IMG/VR virus record: IMGVR_UViG_3300044611_002008 | Span: 1-64,000 of that record | DNA: 64,000 bases | DNA from: an uncultured virus (IMG/VR IMGVR_UViG_3300044611_002008) | Lineage: Duplodnaviria; Heunggongvirae; Uroviricota; Caudoviricetes | Reading direction: 5' to 3' (one strand) | Shown here: positions 1 through 64,000 of the stretch, piece by piece | How the letters are laid out: each line of letters starts with the position of its first letter | How positions within the stretch are numbered: position 1 is the first letter of the stretch | Notes under the pieces: model-generated | The model's database searches: none | What the model saw: the letters and a program-made list of their open reading frames with translations, nothing else | What the model was told of the DNA's origin: nothing | Translations under genes and position numbers: made by a program

Positions 1-377
1 TAGAGAATATATTATGCATAGAGCGTAAAAAGAGCTCTAGTGAATTTGCTAATAATATTGTAGAAAGTAGATTTAAAGATGTTATCGAGAGAATGAGTAA
101 TATAAAATACGCTTTTTTATTACTAGAGTTTGATCTAAAAGATTTATTGGTTTATCCTATTGGGTCCACCGTGCCAAGAAGAATGTGGGATAAAATTAAG
201 ATTAGTCCAGCGTTTTTATTAAAGAACATTTTAGAGTTGCAATTGAACCATAATATTATAGTATATTTTTGTGGAGACGCTGATAACGCTGGAAAGATGG
301 CTGAGCATATATTAAAAAAGATACATTATATAGAAGTAGTTAAAAACAAAGGAGTACCAAGCAATGATCCTAAATAA
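1..377 (+). CDS. ERCC4/XPF-family nuclease, 5'-truncated by the window edge
   Basis: The frame of ORF 93..377 is open back to position 3 and reads ENILCIERKKSSSEFANNIVESRFKDVIERM. The hydrophobic-ERK motif followed by LLLE matches the ERCC4 nuclease core. Confidence 0.65.
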   Translation, partial: ENILCIERKKSSSEFANNIVESRFKDVIERMSNIKYAFLLLEFDLKDLLVYPIGSTVPRRMWDKIKISPAFLLKNILELQLNHNIIVYFCGDADNAGKMAEHILKKIHYIEVVKNKGVPSNDPK

Positions 378-939
378 CCCTATCGTACTGACACAACCTC
401 CCTATGCTGATCAGACAGGAAAAACTATAACACCGGGACCTATCGTATTGAATGAGTTAGATGTAACTTACCATATTAATCCTAAAGCAAAAAATATATA
501 TGCTACTATTCTAAAGGTGCCATCGCCAATCTCATTGGCTACTCCGGCAGATTTTCACGAAGTAACCGATCTATCTATTGCTGCTTTGGAAGGGTCTCTC
601 AGAGAAAAAATTGGAGAAAATGCTCAAGCGTATTTACAGTCTTTATTTCCTAGAACGCTAGAGTCTGATCCTAACGGCCCGGGCACTATCTTATCAGGTA
701 TGATTAGCGCATTAGGTATCCACTCTACTCCAAATTGTAGTTGTAGGCGCCACGCTTTACAAATGAACGCCAGTGGCCCAGATTGGTGCGAGCAAAACAT
801 GGATACTATTCTTGGTTGGCTGAAAGAAGAAAGCTCGAAGAGAAAATTACCATTTGTCGAAACCGTGGCTAGATTAATGGTGCAACGAGCTATTAATAAA
901 TCTCGAAGATTACTAGCCAAAGTCCAAAAGCAGAGTTAA
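364..939 (+). CDS. Hypothetical protein with C-terminal Cys-containing domain (GPGT...CSC..HALQMN..GPDWC)
   Basis: 191-aa ORF, GGAG at 351-354 upstream, abuts terminase. Function not recognised. Confidence 0.75.
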   Translation: MILNNPIVLTQPPYADQTGKTITPGPIVLNELDVTYHINPKAKNIYATILKVPSPISLATPADFHEVTDLSIAALEGSLREKIGENAQAYLQSLFPRTLESDPNGPGTILSGMISALGIHSTPNCSCRRHALQMNASGPDWCEQNMDTILGWLKEESSKRKLPFVETVARLMVQRAINKSRRLLAKVQKQS

Positions 940-942
940 TTT

Positions 943-2970
943 GTGTCTATAAAAAATTCTATATATGATGACGCATGGTTAGGACTGGGTGATCTATCTC
1001 TATTGTCTGTTGATCATAAAAATCTTATGATTAATAGAACCGAGGAAGATATAGAGAGACCAGATCTTCATTTGATGAAGATTTTAAGAGGTCCTAGGCA
1101 TATTGGTTCGACCTGCAAATTATTATTTAATATAGAATTACACCCAATACAAATAGCTATTATACAAGAGTTTTGGATAAGAGCTTTTCCTATGTATATC
1201 GCCAGTCGAGGTTGGGGAAAGTCTTTTTTGTTATCTTTGTACTGCGTACTCAGAATGACATTTTATCCTGGAACTAAAATTGTTGTTGTTGGAGCAGCTT
1301 TTAGACAAAGTAAAATTATTTTTGAATATATGGAAACTATTTGGAGGAATAGTCCTATACTTCGTAGTATTTTTAATGGTAATGACGATGGTCCTAGAAG
1401 AGATGTTGATCGTTGCACTATGAGATTAGGAGATAGTTGGACTATAGCTATTCCTTTAGGCGATGGTAGTAAGATTAGAGGATTAAGAGCACATATTATT
1501 ATTGCTGATGAATTTGCTTCTATATCTCCGGATATTTATGAAACAGTAGTATCTGGTTTCGCAGCGGTATCAGCCAGTCCTATTCAGAATGTTAAGGAAC
1601 AAGCCAAACAAACAGCGTTGAAAGAAGCAGGATTATGGAATGAAGATTTAGATATATTAAATACTAAAATGGGTAATCAGGCTATTATATCTGGCACGGC
1701 AGATTATGGTTTCAAACACTTTGCCCAATACTGGAAAAGATATAAGAATATTATCGAAAGTAAGGGAGATAGGAAAAAACTAGAAGAAATATTTAAAGGA
1801 GAGGTTCCAGATAATTTTAATTGGAGAGACTACTCCATTATACGTATTCCTTATGAATTAATCCCAAAAGGCTTCATGGATGACAAGCAGGTTTCTAGAG
1901 CAAAAGCGACTATTCATACTGGTATATATAATATGGAGTACGCTGCTTGTTTTATTAATGATAGTGAAGGATTTTTTAGGAGAAGTCTTATAGAAAGTTG
2001 TGTGGCCAACGATTCTTCTCCTATAATTCTTGGAGACAAGAAAATTACCTTTGAGGCCACAACAACAGGTAACCCAACAGGCAAATACATATACGGAATC
2101 GATCCAGCATCCGAGCAAGATAATTTTAGCATTGTAGTTTTAGAGATGCATCCGGATCACAATAGGGTCGTATATTGCTGGACTACTAATAGGAGTAACT
2201 TTAAAGAACGACTCAAAACAGGATTAGTTACAGAGCACGATTTTTATGGTTTTTGTGTGAGAAAAATACGAAATCTCATGAAAACGTTTCCGCCGGTAAG
2301 AATCGGTATGGATGCTCAGGGAGGAGGAGTGGCTATCGAAGAGGCTTTTCATGACCCTTCTAAGCTTGAAGAGGGAGAAATATTGATTTGGCCAGCCATA
2401 GATCCCGCTAAAAGCAAAGATACAGATAATCAAGCCGGTCTACACATATTAGAACTTGTTCAATTTGCTAAGGCCGATTGGACCAGTCAGGCTAACCACG
2501 GTCTTAGGAAAGACCTAGAAGATAAGGTATTATTATTTCCAAGATTCGATAATTTAACGCTTGGCTTGGCTCTAGAAGCAGAAAATAAAGATATCATGTC
2601 ATCTGAGTTGAATCCTATTTATGATAGTTTAAGCGAATGTATACTAGAGATAGAAGAGCTTAAAAATGAACTCACAACTATAGTCATGACACAAACGAGT
2701 ACTGGTCCAAATGCTAGAGACAGATGGGATACTCCAGAGGTTAAGCTTAGCGGAGGTAAAAAGGGAAGATTAAGAAAAGATAGATATAGCTCATTAGTAA
2801 TAGCTAATATGTTAGCTAGACAATCCCAAAGGGCTTTAAAACCAATAGAATATGAAGTTATCGGAGATAATGCTCGAAATGTAGCTAATAATACTGGTCA
2901 AATGTATAAAGGACCCGAATGGTTTATAGCTGGAGCTAATGACGATATTTATACGGGTATTTATAGATAA
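943..2970 (+). CDS. terL: Terminase large subunit
   Basis: Walker A ASRGWGKS, Walker B IIIADE, RNase H-like nuclease motif YGIDPAS and C-terminal KDRYSS. Lies directly before the portal. GTG start. Confidence 0.93.
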   Translation: MSIKNSIYDDAWLGLGDLSLLSVDHKNLMINRTEEDIERPDLHLMKILRGPRHIGSTCKLLFNIELHPIQIAIIQEFWIRAFPMYIASRGWGKSFLLSLYCVLRMTFYPGTKIVVVGAAFRQSKIIFEYMETIWRNSPILRSIFNGNDDGPRRDVDRCTMRLGDSWTIAIPLGDGSKIRGLRAHIIIADEFASISPDIYETVVSGFAAVSASPIQNVKEQAKQTALKEAGLWNEDLDILNTKMGNQAIISGTADYGFKHFAQYWKRYKNIIESKGDRKKLEEIFKGEVPDNFNWRDYSIIRIPYELIPKGFMDDKQVSRAKATIHTGIYNMEYAACFINDSEGFFRRSLIESCVANDSSPIILGDKKITFEATTTGNPTGKYIYGIDPASEQDNFSIVVLEMHPDHNRVVYCWTTNRSNFKERLKTGLVTEHDFYGFCVRKIRNLMKTFPPVRIGMDAQGGGVAIEEAFHDPSKLEEGEILIWPAIDPAKSKDTDNQAGLHILELVQFAKADWTSQANHGLRKDLEDKVLLFPRFDNLTLGLALEAENKDIMSSELNPIYDSLSECILEIEELKNELTTIVMTQTSTGPNARDRWDTPEVKLSGGKKGRLRKDRYSSLVIANMLARQSQRALKPIEYEVIGDNARNVANNTGQMYKGPEWFIAGANDDIYTGIYR

Positions 2971-2971
2971 C

Positions 2972-2989
2972 AGTGTACTATTGTATTAG
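2972..2989 (+). promoter_or_regulatory. Variant of GGTGTA upstream motif (AGTGTACTATTGTATTAG)
   Basis: Intergenic, 57 bp before the portal start; one mismatch to the recurrent motif. Confidence 0.4.
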
Positions 2990-3028
2990 TATTGCGGTTG
3001 TATTGCGATCCTATTATTATTATAAAAT

Positions 3029-5218
3029 ATGAGCAAAAAATCAAATAATCAAAATAATTCTATTCCGAACGCCGAGCCCAAAAATCCCGAAGCGTATGTT
3101 GCCTGGGGTGAGGATTTAGCCAGTAAACAAGCGGCGATGCAGTCTTGTTCGGATTCTCTGGACGAATTTACAGGTATTCAAAAAGCGGAAGCGAGATGGC
3201 GACGAGATTTTTCTAATCTTGATGGCAATATTTCTAGTCGTCCCGGATTGACTCGTTTTGATTATGATCAATTTAGAGCAGACGAGGCCGTACCTACAAA
3301 AATCAAGCCGGTCATACGCAGAGCAGAAGACATATATCAAAGAGTTGGTCTTGTAAAAAACGTTATAGATCTCATGGGCGATTTTGCGGTTCAAGGTATA
3401 AGACTGGTACATAAGAACAAGAGAGTTGAAAGATTCTATCGCAAATGGTTTCAAAAAGTAAGAGGCAAAGACCGTTCAGAAAGATTTCTAAACAATTTAT
3501 ATAAAACAGGTAATGTTGTATTAAATAGGCAAACAGGAAAACTTAATACTAAAGTAACGGAACAACTATATAGGGCTGTGGCTTCTCCAGATATGCAGAT
3601 ATCTGATCTAGATATCAATAATCTAGAAAAAAGAGAAATACCCTGGAAATATACATTTATTGATCCTGTATTTGTCGAGGTGGCCGCTGGGGCCTTATCT
3701 TCATTCGTACAAGAAAAACAGTATCAGTTGATTTTACCATCCGATCTTAGAAAAACAATTAATTCTCCCAAAACTGATTCAGAAAGAGAAGTGATTGCTA
3801 AGTTACCATCAGCTATTATAGAAGCAGCTAAAACCAGAAAGCCTTATCCATTAGACAAAGACAAAACACTTGTTTTTCACTATAAAAAAGATGATTGGCA
3901 GACATGGGCCTATCCTATGATTTATGCTATCATGGATGATATAACCGTTATAGAGAAACTCAAACTAGCCGATATGGCCGCTCTTGATGGTGCTATTTCT
4001 AATATTAGAATTTTTAAACTAGGCAGCCTAGAGCATAAAATAGCTCCTACTAAAGCGGCTACAGCTAAACTAGCACAGATCTTAGGCAATAATGTCGGTG
4101 GCGGAACTATGGATGTGGTTTGGGGTCCCGATATAGAATTATTAGAATCCAACACTAACGTACATAATTTTTTAGGAGAAGGCAAATACGTTCCGCATCT
4201 TAATGCCGTATATGCTGGTTTAGGTATTCCTCCTACTCTTACTGGTACTTTTGGAGCGTCTGGAACCACAAATAACTTTATAAGTCTCAAAACCTTAACT
4301 CAAAGACTTCAGTATGGCCGAGATATTTTAGTAGAGTTTTGGGATAAAGAAATCGCGCTAGTACAAAAAGCTATGGGTTTTAAATACCCAGCCAAAATAG
4401 AATTTGACAGAATGGATCTAAGCAATGAGGATGCTGAAAAAGCCCTATTAGTCCAGTTAGCTGATAGAAATCTTATATCGGACGAGCTATTGCAAAGCCG
4501 TTTTGGTTTCGATCCAGATATGGAAAAATCTAGACTAAATAGAGAAAACAGAGAGAGAAAGAGCGATAGAATGATACAAAAATCTGGACCTTGGCATGAC
4601 CCACAATTTCAAAATTCTCTTAAAAAGATAGCACTACAAATAGGTACGGTTACGCCTAGTCAAGTTGGCCTGGATTTGCCCCCAAGAAAGAAAGGAGAGC
4701 AAACGGCCCTAGATATGAAGCAGCAGCAGAAACAACCAACGCAGTTGGGAAACGATTTGCCAAAATCGTTACCTGGACAGCCGGGCGAGGGAAGACCCAA
4801 ATTAAGCAAGGATACGGAAAAAAGAAAAACAAAAGTATTTTCCCCACAGACAGGAGCAAGTTTGGCCATATGGGCCTCACAAGCACAAGAAGATATAGCT
4901 CAAATATTAAACCCAATAATGTTAGAGTTTTATCAGAAAAAAAATCTAAGAAGTCTTTCTAGTAAGGAATATCAAGAATTAGAAGATATAAAAACCAAAA
5001 CACTTTTCTGCATCAAACCATTCTCTAAAATTGACTCTTCAATAGAGGGCATAATGAGTAGTATAAACTCTAAAGCGAGTTTAGATACTATTTCTTTATA
5101 TAATAATTGGCTAAAAACATTAGAACTAGATCTAGGTAGTCAATTAAATTCTGATCAACAAAAGCAAGCCAAAGCATCTTTTTACGCTATGGTGTATGAT
5201 TCTCTTGAAACCGACTAA
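3029..5218 (+). CDS. Portal protein
   Basis: 729 aa between terminase and head maturation genes. Helical N-terminal GLVKNVIDLMGDF, AGLGIPPTLTG segment and low-complexity GQPGEGRP tail, as in portals. Confidence 0.85.
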   Translation: MSKKSNNQNNSIPNAEPKNPEAYVAWGEDLASKQAAMQSCSDSLDEFTGIQKAEARWRRDFSNLDGNISSRPGLTRFDYDQFRADEAVPTKIKPVIRRAEDIYQRVGLVKNVIDLMGDFAVQGIRLVHKNKRVERFYRKWFQKVRGKDRSERFLNNLYKTGNVVLNRQTGKLNTKVTEQLYRAVASPDMQISDLDINNLEKREIPWKYTFIDPVFVEVAAGALSSFVQEKQYQLILPSDLRKTINSPKTDSEREVIAKLPSAIIEAAKTRKPYPLDKDKTLVFHYKKDDWQTWAYPMIYAIMDDITVIEKLKLADMAALDGAISNIRIFKLGSLEHKIAPTKAATAKLAQILGNNVGGGTMDVVWGPDIELLESNTNVHNFLGEGKYVPHLNAVYAGLGIPPTLTGTFGASGTTNNFISLKTLTQRLQYGRDILVEFWDKEIALVQKAMGFKYPAKIEFDRMDLSNEDAEKALLVQLADRNLISDELLQSRFGFDPDMEKSRLNRENRERKSDRMIQKSGPWHDPQFQNSLKKIALQIGTVTPSQVGLDLPPRKKGEQTALDMKQQQKQPTQLGNDLPKSLPGQPGEGRPKLSKDTEKRKTKVFSPQTGASLAIWASQAQEDIAQILNPIMLEFYQKKNLRSLSSKEYQELEDIKTKTLFCIKPFSKIDSSIEGIMSSINSKASLDTISLYNNWLKTLELDLGSQLNSDQQKQAKASFYAMVYDSLETD
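5191..5206 (+). promoter_or_regulatory. GGTGTA upstream motif (putative late promoter)
   Basis: GGTGTATGATTCTCTT inside the last codons of the portal, 43 bp before the probable ATG at 5234. Confidence 0.4.
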
Positions 5219-5233
5219 CATATGGAGATTATT

Positions 5234-6736
5234 ATGGAAGTTTTTCCAGCAGAAATAGAAGACGGCTTACAAGAAATTGTCTCCTCGAAGGCTTGTGTGA
5301 CTTACGCTACTCAGGCTATTCCGTATAATGACACTATAGTGGCCGGTAAGCACTTTAAAAGCTTAGCGTCTATGTCTGATGAAGATCTGTATTATGTACA
5401 GTCTATTTTAGTTAGTTCCTCATGGAATAAAAATGATGATATATTTGATAAGGCCGAGGTTTGGAGCGCCAAGCACACACCAGAAGATAAGCCTACAAAC
5501 TTAGAGCATGATGAAAATACTATTATAGGACATATAGTCTCTAATTATCCCATCACGGAAGATGGTATCCTTATAGATGAAAATACCCCAATAGAAAACC
5601 TGCCAAATAAATACCATATATTAACAGGATCAGTTATTTATAAGGGGTTTAGTAATCCAGAATTACGAGGCAGAGCAGATAAGCTAATATCAGAAATAGA
5701 GTCTGGTGAAAAATATGTAAGTATGGAGTGCTTTTTTAAGGGCTTTGATTATGGATTAGTTAATCAGTCCAATGGTAGTTATCAAATTTTACCAAGAAAT
5801 AAAGAAACAGCTCACTTAACTAAACACCTTAGAGCATATGGTGGACAAGGAGAGCACGAGGGCTTTAAAATAGGTAGAGTTTTAAGAGGCATTACGTTTT
5901 CTGGTAAGGGATTTGTTAATAAACCAGCTAATCCTGACAGTATTATTTTTACTGAAAATTCTATTCAAGTAGATATTCCAGAAAAAAAAGAGCAAAAAAA
6001 TAACGATTTATCGATTGCGGGTGTATCAAATAATCAGTTAACCTTTAATTCGGAGAATAATACTATGAGTTTAGAAACAGAAACGACGGGCCTAACAGAG
6101 AAAGTTGAATCAACGACCGACTGCTCGGAGGCCGTCAAGGAAGCACAGGCTACTGCTAACGAACTTAAAGAAAAAACAATCGCTCTTGAAACAGCCATCG
6201 AGACGAATGAGACCATCCTTACCGAGACTAAGGCTCAGCTCGAAGCAGCTCTTGCAGAAAAGGAAGAAGCCGCTAAAAAGTGGTATGAAGAGATGAAGAA
6301 AAAGGAAGAAGAGAAAGACAAGATGAAGGCAGCTCTTGACGAAGCTCTTGAAGCTTTAGCTGGATACAAAGCCAAAGAAGAAGAGATGTTAAAGAAGGAA
6401 AAGAAGATGAAAAGAATCGCCTCTCTTCTCGAAGCAGGTATTGCTAATGAAGTAGCAGCCTCAACAGTTGATAAGTTTGAAGGTTTAGAAGACGACGCTT
6501 TCGAAGCTATGACCGTTCTTTTAGCTTCTAAGTCACCGGTTTCTATACCAGCCGAACCAGTTATAGCCACAGAAGAGCCAGTAGTAGATACAGCTGATGC
6601 TTCTGTACTAGACACGGTTGAAACAGTCGAGGAAGTTAATCTTGGTGTCGGAGGCGACTCAGACAATTCAGTTGAATCAACTCGTGCAGCTCTTGTCGAG
6701 TATGTTTGCAGTAGATTAGGTAAAAAAGCACAATAA
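5234..6736 (+). CDS. Prohead protease / scaffold fusion (probable start 5234; ORF track start 5222)
   Basis: N-terminal NKNDDIF...NLEHD...VSME...G.GFVNKPANPDS resembles HK97/herpes-type maturation protease motifs. C-terminal half is an acidic coiled coil. GGAG at 5224-5227 favours the ATG at 5234. Confidence 0.75.
   Translation: MEVFPAEIEDGLQEIVSSKACVTYATQAIPYNDTIVAGKHFKSLASMSDEDLYYVQSILVSSSWNKNDDIFDKAEVWSAKHTPEDKPTNLEHDENTIIGHIVSNYPITEDGILIDENTPIENLPNKYHILTGSVIYKGFSNPELRGRADKLISEIESGEKYVSMECFFKGFDYGLVNQSNGSYQILPRNKETAHLTKHLRAYGGQGEHEGFKIGRVLRGITFSGKGFVNKPANPDSIIFTENSIQVDIPEKKEQKNNDLSIAGVSNNQLTFNSENNTMSLETETTGLTEKVESTTDCSEAVKEAQATANELKEKTIALETAIETNETILTETKAQLEAALAEKEEAAKKWYEEMKKKEEEKDKMKAALDEALEALAGYKAKEEEMLKKEKKMKRIASLLEAGIANEVAASTVDKFEGLEDDAFEAMTVLLASKSPVSIPAEPVIATEEPVVDTADASVLDTVETVEEVNLGVGGDSDNSVESTRAALVEYVCSRLGKKAQ
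6020..6037 (+). promoter_or_regulatory. Intragenic GGTGTA motif (GGTGTATCAAATAATCAG)
   Basis: Near copy of the intergenic GGTGTATCTATAATCAG at 8313; 45 bp upstream of an in-frame ATG that has a GGAG ribosome-binding site. Confidence 0.55.
6065..6736 (+). CDS. Nested in-frame scaffolding protein (internal start MSLETETTG...)
   Basis: In-frame ATG at 6065, GGAG at 6052-6055 and motif at 6020. The start coincides with the protease/coiled-coil boundary, as in lambda C/Nu3. Confidence 0.6.
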   Translation: MSLETETTGLTEKVESTTDCSEAVKEAQATANELKEKTIALETAIETNETILTETKAQLEAALAEKEEAAKKWYEEMKKKEEEKDKMKAALDEALEALAGYKAKEEEMLKKEKKMKRIASLLEAGIANEVAASTVDKFEGLEDDAFEAMTVLLASKSPVSIPAEPVIATEEPVVDTADASVLDTVETVEEVNLGVGGDSDNSVESTRAALVEYVCSRLGKKAQ

Positions 6737-6751
6737 ATAAGGGAGAAACAC

Positions 6752-7210
6752 ATGGCTCTTAAACCAGATCGTATCGAAAGTTACACAGATATTTCCTATT
6801 TCATGAATGTTGTTGGCGAAAGAGGTGGCGTTGTTGTTCACGGTACCTCTGGTGCCGGCGCATCGACAGATGACGCTGGGGCTACAGTTGCCTATCCAAC
6901 AGGCGTTGTTTCAGGCACTAAGCCAGCCGGAGTATTGCTAAACGATGTCGTTAATCTTGATCTAACCAGACAGCATCTTAATTATCATAGAGACGAGATG
7001 CAGCTTGGCGGCAAGGTCACACTACTTCGTCAGGGCCAGGTTACAACAAACATGGTCGCTACGGGAGTAACACCCGCTGCTGGGTCCGATGCATACTATG
7101 ACGGTAATGGATTATTTACAACCACCAGTACCGGTAGTACTAAAGTTGGTAGATTTTTGAGCAGCAAAGATTCTGATGGTTATGTCAAAGTAGATGTCAA
7201 TATTACCTAA
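6752..7210 (+). CDS. Capsid decoration / cement protein
   Basis: 152 aa beta-rich protein directly before the major capsid gene, strong GGGAG RBS, GVLLNDV...GKVTLL..G.V.T pattern of gpD-like decoration proteins. Confidence 0.7.
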   Translation: MALKPDRIESYTDISYFMNVVGERGGVVVHGTSGAGASTDDAGATVAYPTGVVSGTKPAGVLLNDVVNLDLTRQHLNYHRDEMQLGGKVTLLRQGQVTTNMVATGVTPAAGSDAYYDGNGLFTTTSTGSTKVGRFLSSKDSDGYVKVDVNIT

Positions 7211-7223
7211 TAGGGAGAACAAA

Positions 7224-8231
7224 ATGTCAACGAAAACTCAGTTTCAACCTTCGCCAGAACTAACAGATCTTCTCGTTCGCTCTGGCTCACCAGATAGACA
7301 AGTTGCCTTAGCAGCCAACAGAGAGTTTGCTAAAGCACTAGAATTACCTTTACGTCAAGGTCTACTCAGTGGAGATATCCTAGACGGCATCTTCGAGCCA
7401 ATTCAGCTCCAGCCCGGTGCCACTCCAGAATTCCCACTAGATTTTCTTGCCCCTGGCACAGAAAAAGACTTTGTGGCTTACACTATCCCTAACCACGGTT
7501 ATATTCCAGAGCGTCATGTCGAAGGCGATTATGTCATGGTTCCAACCTATGACATCGGTGCCTCGATTGATTATCTCCTAAAGTATGCTCGTGACGCTCG
7601 CTGGGACGTTGTGGGTCGCGCTATGGAAGTGCTAGAAGCTTCGTTCGTAAAGAAAATGAACGACGACGGCTGGCACACACTCTTGGCCGCTGGTGTTGAT
7701 CGCAATATCGTTGTGTTCGACAGCGACGCTGCATCAAATCAGTTCACCAAGAGACTAGTCAGTCTCATGAAGACTGTTATGCGTAGAAACGGTGGCGGTA
7801 ATAGCGCTAGTGTCAACAGAGGTATGCTAACAGACCTCTATGTTTCACCAGAAGCTATGGAAGATATCCGCAACTGGGGTCTTGATCAGGTTGACGAAGT
7901 AACACGCAGAGAGATCTACACAGCCGCTGATGGTACTCTCAACCGTGTTTTCGGCGTTAATCTTCACGACAGAGACGAGCTTGGTGTTGGTCAAGAGTAT
8001 CAGCTATTCTATAGCAACGTACTCAATGGCACACTACCAAGTGGAGATACAGAAGTTGTTGTTGGTCTTGATCTACGCAAGAGAGACAGCTTCATTATGC
8101 CAGTTCGTGAACAGGTTCAAATCTTCGAAGACGAAACACTACATCGTCAGAAGAGAGCCGGTTTCTACGGCTGGAGCGAGCAGGGCTTTGCGGTTCTAGA
8201 TAATCGCAGAGTTATTCTCGGCTCTCTCTAA
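7224..8231 (+). CDS. Major capsid protein, HK97 fold inferred (probable start 7224)
   Basis: 335 aa, position after scaffold and decoration genes, GGGAG RBS at 7213-7217, C-rich third positions suggesting high expression, C-terminal GFAVLDNRRV, followed by a strong terminator. Confidence 0.88.
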   Translation: MSTKTQFQPSPELTDLLVRSGSPDRQVALAANREFAKALELPLRQGLLSGDILDGIFEPIQLQPGATPEFPLDFLAPGTEKDFVAYTIPNHGYIPERHVEGDYVMVPTYDIGASIDYLLKYARDARWDVVGRAMEVLEASFVKKMNDDGWHTLLAAGVDRNIVVFDSDAASNQFTKRLVSLMKTVMRRNGGGNSASVNRGMLTDLYVSPEAMEDIRNWGLDQVDEVTRREIYTAADGTLNRVFGVNLHDRDELGVGQEYQLFYSNVLNGTLPSGDTEVVVGLDLRKRDSFIMPVREQVQIFEDETLHRQKRAGFYGWSEQGFAVLDNRRVILGSL

Positions 8232-8264
8232 TTTAGACTCTACAATCAGTTACTATCTAAAGAT

Positions 8265-8298
8265 AGGGCCGGGAGAATATCCTGGCCCTTCTTTTTTT
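8265..8298 (+). terminator. Rho-independent terminator after the capsid gene
   Basis: Stem AGGGCCGGGA / TCCTGGCCCT (10 bp, one G-U), loop GAATA, then TCTTTTTTT. Confidence 0.88.
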
Positions 8299-8312
8299 AT
8301 ATATGTATTAAA

Positions 8313-8329
8313 GGTGTATCTATAATCAG
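8313..8329 (+). promoter_or_regulatory. GGTGTA upstream motif (GGTGTATCTATAATCAG)
   Basis: Intergenic, just after the terminator, 65 bp before the next ATG. Confidence 0.6.
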
Positions 8330-8377
8330 CAGGGCATTTTTCTGCCAAGTAAAAACTATATCAAAGGCATATAATAT

Positions 8378-8782
8378 ATGGCAGCTAGTAAATATGATTT
8401 CGCTATAGAACAAGGGACATCTTTTAAATTATCGTTAATATATAAAGACGCTAATGGAACGCCCGTAAATCTAACAGACTGGTGCGCTAGAATAGTATGG
8501 AAAACCAATACTGGTATTATTCAAACCTTTTCTTCTGACAACATAGATCATAGTGTATATAAATTTACTATTGATGATACTAATGGTAAATTAACATTAT
8601 TACTGCCTGTATCTACAACCAATGGGTTTAATTTTAATACGGCTAAATATGATCTAGAGCTACAATCTCCAGAAGATATTTATGCTGGCGGAGGCAAATA
8701 TACTACGAGGCTATTGTTTGGTACTATAAGTATAGTCAAGAGATTTAGTCAAGCAGGTTCTTCATTGGAGTGTTCTACATGA
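8378..8782 (+). CDS. Ig-like virion adaptor protein (BppU N-terminal-like)
   Basis: IEQGTSF...KDANGTPVNLTDW...AKYDLEL...RLLFG pattern; paralogous to the N-terminus of 39976..40893. Confidence 0.6.
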   Translation: MAASKYDFAIEQGTSFKLSLIYKDANGTPVNLTDWCARIVWKTNTGIIQTFSSDNIDHSVYKFTIDDTNGKLTLLLPVSTTNGFNFNTAKYDLELQSPEDIYAGGGKYTTRLLFGTISIVKRFSQAGSSLECST

Positions 8783-9042
8783 GTAATTTTATTTTGGAAA
8801 TACTTGACCCTCAGATACATCTTATAGAAGTAGAAACCAGTTTTGTTGATAATCTGAACAATATTGAGATAGAAAGATCAGAATCTTTTAATATTGAATT
8901 AATTAATACAGAAAAAATTTTGGCAAGCGACTTACCAGATAACATACCCATGAGTAAAATAGTAGGTAATTTAGATGTTGCTAGAATTAGTGGGTTGTCT
9001 GAGTATTTAGATGAGTATGAATTTGATTGCGGTACACCATAA
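8779..9042 (+). CDS. Small acidic virion protein ending in DCGTP (probable start 8779)
   Basis: ATGA overlap with the upstream stop; C-terminal FDCGTP mirrors VDGGTP of the next gene. Confidence 0.65.
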   Translation: MSNFILEILDPQIHLIEVETSFVDNLNNIEIERSESFNIELINTEKILASDLPDNIPMSKIVGNLDVARISGLSEYLDEYEFDCGTP

Positions 9043-9083
9043 CTATTTTTTATTCACATAAACATATATAAAGGTTAAATATC

Positions 9084-11261
9084 ATGGCAGTTCAAACAAG
9101 AATTCAGGTTCGCAGAGGAACTTTATCGCAATGGAACACAGCCGCAGCAGTGGCTGGTCAAGGTATTTTATACCAAGGAGAAATTGGATACGAAACAGAT
9201 ACTGGTCGGTTTAAAATAGGAGATGGAACTACTGCTTGGGGTAGTTTGTCATATGCTAGTGTTCTACCTTCTAATTTTGTTGCTGGAAGCGGCATCTCTT
9301 TAACCCCAGGCCTAAACGGCAGCACTATGACTATTAGTCTTAGTGATCCAACCATACAAGTAGGAGATATAACAGATTTCGCCGAGGGCGTAGACGATAG
9401 AGTTGCGTCGCTACTACAAGCTGGAAATAATATCTCTTTAACTTATAATGATACTGCTGGTACTTTAACTATTAATAGTAGTCTTGGTTTAGAAGAAGTA
9501 CAAGACGCTATCGGAGCCCATATTGTCGGAGGCTCTGGTATTAGCGTTAACTATAATGACACTAGCGGCAATACAACCATTAGCTTGAGTGATCCTACTA
9601 TTCAAGCTGCTGATGTTACGGATTTTAGCGAGGCTGTAGATGATAGAGTATCTAATCTATTAACAGCTGGTTCTGGTATAGGTTTGACCTATGACGATAA
9701 TGCTAATTCTCTACAGGTTCGTGTCACTGGAATTCCTAGTAGTTTAATAACAAACTTTACATCTAGTGTTAATGATCTTATCGACGGAGCTGTTAGCACA
9801 AGTATTGTTGCTGGTAGCGGTGTTGATATTATTTATAATAGTGGCAACAATACGCTAAGTATTAGTAGCGCTTTAACTGCTGGTAGTGGTATTGCTCTTA
9901 CTCATTCTAGTGGAGCTTATGTCGTATCTCTAAGCGATCCTTCTATTCAGCTTGTGGATATTACAGATATGACCACAGCAGTTAGAAACTTTTTAACAAC
10001 ACCATCTAGTGCTAATTTAGGATCTTTAGTTAGCGACGAAACGGGCACGGGCTCGCTAGTATTTGCTAATAATCCTACTATGAGCGGGGTGACAGTCAAT
10101 GGAAATCTTACTGTTAGTGGTAGTGGTCTAGTTGCTAGTAATATAAATAACTTTGACTCTCAAGTAAGAACCAGTCGTTTGGACCAAATGGCTGTTCCAA
10201 CAACCAGCGTGTCTCTGAATAGTCAAAGAATTACTAGTTTGGCCGATCCTGTTGCTGACCAAGATGCTGCAACAAAAGCTTATGTTGATGCTGCTCGCAG
10301 CGGATTGGACGTAAAACAAAGTGTTAGGGTGGCTACTACCGTAGCATTGACTCAAGAAGGAGAGCTTTCTTCTGTTTTTGCAAATTCTGGAGGAGCGGGC
10401 AATGGTAGTGGTTCCGGATCAGGATTTTTTATAATTGATGGAGTATCATTGAATGTTGGTGATAGGGTGTTAGTTAAAAATCAATCAGATGCTACAAAAA
10501 ATGGTATTTATAATGTTACTCCAAGCCCCACATATTCTGGACAGCAAATACTATCAAGGGCGCCAGATGCCAATAGTGATGCTGAAGTTACCGCTGGTAT
10601 GTTCGTATTTGTTACAGAAGGTACTGTCAATGCCGATAGTGGTTGGGTACTTACAACAAATGATACTATTACGCTTGGAACAACAGCTCTAACTTTTGCT
10701 CAATTCTCTGGTGCTGGTCAGATTACTGCTGGTGCTGGTATGGTCAAGAGCGGCAATACTCTAGATGTTGGTACTGCCAGTACTAGTCGAATTGTTGTAA
10801 ACGCAGACAATATTGATCTTGCTACAGTTACTCAGTCTGATGGTAGCGGATCAGCAGGCTCTACATTTGTTCAATCTGTTACTAGAGATAGTTATGGTAG
10901 AGTCACAGGAGTCACAACAGCGGCCGTGCAAGACGCAACAACTTCGGTTAAAGGTATTGCTAGTTTTGATACCGGAGACTTTAGCGTTAGCGGCGGTGCT
11001 GTTAGTATTAAAACCGGAGGTGTCGATAATAGTCAGCTTGCTAATAGTTCTGTCACAGTTGGCTCAACCAGTATCAGCCTTGGTGGATCAGCTACTACAA
11101 TAGCTGGTTTAACTAGTGTGTCTAGCACGAGTTTTACCGGGGCTTTGACTGGCAATGCTAGTACGGCTACAACTCTTCAAACAGCAAGGACTATTAACGG
11201 AACTAGTTTTAACGGTTCTGCTAATATTGAAATAGCGTTTGTAGACGGAGGAACTCCATGA
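9084..11261 (+). CDS. Fibre protein with Mtd_N-like N-terminus
   Basis: IQVRRGT...GEIGYETDTGRFKIGDG N-terminal domain, repeated DDRVxxLLxAGxxIxLxYxD units, DAATKAYVD / GDRVLVKNQ domain, C-terminal DGGTP. Confidence 0.8.
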   Translation: MAVQTRIQVRRGTLSQWNTAAAVAGQGILYQGEIGYETDTGRFKIGDGTTAWGSLSYASVLPSNFVAGSGISLTPGLNGSTMTISLSDPTIQVGDITDFAEGVDDRVASLLQAGNNISLTYNDTAGTLTINSSLGLEEVQDAIGAHIVGGSGISVNYNDTSGNTTISLSDPTIQAADVTDFSEAVDDRVSNLLTAGSGIGLTYDDNANSLQVRVTGIPSSLITNFTSSVNDLIDGAVSTSIVAGSGVDIIYNSGNNTLSISSALTAGSGIALTHSSGAYVVSLSDPSIQLVDITDMTTAVRNFLTTPSSANLGSLVSDETGTGSLVFANNPTMSGVTVNGNLTVSGSGLVASNINNFDSQVRTSRLDQMAVPTTSVSLNSQRITSLADPVADQDAATKAYVDAARSGLDVKQSVRVATTVALTQEGELSSVFANSGGAGNGSGSGSGFFIIDGVSLNVGDRVLVKNQSDATKNGIYNVTPSPTYSGQQILSRAPDANSDAEVTAGMFVFVTEGTVNADSGWVLTTNDTITLGTTALTFAQFSGAGQITAGAGMVKSGNTLDVGTASTSRIVVNADNIDLATVTQSDGSGSAGSTFVQSVTRDSYGRVTGVTTAAVQDATTSVKGIASFDTGDFSVSGGAVSIKTGGVDNSQLANSSVTVGSTSISLGGSATTIAGLTSVSSTSFTGALTGNASTATTLQTARTINGTSFNGSANIEIAFVDGGTP

Positions 11262-14200
11262 CCAGTTTTCGAATAAAATCTGATAAAATATTTTTTCGAA
11301 ACGGTATCAAAACAGCTTTTCGTTCCATTCCGGATCCTCCAACAGAAGTTACAGGTTCTTCTGGCAACAATTCTATATCGTTGGTTTGGACAGCGCCGGA
11401 GTTTAGCGGCACTAGTCCTATAACCGACTATATAGTTCAGTATAGCTCTGATAATGGAGGTTCTTGGACTACGGTATCAAAACCAGTATCTACCTCAACT
11501 TCTTTATTAGTTTCGGGACTAGTAAATGCACAAGATTATCTTTTTCGTGTAGCGGCCGTCAATCAGGTTGGTACCAGTTCTTATTCGATAAACAGTAATA
11601 GTTTAGCTCCATTTAATTATGATCCTAATAAATTAGTTTTAGTATACGATACCAGCAAAGAGTCTGTTAATAATACTATCACGCTTCATGTTAATGGTAC
11701 TTCGCCAAATATTTTAGTAGATTGGGGAGACGGAACGTCTTCTACTTATACAGCCACAGGGACTCAAACTAAGACATATACATCTCCAGGTATATATGTA
11801 GTACAGATTAGTGGTTCTATGACTAGGTTTGGAACATCTCTTGATGGTTCTTCGCCCACAGCGGTAGTCAATATTTCATCAAACAGAAATAGACGAAAGC
11901 TTGTCAGATGTTTGTCTTTTGGAAATATAGGTATTACGAGTCTTTCTTCCTGTTTTCTAAACTCCATAAATCTAATACAAGTCCCATTGAGCATCCCATC
12001 TGCTGTAAGCAATATGTCCAGTATGTTTAAGGGTTGTACGTCTTTTAATCAGCCTATTGGTATGTGGAATGTATCTAATATTACAAATATGACTGATTTG
12101 TTTGTTAACGCTTCGTCTTTTAACAGATCCTTGAATTCTTGGGACGTATCTAAGCTTACGAATGCATATTTTATATTTAATAATGCTCTCGCTTTTAATC
12201 AGCCATTAAATAAATGGGATTTGTCGTCAGTCGTAGACGCTATATATATGTTAGATAATGCAAGAAGTTTTAATCAGCCAATAGAAGACTGGAATATTTC
12301 AAATTTGTATAATACTCAAGACTTACTAAGAGACAATATTTCGTTTAATCAATCCTTAGCCGCTTGGCCTATTTATGGGTTTGATGTTAATACATATTTC
12401 AATTTTAGTAATATTCCTATCGATATAGAAAACTATAGTAGAACTTTGATTGGCTGGGCTAATTTTGTTAATGATAATGGAGGCGCTCCAACAGGAGTAA
12501 GCTTATTATCTAATAATAGAAAATATCATGATATAGAATATACTTTTGATATGCCTAAATATAGACCTTTTTGGAAAGAAAATAATCTCAGTATTACCGG
12601 TGGAGTTGGAGCTGTAGCATATGGAAATGGTCGTTCCGTAGGAGTAGGAGCCAATACAGTAGTAGTATCTGATGATGGCATATCGTGGACTAATAAAACT
12701 ATTTCTCAACAAAACTGGGCCGATATAGCTTATGGCAATGGTGTGTTTGTGGCAGTATCTAGGGTTGACTATCCTTTCTTTGGGGGCGTGGTTTCTGAGC
12801 CTACAATTATAAGATCTGTAGACTTTGGAGAAACATGGATTGCGGCGACCCAATCTCCTAATATGCGTATGATTGGAGTATGCTATGACGGTAGTCGTTT
12901 TATTGGTGTCGGTACCACATTTGGTCCCACCTCTCTATATGGCATTAGTTATATATTAGAGATTTTTAGTTCATTAGATGGTAATAGTTGGACAAAAATA
13001 AGCGATATTACAGCTAGTGCCGGAGCTCGCTGTAATAGAATACGATATTTAAATGGGGCTTACTATGTTTTAGATAGTATACATGGTAGGCTTTTTAGAT
13101 CAATAGATGCTATTTCATGGACACAGCTAACCACATCTAATTCTACAGATGCTAACTGGTACGATATTGCTTTTGGCAATAACGTATTGGTAATGGTTGG
13201 AGGAGGAAATAGCTCCTACAACACAGCAGTATCCACTGACGGCATTAATTGGCAAACCTATAAAGGGGCCGACGATTCCCCAGATTTTTTTTGGTATAGC
13301 GTTATATATGCTAACGGTCTTTTTATTAAATGCGGATACACGGGATTAGCATATAGCAGAGATGGCAAGGATTGGATCAGATTTCCGTTTAAGAAAAACA
13401 ATGAATGGTATACTCCAGGCTATCATGCTAATGCTAATAGATTTTTTGTTTTCGGATCTGATAATTTGTACGCATATTCTTCTAATACAGGCAAATATAT
13501 TTCAGCTAGCGCAGCAAGAAATTATTTAACTGCGCCAATAGCAAATGGAGGTGCCGGATGGTCTATTACCGGAGATGTATCAGCAAACGAATTAGTAGTC
13601 ATCGCCAATAAAATATTAAGACAAACGGTACCAGCATCCACGACCAATGTCGTAGTCAAAGACTCTAATTATACGCGACAAACCAATGGAGAATTTGAAA
13701 CAGACTATGACGTAAGATTACTTAAAAATGGAGATACTCCAGTTAGTGGAATATTAGTAAGCAATAATACTAATGTTATTACTAACCCAGTTCCTGCTTC
13801 TGGTGGTCTAGCCTCATTTGTTTTTCCTGGCGTGACAAAAATAACCGGAACAGACTCCTCCGGCGCTACGGCTTCTGTACAAGTAGTCACAGAAAGAATA
13901 CAGGGTTCTGTGGTTGATACTTTTTCGTCATTCGTTAATGGTACAACTGCGCACAATATATCGTCTACAGTAGATACGTTATTAGCAGGTAAAACAGCTT
14001 CGAGTTCTATTAGAAGATTTTCCGCTCAAAATCATACCACAAATCCTCCAAGCTATCCTTCCAATGCTTCGTTTTGGGCTTCTGCTCTTAATTTTAGTTG
14101 TTGTTCTGTTTGGAATTCTACAGGACTAAATACGATGGGTGGGACACTTATTAGTCCAAGGCACATACTATTTGCTGCTCACTACCAAATCAATACAGGA

Positions 14201-14728
14201 GCAATCGTTAGATTTATAGATAGTTCTGGTAATGTCGTTAATAGAACTATGGTTAATAAATTAGTACATCCAGATTACAAACCCTATTATCCTGATATAG
14301 CTATAGGAGTTCTAGATTCAGACGTGCCAGCAACAGTATCTTTTGCTAAGGTATTACCGACCAATTGGGCCTCTTATTTACCTAATATTTCTTATGCTGC
14401 TAGAGTGCCAATAATCATTGTGGATCAAGAAGAGAAAGCATTAGTCGGAGATATTGTTTCAGTATCTAATTCTCTAACTATAGCAGAGCCCGTAAACTCT
14501 CAAAGATTAGCGTTTTGGGAATCTATTATTACTGGTGATTCTGGCAGCCCAGGGTTCGTTGTTATTAATAACGAATTGGTTTTGGTTACGGTCCTAACGT
14601 ATGGAGGACTATTTACTTCTGGTACTTTTCTTGTTCCTCACATTAGTGCTATTAATACAATGATGAATACTTTAGGTGGAGGATATCAATTATCTACAGC
14701 TAATTTAACAGGATTTCCAAGTTTCTAA
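11258..14728 (+). CDS. Multidomain virion protein: FN3, PKD-like, BspA/DUF285 repeats, beta-propeller, trypsin-like serine protease
   Basis: FN3 (PDPPT...LVWTAP...YLFRVAAVNQVG), FNQPIxxWxVS repeats, SxDGxxW propeller repeats, protease motifs TLISPRHILFAAHY / DIAIG / GDSGSP. Confidence 0.8.
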   Translation: MTSFRIKSDKIFFRNGIKTAFRSIPDPPTEVTGSSGNNSISLVWTAPEFSGTSPITDYIVQYSSDNGGSWTTVSKPVSTSTSLLVSGLVNAQDYLFRVAAVNQVGTSSYSINSNSLAPFNYDPNKLVLVYDTSKESVNNTITLHVNGTSPNILVDWGDGTSSTYTATGTQTKTYTSPGIYVVQISGSMTRFGTSLDGSSPTAVVNISSNRNRRKLVRCLSFGNIGITSLSSCFLNSINLIQVPLSIPSAVSNMSSMFKGCTSFNQPIGMWNVSNITNMTDLFVNASSFNRSLNSWDVSKLTNAYFIFNNALAFNQPLNKWDLSSVVDAIYMLDNARSFNQPIEDWNISNLYNTQDLLRDNISFNQSLAAWPIYGFDVNTYFNFSNIPIDIENYSRTLIGWANFVNDNGGAPTGVSLLSNNRKYHDIEYTFDMPKYRPFWKENNLSITGGVGAVAYGNGRSVGVGANTVVVSDDGISWTNKTISQQNWADIAYGNGVFVAVSRVDYPFFGGVVSEPTIIRSVDFGETWIAATQSPNMRMIGVCYDGSRFIGVGTTFGPTSLYGISYILEIFSSLDGNSWTKISDITASAGARCNRIRYLNGAYYVLDSIHGRLFRSIDAISWTQLTTSNSTDANWYDIAFGNNVLVMVGGGNSSYNTAVSTDGINWQTYKGADDSPDFFWYSVIYANGLFIKCGYTGLAYSRDGKDWIRFPFKKNNEWYTPGYHANANRFFVFGSDNLYAYSSNTGKYISASAARNYLTAPIANGGAGWSITGDVSANELVVIANKILRQTVPASTTNVVVKDSNYTRQTNGEFETDYDVRLLKNGDTPVSGILVSNNTNVITNPVPASGGLASFVFPGVTKITGTDSSGATASVQVVTERIQGSVVDTFSSFVNGTTAHNISSTVDTLLAGKTASSSIRRFSAQNHTTNPPSYPSNASFWASALNFSCCSVWNSTGLNTMGGTLISPRHILFAAHYQINTGAIVRFIDSSGNVVNRTMVNKLVHPDYKPYYPDIAIGVLDSDVPATVSFAKVLPTNWASYLPNISYAARVPIIIVDQEEKALVGDIVSVSNSLTIAEPVNSQRLAFWESIITGDSGSPGFVVINNELVLVTVLTYGGLFTSGTFLVPHISAINTMMNTLGGGYQLSTANLTGFPSF

Positions 14729-14745
14729 AATAGGAATTTATTTTG

Positions 14746-15471
14746 ATGACTAATTTTTCAAGCACAATACGTAATGGCCTAAGAATAGTTGGCGGTGTGG
14801 CGAAGATTAGAACAGCAGAATCTAAAGTCCTATATTACTTTGGTACTAGTAGTGATTGGAATAATTTAAATAATTGGTGGCTTAATGAACAGAATACTAT
14901 TCCATCTAGTCATTTGCCACGTAGTATTGATAGCGTGATACTGAAAACATCATGTTTGACTAACAGCGGTAATGCTCCAACAGTTGTGGATCTAACAATG
15001 AATAATAATACTCTGGGTATTGTTGCCACTGTGACCGGAACTGCCTCTTTTATAAATAACTCAAGACTTGGCGCTGCTGGTACTATCAATGGAAGCGCAG
15101 CTTTTAGTAACACTGCAAGAAATCAAGGGACTGTTAACGGCGATGCTATTTTTAATGGTAATTCGTATAACATGGACTATGTAAACGGTAGTGCTTCTTT
15201 CAATGATACTTCTATCAACTATTTTGGAGTTGTAACAGGAAATGCTGTTTTTAAAAATAGTTCAGTCAACCAATCAGGCGATGTCTACGGGAGCGCTACT
15301 TTTAATGGCAACTCACAGAATACGGGCGCAGTTTATGGTAATGTTGTCTTTAATGACAGTTCTTATAATACAATAGGCGGATATATTGGAGGAAATGCTA
15401 TATTTGCTAATACGTCTTATAATTGTGGTACTGTCAATGGTTCTATAAGCGGTAATCCTCTGACTTGTTAA
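14746..15471 (+). CDS. Beta-solenoid repeat protein
   Basis: About ten 11-12 aa repeats of GxVxGxAxFNxxSxN after a WNNLNNWW...P..IDSV cap. ATG at 14746; ORF track starts at TTG 14743. Confidence 0.7.
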   Translation: MTNFSSTIRNGLRIVGGVAKIRTAESKVLYYFGTSSDWNNLNNWWLNEQNTIPSSHLPRSIDSVILKTSCLTNSGNAPTVVDLTMNNNTLGIVATVTGTASFINNSRLGAAGTINGSAAFSNTARNQGTVNGDAIFNGNSYNMDYVNGSASFNDTSINYFGVVTGNAVFKNSSVNQSGDVYGSATFNGNSQNTGAVYGNVVFNDSSYNTIGGYIGGNAIFANTSYNCGTVNGSISGNPLTC

Positions 15472-15550
15472 TTAATAGATAAAAATAAAAGCATGCCACT
15501 TGTTCTAAAGCTGATTGATTTTATATATAATAATACAATGAAAGTTTTTT

Positions 15551-16927
15551 ATGCCAGCTAATACAACCATAACTTTACGAAAAGGAACAGCTTCGTTATG
15601 GAGTTCTACCAATCCTGTATTGGCTAGTGGAGAGCCTGGATATGATGTTACTAATAATATCTTAAAAATTGGTAACGGTATTAATAACTGGAATTCTTTG
15701 TCTAGTATTAATCCTAGAACAATTAAAGAAACTATCATATTAAATAGTCCTAGCGGCACTTTTAATGTTTCTGGCGGATATACGGTTGGTACTCTAGATA
15801 TATTTTTAAATGGTATTAAACTATCTCAATATGGAGACTATACCGCCAATGACGGATCCACATTTTCTTTAACAGATATTGCTCCCAGCGGGTCTGTTAT
15901 AGAGTATATGGCGGTTTCGCCTACTATTACCGATTTTTCTTTTCTAAGCTATAATGATTTTGCGGCCAATGTCAGCGGATTATTACCCGTTAAAAATATT
16001 TTAGCAGGGCCGAACGTATCTATTACTAATAGTAGTGGTAATTATTCTATTGGAGTTAGTGGGAGTTTAGGACTTACCACAGAAGAAGTAGATGACAGAG
16101 TAGCTTCTCTTCTGGTGGCAGGAACAGGCATAAATATTAATTATGATGATGTTAATAATAGTTTAATAGTAAGCTCAGAAAATTATTATGGAGCCAATAG
16201 AGGTACTATTAATGTTACTTCTAACACTTCGTCTTTTAATGTTCCTGGTGGATATACCGCTGGCGCCTTCGATCTATTTCTTAACGGAGTTAAACTAGTT
16301 AATGATATAGATTTTACAGCAACCAATGGGTACTCGTTCAGCACAATATCCCCGATACCTTCTGGTAGCGTATTGGAATATATTAGTTTGACCCTTGCTA
16401 ATCCATTACATATTGCTACCGATCAATATAGCGCCGAAATTAGTAGAGATATTATTAGTGTCACGGGTTCATTGAGTACTATTAATATAGTCGGCGGATA
16501 TGATGTAGGTGGTTTAGATATATATAAAGATGGATTAAAATTAATTAAAAACGCCCAGTATACGGCCAACGATGGGGCTACTGTTACGCTTAATACGCCA
16601 GCCGCCTCTGGATCGGTAATCGAGTATGTGTCTTTTATTTCGGGTAAAGCTAGAAGAAGCATAAATACTATATCGGCGTCAACTACCGCTGGCACCACAC
16701 CACAAACAGATTATATTTATGTAGCGACAGCACCGGGTGTCACCGTCACGATGCCATCGGCTGTTGATAATAATAATAGGTATACTATTAAAAATTTAAG
16801 TAATGGAACAATCAACGTAATACCACAAAGTGGACAAACTATAGACAATCAGTCTATTATTGCTATAATAAATCAATACGTTTCTATTGATCTGGTCAGT
16901 AATAGTCAAAACTGGATCATTATTTAA
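15551..16927 (+). CDS. Fibre protein with Mtd_N-like N-terminus and three internal repeats
   Basis: ITLRKGT...GEPGYD...LKIGNG N-terminus, three copies of GGYxxGxxDxxxxGxKL...TAxxG...SGSVxEY, C-terminal TVTMP...GQTID...NWIII fibre domain. Confidence 0.78.
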   Translation: MPANTTITLRKGTASLWSSTNPVLASGEPGYDVTNNILKIGNGINNWNSLSSINPRTIKETIILNSPSGTFNVSGGYTVGTLDIFLNGIKLSQYGDYTANDGSTFSLTDIAPSGSVIEYMAVSPTITDFSFLSYNDFAANVSGLLPVKNILAGPNVSITNSSGNYSIGVSGSLGLTTEEVDDRVASLLVAGTGININYDDVNNSLIVSSENYYGANRGTINVTSNTSSFNVPGGYTAGAFDLFLNGVKLVNDIDFTATNGYSFSTISPIPSGSVLEYISLTLANPLHIATDQYSAEISRDIISVTGSLSTINIVGGYDVGGLDIYKDGLKLIKNAQYTANDGATVTLNTPAASGSVIEYVSFISGKARRSINTISASTTAGTTPQTDYIYVATAPGVTVTMPSAVDNNNRYTIKNLSNGTINVIPQSGQTIDNQSIIAIINQYVSIDLVSNSQNWIII

Positions 16928-16929
16928 TT

Positions 16930-16946
16930 GGTGTATTTTATCTTTG
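16930..16946 (+). promoter_or_regulatory. GGTGTA upstream motif
   Basis: GGTGTATTTTATCTTTG just after the stop at 16927, 47 bp before the ATG at 16977. Confidence 0.55.
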
Positions 16947-16976
16947 TGGTCTTTCAACTCTTTAAATAGGCTAATT

Positions 16977-17318
16977 ATGGCATATATCATAGGAAATAAT
17001 CAAAACGGCCAAAACAATAATGCCAACAGCGCACCTGTTACTATTTCTAGCGACCAGATAAGTAATAATCAATTAGCTAGCGAAGAGGCATTAATTTTAC
17101 TTAGAAGAATGGTTAAGTTACTCGAAAGCAATGCTGTTGTAGATAGCGCTAATAGACAAAGAATGGTAGTAGATACTTTACCAACTTTGGCTACAGTTAA
17201 TACCGTGTCTACAGTAAGTAATATGGCTGCTATTGCTGGCCATGGACTTCAACAATTTGTAGATATAGCAAGAAACGCATATGCTAATGGAATCAGAAGC
17301 AAGCTAGATTTTTCATAA
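16977..17318 (+). CDS. Small virion-associated hypothetical protein (probable start 16977)
   Basis: In-frame ATG (MAYIIGNNQNGQ...) removes the overlap with the upstream gene; TVxTVxTV short repeats. Confidence 0.65.
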   Translation: MAYIIGNNQNGQNNNANSAPVTISSDQISNNQLASEEALILLRRMVKLLESNAVVDSANRQRMVVDTLPTLATVNTVSTVSNMAAIAGHGLQQFVDIARNAYANGIRSKLDFS

Positions 17319-17355
17319 CTAATTAATTCAAAATTTAAAATAATAGGAATTTAAA

Positions 17356-19956
17356 ATGACCTTAGTCAATACTCTTAGAACACAAGTAGACCTTCCAGTA
17401 TGGGAATGGCTGAGATTTGCTCCTGCTGCTTCTTCTGCCGTTAGTGCCTCGTGTTCAGCGGACAATAGCCTATATCACCCTAATCATGGCAGATACATAT
17501 ACTATCTTATAGGAACGAACAGCTTTTGGAGATATGACACTATTACAGATGCCTATCTACAGCTAGCAAATCCTCCCTATACGCCCACTACTGCCTCAAG
17601 TATGAGATTTGCTGGGGCTGTAGGGTACTATGGTCGTGTTATATCAGCTGGCGCTAATAATATGGTGTCATCGGCACATTATGGAGAAATTTTAAAAGGT
17701 TTTGATGTTCGCATCGTATCGGGCACAGGAGCAGGACAACAAAGAGTAATAACAGCTGTTTCCGATCCAGTAACTATAGACTCAGGTATTGCTACAGGTG
17801 TTTCATCCACAACTTCTTTGTTACAGATTACAGACTCTACCAAAAACTGGACAGCTAATCAATGGGTGGGATATCAGCTACGAATCACTTTTGGTTCTGG
17901 TATCAGTCAAGTGAGAAAAATATTATATAACAGTAATAATACATTAACGTTTGGTGACGTTAATTTATTTGCTACTAATCCATGGGACGCTATGGCTCCA
18001 TTAGGAACGGCTGTTTCTTCAACTGCTGGTTCTCAGACCGTATACTCTATTGAAAGTTCCACTATTACTGTTGATACCAACTGGGCTACACAGCCAGACG
18101 CTACATCTAGATTTATGGTACAGTCTGGTGGCGTGTTTTTATATACATATGCTACAGGCATTTCGGCTTATTATGATATTGCAGCAGATACGTGGTATTA
18201 TAGAAGTACTACGAACTTATCTAGCGGTACACCTACCGATCTCACCATAGAAAGACAAACCGAAAACTCTACAATATGGGAAAAGGGTGTCGCGACTTCA
18301 GGCACCACTACTACTTTAGTAGATAATACAAAACAATGGAAGGTTAATCAATTCGCCGGTTATTATGTTAGGATTTACACCGGTACTGGTGAGAATCAAT
18401 TGCGTCAGATAGTATCCAATACCGTGGATACTCTTACCTGGTCGGGATCTGGTACTTCCCCGGACTCGACCTCTAGATATCTTATAGAAGGACTAGACGC
18501 AGGAACCACGACTAGCGCTACTGCTACAGCGCTTGTTGATTCTACCAAATCGTGGGCGGTAGACAGATGGAAAAACATGTCTGTATATATTACATCTGGA
18601 TCAGGCGCGGGACAACAACGTAGTATTATATCCAATACCAGTACTACACTTACTGTGAGCCCCCCATGGAATACCAATCCAGATTCTACATCTACGTATA
18701 AAATACAAGGAGATTCTGATAAATTGTTCGTTATGTATGGTGGACAAGCTGCTGTGGTAGTTCATAATCTAGAACGAGATTCTATGTCTTATGGTAGAGA
18801 ATATGATAATGGTCTTTGTAGGAGCGGCTCCGCTAGATATGGTAGCGACTATGCCATTCCTATAACGTCAACGACCAGATCGGGAACTACCGCAACGGTC
18901 ACAACGGCAGTGCCTCACAACTTTAGAACTGGACAATCCATATCCCATCTTGGTGCCACAGGAGCAGATGCTGCGCTATATAATATTACAGCTAGCATAA
19001 CCGTTACCTCTACAACAACATATACTTATACAATGAGCGGTACTCCATCAGCTAATGCTGTGTTTAATACGATTTCAACGTCTGTTCTCGTAGATGCTGC
19101 TAAAAATTGGACAACTAATCAGTGGGCTGGTTATATTGTATATATGAACACCAATCAGACAAGTCCTGGAACAAGCACCAATACTGTACAAGCCTTTAGA
19201 ATAGCGTCTAATACAAGCAATACTTTAACTTTTCAAGCGGCTGGTACAGCCCCTGTTAATGGAGTATCTAGATATGTTATATCGACAGCTCCTGCTATCG
19301 GCGCGATAGATAGTGGTTTAGCCACAGGAACACAGAGTACTACTACTATACAGGACACCTCTAAGAATTGGGTAGTCAATATTTTCGCCGGTAGAAGAGT
19401 TAGATTTACCAGTGGTACGGGTATGAATCAAGAAGCCACTATATCATCTAATACAAGTAATACCTTGACCTTTTCAGCGGCTGTAACAACAGCAGCAGTA
19501 ACTGCGAATACTACTTATTCGATATTGGGCATACCAGCAAGAGGTGCGGGTATAGAGCTTAGCTGGAATCAGGGGTCTTCGGATCTTGCCAAAAGAGGCA
19601 GATTTATGTTTGTGGCTAGAGGTGGTGCCGCTTCTGGTTTTGATAGGCTTAACTTAAATACCGATACTTGGGATACTATAGTAGTTAGTCCACAATCAGA
19701 AACATTAACTACTGGTAGTATGTATATCTATGATGGACAAGATAGAATTTATTTTACTAAGGAAGCCACTTTAAGATGTTATTATTTAGATATAAATACT
19801 AATATAGTGCATGGGGCTGGTATCTACCCCTTCGTCGCTGGAACGGCTATCATAGGAAATAGAATGGAAATTTTTGAAACACCCGACCACTTGAAATATT
19901 TGTGGCTCAATAGACATTCTAATACTGAATGCTATAGATGTTTGTTATTTTATTAA
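17356..19956 (+). CDS. Kelch-like beta-propeller protein with inserted repeat domains
   Basis: Propeller-like blades at both ends (FWRYDTITDAY, FDRLNLNTDTW) and about six DxxKxWxxNxxxGxxVxIxxGxGxxQxRxIxSNT repeats. Confidence 0.7.
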   Translation: MTLVNTLRTQVDLPVWEWLRFAPAASSAVSASCSADNSLYHPNHGRYIYYLIGTNSFWRYDTITDAYLQLANPPYTPTTASSMRFAGAVGYYGRVISAGANNMVSSAHYGEILKGFDVRIVSGTGAGQQRVITAVSDPVTIDSGIATGVSSTTSLLQITDSTKNWTANQWVGYQLRITFGSGISQVRKILYNSNNTLTFGDVNLFATNPWDAMAPLGTAVSSTAGSQTVYSIESSTITVDTNWATQPDATSRFMVQSGGVFLYTYATGISAYYDIAADTWYYRSTTNLSSGTPTDLTIERQTENSTIWEKGVATSGTTTTLVDNTKQWKVNQFAGYYVRIYTGTGENQLRQIVSNTVDTLTWSGSGTSPDSTSRYLIEGLDAGTTTSATATALVDSTKSWAVDRWKNMSVYITSGSGAGQQRSIISNTSTTLTVSPPWNTNPDSTSTYKIQGDSDKLFVMYGGQAAVVVHNLERDSMSYGREYDNGLCRSGSARYGSDYAIPITSTTRSGTTATVTTAVPHNFRTGQSISHLGATGADAALYNITASITVTSTTTYTYTMSGTPSANAVFNTISTSVLVDAAKNWTTNQWAGYIVYMNTNQTSPGTSTNTVQAFRIASNTSNTLTFQAAGTAPVNGVSRYVISTAPAIGAIDSGLATGTQSTTTIQDTSKNWVVNIFAGRRVRFTSGTGMNQEATISSNTSNTLTFSAAVTTAAVTANTTYSILGIPARGAGIELSWNQGSSDLAKRGRFMFVARGGAASGFDRLNLNTDTWDTIVVSPQSETLTTGSMYIYDGQDRIYFTKEATLRCYYLDINTNIVHGAGIYPFVAGTAIIGNRMEIFETPDHLKYLWLNRHSNTECYRCLLFY

Positions 19957-19973
19957 ACATATAGGGAACTACT

Positions 19974-20285
19974 ATGAGTATAGCTTATAAAAATGCGCTA
20001 CTGGGTAGATCCATAAATGTTTCTGGCTCTAGAGACACTATTTTAGTAGACAGTAATCATGATGTGTCAGTAGTAAGCGGTGTTATTAGTGGACCAGACG
20101 CAGCCTTTAATAATATATCTGTTAATAATTTAACTATTAACAGTAGTGGTGTCGCATTATCCGGTCATCAACATACTATACAAGATATACAAAATTTACA
20201 AAATACCATAACATCACTATCAGGAATAGCACCAACCAATTCACAAAGCACAAACAATTTATTTTTATGGTCAAATTATAGATAA
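19974..20285 (+). CDS. Short fibre/stalk protein
   Basis: GHQHTIQDIQNLQ phage tail repeat; N-terminus paralogous to 31692..33395. Confidence 0.7.
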   Translation: MSIAYKNALLGRSINVSGSRDTILVDSNHDVSVVSGVISGPDAAFNNISVNNLTINSSGVALSGHQHTIQDIQNLQNTITSLSGIAPTNSQSTNNLFLWSNYR

Positions 20286-20297
20286 GGATCAATAACA

Positions 20298-20678
20298 ATG
20301 GCAGCAACACCACAGTTTGCATCATCACCAAGACTAGGAATAGCAACAATATCTACTGCAAACACCAATCTTAATGGATCAGGAACTCTAGTTAATGTTG
20401 TTGTAGCTGGTGCTTCTGGCACCAAAATTAATGAGATTACTATACAGGCGGCCGGTACTGTTACTTCTGGTATGGTTAGATTATTCATTTTTGACGGAAC
20501 TACCAATTATCTATTTGATGAGTTTCCTATATCCTCCACTATTCCTTCGTCTAGTGCCACAGCTTATAGAACATATAAAAGTTATGATAATTTTGTATTA
20601 CCTTCTGGCAATACTCTTAGAGCATCTACAGCAAATGCAGAAACCTTCAACGTTATGGCTTGGGGTGGGGATCTATGA
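20298..20678 (+). CDS. Small beta-sandwich fibre adaptor protein
   Basis: 126 aa, all-beta pattern, AAGGA RBS; similar size and context to 35093..35464. Confidence 0.65.
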   Translation: MAATPQFASSPRLGIATISTANTNLNGSGTLVNVVVAGASGTKINEITIQAAGTVTSGMVRLFIFDGTTNYLFDEFPISSTIPSSSATAYRTYKSYDNFVLPSGNTLRASTANAETFNVMAWGGDL

Positions 20679-21970
20679 ACAATGGCATATTTAGCGCATA
20701 TAATACAAGATATGATTCTTCAGTATATCCTGTTATTAATTTAACTGTAGATACCGACAACCTTTCTCTGCCCAAAAATTATGATATAATCAGACTTACT
20801 AGTTCGTCTGTAATAACCATAACAGGATTAGTAGGTATCAAGGACAAGATTTTTACCATGTTTAACGTTGGATCTTATGATATTAGAATAGCTAATCTAT
20901 CTTCTTTTAGTATTTCTACGAATAAAATCTTAGTTTCTAATAATAATGATGTTATTCTATCTCCTAACGAATCTATTACTTTGTTTTATGATGATTCTAA
21001 TAAGCTTTGGAGAACAGCAGGGGTTATTAAAGCCTATAATCCAACAGATTTTACTTTTGCTAATGTTTATGATTTTACTGTTACAAGCGCTCCAAGTACC
21101 GCAACAGGATCATCTGGATCGTGGACATGGACCCTACCATCTTCCGCTAAGTTTATAGAGATTATAACTATTGGAGCGGGTGGAGGAGGCGGTAGTGGAA
21201 GAAGAGGTGCTGCTGGATCTACTAGGGGTGGTGGAGGCGGAGGAGGATCTGGTGGTATTAGTATACATAGAGTATCCACATCATTATTCTCTTCCTTAAC
21301 TACAACAATAACAGTTGCTGCTGGCGGCGCTGGAGGGGCTGCTGTAACAGCAAATGATACGAATGGAAATAGTGGAGCTAATCCTACTACATTTACTACT
21401 GTGTTTTTTCCTAGTAACTATAATTTTAGTACTGGTCCTGGAGATGGTGGTGGTGGAGGGTCTACTTCTGGAGGTGTCGGTGGTATCGCTGCTAATTCCG
21501 GAAACGGAAGACCTTCGACATATCAAGGTTCTACTGGAGGTACTGGGGGAACAGGAAATGCTGGAGGTAATGGCCAATCTGTAGCCGGTTCTGCTAATAA
21601 TTCTAGCGGATGGTGCAAAAGTGGTGGCGGTGGCGGTGGTATAAGTTCGTCAAATATTCATTATGCTGGTGGTACTGGGACTTTTCCTGGTGGCGATCTG
21701 TTCGGATATACGTCAACTGGAAGTTATAATCCCGCTGGAGGAGTTGCTGGAGGAGGCAATGGAGAAAGTGCTCCTGCTGTAGTATATCTGAACAGAATAG
21801 GTAGTGGAGGCGGCGGTGGAGGAGCTAATAATGCTGGCGCAGGTGGTGTTGGTGGTACTGCTAGTGTAGGAGGTGGTGGTGGCGGAGGAGGTGCTTCTGT
21901 TAATGGATTTAATAGTGGAGCTGGAGGGAATGGCGGAGATGGTTTTGTAAGAATTACAGTATGGAGCTAA
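20675..21970 (+). CDS. Glycine-rich fibre tip protein (probable start 20675)
   Basis: ATGA overlap; IGAGGGGGSG...GGNGGDGFVRITVW glycine-rich domain typical of phage fibre tips. Confidence 0.78.
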   Translation: MNNGIFSAYNTRYDSSVYPVINLTVDTDNLSLPKNYDIIRLTSSSVITITGLVGIKDKIFTMFNVGSYDIRIANLSSFSISTNKILVSNNNDVILSPNESITLFYDDSNKLWRTAGVIKAYNPTDFTFANVYDFTVTSAPSTATGSSGSWTWTLPSSAKFIEIITIGAGGGGGSGRRGAAGSTRGGGGGGGSGGISIHRVSTSLFSSLTTTITVAAGGAGGAAVTANDTNGNSGANPTTFTTVFFPSNYNFSTGPGDGGGGGSTSGGVGGIAANSGNGRPSTYQGSTGGTGGTGNAGGNGQSVAGSANNSSGWCKSGGGGGGISSSNIHYAGGTGTFPGGDLFGYTSTGSYNPAGGVAGGGNGESAPAVVYLNRIGSGGGGGGANNAGAGGVGGTASVGGGGGGGGASVNGFNSGAGGNGGDGFVRITVWS

Positions 21971-21974
21971 TATA

Positions 21975-22667
21975 ATGAATGAATTTGATAACAATCCAGA
22001 AATCGATAACACTAATACTCCACCTGAGCCTACTGTTGAGACAGTTGTTGAAATTGTTCCAGATCCTACAAATAGTCCAGAGGTAGTATTAGATCCAGAA
22101 ATCACAACACCACCCGTTCCGGACGTATCACCAGAGGTGACTCCAGAATTAACCCCAGAGACTACACCGGAAGCAACACCAGAACCCGTAGTAGAAAGCC
22201 CCGTAGAAACTCCCGCTATTCCGACTACAACACCAGCTATAGTGCCACAGATAACTGAATTAACACAGTCTTGGGCTTTGGTAAGAGATTCGGATGGATT
22301 AGTTGAAACATTTCTGAGACTTGATTTACCACTTGGCTGGAAAGCTCCAGAAGGCTTTAGTTTAATTCCTGATGATCAATTGCCAGCGGGATGGAGCAAA
22401 ATACTTCAAGAAATACCAGTTCCACAAACCATTACAGCAACACAAATCCGACTATGGTTGGTCAACAATGGCTTCTCAATGAATCAAATATATGATATTA
22501 TTTCTCAGATTCCAGACCCATTATTAAAAGCACAAATAGAAGTTCAGTGGGAATATGCTCCTTATGTAGAGCGTGATCATCCTATGATAAATACCTTGGG
22601 TGCCTCGTTAGGACTGAGTAGTGAACAAATAGACCAAGCATTTAGAGAAGCTTCAGTATTGCTCTAA
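21975..22667 (+). CDS. Fibre assembly chaperone-like protein with Pro/Glu/Thr-rich N-terminus
   Basis: C-terminal VPQTIT..QIRL...WEYA..VERDHP...LGLSSEQIDQAF motif of the kind found after fibre genes. Confidence 0.6.
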   Translation: MNEFDNNPEIDNTNTPPEPTVETVVEIVPDPTNSPEVVLDPEITTPPVPDVSPEVTPELTPETTPEATPEPVVESPVETPAIPTTTPAIVPQITELTQSWALVRDSDGLVETFLRLDLPLGWKAPEGFSLIPDDQLPAGWSKILQEIPVPQTITATQIRLWLVNNGFSMNQIYDIISQIPDPLLKAQIEVQWEYAPYVERDHPMINTLGASLGLSSEQIDQAFREASVLL

Positions 22668-22684
22668 ATCTATAAGGATAACTT

Positions 22685-25600
22685 ATGGGAAATTTAATTC
22701 CATCAAATAATAATGATGATAATTTAGACTTTAATCCAACCAAACTTCCTGGATGCAAGGTTTGGATAGATGCTACTGATGAATCTACACTATTTACCAC
22801 CGATTATCAAGGATCTGTAACTGTTCCTGATAATTTTACACCCACCAGTGTTGGCGGTTGCTCTACTTGGTATGATAGCTCTGATGCCTCTACATTATAT
22901 AATACTAGTGCTGGGCCAGTTACTGCGGTTTCTAGTCCAACAGAAGTTAGTGGGTGTGCTTTGTGGCTGGATGCTGCTGATAATACATCAATATATAAAA
23001 CTAATGTAGGACCACTATCTCCTGTATCTGCGCCTACAGACATTGGCGGTTGTCAATTCTGGCTTGATGCTTCAGATCCGGCTTCTATGTTTGAAGATAC
23101 AGCGGGACTCACTCCTTCTTCGGTGGGCAATACGGTTGGACTATGGAGAGATAAGAGCGGTAATGCCAGACATGTTCAGCAGGCAACCGGGTCTAAAAAA
23201 CCAATTCGGTCAACATCTGTCTTCTCTTCTGGAGCGGTGCATTTTGATGGCATAGATGATATCCTTTCTAATCAGACCGCTTCAGAATGGGGATGGGCTA
23301 CAGGAGGTAGTATGACATGGATCTTCGTTGGTCAACGAGGCGACACCCCGTCCGTATCATCAGATTATCGTTACTGGTTTGGAAACGGAGAGCCATTATA
23401 TCAATCAAACATCAATAGCTTCGGGATATTTGTAGAAGATCAAAATCCTCATAATGGTCGTTTACAATTTGTCATAAGCCAAGGTGGCGCCCACAATAAA
23501 CAGAACGTAACTTTTGATACAAATAGCTCCCCTGACGCAACAATATGGCTGCATACTCTGGCCTATGAAGCTTCTACTCCATCTGTATTCATGAGAGGAC
23601 AGGGCTCTGATCGCACAATTACAACGGTCAATACTAATGTCGCTACTAGCGGAGTGTCCCCGAATTTTGGTCTTTCGGTAGGAGCAGATTCTCACAACTC
23701 ATACGCTGGCTCTAGGTTCGGAGATATTAGGCTGGCCGAGGTCTGTGCTTTTAATCGCAGGTTGACGAATGATGAAATATATAGAGTTGAAAAATATCTA
23801 GCCGATAAGTGGAATATTTCTGATGTTAATGGTACCGTTACGAATAGCGGAGATACAATTGGAGCCTGGAGAGATAAAAGTGGCAACGGCTTCCATGCGA
23901 CTCAACTTAATAATAATCAAAGGCCTTCTAGAAATATTAATCCACAAAATAATTTACAGGGATTACAATTTTCTAATGCTAATTCAACATTATTAACTAC
24001 TCAAATATCGGGCTCTCTTACTAGTAGTACGCAAGACTATACTGTGTTTTTAGTATGTCAAAGAACAGCAGTTCATGATGGAGAAGTAATTTTAGGTAGG
24101 CGAACCCCGGGCTGTTACGCAAGCGCTTTGTACTACAATAATCCTGGAGCAAATTCAACAAATATTCAGTTTTATAACTCTGGACCAGAAATAGCTTTTC
24201 CAACAGAAGTCGGCATACCCACCTCCGTACAAATGATATGTTTATCTAGATCTGGATCTACTAATTATAGTGGATGGCAAGCAGGACTATCTTCTTTTAT
24301 CGATTCTTCTATGGGATCTGGCCCTGCATCGTCTCTGCTTTCTAATATTGGGGCATCGTGCAATGGGTCATCCGGAATGACCGGGTATATTTATGAAATT
24401 TTAGCATATAATCGTAATTTAACCAGAGAAGAAAGAGCTTCTGTCGAAAAGTACTTAGCTAATAAGTGGAATACAACAGACAACCACGTTGCAACAACCG
24501 CTAATAGCAAGGTAGGATATTGGGCAGATAAAACAGGAAATAATCGCCATGCTAGACAAGATGTTTCTAGCTATAGGCCATCATATTCAGGATCTATCAA
24601 CGACCTTCCTGCTATAACATTTGATGGGGCGGATGATCATTTTTTAATAGGGAATTTATCTGCTGTGTTTCCTACTTTTGGCGAAGTCTTTATTGTTTTT
24701 GAACCTGATAATACAGTATCGTATTCTCTTTATCAGACTAAAGTTAACTATGCGTATTTTACATATGACGGATCTAGTAATTTTGGATATTTTACTAATA
24801 ATAAATCAGCAACCTTCACTTGGGATAGGCCCAGGACTGGAACTAATATTACTTCTGTTCGGTCAGCATCTGGAACTTTATTTGTTAGATTGAATGGTAA
24901 TCACATATATTCGCAATCAGGTCTTGGTCACGACGGAGGAAACAATCACGCTATTGGTTTTACTTACTCGGGCGGAGGTGGAGTTTCGGGAGTCGTCATG
25001 AAAGGTAAAATAGTAGAAGTTATTACCTTTAATACTGATATAGGAACTGAAAATAGAGCACGGGTAGAACAATACTTGTCTAAAAAATGGGGTATGCAGA
25101 CTACATTGCATGACAAAAGCAGTCAGCCCGGAGAAAAAATAGGTTATTGGAAGAATAAAACAGATTTAAATTTTGCTCTTTCTCAGTATAGAATAGAAAA
25201 ACAAGGAGAAATTGGTTTTATTAATGGTAAAAGAGCCGTGTCTTTTGAAAATAATTCTGGCTTTTTACTTGCTTATCTAGCTAATACTGTACCGGGAGAG
25301 GAACTAAGTTTTTTTTGGGTTTGTAATATTACAAAGCCTGGTGTTAATAATCAAGTAGTTTTTAGATTTGGTAATTATAGTGGATATACTCAAATAGCAA
25401 AATTTGATGATCGTATAGAATATGGCGGAACTAATGGAATAACCATTAATAATCCTCCACAAACGAAGAACTTACCAATTATAGAATCTGTTATTAAAAG
25501 TAATGGAACAATATGGAATTCTACTAACGTTTATCGTAATGGTATTTTATTACCAAAGAACAACCTCGGAGTAGATGGTAACCTATCTACTGGATCTAAT

Positions 25601-28600
25601 GATGTATTGATTATAGCCGGTTATAGTTCGGATGCTAATTTTCTTGGTACCGGCGGTATGATCATAGGAGAGTTTATTTGTTACAATAGGGCTGTGAGCG
25701 ATCAAGAGCGCAAATTAGTTGAAAAATATCTGCACGATAAATGGAATATCAACAAATTAACTACATCTATATCTAAACCAACAGACATATCAAGATGCTC
25801 TATGTGGCTTGATGCGAATGACCCTAAAACACTATTTGTTGATACGGCGGCAAGTACTAATGTTTCAGCGGACGGACAAACTATTGCATACTGGGCTGAT
25901 AAAGTTTCTGGACAAGACGTTATTCAGGCTACGGTTTCTGCTCGCCCGACATATCGCACGAATATGCAAAATGGCAGACCTATGCTTTATTTTGATGGCG
26001 GAGACGATCTTTTATCTCAGGTAAATAGACCATATGCGGCTCCTTGCACACTATTTGTGGTGTGCAGAATAGATTCTCACTCCGGAGATGTTTCTGGTAT
26101 TGTGACACACGGAGATAGTACTGGAGGACTTAATGGTCCAGGATTTTGTTATATAGGATCAACGGCGGCAGGAGCTTGCTTGGTGTTTTTGGATGGTGCT
26201 GGCGCTGGTACAACCTCTTCTAGTAACACAAACTCTAGTATGCTGGGTTTGCCCAGGGTTATTACGGGAGTTTATAATCAAAGCAATACCTCCAATTCTC
26301 TAATATATGTGAATGGAAATCTAGAAGAAAACTTTACGGGTACCGGAGTTACATTAAACGCCGCAGCAAACAGAGTTCAAATAGGTGCAAGAACAGGAGG
26401 AGGGCAAACAGCCAGAAGAATGATCGGGTATGTTGCCGAATGTATCAGATATGATCGTGTATTAACAGATAATGAAAGAGCCATGGTTGAGAACTATCTC
26501 TCTGAAAAATGGGGATTAGGATCATACTCTTCACCAAATAGTATTGGATCGTCTATTGTTCGACACAACATTAAAGTCTCCAATAAAGATGCTCAAAATT
26601 GGGTAGATAGAGTTTTTCAAAACGGAGGAAGCGTTAGTGAACGAACAGCGGATCGGGTCAACTCTTTATGCAATAGAATAGACGCTGCTGGAATTAGAAA
26701 GAAATTTTATAGAGTTAACTTATTTTGTGGTAATGACCTAGCTGCTTGCTTAACGCCGTTATATTTGGGTCCTGATAATAATACATTTTATGGAAGTAGA
26801 ACGGATACAAATAACGGTTTTGTAGGACCTAATTATGATGAAAAAAATGGGCTGATTTCAACAGCACAGGGAAACCATTTATTGACAGGAGTATCTTTTG
26901 ATGCTATAGGAGCGTCAGATTTTGGTCATATGGCTTTTTATCAGACTCAATACAATATCGATACTAATGAATATGCTGGTGGTAACAGAGTAGTTATGGG
27001 CGGTGGATCAATTAGTATTGCTTTTTTTGATACCACAGACGGACACTATTTAGGTTCTAACTATGGGCCGTTTGTGCCGACAAGAAGCTCTTATTTCGGG
27101 GGTTTATTTGTATCAAATAGAAGCAGTGCTACCAATTTTAAATCGTATGAACAAGGTAGCACCGTTTCCCAAAACTCTCTTAATATGTTGTATCAAACAC
27201 CCCAAACATCACAGATCGGCATATTTACTAATGGATCAGTAGGAGCTTCTGGTTTCACATATATTTCCGGATATCTTAAAGGGTATAGTTTTGGCCATAG
27301 CATGTCTGATGCGGAAGTATCAACATATAGTAGTATTATGGAAGATTTCCAAACGTCTCTTGGAAGAGGACTCCCAATTCGACCATCGGCACAATTCGCC
27401 TCCGTTACAAATAGCGAAGCTAAATCTTGGATAGATGCTGTTTATACTAATAATGGCACTGTAAGTATCAGTACGGCTTTGGCTGTTAATAATTTTTGTA
27501 ATAGTATAGATGCTGCTGGATTACGAAATAAGTTTTATAGACTTAATTTATTCTGTGGAAATACTATTAATAGTTGCTTAGTGCCTTTATATAGAGCACC
27601 AGCTCGCCTAGGTCCTAGATATGGCAATCAAAATGACATTAATATACCTATATCATACGGATACTATGTTAATTCTGACGATTTTAACTATATAGAAAAT
27701 CAAGGATTGTTAGGAAATACTCAAGAAATTGCTGGAAATAGCAATATTTCTAGAAGATATTTAGACACTGGTCTTATTACAGGATCTATTAGTCAGTTAA
27801 ATAACGACATGCACTATGCTATTTATAGCAAAGATCTAACTAGTGGTGGATATGCTATGGGAGCATATGATGGTGCTAGTACAGGATTTTCATTACAAAT
27901 AGGTTTGGCCGGGTATAATGTTGGAGCTTTTGCTAATGCTCGGTTAAATCAAACTAATACCTCAACCACAGCTATATATCCAACAAGAAAAGGACTTTAT
28001 GTTGGTAATTATTCTAATTACATACTTAATCTTTATGAGGGTAGAGCTAATGTGGTGGGACAGCGAGATCTAACGTTTGCAAATGCTTTGAATCCCACCA
28101 CAGTTAGTACTGTTTCAATTTTTGCTGAAAATAGAGTAGGAAACGGCATTGCTCTATTTAATTATTTGGATAGATTACAAGGCTATTCTATAGGAACATC
28201 ATTAACATCTGCTGATGTACAGAATTACTACGATATAATGCAAACTTTCCAAGCGGCATTATCACGAGCACAACAAACAACACTAAGTTCAACTTTTGAT
28301 AGTATCACTAATGCTGATGCTAGAGATTGGCTTACTAGAGTATATGAAAACGGTGGAACTGTCAGCCTGTCAACCGCAACTGCTGTACAAAATTTTTGTA
28401 ACACTATAGATTCTGCCGGATTAAGAAGCAGGTTCTTTAGACTCAATTTATTCTGTGGAGACAACTTAAATGCTGCTACTGTACCTCTTTATAGAGGACA
28501 GGGTGTTAGCAGTACACAGCATGGATTTCTAATTGATATAAATACTAACTTTACTAGTTCCGACTATAATCAGAGCGGTAGTTTTGCTGGTATTAAGGGC

Positions 28601-31594
28601 AATGGTTCAAATAAAAGGTTAGACACCGGACTTGGCACAGATTATACTAATAATTCTAGTATATCTTTTGGAGCATTTATTTCTGAGCCTACATCCAAAG
28701 CATTTAGTACCTATCTAGGAGTCGCCCAAAACACTAATGCAGATACGACCGTTTTGTATTATAGAGATGGATTTACTAGAGGGTTGGATGGTGCCACATA
28801 CTATCCAGCTGAACCAACCAACTCTACTCTTTTTGGTTATCATGTTTATTCTAGGACAGCCGGTAATAATTTCTTCCATTCTTGGAACGGAATATCTGGC
28901 TCATCATCCAATTCCGTGTCTGCAGCCAGAGGATCAGACGGATTTGTTATTCACGCTCTAAATAATAACGGAACACTAGCGAATTACGGAGATGGTAGAA
29001 TTTCAATGTATCATATAGGCTTAGGATTAACTTCGGCCGAAACCGTTACTCTTTACAACGCCATCGATGCGTTCAATACGTCTATGGGTCGAACAAGACC
29101 AAGCGCTTCTTTTGCATCAGTTACGAATGAAGATGCGAAGATTTGGGTAGATAATGTATACTATAATGGCGGCACGGTATCTAGTACTACAGCAAATCTT
29201 CTTAATACGTTTTGCAATAGTATAGATTCTGCTGGTCTTAGGGGTAAAATCTATCGATTAAATTTGATGTGCGGAAATAATGTGAATGCAGCGAGTGTTC
29301 CGCTGTACAAAGGAATTGATCGCACTATTCAGTATGGTAGTTTAATTGACGCTAACAATAACTTTACTAGTTCGGATTATGTTGAAACAGGAGTAGGGGC
29401 AGGGTTACGTGGTGATGGATCCACCAAATTTTTGAATACTGGTTTGGCCCCCAATAAACTTCCCGACAATCTCCGAACAGGACATATTGGCATATATATG
29501 ACCAAAAGCAGTCAATCTAATAACAGAAGATTGATAGGCACAACTAACGACTTAAATAATGACAGATTTCAAATAAATCATGCTGTCTTATCTAATACTA
29601 TGTCTGCGGTTTTTAGCGGATCGGGGGGTGGTGGTACAATAATATCTTATAAAAACAATGCTCAAGAACTTTATGTAGTTAATCGCAATGCCAATAATAG
29701 CGCTAGATTTTATACTGGAGGAGTAGGAGGCGTAGTTACAACCACTAATATTAGCGGTCAGTTATCAGACACAAACCCTAATTCTTTTGTTATTTTAGCT
29801 ACAAATAGTAGTGCTGGTGTATCCTCGCACTCTGACGCTACTGTTGCTGGTTATACCATAGGCTTGCCGCTCACAGACTCCGAACACAACGTATTATATC
29901 AAATTATAGAAACATTTAATTTGGGTTTAAATAGAGGTAGATCTAGTACTGGATTTGCGGGAATAGATAATGAAGACGCTAAAATTTGGATAGATACGGT
30001 ATACTCTAAGGGCGGTTCGGCATCGTCTAGCACCGCTAATTTGGTTAATACTTTTTGTAATAGTATAGACGCTGCCGGATTAAGAAATAAATTCTATCGA
30101 GTTAATTTATTTTGCGGAAACGGCTTGGAGTCTTGTTTAACGCCGATATATTGTAGCCAAACAACTTCTGGAATCAGATACGGAGGCGTAGAAGACACAA
30201 ATAATAACTTTGTATCAGCTGACTATAGTGAAAATAGTGGATTAATAGGCAACGCCTCAAATAAGTGGCTAGACACTATGCTGCCACAAAATTTTGCTAC
30301 ATATAGACATTTGGGCGTGGTTATGAATAAGTTACCTTCTGCGCCATACAGAATGATTATGGGCGCAAAAACCAATGCCGCTACGCTCGACTGGACTTCT
30401 GATACCAGACTACAAACAGATGTTGGTACAAATGTAGCAAGTTTTTGGACAGGTAATGCGTCTGGACAACTATCCACAGGTATTAGTATGTTAATGACGG
30501 AAAAAACATTTGTGATTGGTCTTACCGATAGTGATGGGTTGAATAAGCTATATTCGGATACTTTAACCACCAATTCTGTTAACACTATCAGTGCCCCAGA
30601 TACTACTTCTATAGGAATATTTGCTCAAAAAATAGGAGCAACAAGTGTTGGTAGTACTCATACAGACGCTAGATTGTCTTTATATACTATTGGTATAAAT
30701 TTAACAAGTTCAGAAATAGCCACACTAACATCTATTATAGACGCATTTAATGATGGTCTTGCTAGAGGCAAACCAAGCAACACCTTCGCTTCCGTAACAA
30801 ACAATGATGCTAAACTATGGATTAATAGAGTTTATACAAATGGAGGTTCTATATCTTCTAATACTGCTAGCTCTGTAAATAGTTTTTGCAATAGTATTAA
30901 TGCAAATGGTTTGAGAGATAAATTTTATAGATTAAATCTATTTTGTGGAAACAATCTAGTTTCTGCTTTGACTCCGTTATATTTAGGCCCTTCAGCTACT
31001 GTTCTTTATGGATCTCATATTGATATTAATAATAATTTTATAGCTTCCGATTACTCAGAAACTTCTGGATTACAAGGGTCTTTTTCTGGTAATAAGTATT
31101 TGTTGACCAATTTGGCTCAATCGGTTTTAACCACGAATAATCGCCACTTATCTGCTTATGAAACGGTAAAAAATACGCGAGGTTATGGAGCTTTAATAGG
31201 ATCCGATAATGGAGCTAGTAATGTTAGCTCATGGAGTATCAGCGCAAACGGAGAGGCCTCTTCTATGGGATATTATTCAGGGGCTGGGAATGATTATGTT
31301 TGGGGTACTTCTTATACTCCTCCTACTTTTTGGTTAGGTACAGGCTCTTCTACTCAAGGAAGGATTTATAAAAACGGGATATTTGACGTTGACGGTTCGA
31401 CCGTTGTAACCCCCGGAACTCCAGGATCGTCCACAATTGGGATTTTTAACAAAAATTCATCAACACATGGCCCAGGCGTACTAACAAATGCTGCTATAGG
31501 AATGTATTCGGTGGGATTATCTTTTACGGATGCTGAAATTATTAGCTTAAATCAGATATTAAACGCTTTTAATAGTAATATTTTACGGGCTTAA
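22685..31594 (+). CDS. Giant lectin-like repeat protein (5 LamG/ConA-like domains plus 6 second-type repeats)
   Basis: 2969 aa; WxDAxD, WxDKSG and E..YL..KW motifs five times; DA..W...V...GG...FCNxIDxAGLRxKFYRLNLFCG repeat six times. Confidence 0.8.
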   Translation: MGNLIPSNNNDDNLDFNPTKLPGCKVWIDATDESTLFTTDYQGSVTVPDNFTPTSVGGCSTWYDSSDASTLYNTSAGPVTAVSSPTEVSGCALWLDAADNTSIYKTNVGPLSPVSAPTDIGGCQFWLDASDPASMFEDTAGLTPSSVGNTVGLWRDKSGNARHVQQATGSKKPIRSTSVFSSGAVHFDGIDDILSNQTASEWGWATGGSMTWIFVGQRGDTPSVSSDYRYWFGNGEPLYQSNINSFGIFVEDQNPHNGRLQFVISQGGAHNKQNVTFDTNSSPDATIWLHTLAYEASTPSVFMRGQGSDRTITTVNTNVATSGVSPNFGLSVGADSHNSYAGSRFGDIRLAEVCAFNRRLTNDEIYRVEKYLADKWNISDVNGTVTNSGDTIGAWRDKSGNGFHATQLNNNQRPSRNINPQNNLQGLQFSNANSTLLTTQISGSLTSSTQDYTVFLVCQRTAVHDGEVILGRRTPGCYASALYYNNPGANSTNIQFYNSGPEIAFPTEVGIPTSVQMICLSRSGSTNYSGWQAGLSSFIDSSMGSGPASSLLSNIGASCNGSSGMTGYIYEILAYNRNLTREERASVEKYLANKWNTTDNHVATTANSKVGYWADKTGNNRHARQDVSSYRPSYSGSINDLPAITFDGADDHFLIGNLSAVFPTFGEVFIVFEPDNTVSYSLYQTKVNYAYFTYDGSSNFGYFTNNKSATFTWDRPRTGTNITSVRSASGTLFVRLNGNHIYSQSGLGHDGGNNHAIGFTYSGGGGVSGVVMKGKIVEVITFNTDIGTENRARVEQYLSKKWGMQTTLHDKSSQPGEKIGYWKNKTDLNFALSQYRIEKQGEIGFINGKRAVSFENNSGFLLAYLANTVPGEELSFFWVCNITKPGVNNQVVFRFGNYSGYTQIAKFDDRIEYGGTNGITINNPPQTKNLPIIESVIKSNGTIWNSTNVYRNGILLPKNNLGVDGNLSTGSNDVLIIAGYSSDANFLGTGGMIIGEFICYNRAVSDQERKLVEKYLHDKWNINKLTTSISKPTDISRCSMWLDANDPKTLFVDTAASTNVSADGQTIAYWADKVSGQDVIQATVSARPTYRTNMQNGRPMLYFDGGDDLLSQVNRPYAAPCTLFVVCRIDSHSGDVSGIVTHGDSTGGLNGPGFCYIGSTAAGACLVFLDGAGAGTTSSSNTNSSMLGLPRVITGVYNQSNTSNSLIYVNGNLEENFTGTGVTLNAAANRVQIGARTGGGQTARRMIGYVAECIRYDRVLTDNERAMVENYLSEKWGLGSYSSPNSIGSSIVRHNIKVSNKDAQNWVDRVFQNGGSVSERTADRVNSLCNRIDAAGIRKKFYRVNLFCGNDLAACLTPLYLGPDNNTFYGSRTDTNNGFVGPNYDEKNGLISTAQGNHLLTGVSFDAIGASDFGHMAFYQTQYNIDTNEYAGGNRVVMGGGSISIAFFDTTDGHYLGSNYGPFVPTRSSYFGGLFVSNRSSATNFKSYEQGSTVSQNSLNMLYQTPQTSQIGIFTNGSVGASGFTYISGYLKGYSFGHSMSDAEVSTYSSIMEDFQTSLGRGLPIRPSAQFASVTNSEAKSWIDAVYTNNGTVSISTALAVNNFCNSIDAAGLRNKFYRLNLFCGNTINSCLVPLYRAPARLGPRYGNQNDINIPISYGYYVNSDDFNYIENQGLLGNTQEIAGNSNISRRYLDTGLITGSISQLNNDMHYAIYSKDLTSGGYAMGAYDGASTGFSLQIGLAGYNVGAFANARLNQTNTSTTAIYPTRKGLYVGNYSNYILNLYEGRANVVGQRDLTFANALNPTTVSTVSIFAENRVGNGIALFNYLDRLQGYSIGTSLTSADVQNYYDIMQTFQAALSRAQQTTLSSTFDSITNADARDWLTRVYENGGTVSLSTATAVQNFCNTIDSAGLRSRFFRLNLFCGDNLNAATVPLYRGQGVSSTQHGFLIDINTNFTSSDYNQSGSFAGIKGNGSNKRLDTGLGTDYTNNSSISFGAFISEPTSKAFSTYLGVAQNTNADTTVLYYRDGFTRGLDGATYYPAEPTNSTLFGYHVYSRTAGNNFFHSWNGISGSSSNSVSAARGSDGFVIHALNNNGTLANYGDGRISMYHIGLGLTSAETVTLYNAIDAFNTSMGRTRPSASFASVTNEDAKIWVDNVYYNGGTVSSTTANLLNTFCNSIDSAGLRGKIYRLNLMCGNNVNAASVPLYKGIDRTIQYGSLIDANNNFTSSDYVETGVGAGLRGDGSTKFLNTGLAPNKLPDNLRTGHIGIYMTKSSQSNNRRLIGTTNDLNNDRFQINHAVLSNTMSAVFSGSGGGGTIISYKNNAQELYVVNRNANNSARFYTGGVGGVVTTTNISGQLSDTNPNSFVILATNSSAGVSSHSDATVAGYTIGLPLTDSEHNVLYQIIETFNLGLNRGRSSTGFAGIDNEDAKIWIDTVYSKGGSASSSTANLVNTFCNSIDAAGLRNKFYRVNLFCGNGLESCLTPIYCSQTTSGIRYGGVEDTNNNFVSADYSENSGLIGNASNKWLDTMLPQNFATYRHLGVVMNKLPSAPYRMIMGAKTNAATLDWTSDTRLQTDVGTNVASFWTGNASGQLSTGISMLMTEKTFVIGLTDSDGLNKLYSDTLTTNSVNTISAPDTTSIGIFAQKIGATSVGSTHTDARLSLYTIGINLTSSEIATLTSIIDAFNDGLARGKPSNTFASVTNNDAKLWINRVYTNGGSISSNTASSVNSFCNSINANGLRDKFYRLNLFCGNNLVSALTPLYLGPSATVLYGSHIDINNNFIASDYSETSGLQGSFSGNKYLLTNLAQSVLTTNNRHLSAYETVKNTRGYGALIGSDNGASNVSSWSISANGEASSMGYYSGAGNDYVWGTSYTPPTFWLGTGSSTQGRIYKNGIFDVDGSTVVTPGTPGSSTIGIFNKNSSTHGPGVLTNAAIGMYSVGLSFTDAEIISLNQILNAFNSNILRA

Positions 31595-31655
31595 TGGGTC
31601 AATGAGGTTTGTTTTTTATGGTATCTATCCTTTCATGACCAGGAATTATGATAAA

Positions 31656-31675
31656 GGTGTAAATAAATAAATATT
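31656..31675 (+). promoter_or_regulatory. GGTGTA upstream motif
   Basis: Intergenic GGTGTAAATAAATAAATATT, 36 bp before the ATG at 31692. Confidence 0.55.
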
Positions 31676-31691
31676 ACAAGAGATTATCAAT

Positions 31692-33395
31692 ATGACCATA
31701 TCTAGAAAAAACGCTAATTTAGGACAGTCTATTAATGCTTCTGGCATTAGTGATACTATTTATATAGCTAATAATAATGTTGGTATAAATGTTAGCAATC
31801 CATTATATCAATTAGATGTGGCTGGTACTGGTAATTTTAGTCAGGGTATTTTTGTTAATGGCACGGGCGTTAGTATTGGTGGTCATTCACATAATATTTC
31901 CGATATTAATAATTTACAGTCTACACTAAATAATATATCCACTATTCAAGGTACTCAGGGCGTTCAGGGAATTATTGGTACACAAGGAATACAGGGTTTA
32001 TTTGGTATTCAGGGGTTTATTGGTAGTCAAGGTACCACGGGTAGCACGGGAGGTCAAGGTGTTCAAGGCATTACGGGTAGTCAAGGCGTTCAAGGAATAA
32101 CTGGTAGTCAAGGAACTACGGGCAACACTGGCAGTCAGGGAATAACTGGCTTACAAGGAACCACAGGTAGTCAGGGAGTAACCGGTAGTCAAGGCACTAC
32201 TGGTAGTCAGGGCTTAACAGGAAGTCAAGGAATTGATGGCGTTCAAGGTTTGACCGGTAGTCAGGGCTTAACGGGCAGTCAAGGCACCATGGGTAGCCAA
32301 GGAATCACAGGCAGTCAAGGCTTAACGGGCAATCAAGGTATTCAAGGCCTAACAGGCAGTCAAGGTTTGACTGGTAGTCAAGGCTTAACGGGTTCGCAAG
32401 GCGTTCAAGGTTTGACGGGTAGTCAAGGCACCACGGGTAGCGCTGGCAGTCAAGGAGTTCAAGGTATTACGGGTAGTCAAGGCACCACGGGTAGCGCTGG
32501 CAGTCAAGGAGTTCAAGGTATCACGGGCAGCCAAGGTATTCAAGGTATTACGGGTAGTCAAGGTACTACTGGTAGTCAGGGCTTAACGGGCAGCCAGGGT
32601 ATTGCTGGAAGTCAAGGTATCACGGGCAGTCAAGGCTTAACCGGTAGTCAAGGTACCACCGGAAGTCAAGGAGCCTCCGGTAGCGCGGGAGGTCAAGGTG
32701 TTCAAGGTATCACGGGCAGTCAAGGCGTTACGGGTAGTCAGGGGATAACAGGCCCGCAGGGTACCATTGGAGCAACCGGTCCTGTAGGTCAAGGTTTTTC
32801 AGATGGTAATAAAGGAGATATTACGATAAGCAATGGCGGAGCTACTTTGAGTATTAATACCGACTCTGTTACAACAGTAGATATTGCTAACGGGGCTATT
32901 ACCACATCAAAACTAGATACTAATATTACCATCGATTGTGGCGTGATCCTACCTCCCAATACTCCCACAATAACCAGTACTCCTACTCAGACGCCCACAT
33001 TGACTCCCACTCCAACAGCCAGTTCGGTATTATCAGCCTCTTTACAAAAAGCTTCAACTGGAGTATTTGATTCGGCTACAGGTTCTGGTACATCTTCTAG
33101 CCCATTAACATGGAATGGGTTGGTTGAAAATAATGGCACATATTTAATGTTCACATGTCTTGCTACAGGAACATTAAACCTAACAACGACAGTACGCAGT
33201 GGTTGTGGCGATTTTGGGTGCGATGTAATACAGGTCACGAAAAACAATCTATTGGCTTGGGAGATACCCTTAACAAACGGAGCCACGCTGTCTAGATCTA
33301 CGACATTTTCTGTAGCTACTAATGATATAATCAGATTATATATCTTAAATGAATGGGGAGCGAGAGTACAATCTTTTTCGGCTAATATACAATGA
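31692..33395 (+). CDS. Collagen-like fibre protein
   Basis: About 93 Gly-X-Y triplets, HSHNISDI tail repeat, IDCG motif, Thr-Pro linker and C-terminal beta domain. Confidence 0.88.
   Translation: MTISRKNANLGQSINASGISDTIYIANNNVGINVSNPLYQLDVAGTGNFSQGIFVNGTGVSIGGHSHNISDINNLQSTLNNISTIQGTQGVQGIIGTQGIQGLFGIQGFIGSQGTTGSTGGQGVQGITGSQGVQGITGSQGTTGNTGSQGITGLQGTTGSQGVTGSQGTTGSQGLTGSQGIDGVQGLTGSQGLTGSQGTMGSQGITGSQGLTGNQGIQGLTGSQGLTGSQGLTGSQGVQGLTGSQGTTGSAGSQGVQGITGSQGTTGSAGSQGVQGITGSQGIQGITGSQGTTGSQGLTGSQGIAGSQGITGSQGLTGSQGTTGSQGASGSAGGQGVQGITGSQGVTGSQGITGPQGTIGATGPVGQGFSDGNKGDITISNGGATLSINTDSVTTVDIANGAITTSKLDTNITIDCGVILPPNTPTITSTPTQTPTLTPTPTASSVLSASLQKASTGVFDSATGSGTSSSPLTWNGLVENNGTYLMFTCLATGTLNLTTTVRSGCGDFGCDVIQVTKNNLLAWEIPLTNGATLSRSTTFSVATNDIIRLYILNEWGARVQSFSANIQ
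31950..32786 (+). repeat. Collagen-coding 9-bp-period tandem repeat
   Basis: GGT/GGC-AGT-CAA type units encoding G-S-Q, G-I-T, G-L-T, G-V-Q. Confidence 0.92.
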
Positions 33396-33838
33396 ATTTT
33401 AAATTAAATAACATCAATATTACAGAACTATTAAGTAATAAACATATAAATTATGTTAATACGCCAGGTTTTAATTTTGATAAATTATTTGATAGGCCAT
33501 CAGACTTGTTGGATTATGAAAACAAAACCGGCTATTTTCAAAAAATATTTTTAGAAGAGCACATGGAAATTTTAGGGTACAGATGCAAAAATCTCATATT
33601 TTATCCACCACGCGGCGGTATGGGGTGGCATACTAACGGTCCAAAATCTGGCAAAAGAATATATATATCATGGTCAGAAAGTGGTGATAGTGGTATGAAT
33701 TGGTACGATATTGAAAAAGATAATATTCTAATAGATAGAGATGAGATTGGTTTTAATATTAGAATATTTAATATCCCCCAGTGGCACTGTGTTTGGTCAA
33801 AATGTAATAGATTTTCTATCGGATTTGATATAGGCTAA
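33392..33838 (+). CDS. 2OG-Fe(II) oxygenase-like (cupin/DSBH) protein
   Basis: YPPRGGMGWHTN...WHCVWSKCNRFSIGF gives H-x-N...H metal ligands and an R-x-S 2-oxoglutarate-binding motif. ATGA overlap with the collagen gene. Confidence 0.65.
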   Translation: MNFKLNNINITELLSNKHINYVNTPGFNFDKLFDRPSDLLDYENKTGYFQKIFLEEHMEILGYRCKNLIFYPPRGGMGWHTNGPKSGKRIYISWSESGDSGMNWYDIEKDNILIDRDEIGFNIRIFNIPQWHCVWSKCNRFSIGFDIG

Positions 33839-33877
33839 GAATATACTGATAAAAAAGTTTTTATAGAGGTTGTTATA

Positions 33878-34510
33878 ATGCCAACAATTCAAAACAAACG
33901 AGGAACAGCCGCTACTTTGGCTTCTGTTAATCCTATACTTGCGGCCGGCGAAATTGTTTTTGAAATAGATACACAGAGGTTTAAAGTAGGAGACGGTGTT
34001 ACTGCTTGGAACACGTTAGTCTATGTAAATACCGCAGGTCCGTCCGGTAGTCAGGGCGTTCAAGGTATCACGGGCAGTCAAGGTACCGCCGGTAGCACGG
34101 GTAGTCAGGGTGTTCAAGGAATAACTGGTAGTCAAGGCACCTCCGGTAGTACGGGAAGTCAAGGCGTTCAAGGCATCACGGGCAGCCAAGGTATTCAAGG
34201 TATTACGGGTAGTCAAGGTTTAACCGGCAGTCAAGGAATAGACGGCAGTCAGGGCTTAACGGGCAGTCAAGGAATTCAAGGCCTAACCGGCAGTCAAGGA
34301 ATTCAAGGCCTAACCGGCAGTCAAGGTTTAACCGGCAGTCAAGGTATCACGGGCAGTCAAGGAGTCCAAGGCTTAACCGGCAGTCAAGGAATAGACGGCG
34401 TTCAAGGTTTGACCGGCAGTCAAGGTTTGACCGGCAGTCAAGGCATTCAAGGCATTCAAGGAACCAATGCCACTAAAAACTCTTACTATATAGGTACAAT
34501 TTTTAACTAG
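33878..34510 (+). CDS. Mtd_N-like domain plus collagen-like stalk
   Basis: IQNKRGT...[17 protein letters not shown] followed by about 48 Gly-X-Y triplets. Confidence 0.88.
34037..34468 (+). repeat. Collagen-coding 9-bp-period tandem repeat
   Basis: Same unit types as 31950..32786, with shared stretches such as GTTCAAGGTATCACGGGCAGTCAAGG. Confidence 0.92.
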
Positions 34511-34521
34511 GAAACTAATAA

Positions 34522-35106
34522 ATGATTGATAATAATTTAATTTTAAAATACTATGGACAGCCTCCTTATTACAGAAATAAATTAACCGGGCTAATTGAGA
34601 CGCTTCCTAATAGAATTAGATTACCTGACGGGTCAACAAGAACGGATCCATCACAATGGTCAAATGATCCCGAAATATTAGAGCTGTCCGGCTTTATGAT
34701 CACGGAGATTACTCAAGAAGATATTAATTTAAAAATGCCCAGCCTTGAAGAAGCCAAACAACAAAAATTAGAAGCTCTTGACGAGGTTTGGAAAGAAAAA
34801 ATCAAATCGGGATGGGCTACTCCTTATGGTTGGAGCCTCGGTTTAGATATTTCTGATGTTACATTGCTTATGGGAGCATTCTTATTGCTCAAAGAAGCTT
34901 CGGCTCTGGGATTGCAGAACTCAACCACGATCATAGATATTGAAGGAGTTAGCCACGAATTGAATATTCAGGACTTGACTTCTTTGATGCTAGCCTATGG
35001 ACAAGCAAGATCTCAACTAAGCCAAGAAGATTCATTGTTAAGACTTCAAATAAAATCATCAACCACTATAGAGGAACTGGAGGGAATAAATTATGGTAAC
35101 GCCTAA
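34522..35106 (+). CDS. Fibre assembly chaperone-like protein (DUF4376-like C-terminus)
   Basis: LPNRIRLPDGSTRTD N-terminus; SLEEAKQQKL...TTIEELEGI helical C-terminus typical of fibre chaperones. Confidence 0.55.
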   Translation: MIDNNLILKYYGQPPYYRNKLTGLIETLPNRIRLPDGSTRTDPSQWSNDPEILELSGFMITEITQEDINLKMPSLEEAKQQKLEALDEVWKEKIKSGWATPYGWSLGLDISDVTLLMGAFLLLKEASALGLQNSTTIIDIEGVSHELNIQDLTSLMLAYGQARSQLSQEDSLLRLQIKSSTTIEELEGINYGNA

Positions 35107-35464
35107 TCTCATGTCGCCAACGACCGTTAATGGAAAAACAACATATTTAACGCTCGCAAACACAACAGAAACCAATCTTTTAGTTAATGCAGCTAACTCC
35201 GATGCTGCTATAAAAATAGTATCTATTTATGCAGCGAATATTGACGGAGTGGTTTCGGTCGATTGTACTTTGAGGATATACAATTCCGCCACGGCTGGAA
35301 CGGGTTTTCCAATCGTCAATACCGTTACTGTTCCAGCGGATGCTACCGTTGTTTTAGTAGGCAGAGACGCTCCAATTTGGCTTGAAGAAGACAGAAGGCT
35401 CACAGTTCAGGCTAGTGCGGGTGGAGATCTGACAATTGTGTGCTCTTATGAAGAGGTGCGTTGA
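35093..35464 (+). CDS. Small beta-sandwich fibre adaptor protein
   Basis: PNL...NGKT...KIVSIYAANIDG...TVPADATVVL...LEED...SYEE pattern of small virion proteins that precede lectin genes. Confidence 0.7.
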   Translation: MVTPNLMSPTTVNGKTTYLTLANTTETNLLVNAANSDAAIKIVSIYAANIDGVVSVDCTLRIYNSATAGTGFPIVNTVTVPADATVVLVGRDAPIWLEEDRRLTVQASAGGDLTIVCSYEEVR

Positions 35465-36279
35465 TGGGTGTTGTTTTTCGAGAAGGAAACATGATAGGAG
35501 CAACAAGAACATCTTCATTATCTGCTGGTAATGGAATTTGGAATATTTATGAGATTGAAAATAGGAATAGACGGAATCAGTGGCCAGTTCAGATAGTCGG
35601 AGATGGATTGCAAATGAATATGGATGCGGGCATTCCCGAGTCATATGCCGGGTCGGGTAGCACATGGAATGATTTAAGCGGAAACAATCGTCACGTAACA
35701 TTGGTTAACTCTCCCTCATACAGTTCAAATAACGGGGGATTTTTAAGTTTCAACGGAACCAACCAGAGTGCAAACCGAACATACGAAAACATCGGAACAA
35801 ACAACTTTTCATTAGACGTGTGGGCGAGACCAACCGCGACCATAACCGTTAACGCCCAGGCCACTTCTGGAACAACAGGATTGACAGGACAAAGATATCT
35901 TCTTTTCCCAGCTCAGTCCGCAACAAACGGTGGAGCAGGAATATCTCTTGGGACGAACGGCCTCAGTGTTTATGAGCATGGAAACGCTTATCTCGCCCCT
36001 TTATTATCTCATGCTGTAGCCATATCCAATACTATTTTTACTAATATTGTCATTGTTTATACCAACAAACTGCCAAGTCTGTATATCAATAATGTTTTTA
36101 TAAAAAATGGGTTTACGAGTCTGAGAGCAAGCGTTTTTTATAATTCGGGAGAGTTTATCGCCGGTCAATACGGTCTTTTCTCGGGTGCTGTGAGTAGCGT
36201 TAAAATATATAACAAATCGCTTTCGGCAAGCGAGATATCTCAAAACTTCAATGCTCTCCGAAACAGGTATGGTGTTTAA
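35464..36279 (+). CDS. LamG/ConA-like lectin protein
   Basis: DGLQMNMDAG.PESYAGSGSTWNDLSGN...FNGTNQ...KIYNKSLSASEISQNFNALRNRYGV; TGATG overlap with the upstream stop. Confidence 0.82.
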   Translation: MGVVFREGNMIGATRTSSLSAGNGIWNIYEIENRNRRNQWPVQIVGDGLQMNMDAGIPESYAGSGSTWNDLSGNNRHVTLVNSPSYSSNNGGFLSFNGTNQSANRTYENIGTNNFSLDVWARPTATITVNAQATSGTTGLTGQRYLLFPAQSATNGGAGISLGTNGLSVYEHGNAYLAPLLSHAVAISNTIFTNIVIVYTNKLPSLYINNVFIKNGFTSLRASVFYNSGEFIAGQYGLFSGAVSSVKIYNKSLSASEISQNFNALRNRYGV

Positions 36280-37073
36280 TGGGAAAAAGATTTGCAAATA
36301 CAATAGGAAACGCAAACACTCCCACAGATTTACTAGCTAGTGGAGTTTGGTCTTTAGATCAAGTAAGTTCATCTATTAGGAATAATCAATGGCCAAGTAT
36401 CGTTGATGGACTAATACTATTTTTTGATGCAGCAAACCCAAACAGCTATCCTGGATCTGGCACTGTTGTAAACGATGTTAGTATAAATAGGAATTCAGGC
36501 ACATTATTAAACGGCGTTGGATATTCTTCGCTAAATAGTGGCTATTTTACATTTGATGGGGTAAATGATTCAATAGTCATGAATAACACAATGTCATCGC
36601 TTACAGATTTTAGCATAGAAACTTGGTTTTTTTTGACGACAACGGATGCAAACTATAGAGAGTTGTTTACTTCTGGTCTTCTGGGAATTAGATTTGGTAA
36701 TACTGGATTTGGAGACAGGCTTCAAGTAGGGGTTGATTTGAGCACGGTCAATGGTTGTTTTAATACAAGCTTAAATAAAGCGGGCGCGGTCAATACCTGG
36801 AGACATTTATGTTGGACTAGACAGTCAGGAGTTAATAGAGTTTTTCTTGGTGGGGTTCAGCAAAATTTGGCGCAAGGCACTGGATTTACATATAATTTGA
36901 CTTCTTTTACAAATGGCACCGGTGTCACTCTGGTTAGTACTTCTGCTGCTTGGGGTTCTGGCGGCGGTCGGTTTTTAGGACGACTGCCTGTTTTGAGAAT
37001 TTATAACAGAGCTTTATCGCAATCAGAAATTTCTTCCAATTTCAATCAATTGAGAGGAAGATATGGTGTCTAA
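36279..37073 (+). CDS. LamG/ConA-like lectin protein (paralog of the upstream gene)
   Basis: DGLILFFDAANPNSYPGSG...FDGVND...RIYNRALSQSEISSNFNQLRGRYGV; shared N-terminal G.W.....NQWP motif. Confidence 0.82.
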   Translation: MGKRFANTIGNANTPTDLLASGVWSLDQVSSSIRNNQWPSIVDGLILFFDAANPNSYPGSGTVVNDVSINRNSGTLLNGVGYSSLNSGYFTFDGVNDSIVMNNTMSSLTDFSIETWFFLTTTDANYRELFTSGLLGIRFGNTGFGDRLQVGVDLSTVNGCFNTSLNKAGAVNTWRHLCWTRQSGVNRVFLGGVQQNLAQGTGFTYNLTSFTNGTGVTLVSTSAAWGSGGGRFLGRLPVLRIYNRALSQSEISSNFNQLRGRYGV

Positions 37074-37086
37074 TAAATTAATAGAT

Positions 37087-37117
37087 TTGACATTATTTAA
37101 GAACTCATTAGTATAAT
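37087..37117 (+). promoter_or_regulatory. Sigma70-like promoter
   Basis: TTGACA at 37087-37092 with TATAAT at 37112-37117 (19-bp spacer) or TAGTAT at 37109-37114 (16-bp spacer), intergenic before 37138. Confidence 0.6.
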
Positions 37118-37137
37118 TTATACTCTAGAGAATTCTT

Positions 37138-38127
37138 ATGAAAAGCGAACTTTCAAATTTTGTCAAATATTGTGTAGACCAAGGAGGTGGCTTATATCCA
37201 TTATTAGTATCTAGTAATGACATAATTGGACCATCATTAACTAATCCTTCTATTATTAATCTAAATGGACAATTATTAGTTAATTTACGTAATGTTAATT
37301 ATGTCCTATACCATGCTGAACACGGCATTAATGAACACGTATGGGGACCATTATGCTACTTACACACCGAACAACATCAAGTATTAGCAACCCATAATAT
37401 ACTTTGCGAATTAGATAGTAATCTAAATATAGTTTCTAATTCTATAGCGGACACTAAGAATCTAGACGCTAAGCCACTATGGGAGTTTATTGGACTAGAA
37501 GACTGCAGGCTGGTTCATTGGGATCAGAAATTATTTTTGAGCGGCGTGAGACGGGATACAACACCAAATGGTCAAGGAAGAATAGAACTATCGGAAATAG
37601 TTTCTGAACAAAATAGCTGGAAAGAAATTTCGAGACAAAGACTACCGGCTCCATATCCAGATAATTCATATTGTGAAAAAAATTGGATGCCCATTATGGA
37701 TAGGCCGTATCAGTATGTGAAATGGACAAACCCCACAGAAGTCGTGGAATATAATCCAGAAACTAAAGAGACTAAAACGGTTATTTTAACAGAATATCAA
37801 AATTTGAACACTAGAGATTTAAGGGGCGGTTCTCAGGTTATCCCCTATAAAGATTATTACTTAGCTATTGTTCATGAAGTAGACTTATTTAAGAGTGAAG
37901 CGGGTCGCAAAAATGCCACATATAGACATAGGTTTATTTTATGGGACAAGGACTTTAATCTACTTAGAGTATCTCCGTTGTTTGACTTTATGGGCGGAGA
38001 AATAGAATTCGCTTGCGGTATGACACGTTATAACAATCAAATATTAATAACTTTTGGGTTTCAAGACAATGCCTCTTATTTACTAGCTGTTAATACTACT
38101 ACTATAGACGAGATTATGGGATTATGA
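37138..38127 (+). CDS. Five-bladed beta-propeller carbohydrate-active enzyme (GH130 / beta-mannosyltransferase-like)
   Basis: Motifs NPSI, GLEDCRL, EKNWMP, LRGGSQ, YRHRF, IEFACG, ITFGFQD. Confidence 0.65.
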   Translation: MKSELSNFVKYCVDQGGGLYPLLVSSNDIIGPSLTNPSIINLNGQLLVNLRNVNYVLYHAEHGINEHVWGPLCYLHTEQHQVLATHNILCELDSNLNIVSNSIADTKNLDAKPLWEFIGLEDCRLVHWDQKLFLSGVRRDTTPNGQGRIELSEIVSEQNSWKEISRQRLPAPYPDNSYCEKNWMPIMDRPYQYVKWTNPTEVVEYNPETKETKTVILTEYQNLNTRDLRGGSQVIPYKDYYLAIVHEVDLFKSEAGRKNATYRHRFILWDKDFNLLRVSPLFDFMGGEIEFACGMTRYNNQILITFGFQDNASYLLAVNTTTIDEIMGL

Positions 38128-39368
38128 GAGAGTTATCAGATTATATAAAAGACCCCGACAATGATCTCAATAATTTTTATTTAGGTCTATTTTATGAGAA
38201 TCAGAACCACCACGCTCCCGCATCAGGTTTTTATTTGAGGTGTGCAGAAAAAACTTCTAGTATTGACTTACGATATGAGTCTTTATTAAGGATGTATCTA
38301 TGCTATAGAAATCTAGGAGGCAGAGACTATACATGTGAAACACTATTAAAACAAGCTATATCTTTGTGTCCACGCAAACCAGAAGCTTATTTTTTTCTCA
38401 CTCAATATTACGAAGCTAAATCAGATTGGTCTAGCATATATACCTATGCTAGTATATCTTTAGATATCTGCGAAGAGAAGTCGGTATTTTTTTCTACAAT
38501 AGAATTTCCTGATTTATATGCTTTGTTATTCCAGAAAGCGGCCTCGGCGTGGTGGATAGGAAAACCCCTAGAGGCAAGGAAATTATTTAAGGAGCTGTTT
38601 AATAATTATATTGATAAGATGACAGATAAGTATAAAACTTTATTAGAAAATAATTTATCTAGACTAGGTAGTGGCCCAGAGTCTCAGGCCATAAGACCAT
38701 ACAATAAAAATCTTAAAGATAACTTAAACTTTACTTTTAAAGGTATAGATTTAGTAGATCATAATTTTTCTCAAGTATATCAGGATATGTTTATACTGAC
38801 TGCCCTAAATGGCAAGCGTAATGGGTCATACTTAGAAATAGGCTCGTCCGACGCTTTAAAAAACAGCAATACCGCACTACTAGAGACCAAGTTTGATTGG
38901 ACAGGAATTGGTATAGAATTTAATCAGGACTTTGTTAACACCCATAAAAATCAAAGAAAAAACCCTGTATTATGTACGGATGCTCTGATCGTGAACTATG
39001 AGAAATTGTTAACTAAATATTTTCCAGGTCAAAACAATATAGATTATTTACAACTAGATATAGAGCCGCCCAAAAACACATATGAGGCCTTATTAAGTAT
39101 TCCTTTTGATAAATATAAATTTGCCGTAATAACATATGAGCACGATGACTATATAGATATATCTCGTTCATATAAACAAAAATCTAGAGAGTATTTACAG
39201 TCTCTGGGTTATATTTTAGTGGTCAATGACGTATCTCCCGATCAAAATAGTTCTTTTGAGGATTGGTGGGCTCACCCAGATTTAGTAGACATTGATATAA
39301 TAAAAGGGCTAAAATCTCAAATATCAGAAGATCTAAACCAAGTAGAACGAGTCTTTTTGCATAAATAG
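38124..39368 (+). CDS. TPR-repeat protein fused to FkbM-family SAM methyltransferase
   Basis: N-terminal TPR-like helices (AISLCPRKPEAYFFL). C-terminal SQVYQD...YLEIGS...NTALLE...WTGIGIE...IDYLQLDIE...ITYEHD...FEDWW. Confidence 0.75.
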   Translation: MRELSDYIKDPDNDLNNFYLGLFYENQNHHAPASGFYLRCAEKTSSIDLRYESLLRMYLCYRNLGGRDYTCETLLKQAISLCPRKPEAYFFLTQYYEAKSDWSSIYTYASISLDICEEKSVFFSTIEFPDLYALLFQKAASAWWIGKPLEARKLFKELFNNYIDKMTDKYKTLLENNLSRLGSGPESQAIRPYNKNLKDNLNFTFKGIDLVDHNFSQVYQDMFILTALNGKRNGSYLEIGSSDALKNSNTALLETKFDWTGIGIEFNQDFVNTHKNQRKNPVLCTDALIVNYEKLLTKYFPGQNNIDYLQLDIEPPKNTYEALLSIPFDKYKFAVITYEHDDYIDISRSYKQKSREYLQSLGYILVVNDVSPDQNSSFEDWWAHPDLVDIDIIKGLKSQISEDLNQVERVFLHK

Positions 39369-39384
39369 ACGCCGTTGATTATAT

Positions 39385-39401
39385 GGTGTATTTTTTATTA
39401 G
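39385..39401 (+). promoter_or_regulatory. GGTGTA upstream motif
   Basis: Intergenic GGTGTATTTTTTATTAG, 60 bp before the ATG at 39445. Confidence 0.55.
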
Positions 39402-39444
39402 ATGCTATCAAAACTTTGAACCCGTATATTTAAAAGGCTAATTT

Positions 39445-39966
39445 ATGAGCTGGCAAATAGAAATACCTATAATTGTTCGTACTCTGATTAATGATTTGGG
39501 AGATACGCCGGTTTATAGCGATGAAAGAATACAGCAGACTATAGCGGTCGCTGCTAAATACGTTCAATTCGACGTGGTATTAGACCATAAATATAATATT
39601 GACGTGGCTAATCCAAATATTAGCCCAGACCCAACTAGCGACCGAGATGAAATCTTTATTAGTTTGGTCAGTTTGAAGGCTGCTTGTATCATAGATCAAA
39701 GTGCTCTAAGAACCAAAGCCGCTTTGGAAGGCATAAGAGCCGCTCTTGGCCCTGCTAGCCTAAGTGTTGCGGGACAAAGCGCCGCGTGGAAAACAATAAT
39801 AGAGCATGGCCCATGCGCTTTATACGAAGAGCTTACTTCTCATTGGGATGTTAAAGAGGCCACAGCTATACGAGCTGTGCTTAGTCCGTTTGTGGGTAAT
39901 AATTTTGATCCAAGAAATATTAATTTCCATAATAACAGCGTTCGCAACAGAAACTTTTTTTCATAA
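39445..39966 (+). CDS. Putative head-tail adaptor protein
   Basis: VRTLINDL...YSDERI helical N-terminus like gp6/gp15 adaptors; first gene of the neck/tail block. Confidence 0.55.
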   Translation: MSWQIEIPIIVRTLINDLGDTPVYSDERIQQTIAVAAKYVQFDVVLDHKYNIDVANPNISPDPTSDRDEIFISLVSLKAACIIDQSALRTKAALEGIRAALGPASLSVAGQSAAWKTIIEHGPCALYEELTSHWDVKEATAIRAVLSPFVGNNFDPRNINFHNNSVRNRNFFS

Positions 39967-39975
39967 GAATAAACT

Positions 39976-40893
39976 ATGGCAGCTATTACTTACGACTTCA
40001 ATATAGAGCAAGGGTCTTATTACGAAATTACATTTGTCTATCAGGACCCTAATGGTAATCCTGTAGATATATCCGACTGGTGCGCCGTACTCCAGTGGAC
40101 AGACTCGAATAATAATAGGACAGTATTTAGTAATAGAAATAAAAATTTAAATTATGACTTATCTACTTATTCGGATGGCAGGATAACATTTAGTCTACCG
40201 GCTACTACAACGAATACATACTCTTTTGATTTTGCTTTATACGATCTGGATCTTCAAGAACCCAATGAGCAATATCAGGGTAGCGGCTATAGAACTTTTA
40301 GATTGTCTACAGGAAGGGCGTTTATTATAAGAAGATCTAACCCCCAAGAACTAATCACCAACTGTATAGATTTACCATCAACAGAATCTGTATGTCCAAC
40401 AGAATGCTTATCAACAGATATTTATGCTGTTAAATATTCTGGTGGAGGCATTAATATTCCAGATAATGGATCAGCCTCTTCGACTATACAAATAACAGAC
40501 ACCAGAACCATCGAGAATATAGAACTAGCAATCAACGGGTTGGTGCATAAAAATCCACAAGATCTAGTCTTTGTTTTAGTTCCACCAACAGGGTCGTCTA
40601 TTCTACTGTCGGCAAATCAAAAAATTAAAAATTATAGACCAGGATTCAATTATATTATTTCTGATTCCGCTCCTGCGGATGCCTACTTACATAATATAAC
40701 TAATAATAGTAAATGTAGAATTTATGATAAGACACAGATTATCAATTCTGATTCCCCGTTGGTCCCCTCCTTTGTCCATCTGCAAAACCAGCTGGCTAAT
40801 GGAACCTGGGAATTGTTAATTGAAGATACCGATCCAAGCGAGTCCGGCAGTATCGTTTCTTGGACCCTGATAGTCACATATCATTCAGAATAA
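39976..40893 (+). CDS. Ig-like adaptor domain fused to proprotein-convertase P-domain
   Basis: N-terminus paralogous to 8378..8782. C-terminus IPDN...STIQI...H....DLVFVLVPPTG...NGTWELLIED....SGSIVSWTL matches the P-domain pattern. Confidence 0.72.
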   Translation: MAAITYDFNIEQGSYYEITFVYQDPNGNPVDISDWCAVLQWTDSNNNRTVFSNRNKNLNYDLSTYSDGRITFSLPATTTNTYSFDFALYDLDLQEPNEQYQGSGYRTFRLSTGRAFIIRRSNPQELITNCIDLPSTESVCPTECLSTDIYAVKYSGGGINIPDNGSASSTIQITDTRTIENIELAINGLVHKNPQDLVFVLVPPTGSSILLSANQKIKNYRPGFNYIISDSAPADAYLHNITNNSKCRIYDKTQIINSDSPLVPSFVHLQNQLANGTWELLIEDTDPSESGSIVSWTLIVTYHSE

Positions 40894-40896
40894 TCA

Positions 40897-41088
40897 ATGA
40901 ATTATAACATAGCGCTATTTAAAAAATACGGATTAGTTGTTGTGAGTCAAAACTTGATACCGGTTCTGATTGACACCATAGCAAATAAGATAACTATACA
41001 ACGCAATATAATATTAGAACCTAAATACGCAACAGAGGAGCGGATCTCTGTGATTAAGTCGGACAATACCATTCCTTTGAAGCAATAA
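40897..41088 (+). CDS. Small hypothetical protein
   Basis: 63-aa ORF that exactly fills the gap between co-oriented genes. Confidence 0.55.
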   Translation: MNYNIALFKKYGLVVVSQNLIPVLIDTIANKITIQRNIILEPKYATEERISVIKSDNTIPLKQ

Positions 41089-41107
41089 TAAATAGAAAAG
41101 ATTTATT

Positions 41108-42484
41108 ATGGTACAATTCATAAATACACCCGACACCATTAGCTGTAACAGTATCTCTCTGTTTAGAAATTCTACTCCTAATACCTATACCTTTAACATG
41201 GATCTAGGATCGGGAGTTGGTCCTATAACCATTAATTATCATGCTAATCCTCCATGTGCGAGCGGAGAACTAAATTGCGGAACCTCGTTCGGAGATCCAG
41301 AGCTGGCAGTACCCGACAAATTTACTGTGATATGGAATGGACAGAGCGTTACTAGTGGGTATAGGGGAGGTAGCGCATTCAACACCTCTCTTACAAACAA
41401 GTTATTAGAGTTAGGCAGGCCGGTAGAAAATATATCCGGAAATGGTATTGGTTCGATCATACTAAACAAATCTTCTGCCGCACCCAATACCGCTACGTTA
41501 GTTGTAGATAGCCCTATTATATCTGTCAGATGGTCTGTGGAAGTTCTGTGTGCTGGTCCTACGCCTACACCAACCATTACTAGCTCTAACACTCCTACCC
41601 CAACACCGACCGTTACTCGTACCAGTACCGCTACCCCTACCCCTTCAATCACCAGTACGGCAACCAGTACCGCCACCCCCACCCCGTCCATAACCAGTAC
41701 TGTTACTAGTACCGCTACTCCTACACCTTCTATAACCGGTACGGTTACCAGTACGCCAACACCAACCGTTACCCATACCGGTACCGCTACTCCTACTCCT
41801 TCGATAACTAGTACTGTTACAGCTACGCCGACAGCGACCCCTACTGTAACACCATCTCCTACCGTTACAGTTAGTCCTTCTAATAATGTAATTATACCGC
41901 CACATAGAAAATTACAAACACCAAAATTAAGCAGCGATTTATCATGCGGGACCGGGATCTTTTCCGGTTTACTAGGAGATGAGTTTCAAAGTCTTTTTAA
42001 TAACGCTATAGACTCCTTATTAAATATTAATGCGTTATCTGTTCCTTGTATACTAAGATACGCCAACGCGTCTCAACAAAATAATTTATGTAATAATTGT
42101 ATTTATAGCACAACAACCCGCTCGTCATCTGGCAAATATTTGATAGGCGGTCCCGTACCATTTGCTGATGGGTCAGTATGTCCTATATGTGCTGGGAACG
42201 GTATTATTTCTAATTCCACTAGCGAAGAAATCGTTAATATGATGGTTATTTTCGATAGCAAATATTTTATGAATTGGTCTAATAAAAATACTAATATAGT
42301 CGAAGGCATGGCTCAGTCCATATCATGTATTAGTCTATTGCCTAAACTAAGAAATGCTAGCGAAGTTATTTTTGATAAAGATATTAGCGCATTAGGTCAT
42401 TATCGTTACGAAAGATATTCTGATCCCCAACCGGCTGGATTAGGACACAATAAATACGTTTTTACGATGTGGAAAAGAAAATGA
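41108..42484 (+). CDS. Putative neck/head-closure protein with N-terminal beta domain and Thr-Pro stalk
   Basis: N-terminal VPDKF...SGYRG domain, ~105-aa T/P/S repeat, C-terminal domain with CNNC and CPIC; sits between adaptor and tail-completion genes. Confidence 0.55.
   Translation: MVQFINTPDTISCNSISLFRNSTPNTYTFNMDLGSGVGPITINYHANPPCASGELNCGTSFGDPELAVPDKFTVIWNGQSVTSGYRGGSAFNTSLTNKLLELGRPVENISGNGIGSIILNKSSAAPNTATLVVDSPIISVRWSVEVLCAGPTPTPTITSSNTPTPTPTVTRTSTATPTPSITSTATSTATPTPSITSTVTSTATPTPSITGTVTSTPTPTVTHTGTATPTPSITSTVTATPTATPTVTPSPTVTVSPSNNVIIPPHRKLQTPKLSSDLSCGTGIFSGLLGDEFQSLFNNAIDSLLNINALSVPCILRYANASQQNNLCNNCIYSTTTRSSSGKYLIGGPVPFADGSVCPICAGNGIISNSTSEEIVNMMVIFDSKYFMNWSNKNTNIVEGMAQSISCISLLPKLRNASEVIFDKDISALGHYRYERYSDPQPAGLGHNKYVFTMWKRK
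41558..41880 (+). repeat. Thr-Pro mucin-like coding repeat (42-bp unit TSTATPTPSITSTx)
   Basis: About four recognisable 14-aa units within a longer T/P/S tract. Confidence 0.85.
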
Positions 42485-43125
42485 AAATTTCTCTCGCCCT
42501 ATTAGAAACAAATAGTGAAATTAATAAGTCTATATTATCTGGCATAGCAGATCATATGAGAGAGACTATGGTTAAGTCTCAACCATCTATATTGGAAGAT
42601 ATTCGCGGTTTGATAAGAGATGCTTTGAAACAAGAACCAGAATACTCATCCTTAACAAGCGGTAAGCTACGAGCAGAGTTAGGTATTCCAAATCCGTCGA
42701 TAGTGGATTCTATTGTCAACAAAATAGCAGACACAGTTACTATATCTATGAATCCTGTTAGGGCTACAAATAGAGGCGTTTTAGGCGGATTCACATTAAC
42801 TGCCATATCTTCTCTAGATATCGGGGGTTTGATAGGAGATCCCGACGCTTTTGTTCAGGATAGCTTAAATGGTTATTCTTTACCTTGGCTAGAATGGCTC
42901 ATGCTAAGAGGTACTTCTGAGATAGTTAAAAATTATACCGTTGATATGACATCGAATCCTAATTCCAGAAGCGGTATGGCACTGATGGTTACAGATACTA
43001 ATTCGTGGAGAGTCCCTTCTGAATTTGCGGGAGTCGCAGAGAATAATTGGTCTACTAGAGCAATAGAGCGCATTGAAAAAAATATACCCACCACTATTCA
43101 AACACATATTGAAAAGAATTTATGA
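42481..43125 (+). CDS. Putative neck/tail completion protein (probable start 42481)
   Basis: ATGA overlap; LPWLEWL...SRSG.ALM...NNWSTRA; call rests mostly on position. Confidence 0.5.
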   Translation: MKISLALLETNSEINKSILSGIADHMRETMVKSQPSILEDIRGLIRDALKQEPEYSSLTSGKLRAELGIPNPSIVDSIVNKIADTVTISMNPVRATNRGVLGGFTLTAISSLDIGGLIGDPDAFVQDSLNGYSLPWLEWLMLRGTSEIVKNYTVDMTSNPNSRSGMALMVTDTNSWRVPSEFAGVAENNWSTRAIERIEKNIPTTIQTHIEKNL

Positions 43126-44057
43126 CAAATCTATTTCATAATATTTCAGATATATCGTCTTCTCCTTCTATATCTACATTAGAAGAGAATATAAAACTAT
43201 TTTTAGATTATGCCTTATTAGAAATTGGCGGATTTATCAATATTAATAAGCCATCATCTGGCGCTCAAACTCAAGGTCTTCATATCTTAAACTATGTTAA
43301 TGACCCAGCTATGCTAGGCAGGGTTTGGGAATCTAATAAAAAAGATTGGGTATATGAAACCGAAGTGGCTTATAATGGCGTTTCCCCCAATAGTCCGTCC
43401 GGAATTTATATAAATGACACATTTGTTCCCATAACCGACACAGGTCCTTTCTCATATAAGATTAACTATCCTTTGGGTAGAGTTGTTTTTAATAGTCCCA
43501 TGAGCACTAGTCTAAAGGTTGAAGCAAGCTATTCGTATAGATATATTCAAACCTATATACCCGACAATGCCCCATGGTTTAAAGAAATACAAAAACAGTC
43601 TTTTGACAAATCTCAGTTTCAATTTTTTGGCGATAGTTTCATAACAGCAAATCATAGGGTTCAACTACCTTGCATAATTATAGAACTAGCCCCTAGAACT
43701 ATTCTAGCTCCATATGAACTAGGAAATGTTAAAAACTATATTACTCAAGACGTATTATTCCATATTCTAACAGAAAATACTAATAAGTCTAAAAATATAG
43801 CCGATTTATTGTTAATGCAAAAAGATAATACTTTCAATCTACTAAATCTGAGAAAAATAGCTATTGATAACCTTTCTGATGTAGATTATATCGGCCAAAA
43901 AAATCCAAATAGACAGGCATATAGACTATTGTCTGAAAATATTAATTATATTACTAATAAATGCATTATAAAAAACTCTACTATAAATGGGTTTTCTTCG
44001 TTGACTAGTAATTTATATAGCACATTAGCAAGATGGACCATAGAGATTTTCCCCTGA
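43122..44057 (+). CDS. Putative tail terminator protein
   Basis: Directly before the tail tube gene; VQLPCIIIE...PYELG...QDVLFHIL pattern. Confidence 0.5.
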   Translation: MTNLFHNISDISSSPSISTLEENIKLFLDYALLEIGGFININKPSSGAQTQGLHILNYVNDPAMLGRVWESNKKDWVYETEVAYNGVSPNSPSGIYINDTFVPITDTGPFSYKINYPLGRVVFNSPMSTSLKVEASYSYRYIQTYIPDNAPWFKEIQKQSFDKSQFQFFGDSFITANHRVQLPCIIIELAPRTILAPYELGNVKNYITQDVLFHILTENTNKSKNIADLLLMQKDNTFNLLNLRKIAIDNLSDVDYIGQKNPNRQAYRLLSENINYITNKCIIKNSTINGFSSLTSNLYSTLARWTIEIFP

Positions 44058-44069
44058 TTTGATTTTTTA

Positions 44070-44086
44070 GGTGTATTTGATTATTG
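44070..44086 (+). promoter_or_regulatory. GGTGTA upstream motif
   Basis: Intergenic GGTGTATTTGATTATTG, 48 bp before the tail tube ATG. Confidence 0.6.
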
Positions 44087-44117
44087 ACCAAGCCAAAATT
44101 AACATGGAGATATTCAA

Positions 44118-45116
44118 ATGAGTAATAAAAGAATTTTTTACGCTTGCCAGGCAATCGAAATTCAGCCAATAGCCGCAAATGGTACAACAAGTACAGCTGT
44201 TAAGCCCAAGGGTGTACAGAGCGTTGGAATGAACACCAACTTCAATCTCGAAAAGATCTTCCAGCTTGGTCAAATCGATCTTTATGATAATATCGAGAAC
44301 AATCCCGAAGTTGAAATCACAGTCAATAAAGTATTTGACGGAACCGTACCTGTTTATCTTTTAGCGATGGGTGGCGGTCAGGTAGAGGGCAATATAGGCG
44401 ATTTTGCCAACAACAGAGCAAATGTTAAGCTTGGCATCTATAGTGATACCGGCGCCCTAGCTAGTGGCACAGCACAGCACACAGTAACATGCACAGGCAT
44501 GTATGTTTCCAGTGTTGGTTTTACCTTCCCAACCGATGGTAATGCTACAGAAGATGTTACCTTAGTTGGCAACAGTAAGACTTGGAGCGCTGGTGGTCTC
44601 AGTGCTTTCGTACCAAGTTCCGGCCCATACACAGCCCCAGCCACAGCTCGCAGATGGAAGTTCAATAGAGCAGAGAGCGTATTTCCTACTGGCGCAGGTG
44701 GTATAGGTAGTACCGCTCCTATTCAAAGCGTATCAGTAAATGCTGACTTTGGTAGAGAGTCTATTTACGAACTTGGTTCGTATACTCCATATCATAGATA
44801 CGTCAATTTCCCCGTTGAAGTCACTTCGGAAATTGAGGTTCTTGCTACTACTGGTGATTATTTAAACATCAGCGAAGCCACATATTCCTGCACCGGAACA
44901 GGAGAGGGTAGAGTACAAGATAAAGAAATTAAATTTGTTATTTGCGGTAGTGGCACAGGAGATAATCTAACTATCGATCTTGGCAAGAAAAACAAGATCA
45001 CTTCTGTAAACTATCAAGGTGGAGATACTGGTGGTGGTAATGCTACAATTACTTATAGCTTTACTACAGATAACTACCTTAAGGTCACAGCAAACGGCAC
45101 CTTCGAGTCTGTTTAA
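44118..45116 (+). CDS. Major tail tube protein
   Basis: GGAG RBS; two similar halves (VQSVG...EKIFQLG / IQSVS...ESIYELG), beta-rich; precedes chaperones and TMP. Confidence 0.75.
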   Translation: MSNKRIFYACQAIEIQPIAANGTTSTAVKPKGVQSVGMNTNFNLEKIFQLGQIDLYDNIENNPEVEITVNKVFDGTVPVYLLAMGGGQVEGNIGDFANNRANVKLGIYSDTGALASGTAQHTVTCTGMYVSSVGFTFPTDGNATEDVTLVGNSKTWSAGGLSAFVPSSGPYTAPATARRWKFNRAESVFPTGAGGIGSTAPIQSVSVNADFGRESIYELGSYTPYHRYVNFPVEVTSEIEVLATTGDYLNISEATYSCTGTGEGRVQDKEIKFVICGSGTGDNLTIDLGKKNKITSVNYQGGDTGGGNATITYSFTTDNYLKVTANGTFESV

Positions 45117-45178
45117 TTTTTGGTTGATTCTAGTCGGTTATATAGGAATAAAAGGACGGACATTTATTAGGAGAATGT

Positions 45179-45322
45179 ATGGAAGAACTATTTCAGATTA
45201 TAGGACGACTATATACCGATATGTATAATATGCAAAAGTATATGGAAGTATTACAGAATAAACTTAAAGAACAGGAACAGGAGCTTCTGGCGCTTAAAAA
45301 TAAGGGCGCGCAAAACGACTAG
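45179..45322 (+). CDS. Small coiled-coil protein, 47 aa (not in ORF track)
   Basis: AGGAG at 45169-45173; MEELFQIIGRLYTDMYNMQKYMEVLQNKLKEQEQELLALKNKGAQND*; stop lies 4 bp before the next gene. Confidence 0.75.
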   Translation: MEELFQIIGRLYTDMYNMQKYMEVLQNKLKEQEQELLALKNKGAQND

Positions 45323-45326
45323 ATAA

Positions 45327-46364
45327 ATGATTGATCCGGATATTGCTTTATCTTTATATAGAATTTTTACTGGGGCCCTATTTTTTTATTATGGTGGAGA
45401 GCAGTACGAACTAAGGTCTCCATCCAAAGAGATAAGATATAAAGCAGAGTTGTTATATAATAATATAATTAATGAAGAAAAATTTCATAATTGGATTAGA
45501 GAAGAGAATCTTATTCCGACTATGATATCGTTAGGCGTTTGGCATATGAATACAGATAATTTGATCAAACAGCTAGAGAATAAATTAGATGCGTTAAAAG
45601 TTGACCTATATACTGATAGATTAAAGACTAAAGAAACCGAGAATAATAGAAAAAAAATTAAAACAACTCATAAAGAAATAAATAAAATAAGCAACACCAA
45701 ACTAAATTTTCAGGCCAATACCCTAGAAGGATATGCCAGCTCTATAAAGAACGAATATATAATATGTTCAACTTTATATAAAAATAATAAAAGGGTTTTT
45801 TCTAATTCGCCCAAAGACTCAGCCTCGTATGTTCATTTTAATAATATAGTAAACGAAATTAATTCCTATGTACTCTCTGTATCAGATTATAAGTCCATAG
45901 CCAGAAGCGCTTTATGGAAATCTTATTGGAATTGTGGGAATAAAACATCGATATTTTGTAAGTATACTATAGACTTGACAGATGAACAAAGGTCTTTATT
46001 AAATATTAGTAGAATGTATGACAGTATATATGAGCATCCAGAATGTCCAGAAGATATTGTTATAGAAGATGACGATATGCTGGATGGATGGATGATTATC
46101 CAAAAGAAGAATAATGAACAGGCTAAAAAACAAAAATTAGGAAACAAAAACGCTAAGATAGAGAATGCTTCTGAAGTTTTTTTAATGACGGACGAACAGG
46201 ATATTGGAAAGGTATTAGATCTAAATACCGATCAATCAAAATTTGTATTACAGGAAAAACTAGGATATATCAATAGCAATAAAGGATCGGAAGTAGAAGA
46301 TTTTAATTTGCCGGATGTACAGAGAGACTTAATTACAAAAGCACAAAGCATGCGTAAACAATAA
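45327..46364 (+). CDS. Putative tail assembly chaperone (long form)
   Basis: Between tube and TMP; N-terminal half resembles 46681..47565; extra C-terminal YDSIYEHPECP...DDDMLDGW domain. Confidence 0.5.
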   Translation: MIDPDIALSLYRIFTGALFFYYGGEQYELRSPSKEIRYKAELLYNNIINEEKFHNWIREENLIPTMISLGVWHMNTDNLIKQLENKLDALKVDLYTDRLKTKETENNRKKIKTTHKEINKISNTKLNFQANTLEGYASSIKNEYIICSTLYKNNKRVFSNSPKDSASYVHFNNIVNEINSYVLSVSDYKSIARSALWKSYWNCGNKTSIFCKYTIDLTDEQRSLLNISRMYDSIYEHPECPEDIVIEDDDMLDGWMIIQKKNNEQAKKQKLGNKNAKIENASEVFLMTDEQDIGKVLDLNTDQSKFVLQEKLGYINSNKGSEVEDFNLPDVQRDLITKAQSMRKQ

Positions 46365-46376
46365 GAGAAAGTTTTT

Positions 46377-46691
46377 ATGAAAAATAAACAAGAGCTAATC
46401 AAATCTATAGAGAAAAGAATACAAACTACTATGATAGGGGCTTTGGCCAGATTCGAAGAGAATTTTGGTCATTTATGGAATACAGAAGAGGATTCTGATG
46501 AGGCCGAAAGATTTTGGACAATTTGGGAAAACACCAGAAATCAAGTTTTGAATAATGGTAATAATCAGTTGAGATCAGCTTTAGACGATTTGGGGAATTA
46601 TTTGTATAGCTCTGGCAAGCAAGATAAACACAAACATCCGTATCGATATAAATTCTATTTTAAAGATGGAGATAGCAGCAATGAAAACTAA
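46377..46691 (+). CDS. Hypothetical protein
   Basis: 104-aa helical ORF (TTMIGALARFEENFGHLW) in the tail operon. Confidence 0.7.
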   Translation: MKNKQELIKSIEKRIQTTMIGALARFEENFGHLWNTEEDSDEAERFWTIWENTRNQVLNNGNNQLRSALDDLGNYLYSSGKQDKHKHPYRYKFYFKDGDSSNEN

Positions 46692-47565
46692 AACTTTTAA
46701 GGTTAAGATCAACGATAGTGATAGAGAAGTACTGGTTCGTACCCCTTCTTTAAATGACCAGAGAGAAGCTCAAAAGGTTTATAACCAGGCCTTTACAGAC
46801 GCTATAAAGAGCAAGAGCGTGGTTCGGGCCAAGCTCGATGACTTACTAGAAGATCAGGGACTATGGAATGCTGAAAAGCAAAAGAAGTTTAACGAGCTTC
46901 AAAAGGAGCTACTAGAGGGCGAAAAGAAACTAGCTAAGGGCGGATTTGGCCTAAATGAAGCTAAGGATCTTGCCATTCGCATGAAGGTTATTAGAGACGA
47001 AATCAGAGATTTAATAAGCGTACGAACCTCTTTAGATAACCATAGTGCAGAAGGACAGGCAGATAATGCTAGATTTAATTATTTAGTATCATCATGCGTG
47101 GTGTATAATGATACCAAAGAGACTGTTTTTTCTAGCTTGGAAGACTATATGAATAGAGCCACAGAAGAGGTGGCAATATTGGCCGCCCAGAATTTGGCTA
47201 ATATGTTATATGGTTTGGATAACGATTATGAATCTAACTTGCCAGAAAATAAGTTCCTTAAAAAGTATAGATTTGTTGATGATAAATTAAGACTAGTGGA
47301 CAAAAAAGGAAGACTGATAGACGCGGAAGGCAGGCTAGTCAATGAAGACGGTAGATTTATTGATGAAGAAGGCAATTTTGTAGATAAGTTCGGCAATAAG
47401 GTAGATAAAGATGGTGATTATGTTGTTGACCCTCAACCGTTTTTAGATGAAAATGGAAATCCTGTCATTTTGGACGAAGCAAACAATGATAAACAAGAAC
47501 CAAATACTGAATCTGACAAGACTACAGATCAGTCATCAACAGAAAACACAGAGTCTACCACATAA
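46681..47565 (+). CDS. Putative tail assembly chaperone with DxxG repeats (probable start 46681)
   Basis: GGAG at 46668-46671; directly before TMP; C-terminal 7-aa [VI][DN]xxGxx repeats. Confidence 0.55.
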   Translation: MKTKTFKVKINDSDREVLVRTPSLNDQREAQKVYNQAFTDAIKSKSVVRAKLDDLLEDQGLWNAEKQKKFNELQKELLEGEKKLAKGGFGLNEAKDLAIRMKVIRDEIRDLISVRTSLDNHSAEGQADNARFNYLVSSCVVYNDTKETVFSSLEDYMNRATEEVAILAAQNLANMLYGLDNDYESNLPENKFLKKYRFVDDKLRLVDKKGRLIDAEGRLVNEDGRFIDEEGNFVDKFGNKVDKDGDYVVDPQPFLDENGNPVILDEANNDKQEPNTESDKTTDQSSTENTESTT

Positions 47566-47594
47566 TTCTTTGTTGCTATCAGATAGTTTTCATT

Positions 47595-47639
47595 CAGAAT
47601 CCCTAGCGTCTTTTATTGATTCTAGGGATTTTGTTTTTT
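47595..47639 (+). terminator. Rho-independent terminator before the tape measure gene
   Basis: Stem CAGAATCCCTAG / CTAGGGATTTTG (12 bp, one G-U) followed by a T tract. Confidence 0.78.
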
Positions 47640-47665
47640 ATTATCCTCCAATTGTATAAAATATT

Positions 47666-50600
47666 ATGTCACAATCGTTTAATTTAACAGCCCAGCTAAA
47701 TTTAAGAGGACCATCTAATGTTAGAAATATTGTATCTGATATTAGAAGACAATTGGGGTCAATTTCCGCAGATGTGAACTTACGATTGGACCAAAATGCC
47801 TCACGCAATGTTACTCAGCTCAATGCTGCTTTAAGAAATCTTAACAATACTTTTGGCACTACTCAGACAGCGGCCAGAAATGCTGCAAATGCTATTAGAG
47901 ATTTTTCTCAGGCGGTCGGTAATGCCGGAGTGGCTAATTTACCAAGACAGCTCAATAATGTCGTTACCGCTACACAAAGAGTCGGAGCTACTAGCACCAC
48001 AGCGGCCAGACAGTTAAATGTTGCTAGAACAGAAATGGAAGAGTTCGGAAGACAGTCGGCCTTAGCTATTAGAAGATTTGCTGCATTTAGCTTAGCCACC
48101 GGCGCCGTATTTTCTTTTACAGGAGCCATCAATAAAGGCATAGCCGCATTTATCGAGTTTGATAAAGAATTCGTTAAGCTGCAACAGGTTACAGGCGAAT
48201 CTGCAGATGGTCTTAAGAGACTATCGAATACTATTACGTCATTATCTGTTGATTTTGGAGTAGCATCAGGAGACCTTATCAAAGTATCATCAACATTAGC
48301 CCAGGCCGGTTTAAGCGCCAAAGATACCGAGAGAGCATTAAAAGCATTGGCTCTTAGTGCTTTAGCTCCGTCTTTTGATGATATGAATAAAACGGTGGAA
48401 GGCTCTATTGCTTTGATGAGACAGTTCGGCATTGGAGCGTCTGATCTAGAAAAAGCGCTAGGCTCTGTTAACTCGGTTGCTGCCAGATTCGCAGTAGAAG
48501 CCAGCGATATTATAGCCGCTATTCAGCGTACTGGTGGAGTGTTCGCTTCTGCTAGTAATGGAGTTAGTCAGGGTACCGATGCTCTTAATGAGTTTATAGC
48601 GGTATTTACTAGTATACGAGCCACTACTCGTGAAAGCGCAGAAACTATTGCTACTGGTTTACGTACTATTTTTACTAGAGTTCAAAGAGGAGGAACTATA
48701 GAGGCTCTGAAAGAATTCGGGGTTAATCTAACCGATGCAGAGGGCAAGTTCGTTGGAGCATATAAGGCTGTTGAGTTATTGTCTAGAGGATTAAATCAAA
48801 TAGATCCGAGAGATTTAAAGTTTTCTCAGATTGTTGAGGAGCTTGGCGGCTTCCGTCAGATCGGTAAGGTTATTCCATTAATTCAGCAATTCGGAACAGC
48901 CCAGGAAGCTTTGAAGGTAGCACAGACTGGGCAGGGGTCTTTGGCGGCAGACGCGGCAACAGCCCAGTTGTCCCTGGCTAATCAGATAGCCAAAGTAAGA
49001 GAAGAATTTACTGCTCTTGTAAGAGATATTGGTGGCTCAGATACTTTTCAGACACTGGCAAAGGGAGCGCTGCAGCTCGCTAGTGGTTTGATTCAAGTAG
49101 CGGATAGCGTTAAAGGAGTTTTGCCTATTCTTGGATTGATGATGGCCGTTAGAGGAGCTAGTGTAGCGACTCAATATGGTTCTGGTTTTATAGGAGGTCT
49201 TCGTAGAGGCAACGCTGGGGGAGCAGCTGCTCCTAGAAGAAATGCTTATGGGGGTTATATAAGTAGATATAAAAAAGGAGGACCAGTAGATGTTCCAGTT
49301 GCTTTGATGCCGGGAGAGGCCGTGGTATATCCTGAAGCGGTTAAAGAAGTAGGCGTATCTAAATTAAGAAAAATGAATTATGCAGACAGAAAACCTATGG
49401 CCAAAGGAGGTAAGGTTGGATTGGTTCCAGGATCTGGCAATACCGATAGTTTTTATACTACTCTTCCAGAAGGTAGTTTTGTTATAAGAAAAAAGGCTAC
49501 GGAAGCACTCGGTGGACCAGAAGGTATTTTAGGGTCTTCGGGTTATCAATACGGCGGTTCTGTGCAAAGATTCCGCGGAGGATCTTCTTCCGGTCTCAAG
49601 GAGACGCAAAGAACTCACATAGGACCAAAAGTTCCTCTTAGTTATCGAGAGGCGATGGCAGCGAAAAAAAGAGGCACCGGTTCACTAAAGGTGGTGAGTG
49701 GTAAAACAGAAAGACAAATTAATTTTGAACCCAATATATCTACGTTAATAAATCAGAGACTTAGAAGAAAGACAGGAAAAACTGGAGTTACTAAAAAAGA
49801 GTTAGTCGAAGACATCTCAAAAAGATCCCCCGAACAACTTTTTGGCGATGGAGGCGTACCATCTGTTATATTCAAAGAGTTGCTTGCATCAAAAAAGCTT
49901 GAGGGTCTTAAGACGGCCTTGTTGAGAGGTGTTAAGTCTAGATCTGTACCTCAGACTCTAAGATCAGACTCAGAATTAGACTTTATTCTGGAAAAGAATA
50001 TTAAACCATATTTATCTAAAATTAATACTCAGGTCGGTAGTTTGTGGGATGAATTAATGCAGTACCAGGCGCTCACCAATCCTAGAGAGGTTGGTGGTCG
50101 TACAACCCTCCCAGCTGTTAAAAAGGTTTTAGGAAAATCTTTCGGCTCAACTTTTGCATCTGGAGGTCTTATACAAAAATTTGCCAGAGGTACCTCTAAG
50201 CCTTTGGAGGCCATGGGTAAGGCTGATTTACTTAAGGAAGCAGAAAGGCTAGGAGTCAATATTCCTATAGAGCTTAGACGTTTTCTAGATCCAAGAGCAA
50301 AGGGGTCTGAACAGACCAGAGCAAAGATCATTAAAGATCTACAAGAAAAAAGAACTATCACCAAAACATCCGAAGAGAATATTGCCAATAGGGCTAAAAA
50401 CAGAAAATTAGCCGTTGTTGGACTACGAGGCGATACGTCCTCTTCTACCGTTACGACTCCGGGACTTAAAGATAAAACAGGAAGACAAAGATTACGAGGG
50501 GTCCCAGCGACCCTGCAAACCGGCAGTCTACCAAATGATCTAGCGACACAAGTGGAAGATATTATACGTTCTCAATCAGAAAGCATAGTAGCTCAAATAG

Positions 50601-53600
50601 GTCAAGCTATTGCCAAAGCCGCCGGAACAACACCTATTACGGACCAAAAAAGAATTAGTGAAATTTTAACTAAACAGTTACCCAATTTATCTGGATTGAT
50701 GTTTGAGAGCGGATTGGCTGTTGCTGGGGCTCCATATGATCCTAAATCAAAAGCTATTGATTTTAATATGGGATTAGGTAAAAAATTAGCAAACCTTTTT
50801 GGAGTAGATCCTAAAGCATTAACAGACGCCACAAATGATGCAACAAAAGAACAGGCTAAAAGAAAACTTACAAAAGGACAATTTGATAGAGGTCGTAGAG
50901 ATAAGTTAAGGACTAAAAGATTATCTAGAGCTCTTGGTGGTTTTATAGCTATGGCTAAAGGAGGCATGCCTTTAGTAGACGATCTCCCCAACGCTCCTGG
51001 ATCTATGTTGCCGATGCCTGGTATGAAACCTGGTTCTCCATTATATGAAATAATACGTAATGGAGGAGGGGCTATTGATTATGATAGGACTTTGCAAAGA
51101 ACCACTGGAGATGCAGCATATGCAAGCGCAAAAACTCCAGAACAAAAAGAAGCGGTTTTAACCAAATATTTCAGAGACCCCCAAGCAAGAATCAAAGATG
51201 CTCAAAGTGCTAGATTAACACAATTTGGCAAACAATTACAAGAGCTAGTCAAAAAGGGCGTTATACAGCCGAAAAACTTATCTATAATTAGTAAATCTAG
51301 TAGAACTCCTGGATTAGCTGAGCATATTAATCAATTATTCGGTATACCTGTTCAAAATATGGTATTTACCAGAGGAGGTAGCAAATTACCCGCTCTTGAA
51401 GCACTAAGAACTAAAGGGCCTAGAATAAATAGAGTAGCTAGGGCTTCTGGCGGAGAAGTCCCCATCATGGCTCAGGAAGGGGAATATGTTATTAATAGAA
51501 AATCCGCAAAAGCTATAGGATATGGCAATCTTCATACATTAAATAAATATCATAGTGGTGGAATAGTACAAAGATTTGCTAGAGGTTCCGATTCTCCTCT
51601 TAAGATGGCTATGTCAGGGCAGGGTAGGGTTCAAATAGCCAAACAATTGATGGATCAGGGCATGTCTGCTGCCAAAGCATTGGCCGAGGCAACTAAAGCT
51701 ATTGAGTCTATGTCTCAGGCGGCTCAACAAACGGCTGCGAGTCTTAAAAAACAATCTCAGAGCGTTGGTTACAGAGGTATGAATGTGTTAGCCGGTAGAG
51801 GAGTGGATATTACTACCGGAGGCGTTCTTGATCAAGCAAAAGAAAAAGAATATAGAGACAATCAAAGAGCTAATAGGGTTGTAAGGAGAGCTTCTAGAAC
51901 AAGATTAGCTGTTGATACTAATGCTTATGGTCCTTTGCTGCCTGGCCAAAAGGGTGTTGTTACCAGAACTCCTAGCGCTATAGATAATGCTAGAAACGAA
52001 GCCGTTCAATCGGTATTAGGCAGAGAACGAGCTGGCGGAGCGGGTTCAGTAAAACAAATGATGAGAACTCAATTATCGAATGATAGAAGCTCCCTCAGAG
52101 ACAGAGTAGCAGCAAGATTCAAAGACAGATACGATGCCGCGTCCGATCCAGCAGAAAAACAAAAGGTTCAAGATAGAGCTAACAAAGTATTTGCTAGAGC
52201 TAATCAATCATTAACGGCAAATGCTCAACAAAATTATGTACAGCAAATCAATGCTAAGATGCAGATTGCTCAACAAGCCGCTGCTGATGACGCTGCTGCT
52301 AGAATTCGTATTGCTAATTTTGCTAAACAAAGCGCCACTGCGGCACAACAACAGCCAACGCTATTTCAAAAAATTACTCAGGGAATTAGTAAAATGGCGA
52401 CGGCCGCACAAAAGTCTGCTGGTTTTGGCGGCGGATCAGGAGGAGGACTAATACCTTCTGGCAGCAGAGGAGCAAATATGATGGCCCAGGCTAGAGATGC
52501 TAGGGCTCAAGGTTTACGAGGTCAGGCTTTTAGAGATAGCATGGCAGGATCGGCTGGCGGAGGTATAGGTAGTAAAATAGGAAATGCGGCTATGGGGCTT
52601 TCCTTTGCCATACCAATGATCGCAGATCAGTTTACGACAGCAGACCCAAAAACAGCAGAGCAGGCTAAGAACAATGCTATGATATCTGGTAGTAGCACAG
52701 CTATTGGTAGCGCAGCTATGCTTGCCTCTATGGGTCCTGTTGGCATAGCTGCTGGTATAGTAGCCGGAGCAGCAGGATTAGCTAAAGCATTTACAGACGC
52801 AGAAAATGCAGCAAATGATTTTAATAGAGGTTTAAAGGTAGATAAATTAGAGCAAACGCTTGAGGCAGCAGCCAAGTCCCTAGATAAATTCTCTAAAGAC
52901 ATAAAGAACAACGTATTTGCTACAGACGCCAAGAAAAATGTAGTAGAAGCCACTAAACAAGCCCAAGCTATCACAGACTCAGACTCACAAACAGTAAAAA
53001 GAGGACTATTTAATTTTTTTGACACTGCCGATAATGGTACGAGCTCAGAGAAACGAGCGGCAGCAGAAAGATCTCAAATATTGGATAAACAAGGGATAAT
53101 GGCATATTTGCGTTCTACAGAGATGTTTGGTGGGGAAGACGCTAAATCCAACCGGGCGTTTTCAATGAGTCAAAATATACCAGAACTATCTAGAGAAAGA
53201 GCGAAGAATTTTACCGGAGCGGCTGATGCCTCCAGACAATTTATAACAAGTAAAATCAGATCAGGATCTTCTATTGAAGGTCTCAAATCGGACAAAGATT
53301 TTGCTGGTTTCACTAAAAGCTTAGCTCTTGCAGACGCAGCGCTACAAGAACAAATTCTAACTATACAAAATAATACTTCGTTAGAAGAAAATAAAAAGAA
53401 AGCTCTCATAGATAGTACTATTGCGACAGTAGCAGACGCTAAAGCCAGAGAAATTCAGTCTCAAACTCTAAAAGAGATGGATCTAGAAGCTCTTAGCAAG
53501 TCTACTATTGTTTTACAAAATAGCTTAGAGAGAATGTTTCAAAATATGGAACAGTCTATTATGGCGAATGCTTTTGCGCTAGATAAGCTTACCGCTAGTG

Positions 53601-56600
53601 CAGAGCTCACCACCTCAGCACTATCAGGATCTGCCAGGGTAGGATCTGTAAAGCTAGATAGTATAAACGTATTGCAAAATAGTAGAGCTTATGGGGCTAA
53701 TGCGAATGCGGGAGCTGTAGACCAGGCAGCTTCTATGTTCGGCAGCGAAGCTAAGTCAATGAAAGGGATATTACAGGTTTCTGGTAGACTTGAGGATACG
53801 TTATTATCTACAATCAATAGTACTTTAAAAAATAATCCATCCGCAAGTAACGAGGCCGTTGGTATCAAATTAGACCAAGCTATATTTAAAGCTTTAAACG
53901 ACTTAGAGCTGCCACCAGACCTATCAACTAAATTATCTGGCGAGGTAAAGAGCGCCGTACAGGATATGAGGAAATCTGGGGATGATAAAATTGATTTTAG
54001 TCAATTGGTAGAAAAAATTCCACAACTCGGAAACGTTGTAGACAGTGCAAAGAGAGCTCAAGAAACTGCGATACGAGCTCTAGAAAACTGGCAGAATGCA
54101 CTAAACGATTATGCCAATACAACTAATCAATTGATAGATCTACAAATTGATAGTAATCAAAAGCTAAGACGAGCTACTGATACCCTGGTTTCTGGGCAAA
54201 ATGAGCTTAATAGAGTTTTAGGTAAAACAGTATCATTACAAAGCGTAGTGGCTGACACTAGAGCTGCAACTGCGTCTCAGACCGGAGGCCCAACATCTGC
54301 TGTAGATATTAGAAGACAGATACAAGATTTAGAATTGACCAGACAATCTCAACAATCAAGATCCGACGCCGCCGCTCAAAAGGGTTTTTCTGGTAAAGAC
54401 GAATTTATGATGATGCAGGGAAGGCTGAGGGAAACAAGTGTTGCGTTAAGAGAGTCATACGATGCGCTTAAAGGCCTTAGCGAAAACACTACTGTTGCTA
54501 GTGCAGCGTTAAATAAAATGTCGGAGATTCAACAGAAGCAACAAGCTGGAGTAGCCATCATTGAGAAATTGGTCACCAGCACCCCAGCAGAAATTAATAA
54601 ATTTAATCAGGCCTTGGCTAGATTAGATAACAATATGAAGGGTCGGGCTAATTTTGGGACCAATGCCGACCAGAGACGCGACAGCCTAGAAGCTTTTAAC
54701 ATGATCATGCCGTTTCTCGGAGATAAGCAGAGTGGTATGAAGGCCAATGTTCTAGAATCTATGCTTAGAGAATCTGGCATAAACTCTTCGCCAATGATGC
54801 AGCAAGTGATAGATTCTTTAAGAAATCCAGAAGCCGATCCACAAATGGCAGAAGCTATAGGTATATATAGAGAAGCGCTAGCTGAACAAGCATTTGCAAA
54901 TGAACAGTTAGCTGCCTTGAATCAGCTTATTGCGGAGAATAATTCTGACACCGCCGCTGTTAAATTAGCTACAGCTATCGGAGGTGTCTCATTAAACTTT
55001 GAAAGCAGGCAACTGCAAGATATTAATGATAATATTAAAAATTTAATTACTGTTGTTAAAAATAATAGGGAGGATAAGAAGCCAGCAGCAGCTGAGGCAG
55101 AGATGCTCGCAAGAGGAGGTGTTGTATATGCTTCCGCGGGTCAGTTAATTAATTTTGCTCCAAAGGGGACGGATACAGTACCGGCTATGTTGACCCCAGG
55201 AGAATTTGTTGTCAATAGATCTGCTACTCAAAAAAATCTACCTCTTTTAAAATCTATTAACAATGGATACTCGAATGGTGGAAGAGTACAGTACTATAAT
55301 CAAGGAGGTTTAGTATTTGGCGGAGGTTGGGGATTGGATCAAAAGCAAGATGCGGAAAAGCAGGCCGGGATTCAACAACAAGAGACAGCGACACAATATC
55401 CAGACATATTATCTCTTAACGCTAATCCATATGACCACATGACAAAGGCCGTCGCTCTGCCGGGGTATTTTTACGCCTCGAATCCGGCACCAGGAGATAT
55501 TTCAGATTGGTTCAGTCCTAAAGTTGGACGGAAGCCTTTGGTGAGTATCGGCGCCAATGCGAGTTTAGGAGCATCTTATGATACTATTAGTATGACTACA
55601 GAGGATGATCGACCTACGATTGAGAAAAGAACTACTTTTACAGGTCCCATAGATGTGGGTTATGTGCCGCAATCAGATTTTTTTGATAATGTAATATCTG
55701 AGAGAGATATTCAAAGAAAAAAACATATCACAAAAAATCAAATAGAGGACTATAAAAATAAATTAGAAACGCTGTTAAAACTTAAAAGATTTGTTGTGCA
55801 AAGTTCTGATGCCGGTACGTTTATGGGGTCTATTGACACAGGTTCAAAAAAAATAGCCACAAAAGTAGACGCGGATAATAGACCTAAAATAGAGCCAACT
55901 ATTGAAGTGGGTAAATATGTCAATAGAGGATTGTCTAGTGTGCCACTAGTAACACTGAGCGGTCTAACAAAAACCACTAACGGTCTTTATGGCCTATACT
56001 CAGTAGCAGATCTAGAAGGAGAAGGGTCTTCTGGTCAAAATACTAATGCTGGAAACCCTTATGGTTTTACAAATAGATCAACAGCCACTACTATCATTTC
56101 TCCGGACATGAAGGTGGTTGCCGGGTTATCCAATATGAAGCATGATACTGTTGATCCGTCTATAGGCATGGCATTATCTAAATACGTCACTAATTATGAC
56201 GGTATGGCTAAGGCTACTGGTCCGATAATGCAAAACAATATCCAGTCATTATCAAGAGTATTTGATGCTTTGTCTCAAACTAAGATTCCAGAGATCGAGG
56301 CAGACGGTTCGATTTCTGAACCATTGAAAGAAACCGATTCTTCCTTAAAGAATAAAACATATATTAACAAATTACAACAGCTATTATCTGGTGCAATATT
56401 TTCGGCTCAATTCGATGAGACAGAAATTAAGGGTAAAGACAATGTTAAACCACCAATAACATTATTTAATTTAACGGCCGATAAATGGAATAATTTAGCT
56501 AATTCTTTTAAAAATTATCAGCCTGCGCCGCCCACCAATAGCTATGCTGAAAACAGTAGTAATTTTATACCTATAAATCCAGCGCAAAAATCACTACCGT

Positions 56601-58774
56601 GGATAGCTGCTGGATTTAATCATGTAGATGCTATCAATAACCTAAAGGGAGAATATCAAAAAAATAATACATCTAATATAAAAGTTACATCAGGTTCCGT
56701 CGAAGATGAGTTCATGAAATTTAACTACAAAACTATTCAAGGAGGATTTGGCACCAATAAAACATTAGATCAGTCATTAGGAGCCATTAAATATGTTGTT
56801 GCTGATTTAGATGCCAACAGCAAAGAACAGCCGCTAAACCCATTCAAAGATTTAGACCCTGTTAATTTAATTGGTAGATCGATATATGCGGATAGTATCG
56901 AAACCTTAAAAGGGCGTATTCAACCAATAATTAATGCAGTGACAGGAGGTCTCAATACAGATAATTTGCCGCCAGTGCCTTACGCCACTGTGCAAAAAAT
57001 AAATAGCACTGATCTTGGTGCGCTAGATTATTCCGAAGACACAAAAAATAATGCTTATATGCCAAAGACAGCTGTTCTTGGCGGTAACTTTAATGCTACT
57101 AATTACATTAATGAAATTAAAGGATTATTTAATAAAAAAGAACTAATAGCAGGAGCTGTGGCAGCTGAAACTACTGATAAACGCACTGATGCTGGTATAA
57201 AACAAGCAAATATAGAAAATCCGTTGGGTATAGCTAGGGGCATTATACAGAAAGTACTAGCTCCTATAAGCGGCGTTTTATCGGCATACAATATGAAGCT
57301 GATGCCCTTAACAAAAGCGACAGACATATTGCCATACGGTAATCTTTTATTTGGTGGGCAAAAGTTTTTTGGACAAGCTGTTATGGAAAAAATGAAAGGG
57401 AGGACTCCGCCAGAGGCGTTGTATAATGTTTGGGGAGCAATAGGAGCTGCCGCACAAACATTTTTAAAACTAGGAGCAGGAGATTCTCAAGGATTGTCTT
57501 CGATGCTAGGCGTTAGCTTTGACGGTAAACCAGACGCTACAATACCAGACAAAGTTAATCAATACGCAAAGTTTTTAGCTAAGCAAGGAATGATGTCCCA
57601 GGGTCTGGGGGCAGATATCTTGGATAAAGAAATAAATAAAGACAATCAAAAGGCAATCGAGGGGGCTTTTGGGGATAAAAACCAATCGATTTTTGAGGCT
57701 ACTGGACTAGAGAAAACAACTTGGAATAAACAATCTGATAGAACTTCTCCCAAAACCATATTAGATTTGGGTAAAAAGATACTGAATCCATACTCTATGT
57801 TTCCTACGGAAACAAGAAATAATCTCTTTGGTATTTTAGAGAAAGAGCTTGCTAATCAAAAGGTTAACCAGGGCGTTATTGATACTATCAAGAAGGTTCG
57901 ATCTTTCTACAATACTTTTTTGGATCCTTTTGTGAATGGTGATGGTCAAGCCGGCAATGATAAATGGAGACGTGGTTTTGATAGCCTATACCCCGACGCC
58001 AATTCTGCTTTACAGCTATTAACGAATGGAGCATTTGGAAAATTACCAGATTATAATATGGCGTTACAGCTCCAAGCAAAGAGAAAAGCCTTAGCAGAGG
58101 AAGTCAAAAAGCCGCAGAAGAAAGCCAGAGGGGGCATAATCTATGCTCAAACAGGCACTCTAGTTGATTATCAGCCCAGAGGCACCGATACCGTTCCAGC
58201 CATGTTGACCCCCGGAGAATTTGTGGTCAATAGAGCGGCCACTCAAAAACATCTACCTGTCTTAAAAGCTATTAATAGTGGCCAATATTCTACTGGTGGA
58301 ATGGTTAATTATCTTAATCAAGGGGGTATTATTATACCTCAATATCACTCTAATATCCCAAATGTATCGTCTACAAATAAGACTGTAGGTGTATCTAATT
58401 TACAGCTGGGCTTGGCCCCATCGGCTGTAAGTGCTTTGGAAAATTTTAATCGCGCTTTTGCTCAAAATGCAGCATTACTAAATATTAATTTAGATGATAA
58501 GAGTCAAAAGGCTATTGATAATTTTACAATTAGATTACAGAATGTGGCTAATACTATCAGTGGTTTGGCTATTCCAGAAAATATTCAAATTACAGCACAA
58601 CATAAAGTAGAGGTTATAATAAATGGCGGAGAGGCACTAAAGGGAATGAGCGAAGGAATGAAAGAATATGTTGTTTCTTCGATCAATACTGCCGTCAGTA
58701 GGCTTAATGTTACTACAGAGAATGCTCTTGGGGAACAATCTAATCAAATACTTAAAGGTAGTTCATCAGTATGA
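47666..58774 (+). CDS. Tape measure protein with embedded cargo segments
   Basis: N-terminal TP901-type TMP core (EFDKEFVKLQQVTG...LAQAG...TRESAETIATGLRTIFTR...GGFRQ), Ala-rich helical regions, two GTDTVPAMLTPGEFVVN motifs; 3702 aa. Confidence 0.9.
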   Translation: MSQSFNLTAQLNLRGPSNVRNIVSDIRRQLGSISADVNLRLDQNASRNVTQLNAALRNLNNTFGTTQTAARNAANAIRDFSQAVGNAGVANLPRQLNNVVTATQRVGATSTTAARQLNVARTEMEEFGRQSALAIRRFAAFSLATGAVFSFTGAINKGIAAFIEFDKEFVKLQQVTGESADGLKRLSNTITSLSVDFGVASGDLIKVSSTLAQAGLSAKDTERALKALALSALAPSFDDMNKTVEGSIALMRQFGIGASDLEKALGSVNSVAARFAVEASDIIAAIQRTGGVFASASNGVSQGTDALNEFIAVFTSIRATTRESAETIATGLRTIFTRVQRGGTIEALKEFGVNLTDAEGKFVGAYKAVELLSRGLNQIDPRDLKFSQIVEELGGFRQIGKVIPLIQQFGTAQEALKVAQTGQGSLAADAATAQLSLANQIAKVREEFTALVRDIGGSDTFQTLAKGALQLASGLIQVADSVKGVLPILGLMMAVRGASVATQYGSGFIGGLRRGNAGGAAAPRRNAYGGYISRYKKGGPVDVPVALMPGEAVVYPEAVKEVGVSKLRKMNYADRKPMAKGGKVGLVPGSGNTDSFYTTLPEGSFVIRKKATEALGGPEGILGSSGYQYGGSVQRFRGGSSSGLKETQRTHIGPKVPLSYREAMAAKKRGTGSLKVVSGKTERQINFEPNISTLINQRLRRKTGKTGVTKKELVEDISKRSPEQLFGDGGVPSVIFKELLASKKLEGLKTALLRGVKSRSVPQTLRSDSELDFILEKNIKPYLSKINTQVGSLWDELMQYQALTNPREVGGRTTLPAVKKVLGKSFGSTFASGGLIQKFARGTSKPLEAMGKADLLKEAERLGVNIPIELRRFLDPRAKGSEQTRAKIIKDLQEKRTITKTSEENIANRAKNRKLAVVGLRGDTSSSTVTTPGLKDKTGRQRLRGVPATLQTGSLPNDLATQVEDIIRSQSESIVAQIGQAIAKAAGTTPITDQKRISEILTKQLPNLSGLMFESGLAVAGAPYDPKSKAIDFNMGLGKKLANLFGVDPKALTDATNDATKEQAKRKLTKGQFDRGRRDKLRTKRLSRALGGFIAMAKGGMPLVDDLPNAPGSMLPMPGMKPGSPLYEIIRNGGGAIDYDRTLQRTTGDAAYASAKTPEQKEAVLTKYFRDPQARIKDAQSARLTQFGKQLQELVKKGVIQPKNLSIISKSSRTPGLAEHINQLFGIPVQNMVFTRGGSKLPALEALRTKGPRINRVARASGGEVPIMAQEGEYVINRKSAKAIGYGNLHTLNKYHSGGIVQRFARGSDSPLKMAMSGQGRVQIAKQLMDQGMSAAKALAEATKAIESMSQAAQQTAASLKKQSQSVGYRGMNVLAGRGVDITTGGVLDQAKEKEYRDNQRANRVVRRASRTRLAVDTNAYGPLLPGQKGVVTRTPSAIDNARNEAVQSVLGRERAGGAGSVKQMMRTQLSNDRSSLRDRVAARFKDRYDAASDPAEKQKVQDRANKVFARANQSLTANAQQNYVQQINAKMQIAQQAAADDAAARIRIANFAKQSATAAQQQPTLFQKITQGISKMATAAQKSAGFGGGSGGGLIPSGSRGANMMAQARDARAQGLRGQAFRDSMAGSAGGGIGSKIGNAAMGLSFAIPMIADQFTTADPKTAEQAKNNAMISGSSTAIGSAAMLASMGPVGIAAGIVAGAAGLAKAFTDAENAANDFNRGLKVDKLEQTLEAAAKSLDKFSKDIKNNVFATDAKKNVVEATKQAQAITDSDSQTVKRGLFNFFDTADNGTSSEKRAAAERSQILDKQGIMAYLRSTEMFGGEDAKSNRAFSMSQNIPELSRERAKNFTGAADASRQFITSKIRSGSSIEGLKSDKDFAGFTKSLALADAALQEQILTIQNNTSLEENKKKALIDSTIATVADAKAREIQSQTLKEMDLEALSKSTIVLQNSLERMFQNMEQSIMANAFALDKLTASAELTTSALSGSARVGSVKLDSINVLQNSRAYGANANAGAVDQAASMFGSEAKSMKGILQVSGRLEDTLLSTINSTLKNNPSASNEAVGIKLDQAIFKALNDLELPPDLSTKLSGEVKSAVQDMRKSGDDKIDFSQLVEKIPQLGNVVDSAKRAQETAIRALENWQNALNDYANTTNQLIDLQIDSNQKLRRATDTLVSGQNELNRVLGKTVSLQSVVADTRAATASQTGGPTSAVDIRRQIQDLELTRQSQQSRSDAAAQKGFSGKDEFMMMQGRLRETSVALRESYDALKGLSENTTVASAALNKMSEIQQKQQAGVAIIEKLVTSTPAEINKFNQALARLDNNMKGRANFGTNADQRRDSLEAFNMIMPFLGDKQSGMKANVLESMLRESGINSSPMMQQVIDSLRNPEADPQMAEAIGIYREALAEQAFANEQLAALNQLIAENNSDTAAVKLATAIGGVSLNFESRQLQDINDNIKNLITVVKNNREDKKPAAAEAEMLARGGVVYASAGQLINFAPKGTDTVPAMLTPGEFVVNRSATQKNLPLLKSINNGYSNGGRVQYYNQGGLVFGGGWGLDQKQDAEKQAGIQQQETATQYPDILSLNANPYDHMTKAVALPGYFYASNPAPGDISDWFSPKVGRKPLVSIGANASLGASYDTISMTTEDDRPTIEKRTTFTGPIDVGYVPQSDFFDNVISERDIQRKKHITKNQIEDYKNKLETLLKLKRFVVQSSDAGTFMGSIDTGSKKIATKVDADNRPKIEPTIEVGKYVNRGLSSVPLVTLSGLTKTTNGLYGLYSVADLEGEGSSGQNTNAGNPYGFTNRSTATTIISPDMKVVAGLSNMKHDTVDPSIGMALSKYVTNYDGMAKATGPIMQNNIQSLSRVFDALSQTKIPEIEADGSISEPLKETDSSLKNKTYINKLQQLLSGAIFSAQFDETEIKGKDNVKPPITLFNLTADKWNNLANSFKNYQPAPPTNSYAENSSNFIPINPAQKSLPWIAAGFNHVDAINNLKGEYQKNNTSNIKVTSGSVEDEFMKFNYKTIQGGFGTNKTLDQSLGAIKYVVADLDANSKEQPLNPFKDLDPVNLIGRSIYADSIETLKGRIQPIINAVTGGLNTDNLPPVPYATVQKINSTDLGALDYSEDTKNNAYMPKTAVLGGNFNATNYINEIKGLFNKKELIAGAVAAETTDKRTDAGIKQANIENPLGIARGIIQKVLAPISGVLSAYNMKLMPLTKATDILPYGNLLFGGQKFFGQAVMEKMKGRTPPEALYNVWGAIGAAAQTFLKLGAGDSQGLSSMLGVSFDGKPDATIPDKVNQYAKFLAKQGMMSQGLGADILDKEINKDNQKAIEGAFGDKNQSIFEATGLEKTTWNKQSDRTSPKTILDLGKKILNPYSMFPTETRNNLFGILEKELANQKVNQGVIDTIKKVRSFYNTFLDPFVNGDGQAGNDKWRRGFDSLYPDANSALQLLTNGAFGKLPDYNMALQLQAKRKALAEEVKKPQKKARGGIIYAQTGTLVDYQPRGTDTVPAMLTPGEFVVNRAATQKHLPVLKAINSGQYSTGGMVNYLNQGGIIIPQYHSNIPNVSSTNKTVGVSNLQLGLAPSAVSALENFNRAFAQNAALLNINLDDKSQKAIDNFTIRLQNVANTISGLAIPENIQITAQHKVEVIINGGEALKGMSEGMKEYVVSSINTAVSRLNVTTENALGEQSNQILKGSSSV

Positions 58775-61125
58775 TAAATTCATATATTAAAATTCCAGAT
58801 AATGTTGGCGCATCTTTCGAAATAGTCAATGGAAGATTTATTTTACAGGCACCAGAGCCGACGTTTGTTGGTCTCGACGCTTCTTTAATAGGTCATTTTA
58901 TACCATATTTTGCCAAAAATCTTTTATCCACTGGTGCAACAGAATGGGAAGCCGGTATAGGCAAAGTAATATCTACCACTATAGTGGAAAGAGAAGAGGT
59001 TTCTGGTTCGTCTAACAATGATGAGTTAGTATTTTTTAGTTTCGGTGGGACAAAAACGTTTTTCGTATATCCTAATCAGTATTCTGTGGATCTTGGGTAT
59101 AATAATTTAATTACCAGTACGGGCGTGTTCAATATTGGAGACGTAAGGTCTACATACGTTGTAGATCTATCTACCAATCATGCTTCTGGTACTCTGCCCG
59201 TAGCATCCGGTAATCGCGGTCTTATACTAGATTTTAAAGCATATAATAGAAATAATAAGGATTTACATATTATTGCTTCTAGTGGAGATTTAATAGATGG
59301 TTCAGCTTCTTTAACTATAGATTATGATAATGCCTACACCTCTTTGGTATCGAATGGTTCTGGCTGGATAGAACTAAAAAATGAGGTTAATCTAAATATA
59401 GATCCGGATTTGATGGGTACTCCACAAGGACCAAATGGCTCTATTCAATACAAAGTTAATTCTACCTCTTTTGGTGGCTCAAATATATATTATAGCAACG
59501 CTTCTAATAGCCTGCTATTTGGCGGTACGGGATCGGAACAATCCGCCGATACAGTCATATCAGGATCTGGTACAACCATTTTTAATAAAACATCCAAGAA
59601 TACAGACTTTATTATTAATGGTAGTGGTAATAGAAATTGTATTTTTGATGCTTCTGGAAAGATAGGTTTAAATTTGCCGTCGGGAGCAAAGCCCGCCACA
59701 TTACTACACATCGTTGGACAGGGATGCGATAGTAACATAAGATTGGAGAATAGGAGTTCCTGCTCCACTCCTAAACTTGTACTTTATCATAAGCCCTCTA
59801 CCACTCTTGATAGTGGGTCATTAGTTGGTAGCATACATCTAGCAGGCAAAAATTCTGTTGGATCAGAGATAGACTATTCTCAAATTCGCACAAGAGCCAT
59901 TTCTTCTCAAGCCTCTAGTCCTAGTGGAGAACTTGTTGTATCAATAAATAATGGCGGTTCCTCATTAGATAGCTTAACCGTTAATTCAGATTCGGTTGCT
60001 ATTAGAAATAAAAACAGACAATTACAAATATCTACAAGCGGTGTGATTGCTGATAAAATAGTCGTTTCGGATTCTTTACATTTATTGCCATTGTCTATTA
60101 GTGGTAGTATACTGAGCGTAGGACAATCTGGTATTTTAGAGAGCGCAGGATATACCAAGTCGGATCTAGCTTCGATTGGAACTAAAGCGTCCTTATCTGG
60201 CGCTATTTTTAGCGGTAATATTACTGCTCCCAGGATTAATGCTCCAGCACTTTCTCAGTCGTCTGGATCTTACATAGATTTTTCTAGCTCTACTCTTATT
60301 GGTAATTGGAATATAGGAGCAGACACGATATTAGCAAAGGATACAAATAACACATCCGATCAAGGCTCTGTTTTAACGCATACTGGATCTGGAATAGCAT
60401 GGTCAAAACCAAGCGCAGATAATTTTATATGGTCGGGCTTAGATATATCTTGGGAAAAATATCCTATAAGATCTTGCTTTATACAAAACGGGGGAGACGT
60501 TTTAGCTATTAGTGCTATCGGTTTAAGCAATGAGTTTAGTGTTGGAGATACGGTAAAAATTAGTGTTAATACCAATAATTATTTTAGAACAATTAATAGC
60601 ATTACAGAAAGTAATGGCTATACAAATATCGTATTGAATCAGATTCTACCGATCTCTGGAACGGGTAATATTTTCTCCATAAATAAAGGAGGATATTTAA
60701 ATCTTAGTGTAGAAAATTCCGGAGCACCAGCTATTTCGCCTCAGACAACAATTAGTTGCAGACCTCTTACCAATACTATTTTTAATCAAAATAAGCATTC
60801 TATAGACTTTCAGATTAATGGCGAATCAGTTGCTCCAGCAATTTATGTAAATGCTAAGCCGTCCAATAGATTAGAGGCCGTCTCCGCCACTGTTATTAAT
60901 GGATCGTCACCTAAGATTGTTCAACAGTCCGGTAATTTAAATAGATATGCATCTTTAAGCGTTAGTGGCTATATTTATACAGACAGTATTAGTATAGGTC
61001 AAACACCAGTGCCTTCTGGATATATTTTAACTTCTACATCTGGTAATATTGCGCAATGGCAGTCTACAAATACTATTAGTGATCTAGACGGCGGCGTAAT
61101 TGTATTTAGCGGAGTAAGTCTATGA
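58771..61125 (+). CDS. Tail fibre / tail-tip protein
   Basis: N-terminal EWEAGIG...SSNNDELVFFS.GGTKTFFVYP anchor-like domain, GPNGSIQY fibre linker, GKIGLN...PATLLHIVG repeat, C-terminal LDGG. Confidence 0.7.
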   Translation: MINSYIKIPDNVGASFEIVNGRFILQAPEPTFVGLDASLIGHFIPYFAKNLLSTGATEWEAGIGKVISTTIVEREEVSGSSNNDELVFFSFGGTKTFFVYPNQYSVDLGYNNLITSTGVFNIGDVRSTYVVDLSTNHASGTLPVASGNRGLILDFKAYNRNNKDLHIIASSGDLIDGSASLTIDYDNAYTSLVSNGSGWIELKNEVNLNIDPDLMGTPQGPNGSIQYKVNSTSFGGSNIYYSNASNSLLFGGTGSEQSADTVISGSGTTIFNKTSKNTDFIINGSGNRNCIFDASGKIGLNLPSGAKPATLLHIVGQGCDSNIRLENRSSCSTPKLVLYHKPSTTLDSGSLVGSIHLAGKNSVGSEIDYSQIRTRAISSQASSPSGELVVSINNGGSSLDSLTVNSDSVAIRNKNRQLQISTSGVIADKIVVSDSLHLLPLSISGSILSVGQSGILESAGYTKSDLASIGTKASLSGAIFSGNITAPRINAPALSQSSGSYIDFSSSTLIGNWNIGADTILAKDTNNTSDQGSVLTHTGSGIAWSKPSADNFIWSGLDISWEKYPIRSCFIQNGGDVLAISAIGLSNEFSVGDTVKISVNTNNYFRTINSITESNGYTNIVLNQILPISGTGNIFSINKGGYLNLSVENSGAPAISPQTTISCRPLTNTIFNQNKHSIDFQINGESVAPAIYVNAKPSNRLEAVSATVINGSSPKIVQQSGNLNRYASLSVSGYIYTDSISIGQTPVPSGYILTSTSGNIAQWQSTNTISDLDGGVIVFSGVSL

Positions 61126-61640
61126 GCTTTAAATTTAAAAGAGATATTTCTACAACCCTGGCCCCAGCCTTAGATCAGGTTGACGTGGGAGAACTAGTAC
61201 TAAATGTGCAGACCGGTACTCTCTATACAAAGAAAAGAGATTCAGAAGGCAATGAAAGTATAGTCAAGTTTATTTCTGTACCACTATCTTCTTCTGGAGA
61301 TGGGTCTTGTAGCAATATGCTACCGGTTATATCTTTTGCTGATGTCACTAATTTTTGCTGCAATGGTTCGGTATTAGTGGCTACTATTAATAACCTCATG
61401 GCTAGCTCAATATACAAATATAGTGTACAAGATTTAACCAGTAATTCTACTGTCATATTTTCTCAGAGTTCTGGGGACATCACTCCGCTTGGTAGATCCA
61501 CTAGACAAGTTCCTATTTCTATTAACATCAACACTAATCAGCCTAATGCTTTAATAAAGTTTAGTGTTTTAGACAATAACAACAATTTACAAAGCGAAGC
61601 TATAGTGGCCATTTGTTGCAAGAACTGTGCCGCAACATAA
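61122..61640 (+). CDS. Mtd_N-like N-terminus plus Cys-bounded Ig-like domain
   Basis: FKFKR...DVGELVLNVQTGTLYTK then a ~100-aa beta domain from FCC to ICCKNC. Confidence 0.65.
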   Translation: MSFKFKRDISTTLAPALDQVDVGELVLNVQTGTLYTKKRDSEGNESIVKFISVPLSSSGDGSCSNMLPVISFADVTNFCCNGSVLVATINNLMASSIYKYSVQDLTSNSTVIFSQSSGDITPLGRSTRQVPISININTNQPNALIKFSVLDNNNNLQSEAIVAICCKNCAAT

Positions 61641-61649
61641 GGATAAAAC

Positions 61650-62873
61650 ATGATTCAAAAAAGACAGATTTCGCAAAACCTATGTTCTAGTGGCGTAGCT
61701 ATCACCTTTAGTGGAATACCAGTAGATATAAGTAATGATTATAGATTAAGCTTTTGGAAAGATAGTTGCATCCCTCAGCAGTCAGATATTATTATTAATC
61801 CAACAGGATATCAAATTAGACCAGCTTCTAACACAATAGACGCTGTGGTATATGTATCCTCTAATACTGCTTATACCGTAGATAATTCTTCTTCATCCGT
61901 TATAGGGTTGAGCGTTGTAGATATTGCTTCTAGTGGCGAAGTATATAGAGATTACATACATATTTCATGTGGTAATTTATGCAGCGATGCGGGTAAGCCG
62001 TTGGACACCGCTGTTCCAACCCGTACTCCCACCCCTACCCCAACCAACACTACCACACCAACCCCAACAACCACGATCACCCCAACAGTCACCAACTCGC
62101 CGTCTGTGACGCCAACAGTGACGCCGACAATATCGATAACACCATCCAAAACACCAACTAGGACGCCTACTCCTACCAGAACAAATACTCCTACTGTGTC
62201 TATAACTCCTTCATTTACCCCATCGAGCACAGTAACTCCAACCAATACTCCGACAAATACTCCTACTGCTTCGGTTACAGTTACTCCTTCGATTACCCCA
62301 TCTAACACCACCACTCACACCCCTCCACCTACGCCTGGTCTTACAAGTACTCCAACCCCAACAGTTACTCCAACTATATCCTTAACTCCCACCCAAACTA
62401 TCACCCCTAGTATTACTGCTACTAATACCGTTACGCCCACCCAGACGCCTACGTCATCGGTCACCCCTACTATTTCACAAACACCAGAACCAACACCAAC
62501 GACCACCCCTACGCCAACACTCACTCCGACAATGACTCCTTTATATACTAGGCCTAGTTTTGCGGTTACTTTTGATCAAATTAATTTTTCAGGTAAGTGC
62601 GATACCGGTATATTAATATCCGCTAATGTCTCTGGTGTACCAAATACCGTTTATAACTATAGCTTTAATGTAGAATCTATTGGTAATAATAACAATATTA
62701 ATAATATTTTTATTGAGCCAAGAACCGGCCAATTTGCAATGTCCAATAACAATAATAAAATTTTTACTTACGTTTATACACTAGAAAAAATAGGCTCTTT
62801 TGTAGTTAGTTGTAGTGTTTCAGATAGCACAAGCACAGCACAAAGTTTGACAACAATTGCTTGTCAAAGTTAA
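61650..62873 (+). CDS. Mucin-like Thr-Pro stalk protein with two Cys-bounded Ig-like domains
   Basis: About 175 aa of TPT/TPS repeats between two similar beta domains. Confidence 0.75.
62015..62540 (+). repeat. Thr-Pro mucin-like coding repeat
   Basis: Degenerate (T-x-T-P)n tract. Confidence 0.85.
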
Positions 62874-62891
62874 TTCAAAAAGAAACTATAT

Positions 62892-62908
62892 TGTGTATAA
62901 TAGTTTAG
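62892..62908 (+). promoter_or_regulatory. Variant of GGTGTA upstream motif (TGTGTATAATAGTTTAG)
   Basis: Intergenic, 70 bp before the ATG at 62962. Confidence 0.4.
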
Positions 62909-62961
62909 AATCTTTTATTTTGAAGGAGATTTTGGTATATTTATAATGATTTTAGGAATAT

Positions 62962-63777
62962 ATGGCTAATTTATTTATTAAATTCCCCAGCACACAACAA
63001 GAGCCCCCGATGCCAGAAACAGTAAATACCTCACCTTCGCTGTCTGTTAAGTTTGATTTTTCTCATTATGGTATAGAGGGAAATTCTAAAACTATTACTT
63101 TGCCAAATGCCCAATGTCTTAAGGGCTCCTTTATCGTTGTAGCGGAGGCTTCTAACTTAATACCGGGTAGACAATATACTATATTATTTGAATTATTGAA
63201 CCCGTCATCTACTCGACAGGTGTTTGACCCGGCAGCTATAACGATCTTTGCTTCGACACCAACGCAAAAATTTACCACGGTAGCTAACGTAGATCCACAG
63301 TATAATTATATTTTAAAAGCAACCATTAATCAGACAGATACTGGTATAGCTGCCTCTGATATGGTAGCCGCTAGCTGTGCTTCTATTCCAGCGGTACCTA
63401 CACCAACCCCAACCGCTAGGCCTGTCACTGCATCTATGCCTCGTGTAAACTTTGATGCTGGTCCGGTCATGATGGTAAATCCTCCCAATAGGTGCAGAGA
63501 ACAACTCAACATTATTTGCACCATATCAAATGCCCGTATCGGAACTACATATAAATACGACTTTGTTTGTCTTACTAGCGATGCGGCGCCACTATTGTCA
63601 CCGGCTACCGGCTTTGTGACCGCAGGCTTCTCCGAACAAAACATAAATACCGTAGTGACCGTTAATCCATCCAAAGGCAATATGGTTAGTTTACAGGTTA
63701 GAGTATTTGATGCTAAATATCCTGATATAATACTAGATGAAGATATATTACTAATTCAATGCTATGGGTGCGAATAA
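62962..63777 (+). CDS. Protein with two Cys-bounded Ig-like domains
   Basis: Two similar beta domains (SNLIPGRQY / SNARIGTTY) joined by PTPTPT; ends in CYGCE. Confidence 0.72.
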   Translation: MANLFIKFPSTQQEPPMPETVNTSPSLSVKFDFSHYGIEGNSKTITLPNAQCLKGSFIVVAEASNLIPGRQYTILFELLNPSSTRQVFDPAAITIFASTPTQKFTTVANVDPQYNYILKATINQTDTGIAASDMVAASCASIPAVPTPTPTARPVTASMPRVNFDAGPVMMVNPPNRCREQLNIICTISNARIGTTYKYDFVCLTSDAAPLLSPATGFVTAGFSEQNINTVVTVNPSKGNMVSLQVRVFDAKYPDIILDEDILLIQCYGCE

Positions 63778-64000
63778 TGAGTAATTTAATTGTAAAATTT
63801 GCAGAAAAAAATATTTTAGTGAATAACGAAGGATGTTGTTCTACCGGAGTATCTAGCATAGTTACCGTATCGGGTATGATACCCGGACATAAATATTATT
63901 GCGAACTATCTTCTATATCTAGAGGCTCTATTGTTTTTGCTCAAAACAATTTCTATGTTATGACACAGTCTCTAAATCAGCCTATGAATATACCAATAGG
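63777..64000 (+). CDS. Cys-bounded Ig-like domain protein, 3'-truncated by the window edge
   Basis: TAATG overlap; open frame MSNLIVKFAEKNILVNNEGCCSTGVSSIVTVSGMIPGHKYYCEL... runs to the window end and resembles the upstream paralogs. Confidence 0.7.
   Translation, partial: MSNLIVKFAEKNILVNNEGCCSTGVSSIVTVSGMIPGHKYYCELSSISRGSIVFAQNNFYVMTQSLNQPMNIPI

What the first reader, a model, noticed from the sequence alone, without database searches (positions are those of the whole stretch)
22736..25744. Matryoshka architecture: four LamG-like domains apparently nested inside each other
Seen: the intact fifth domain reads head (P.DI..C.MWLDA.D..TL, Trp aa1041), then 29 aa later body (W.DK...Q...E..YL..KW). 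At the N-terminus four heads come in a row (Trp aa27, 62, 94, 126). They are followed by four bodies (aa154-376, 395-595, 613-802, 822-1020). Only the first body has an adjacent head, 28 aa away. The simplest reading is recursive insertion, with each domain inserted in the head-body loop of the previous one: H1[H2[H3[H4-B4]B3]B2]B1. This would give a rod of lectin domains joined by two-stranded linkers. I am not aware of four-deep self-nesting being described for a phage adhesin.
Basis: partly seen in the sequence, partly recalled or inferred. Interest (0 to 1): 0.78.

Follow-up and report, generated by a model that had tools for sequence, protein, structure and literature searches.

The report
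Nested lectin-fold domains in phage protein
A large structural protein of an uncultured phage begins with four related sugar-binding-type domains set one inside another like Russian dolls, and relatives gain, lose and swap the inner layers as whole cassettes, an unusual way of building and varying a protein.

Summary
The 2969-aa ORF (22685-31594) starts with four heads, then four bodies. An AlphaFold2 model of aa 1-1026 pairs head 3 with body 2, head 2 with body 3 and head 1 with body 4 (50 of 50 aligned ranges). Spare heads equal headless bodies in 64 of 65 proteins with a spare head, among 191 parsed; nests run two to five layers, some branched. Relatives hold the same domain with and without its insert (P0234 intact, P0001 split). 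The query's inner domain travels as a cassette bounded by two motifs that intact domains also carry, which suggests how nesting repeats. Not shown: rod shape, sugar binding, place on the virion. A covariation test of pairing and a second fold were inconclusive. Recursive self-nesting is known in cyanobacterial RNA polymerase Si3 (six levels); my nine searches found no such case for LamG or phage proteins. The scan noted this protein before on other DNA (e1-5661816) and nested LamG domains in other phages. New variant of a known kind.

The parts
22685..31594 (+). Whole gene, 2969 aa: four nested LamG-like domains, one intact fifth, then six tandem repeats of about 280 aa
   Evidence: N-terminal part hits PHROG 10356 'virion structural protein', E 2e-63
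22730..22819 (+). Head 1 (aa about 16-45; Trp27): first strand of the outermost domain, completed by body 4
   Evidence: 26 of 50 aligned ranges run from aa 1-23 to 1014-1026
22835..22921 (+). Head 2 (aa about 51-79; Trp62), completed by body 3
   Evidence: 4 of 50 ranges 44..802; 4 of 50 ranges 46-57..784-796
22931..23017 (+). Head 3 (aa about 83-111; Trp94), completed by body 2
   Evidence: 20 of 50 ranges 79-89..593-602
22982..23878 (+). Exchangeable cassette (aa about 100-398): tail of head 3, whole inner domain, return linker; ends fall at the W-x-D-x-x-D head motif and the W-x-D-K-S-G body motif
   Evidence: inner domain 228/251 identical to P0001 399-649, while the flanking host matches a different P0001 domain (head 11/13, body 114/196)
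23027..23812 (+). Innermost, uninterrupted domain (head 4 + body 1, aa about 115-376); the most variable layer
   Evidence: median 27% identity to the same position in 12 four-layer relatives; low model confidence at aa 219-285; no structure row covered it
23813..24469 (+). Return linker and body 2 (aa 377-595)
24470..25090 (+). Return linker and body 3 (aa 596-802)
25091..25744 (+). Return linker and body 4 (aa 803-1020)
25772..26512 (+). Intact fifth domain (aa about 1030-1276), in ordinary tandem position
   Evidence: Pfam Laminin_G_3 above cut-off
26567..31591 (+). Six tandem repeats (about 280 aa) of a second, unnamed viral domain family; the same domain type ends most nested relatives
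   Evidence: five start motifs at aa 1306, 1882, 2154, 2435, 2712 by pattern and a sixth near aa 1590 read by eye; Atlas neighbours are unnamed viral clusters, nearest named ones Laminin_G_3 (24% of members) and GH54 catalytic (58%); motif in 98 of 135 nested against 15 of 288 other proteins

Best explanation
The N-terminal 1020 residues are four copies of one LamG/ConA-like beta-sandwich, each inserted in the surface loop that follows the first strand of the previous copy: H1[H2[H3[H4-B1]B2]B3]B4. The chain runs out through three 32-35-residue heads, folds the innermost domain whole, and returns through three bodies, each closing round its own head, so neighbouring domains are tied by two linkers (supported by model and homologues). 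Nesting spreads by exchange of a cassette: recombination at the head motif and at the body-start motif, which intact domains also carry, replaces a domain's short loop by 'head tail + whole domain + return linker', or the reverse (inferred from mosaic and filled/empty pairs). The protein is most likely an accessory virion protein that displays many carbohydrate-binding-type domains, the innermost and most variable one farthest from the C-terminal anchor (inferred). Odds: nested fold 0.92; cassette exchange 0.7; surface-binding virion role 0.55.
For: Model of aa 1-1026: pLDDT 72.6, pTM 0.64, 10-residue blocks over aa 21-160 at 79-93. Single-domain solved structures align across nested ranges in 50 of 50 rows and 40 of 50 rows, with no crossed single-domain row. 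Counts match and brackets balance in 64 of 65 database proteins with a spare head, of 191 (best of 10,000 shuffles 46), in 44 of 44 complete locus ORFs with a spare head, of 156 complete, and in 7 of 7 among 43 proteins found with the heads alone. Filled/empty pairs: P0016/P0234 intact against P0001 split (head 16/17, body 159/182), three-layer P0012/P0014 against four-layer P0006/P0010/P0015, L145/L159/P0110 against P0052; the bracket partner is the best-matching spare head in 9 of 9 informative comparisons, from three groups. P0016's three missing heads were found in its full-length cluster mate P0234. In 763 intact domains the strongest head-body coupling is head Asp(+5) with body Lys(+3), z 14.6; both are kept in split halves (145 of 168, 150 of 157). 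Junction lengths are fixed: 32 aa in 147 of 174 head-head steps, 18-19 aa in 137 of 163 body-body steps.
Against: The structure is a prediction from 13 sequences of one architecture; two of five models scored only 52-55. The aligner gives first and last residue only, not contacts. The covariation test of which head goes with which body was unstable: nested pairing ranked first in 1 to 7 of 17 proteins, by setting, against 3.7 by chance. The fold of branched relative P0111 (pLDDT 60.9) showed only its first inner domain, not the predicted outer pairing. 13 of 191 proteins have a headless body without a detected spare head; 9 are explained, 4 (P0031, P0038, P0048, P0115) are not. In 2 of the 9 informative pairs the adjacent head ties with the bracket partner and in 1 it scores higher. 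Homologues are related, so counts are not independent events. No binding or virion data exist.
Confidence: 0.86

Rival explanations
1. Heads complete the bodies but in another order (head 1 with body 2, and so on) or between subunits of an oligomer, as in strand swapping.
For: Equal counts fit any one-to-one pairing. The covariation test ranked the in-order pairing first for the query at the smallest settings. The model is a monomer, so swaps between chains were not tested.
Against: No crossed single-domain range in 100 rows. Filled/empty pairs put the bracket partner next to its body. Three-layer relatives keep heads 1-2 and bodies 3-4 unchanged; in-order pairing would have to shift every partner.
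Confidence: 0.06
2. The extra heads are degenerate 32-residue repeats or a small domain of their own, and bodies 2-4 fold without them.
For: 9 of 50 rows in the wide search align to a body alone, six of them pentraxin-type. One 88-aa protein (P0103) has heads only.
Against: Pentraxins also skip the head in an intact domain, so this reflects their topology. P0103 leaves the family sequence after about residue 76, like a frameshift. Counts track each other over depths 2-5 and the Asp-Lys pair is kept on both sides.
Confidence: 0.02
3. The nest is real but deepens by two separate tandem duplications, one of a head and one of a body, with selection removing unbalanced forms, not by exchange of one cassette.
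For: Neighbouring heads in P0052 have near-identical tails. The first nest cannot have come from cassette exchange and needs an illegitimate insertion or such duplications.
Against: Bodies within a nested protein are old paralogues: only 1 within-protein pair above 40% among 297 bodies searched; 24-31% in the query. The same inner domain with both linkers sits in different hosts (query, P0001, P0013). Empty forms carry an ordinary loop, not a fused junction.
Confidence: 0.2

Closest known systems
Si3 insertion of cyanobacterial RNA polymerase beta' (RpoC2), nested sandwich-barrel hybrid motifs (PMC13114784, passages; PMC10895346, passages)
   Same: Copies of one domain inserted into each other; chain runs out and back; described as a six-level recursive architecture, with SBHM-2 to -5 built from distant sequence parts.
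   Different: Small barrel motif inside an essential enzyme. Here the unit is a 230-260-aa beta-sandwich in a phage structural protein, host and insert are the same size, depth here is four (five in P0001), and layers are gained, lost and swapped among close relatives.
Split domains of RTX adhesins, e.g. Aeromonas hydrophila AhLap (PMC12077191, passages)
   Same: [quoted passage not shown]
   Different: There the host is Ig-like or an RTX roll and the insert is another fold. Here host and insert are the same family and the step repeats three times.
Cyanopodophage Pan3 tailspike (PDB 9vyh), closest solved fold
   Same: Z 20.6, rmsd 3.0, 214 aligned of 269 residues to the head 3 + body 2 domain; a phage virion protein.
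   Different: One uninterrupted domain, 14% identity; I found no paper describing it, so its ligand is unknown to me.
Tandem LamG-like ('Concanavalin A-like lectin/glucanase') proteins of uncultured phages; PHROG 10356
   Same: Same domain family; most homologues are plain head-body repeats.
   Different: No nesting; no BFVD model matches more than about one domain's worth of the model (TM by query at most 0.21 in the rows shown).

Membership tests
LamG-like jellyroll (Pfam Laminin_G_3, ConA-like) | Profile match above the curated cut-off | tested here: met
   Fifth domain 28.7 bits against 27.6. Domains 1-4 alone gave no hit.
LamG-like jellyroll (Pfam Laminin_G_3, ConA-like) | ConA-like beta-sandwich fold in the three split domains | tested here: met
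   Predicted model only: Z 16.6-20.6, rmsd 2.6-4.0, 189-233 aligned to AbnA domain 4, GH54, trans-sialidase, Pan3 tailspike.
LamG-like jellyroll (Pfam Laminin_G_3, ConA-like) | Carbohydrate binding | not testable with these tools
   Fold likeness shows no function.
Si3-type recursive self-insertion (works like) | Host and insert are homologous, and an insert is itself a host over several levels | tested here: met
Si3 of RNA polymerase beta' (member of) | Sandwich-barrel hybrid motif inside the trigger loop of RNA polymerase | tested here: not met
   Different fold and a phage structural gene.
RTX adhesin split domains (works like) | Insert emerges after the host's first strand; insert termini adjacent | tested here: met
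   Each head holds one long predicted strand, E24-29, E59-64, E91-96; adjacency of termini inferred from head coupling to the C-terminal residues.
RTX adhesin split domains (member of) | Ig-like or RTX host carrying an insert of another fold in a type I-secreted protein | tested here: not met
   Host and insert are the same LamG-like family; no RTX or Ig family hit in Pfam.
Phage tail fibre / receptor-binding protein | Gene in the tail-tip module | tested here: inconclusive
   Gene lies after terminase and portal and before the tape measure gene, among fibre-like and decoration-like genes. In 7 related loci scanned: soon after portal or portal plus major head gene in 3, among DNA-metabolism genes in 2, among fibre-like genes in 1, among mostly unnamed genes in 1.
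Phage tail fibre / receptor-binding protein | Oligomer attached to the tail and binding a host receptor | not tested
   No complex prediction was sent; no bench data.

The most novel reading that the evidence does not exclude
This domain family is a self-propagating, recombination-driven nesting system: because intact domains carry the two motifs that bound the cassette, any domain can become a host for another, so phage populations build and reshuffle tree-shaped displays of binding domains, deepening, branching or swapping the tip in single steps to vary what the virion sticks to. Self-insertion also arose separately at other loops of the same fold (L092, L187, P0026).
Probability: 0.45. Interest if true: 0.8.

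Novelty: new variant of a known kind. Interest (0 to 1): 0.66.

Why it matters
Nested insertions are a minority among domain insertions, and inserts are usually smaller than hosts (PMC13114784, passages). Here a large domain nests in itself four to five deep and natural filled/empty pairs show the step that adds or removes a layer, so the question of how recursive architectures arise becomes directly testable. It also warns that repeat-based annotation miscounts such proteins (Pfam sees one of five domains here), and it points to a natural insertion loop that tolerates several hundred residues, of use for designing doubly linked multidomain scaffolds.

Tried and rejected
Covariation scoring of head-body pairing: cross-validated accuracy only 0.49-0.71 and unstable ranks over seven settings; not used as support. 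Second fold, branched relative P0111: the outer domain predicted beforehand (about aa 15-719) did not appear in 100 rows, which were filled by its first inner domain; outer body confidence was low; inconclusive. No row covered the query's innermost domain. Sequence searches of the PDB found nothing for domain 5 and only PilC at E 0.073 for the two-layer profile. No match in the annotated phage collection. My first reading that three-layer relatives lack head 3 and body 2 was wrong: they keep a body-2-type sequence directly behind their third head and lack the inner domain. PF26628, listed for several homologues, is not in the Pfam copy at hand, so its name is unknown to me. An all-against-all body comparison timed out and was redone for the 297 bodies of nested proteins only; no tree was built. 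Literature: nine searches; none listed a paper on self-nested LamG or phage proteins; subscription journals are mostly absent from the library and no supplements were read. No complex prediction and no read mapping were run.
Full report
OBSERVATION. The stretch is the first third of ORF 22685-31594 (+), 2969 aa. Head Trp residues lie at aa 27, 62, 94, 126 and 1041, body starts at 154, 395, 613, 822 and 1070, body ends at 376, 595, 802, 1020 and 1276. Only bodies 1 and 5 follow a head. Bodies 2-4 begin 18-20 residues after the previous body ends. Motif models trained on the homologues gave 0 hits above 8 bits in about 139,000 shuffled positions each. The fifth domain passes the Pfam Laminin_G_3 cut-off; the four N-terminal pieces give no hit alone.

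THE HEAD IS PART OF THE FOLD. In 763 intact domains the strongest head-body coupling is the head's Asp(+5) with the body's Lys(+3) (z 14.6); the head Trp couples to the last residues of the body. Spare heads keep that Asp in 145 of 168 cases and headless bodies keep the Lys in 150 of 157, as often as intact domains do (720 of 826 and 717 of 826). The two split halves add up to about the 28-29-residue loop of long-loop intact domains (judged by eye from the profiles).

COUNTS IN HOMOLOGUES. Of 191 database proteins, query included, 65 have a spare head, and 64 of them have the same number of headless bodies in balanced order: 46 with one, 4 with two, 13 with three, 1 with four. The exception is an 88-aa protein that leaves the family sequence after about residue 76. 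Shuffling counts among the 65 gave at most 46 matches in 10,000 trials; the proteins are related, so this is not a probability. 13 proteins have headless bodies and no detected spare head: 4 start inside a domain, 4 show a divergent second head in the printed N-terminus, 1 uses another insertion site, 4 are unexplained. 113 have neither; these include proteins whose heads were not detected but whose gaps leave room for one. Among 156 complete locus ORFs, 44 of 44 with a spare head match (one is the query's own gene; in two the last end motif was missed); 76 cut ORFs were set aside. A search with the heads alone gave 43 longer proteins, 36 tandem and 7 balanced two-layer ones. Architectures include two, three and four layers, two inner domains side by side, and P0001 with five levels and a branch.

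STRUCTURE MODEL. AlphaFold2 on aa 1-1026 with 13 sequences gave pLDDT 72.6 and pTM 0.64; the five models scored 72.6, 70.7, 70.3, 55.4, 52.1. Aligned to solved structures, 50 of 50 rows span a nested pair: 20 head 3-body 2, 26 head 1-body 4, 4 head 2-body 3, each with 189-233 residues at rmsd 2.6-4.0. The search without prefilter gave 40 nested rows, 9 body-only rows and 1 multi-domain row at rmsd 21. Best match: cyanopodophage Pan3 tailspike, Z 20.6. Ranges give only first and last residue, and coordinates are not returned, so shape and contacts were not inspected. The innermost domain was poorly modelled (aa 219-285 under 50).

NATURAL FILLED AND EMPTY FORMS. P0016 starts inside the nest; its cluster mate P0234 has the three heads that bracket logic requires. 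P0234 and P0001 have the same layout except that the domain starting at Trp367 is whole in P0234 and split by an insert in P0001 (head 16 of 17, body 159 of 182 identical, measured on P0016). Three-layer P0012 and P0014 carry directly behind their third head a body 82% and 73% identical to the headless second body of four-layer P0006. P0052's middle layer is the whole inner domain of L145, L159 and P0110. In 9 of 9 comparisons with two or more spare heads, the bracket partner is the spare head closest to the empty form's head; these come from three groups, and position in the chain contributes. Four further pairs (lower identity, one spare head per nest) were uninformative.

HOW NESTING REPEATS (inferred). 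The query's inner domain is 228 of 251 identical to the insert of P0001, and both linkers go with it (24 of 32, 8 of 9 and 6 of 10), while the sequence outside matches a different P0001 host (11 of 13 left, 114 of 196 right). The switch points fall at the head motif and the body-start motif, which intact domains share. A double crossover there would swap a short loop for a cassette of head tail, whole domain and return linker, keeping counts equal in one step. Fixed junction lengths suggest one origin for this site. Against 12 four-layer relatives the median identity is 86.5% for heads 1-2, 61% for body 3, 37% for body 4, 33% for body 2 and 27% for the inner domain: the tip turns over most. 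Three proteins appear to nest at other loops, two just after the body-start motif (L092, L187) and one further in (P0026) (sequence only).

RESULTS AGAINST OR OPEN. The covariation test of pairing was unstable: nested first in 1-7 of 17 proteins, ahead of in-order pairing in 10-16 of 17. The fold of branched P0111 did not show the outer pairing. Swapping between subunits was not tested.

CONTEXT AND FUNCTION. The genome is one 99,836-base contig of a tailed phage: terminase at 943, portal at 3029, tape measure at 47666. The gene sits between, among fibre-like, collagen-like and decoration-like genes, and hits PHROG 10356, virion structural protein. After domain 5 come six tandem repeats of another viral domain with weak ConA-like neighbours. 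Identical copies of aa 1-1026 are in L001 and L002. The 44 best two-layer-profile loci from viral contigs reach E below 1e-28, while the genome collection gave only two strong hits, L085 and L108. A surface-binding accessory role is the best guess; tail-tip location and sugar binding are not shown.

KNOWN SYSTEMS. PMC13114784 (passages) describes six-level recursive insertion of hybrid motifs in cyanobacterial RpoC2 and says simple single-level insertions dominate; the word 'concanavalin' does not occur in its main text. PMC10895346 (passages) shows SBHM-2 to -5 built from distant sequence. PMC12077191 (passages) describes split domains that project ligand-binding domains after the first strand. 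So the principle is known; this works like Si3 but is not a member. Nine searches listed no paper on self-nested LamG or phage proteins; other papers were seen as search listings only. The scan's own unchecked notes hold this protein on other DNA and nested LamG domains in other phages.

VERDICT. Real, nested with probability about 0.92, and still changing by what looks like cassette exchange. New variant of a known kind; interest 0.66.

Noticed in passing
L187:5171-10105, L092:1-5238, P0026 aa 1052-1732: Self-insertion at other sites of the same fold: after the body-start motif (L187, L092) and further into the body with two inner domains (P0026); suggests separate origins (sequence only).
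   Followed up: partly
L016:8223-8540, L020:9003-9314, L022, L024, L043, L059, L152, L159: An unnamed gene of about 104 aa lies directly downstream of 45 of 54 nested genes against 9 of 122 other LamG-like genes in the loci (duplicates not removed); not found in this genome. Possible anchor or chaperone.
   Followed up: partly
window 26567-31591: Six tandem repeats of an unnamed viral domain whose motif ends 98 of 135 nested proteins but only 15 of 288 others; not folded on its own.
   Followed up: partly
window 35461-36279 and 36279-37073: Two adjacent single-domain genes (272 and 264 aa) hitting the same PHROGs (24074, 8510 virion structural protein); the first also weakly hits PHROG 10356. 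Probably more distant LamG-like proteins.
   Followed up: no
window 8378-43125: About 35 kb of accessory genes between the head genes and the tail tube/tape measure genes: Mtd_N, DUF285 + fn3, glycine-rich, collagen-like, a glycosyltransferase-like gene, P-domain.
   Followed up: no
window 17356-19956: 866-aa protein with about seven repeats of a short motif (DxTKxW..NxxxG, read by eye) between N- and C-terminal parts that look like halves of one propeller-type domain; no good family hit. May itself be an inserted-repeat architecture.
   Followed up: no
window 8378-8782 and 39976-40350: Two paralogous PHROG 1084 domains, 42% identical, one free and one fused to a P-domain.
   Followed up: no
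window 47666-58774; L221:12518-18481; L222:18-6518: Very long tape measure protein (3702 aa) and further giant ORFs of about 2000 aa and more without PHROG hits downstream.
   Followed up: no
L014:3730-6939 and L014:7134-9746: Two nested genes side by side in one 204-kb phage contig, one branched and one two-layer.
   Followed up: no
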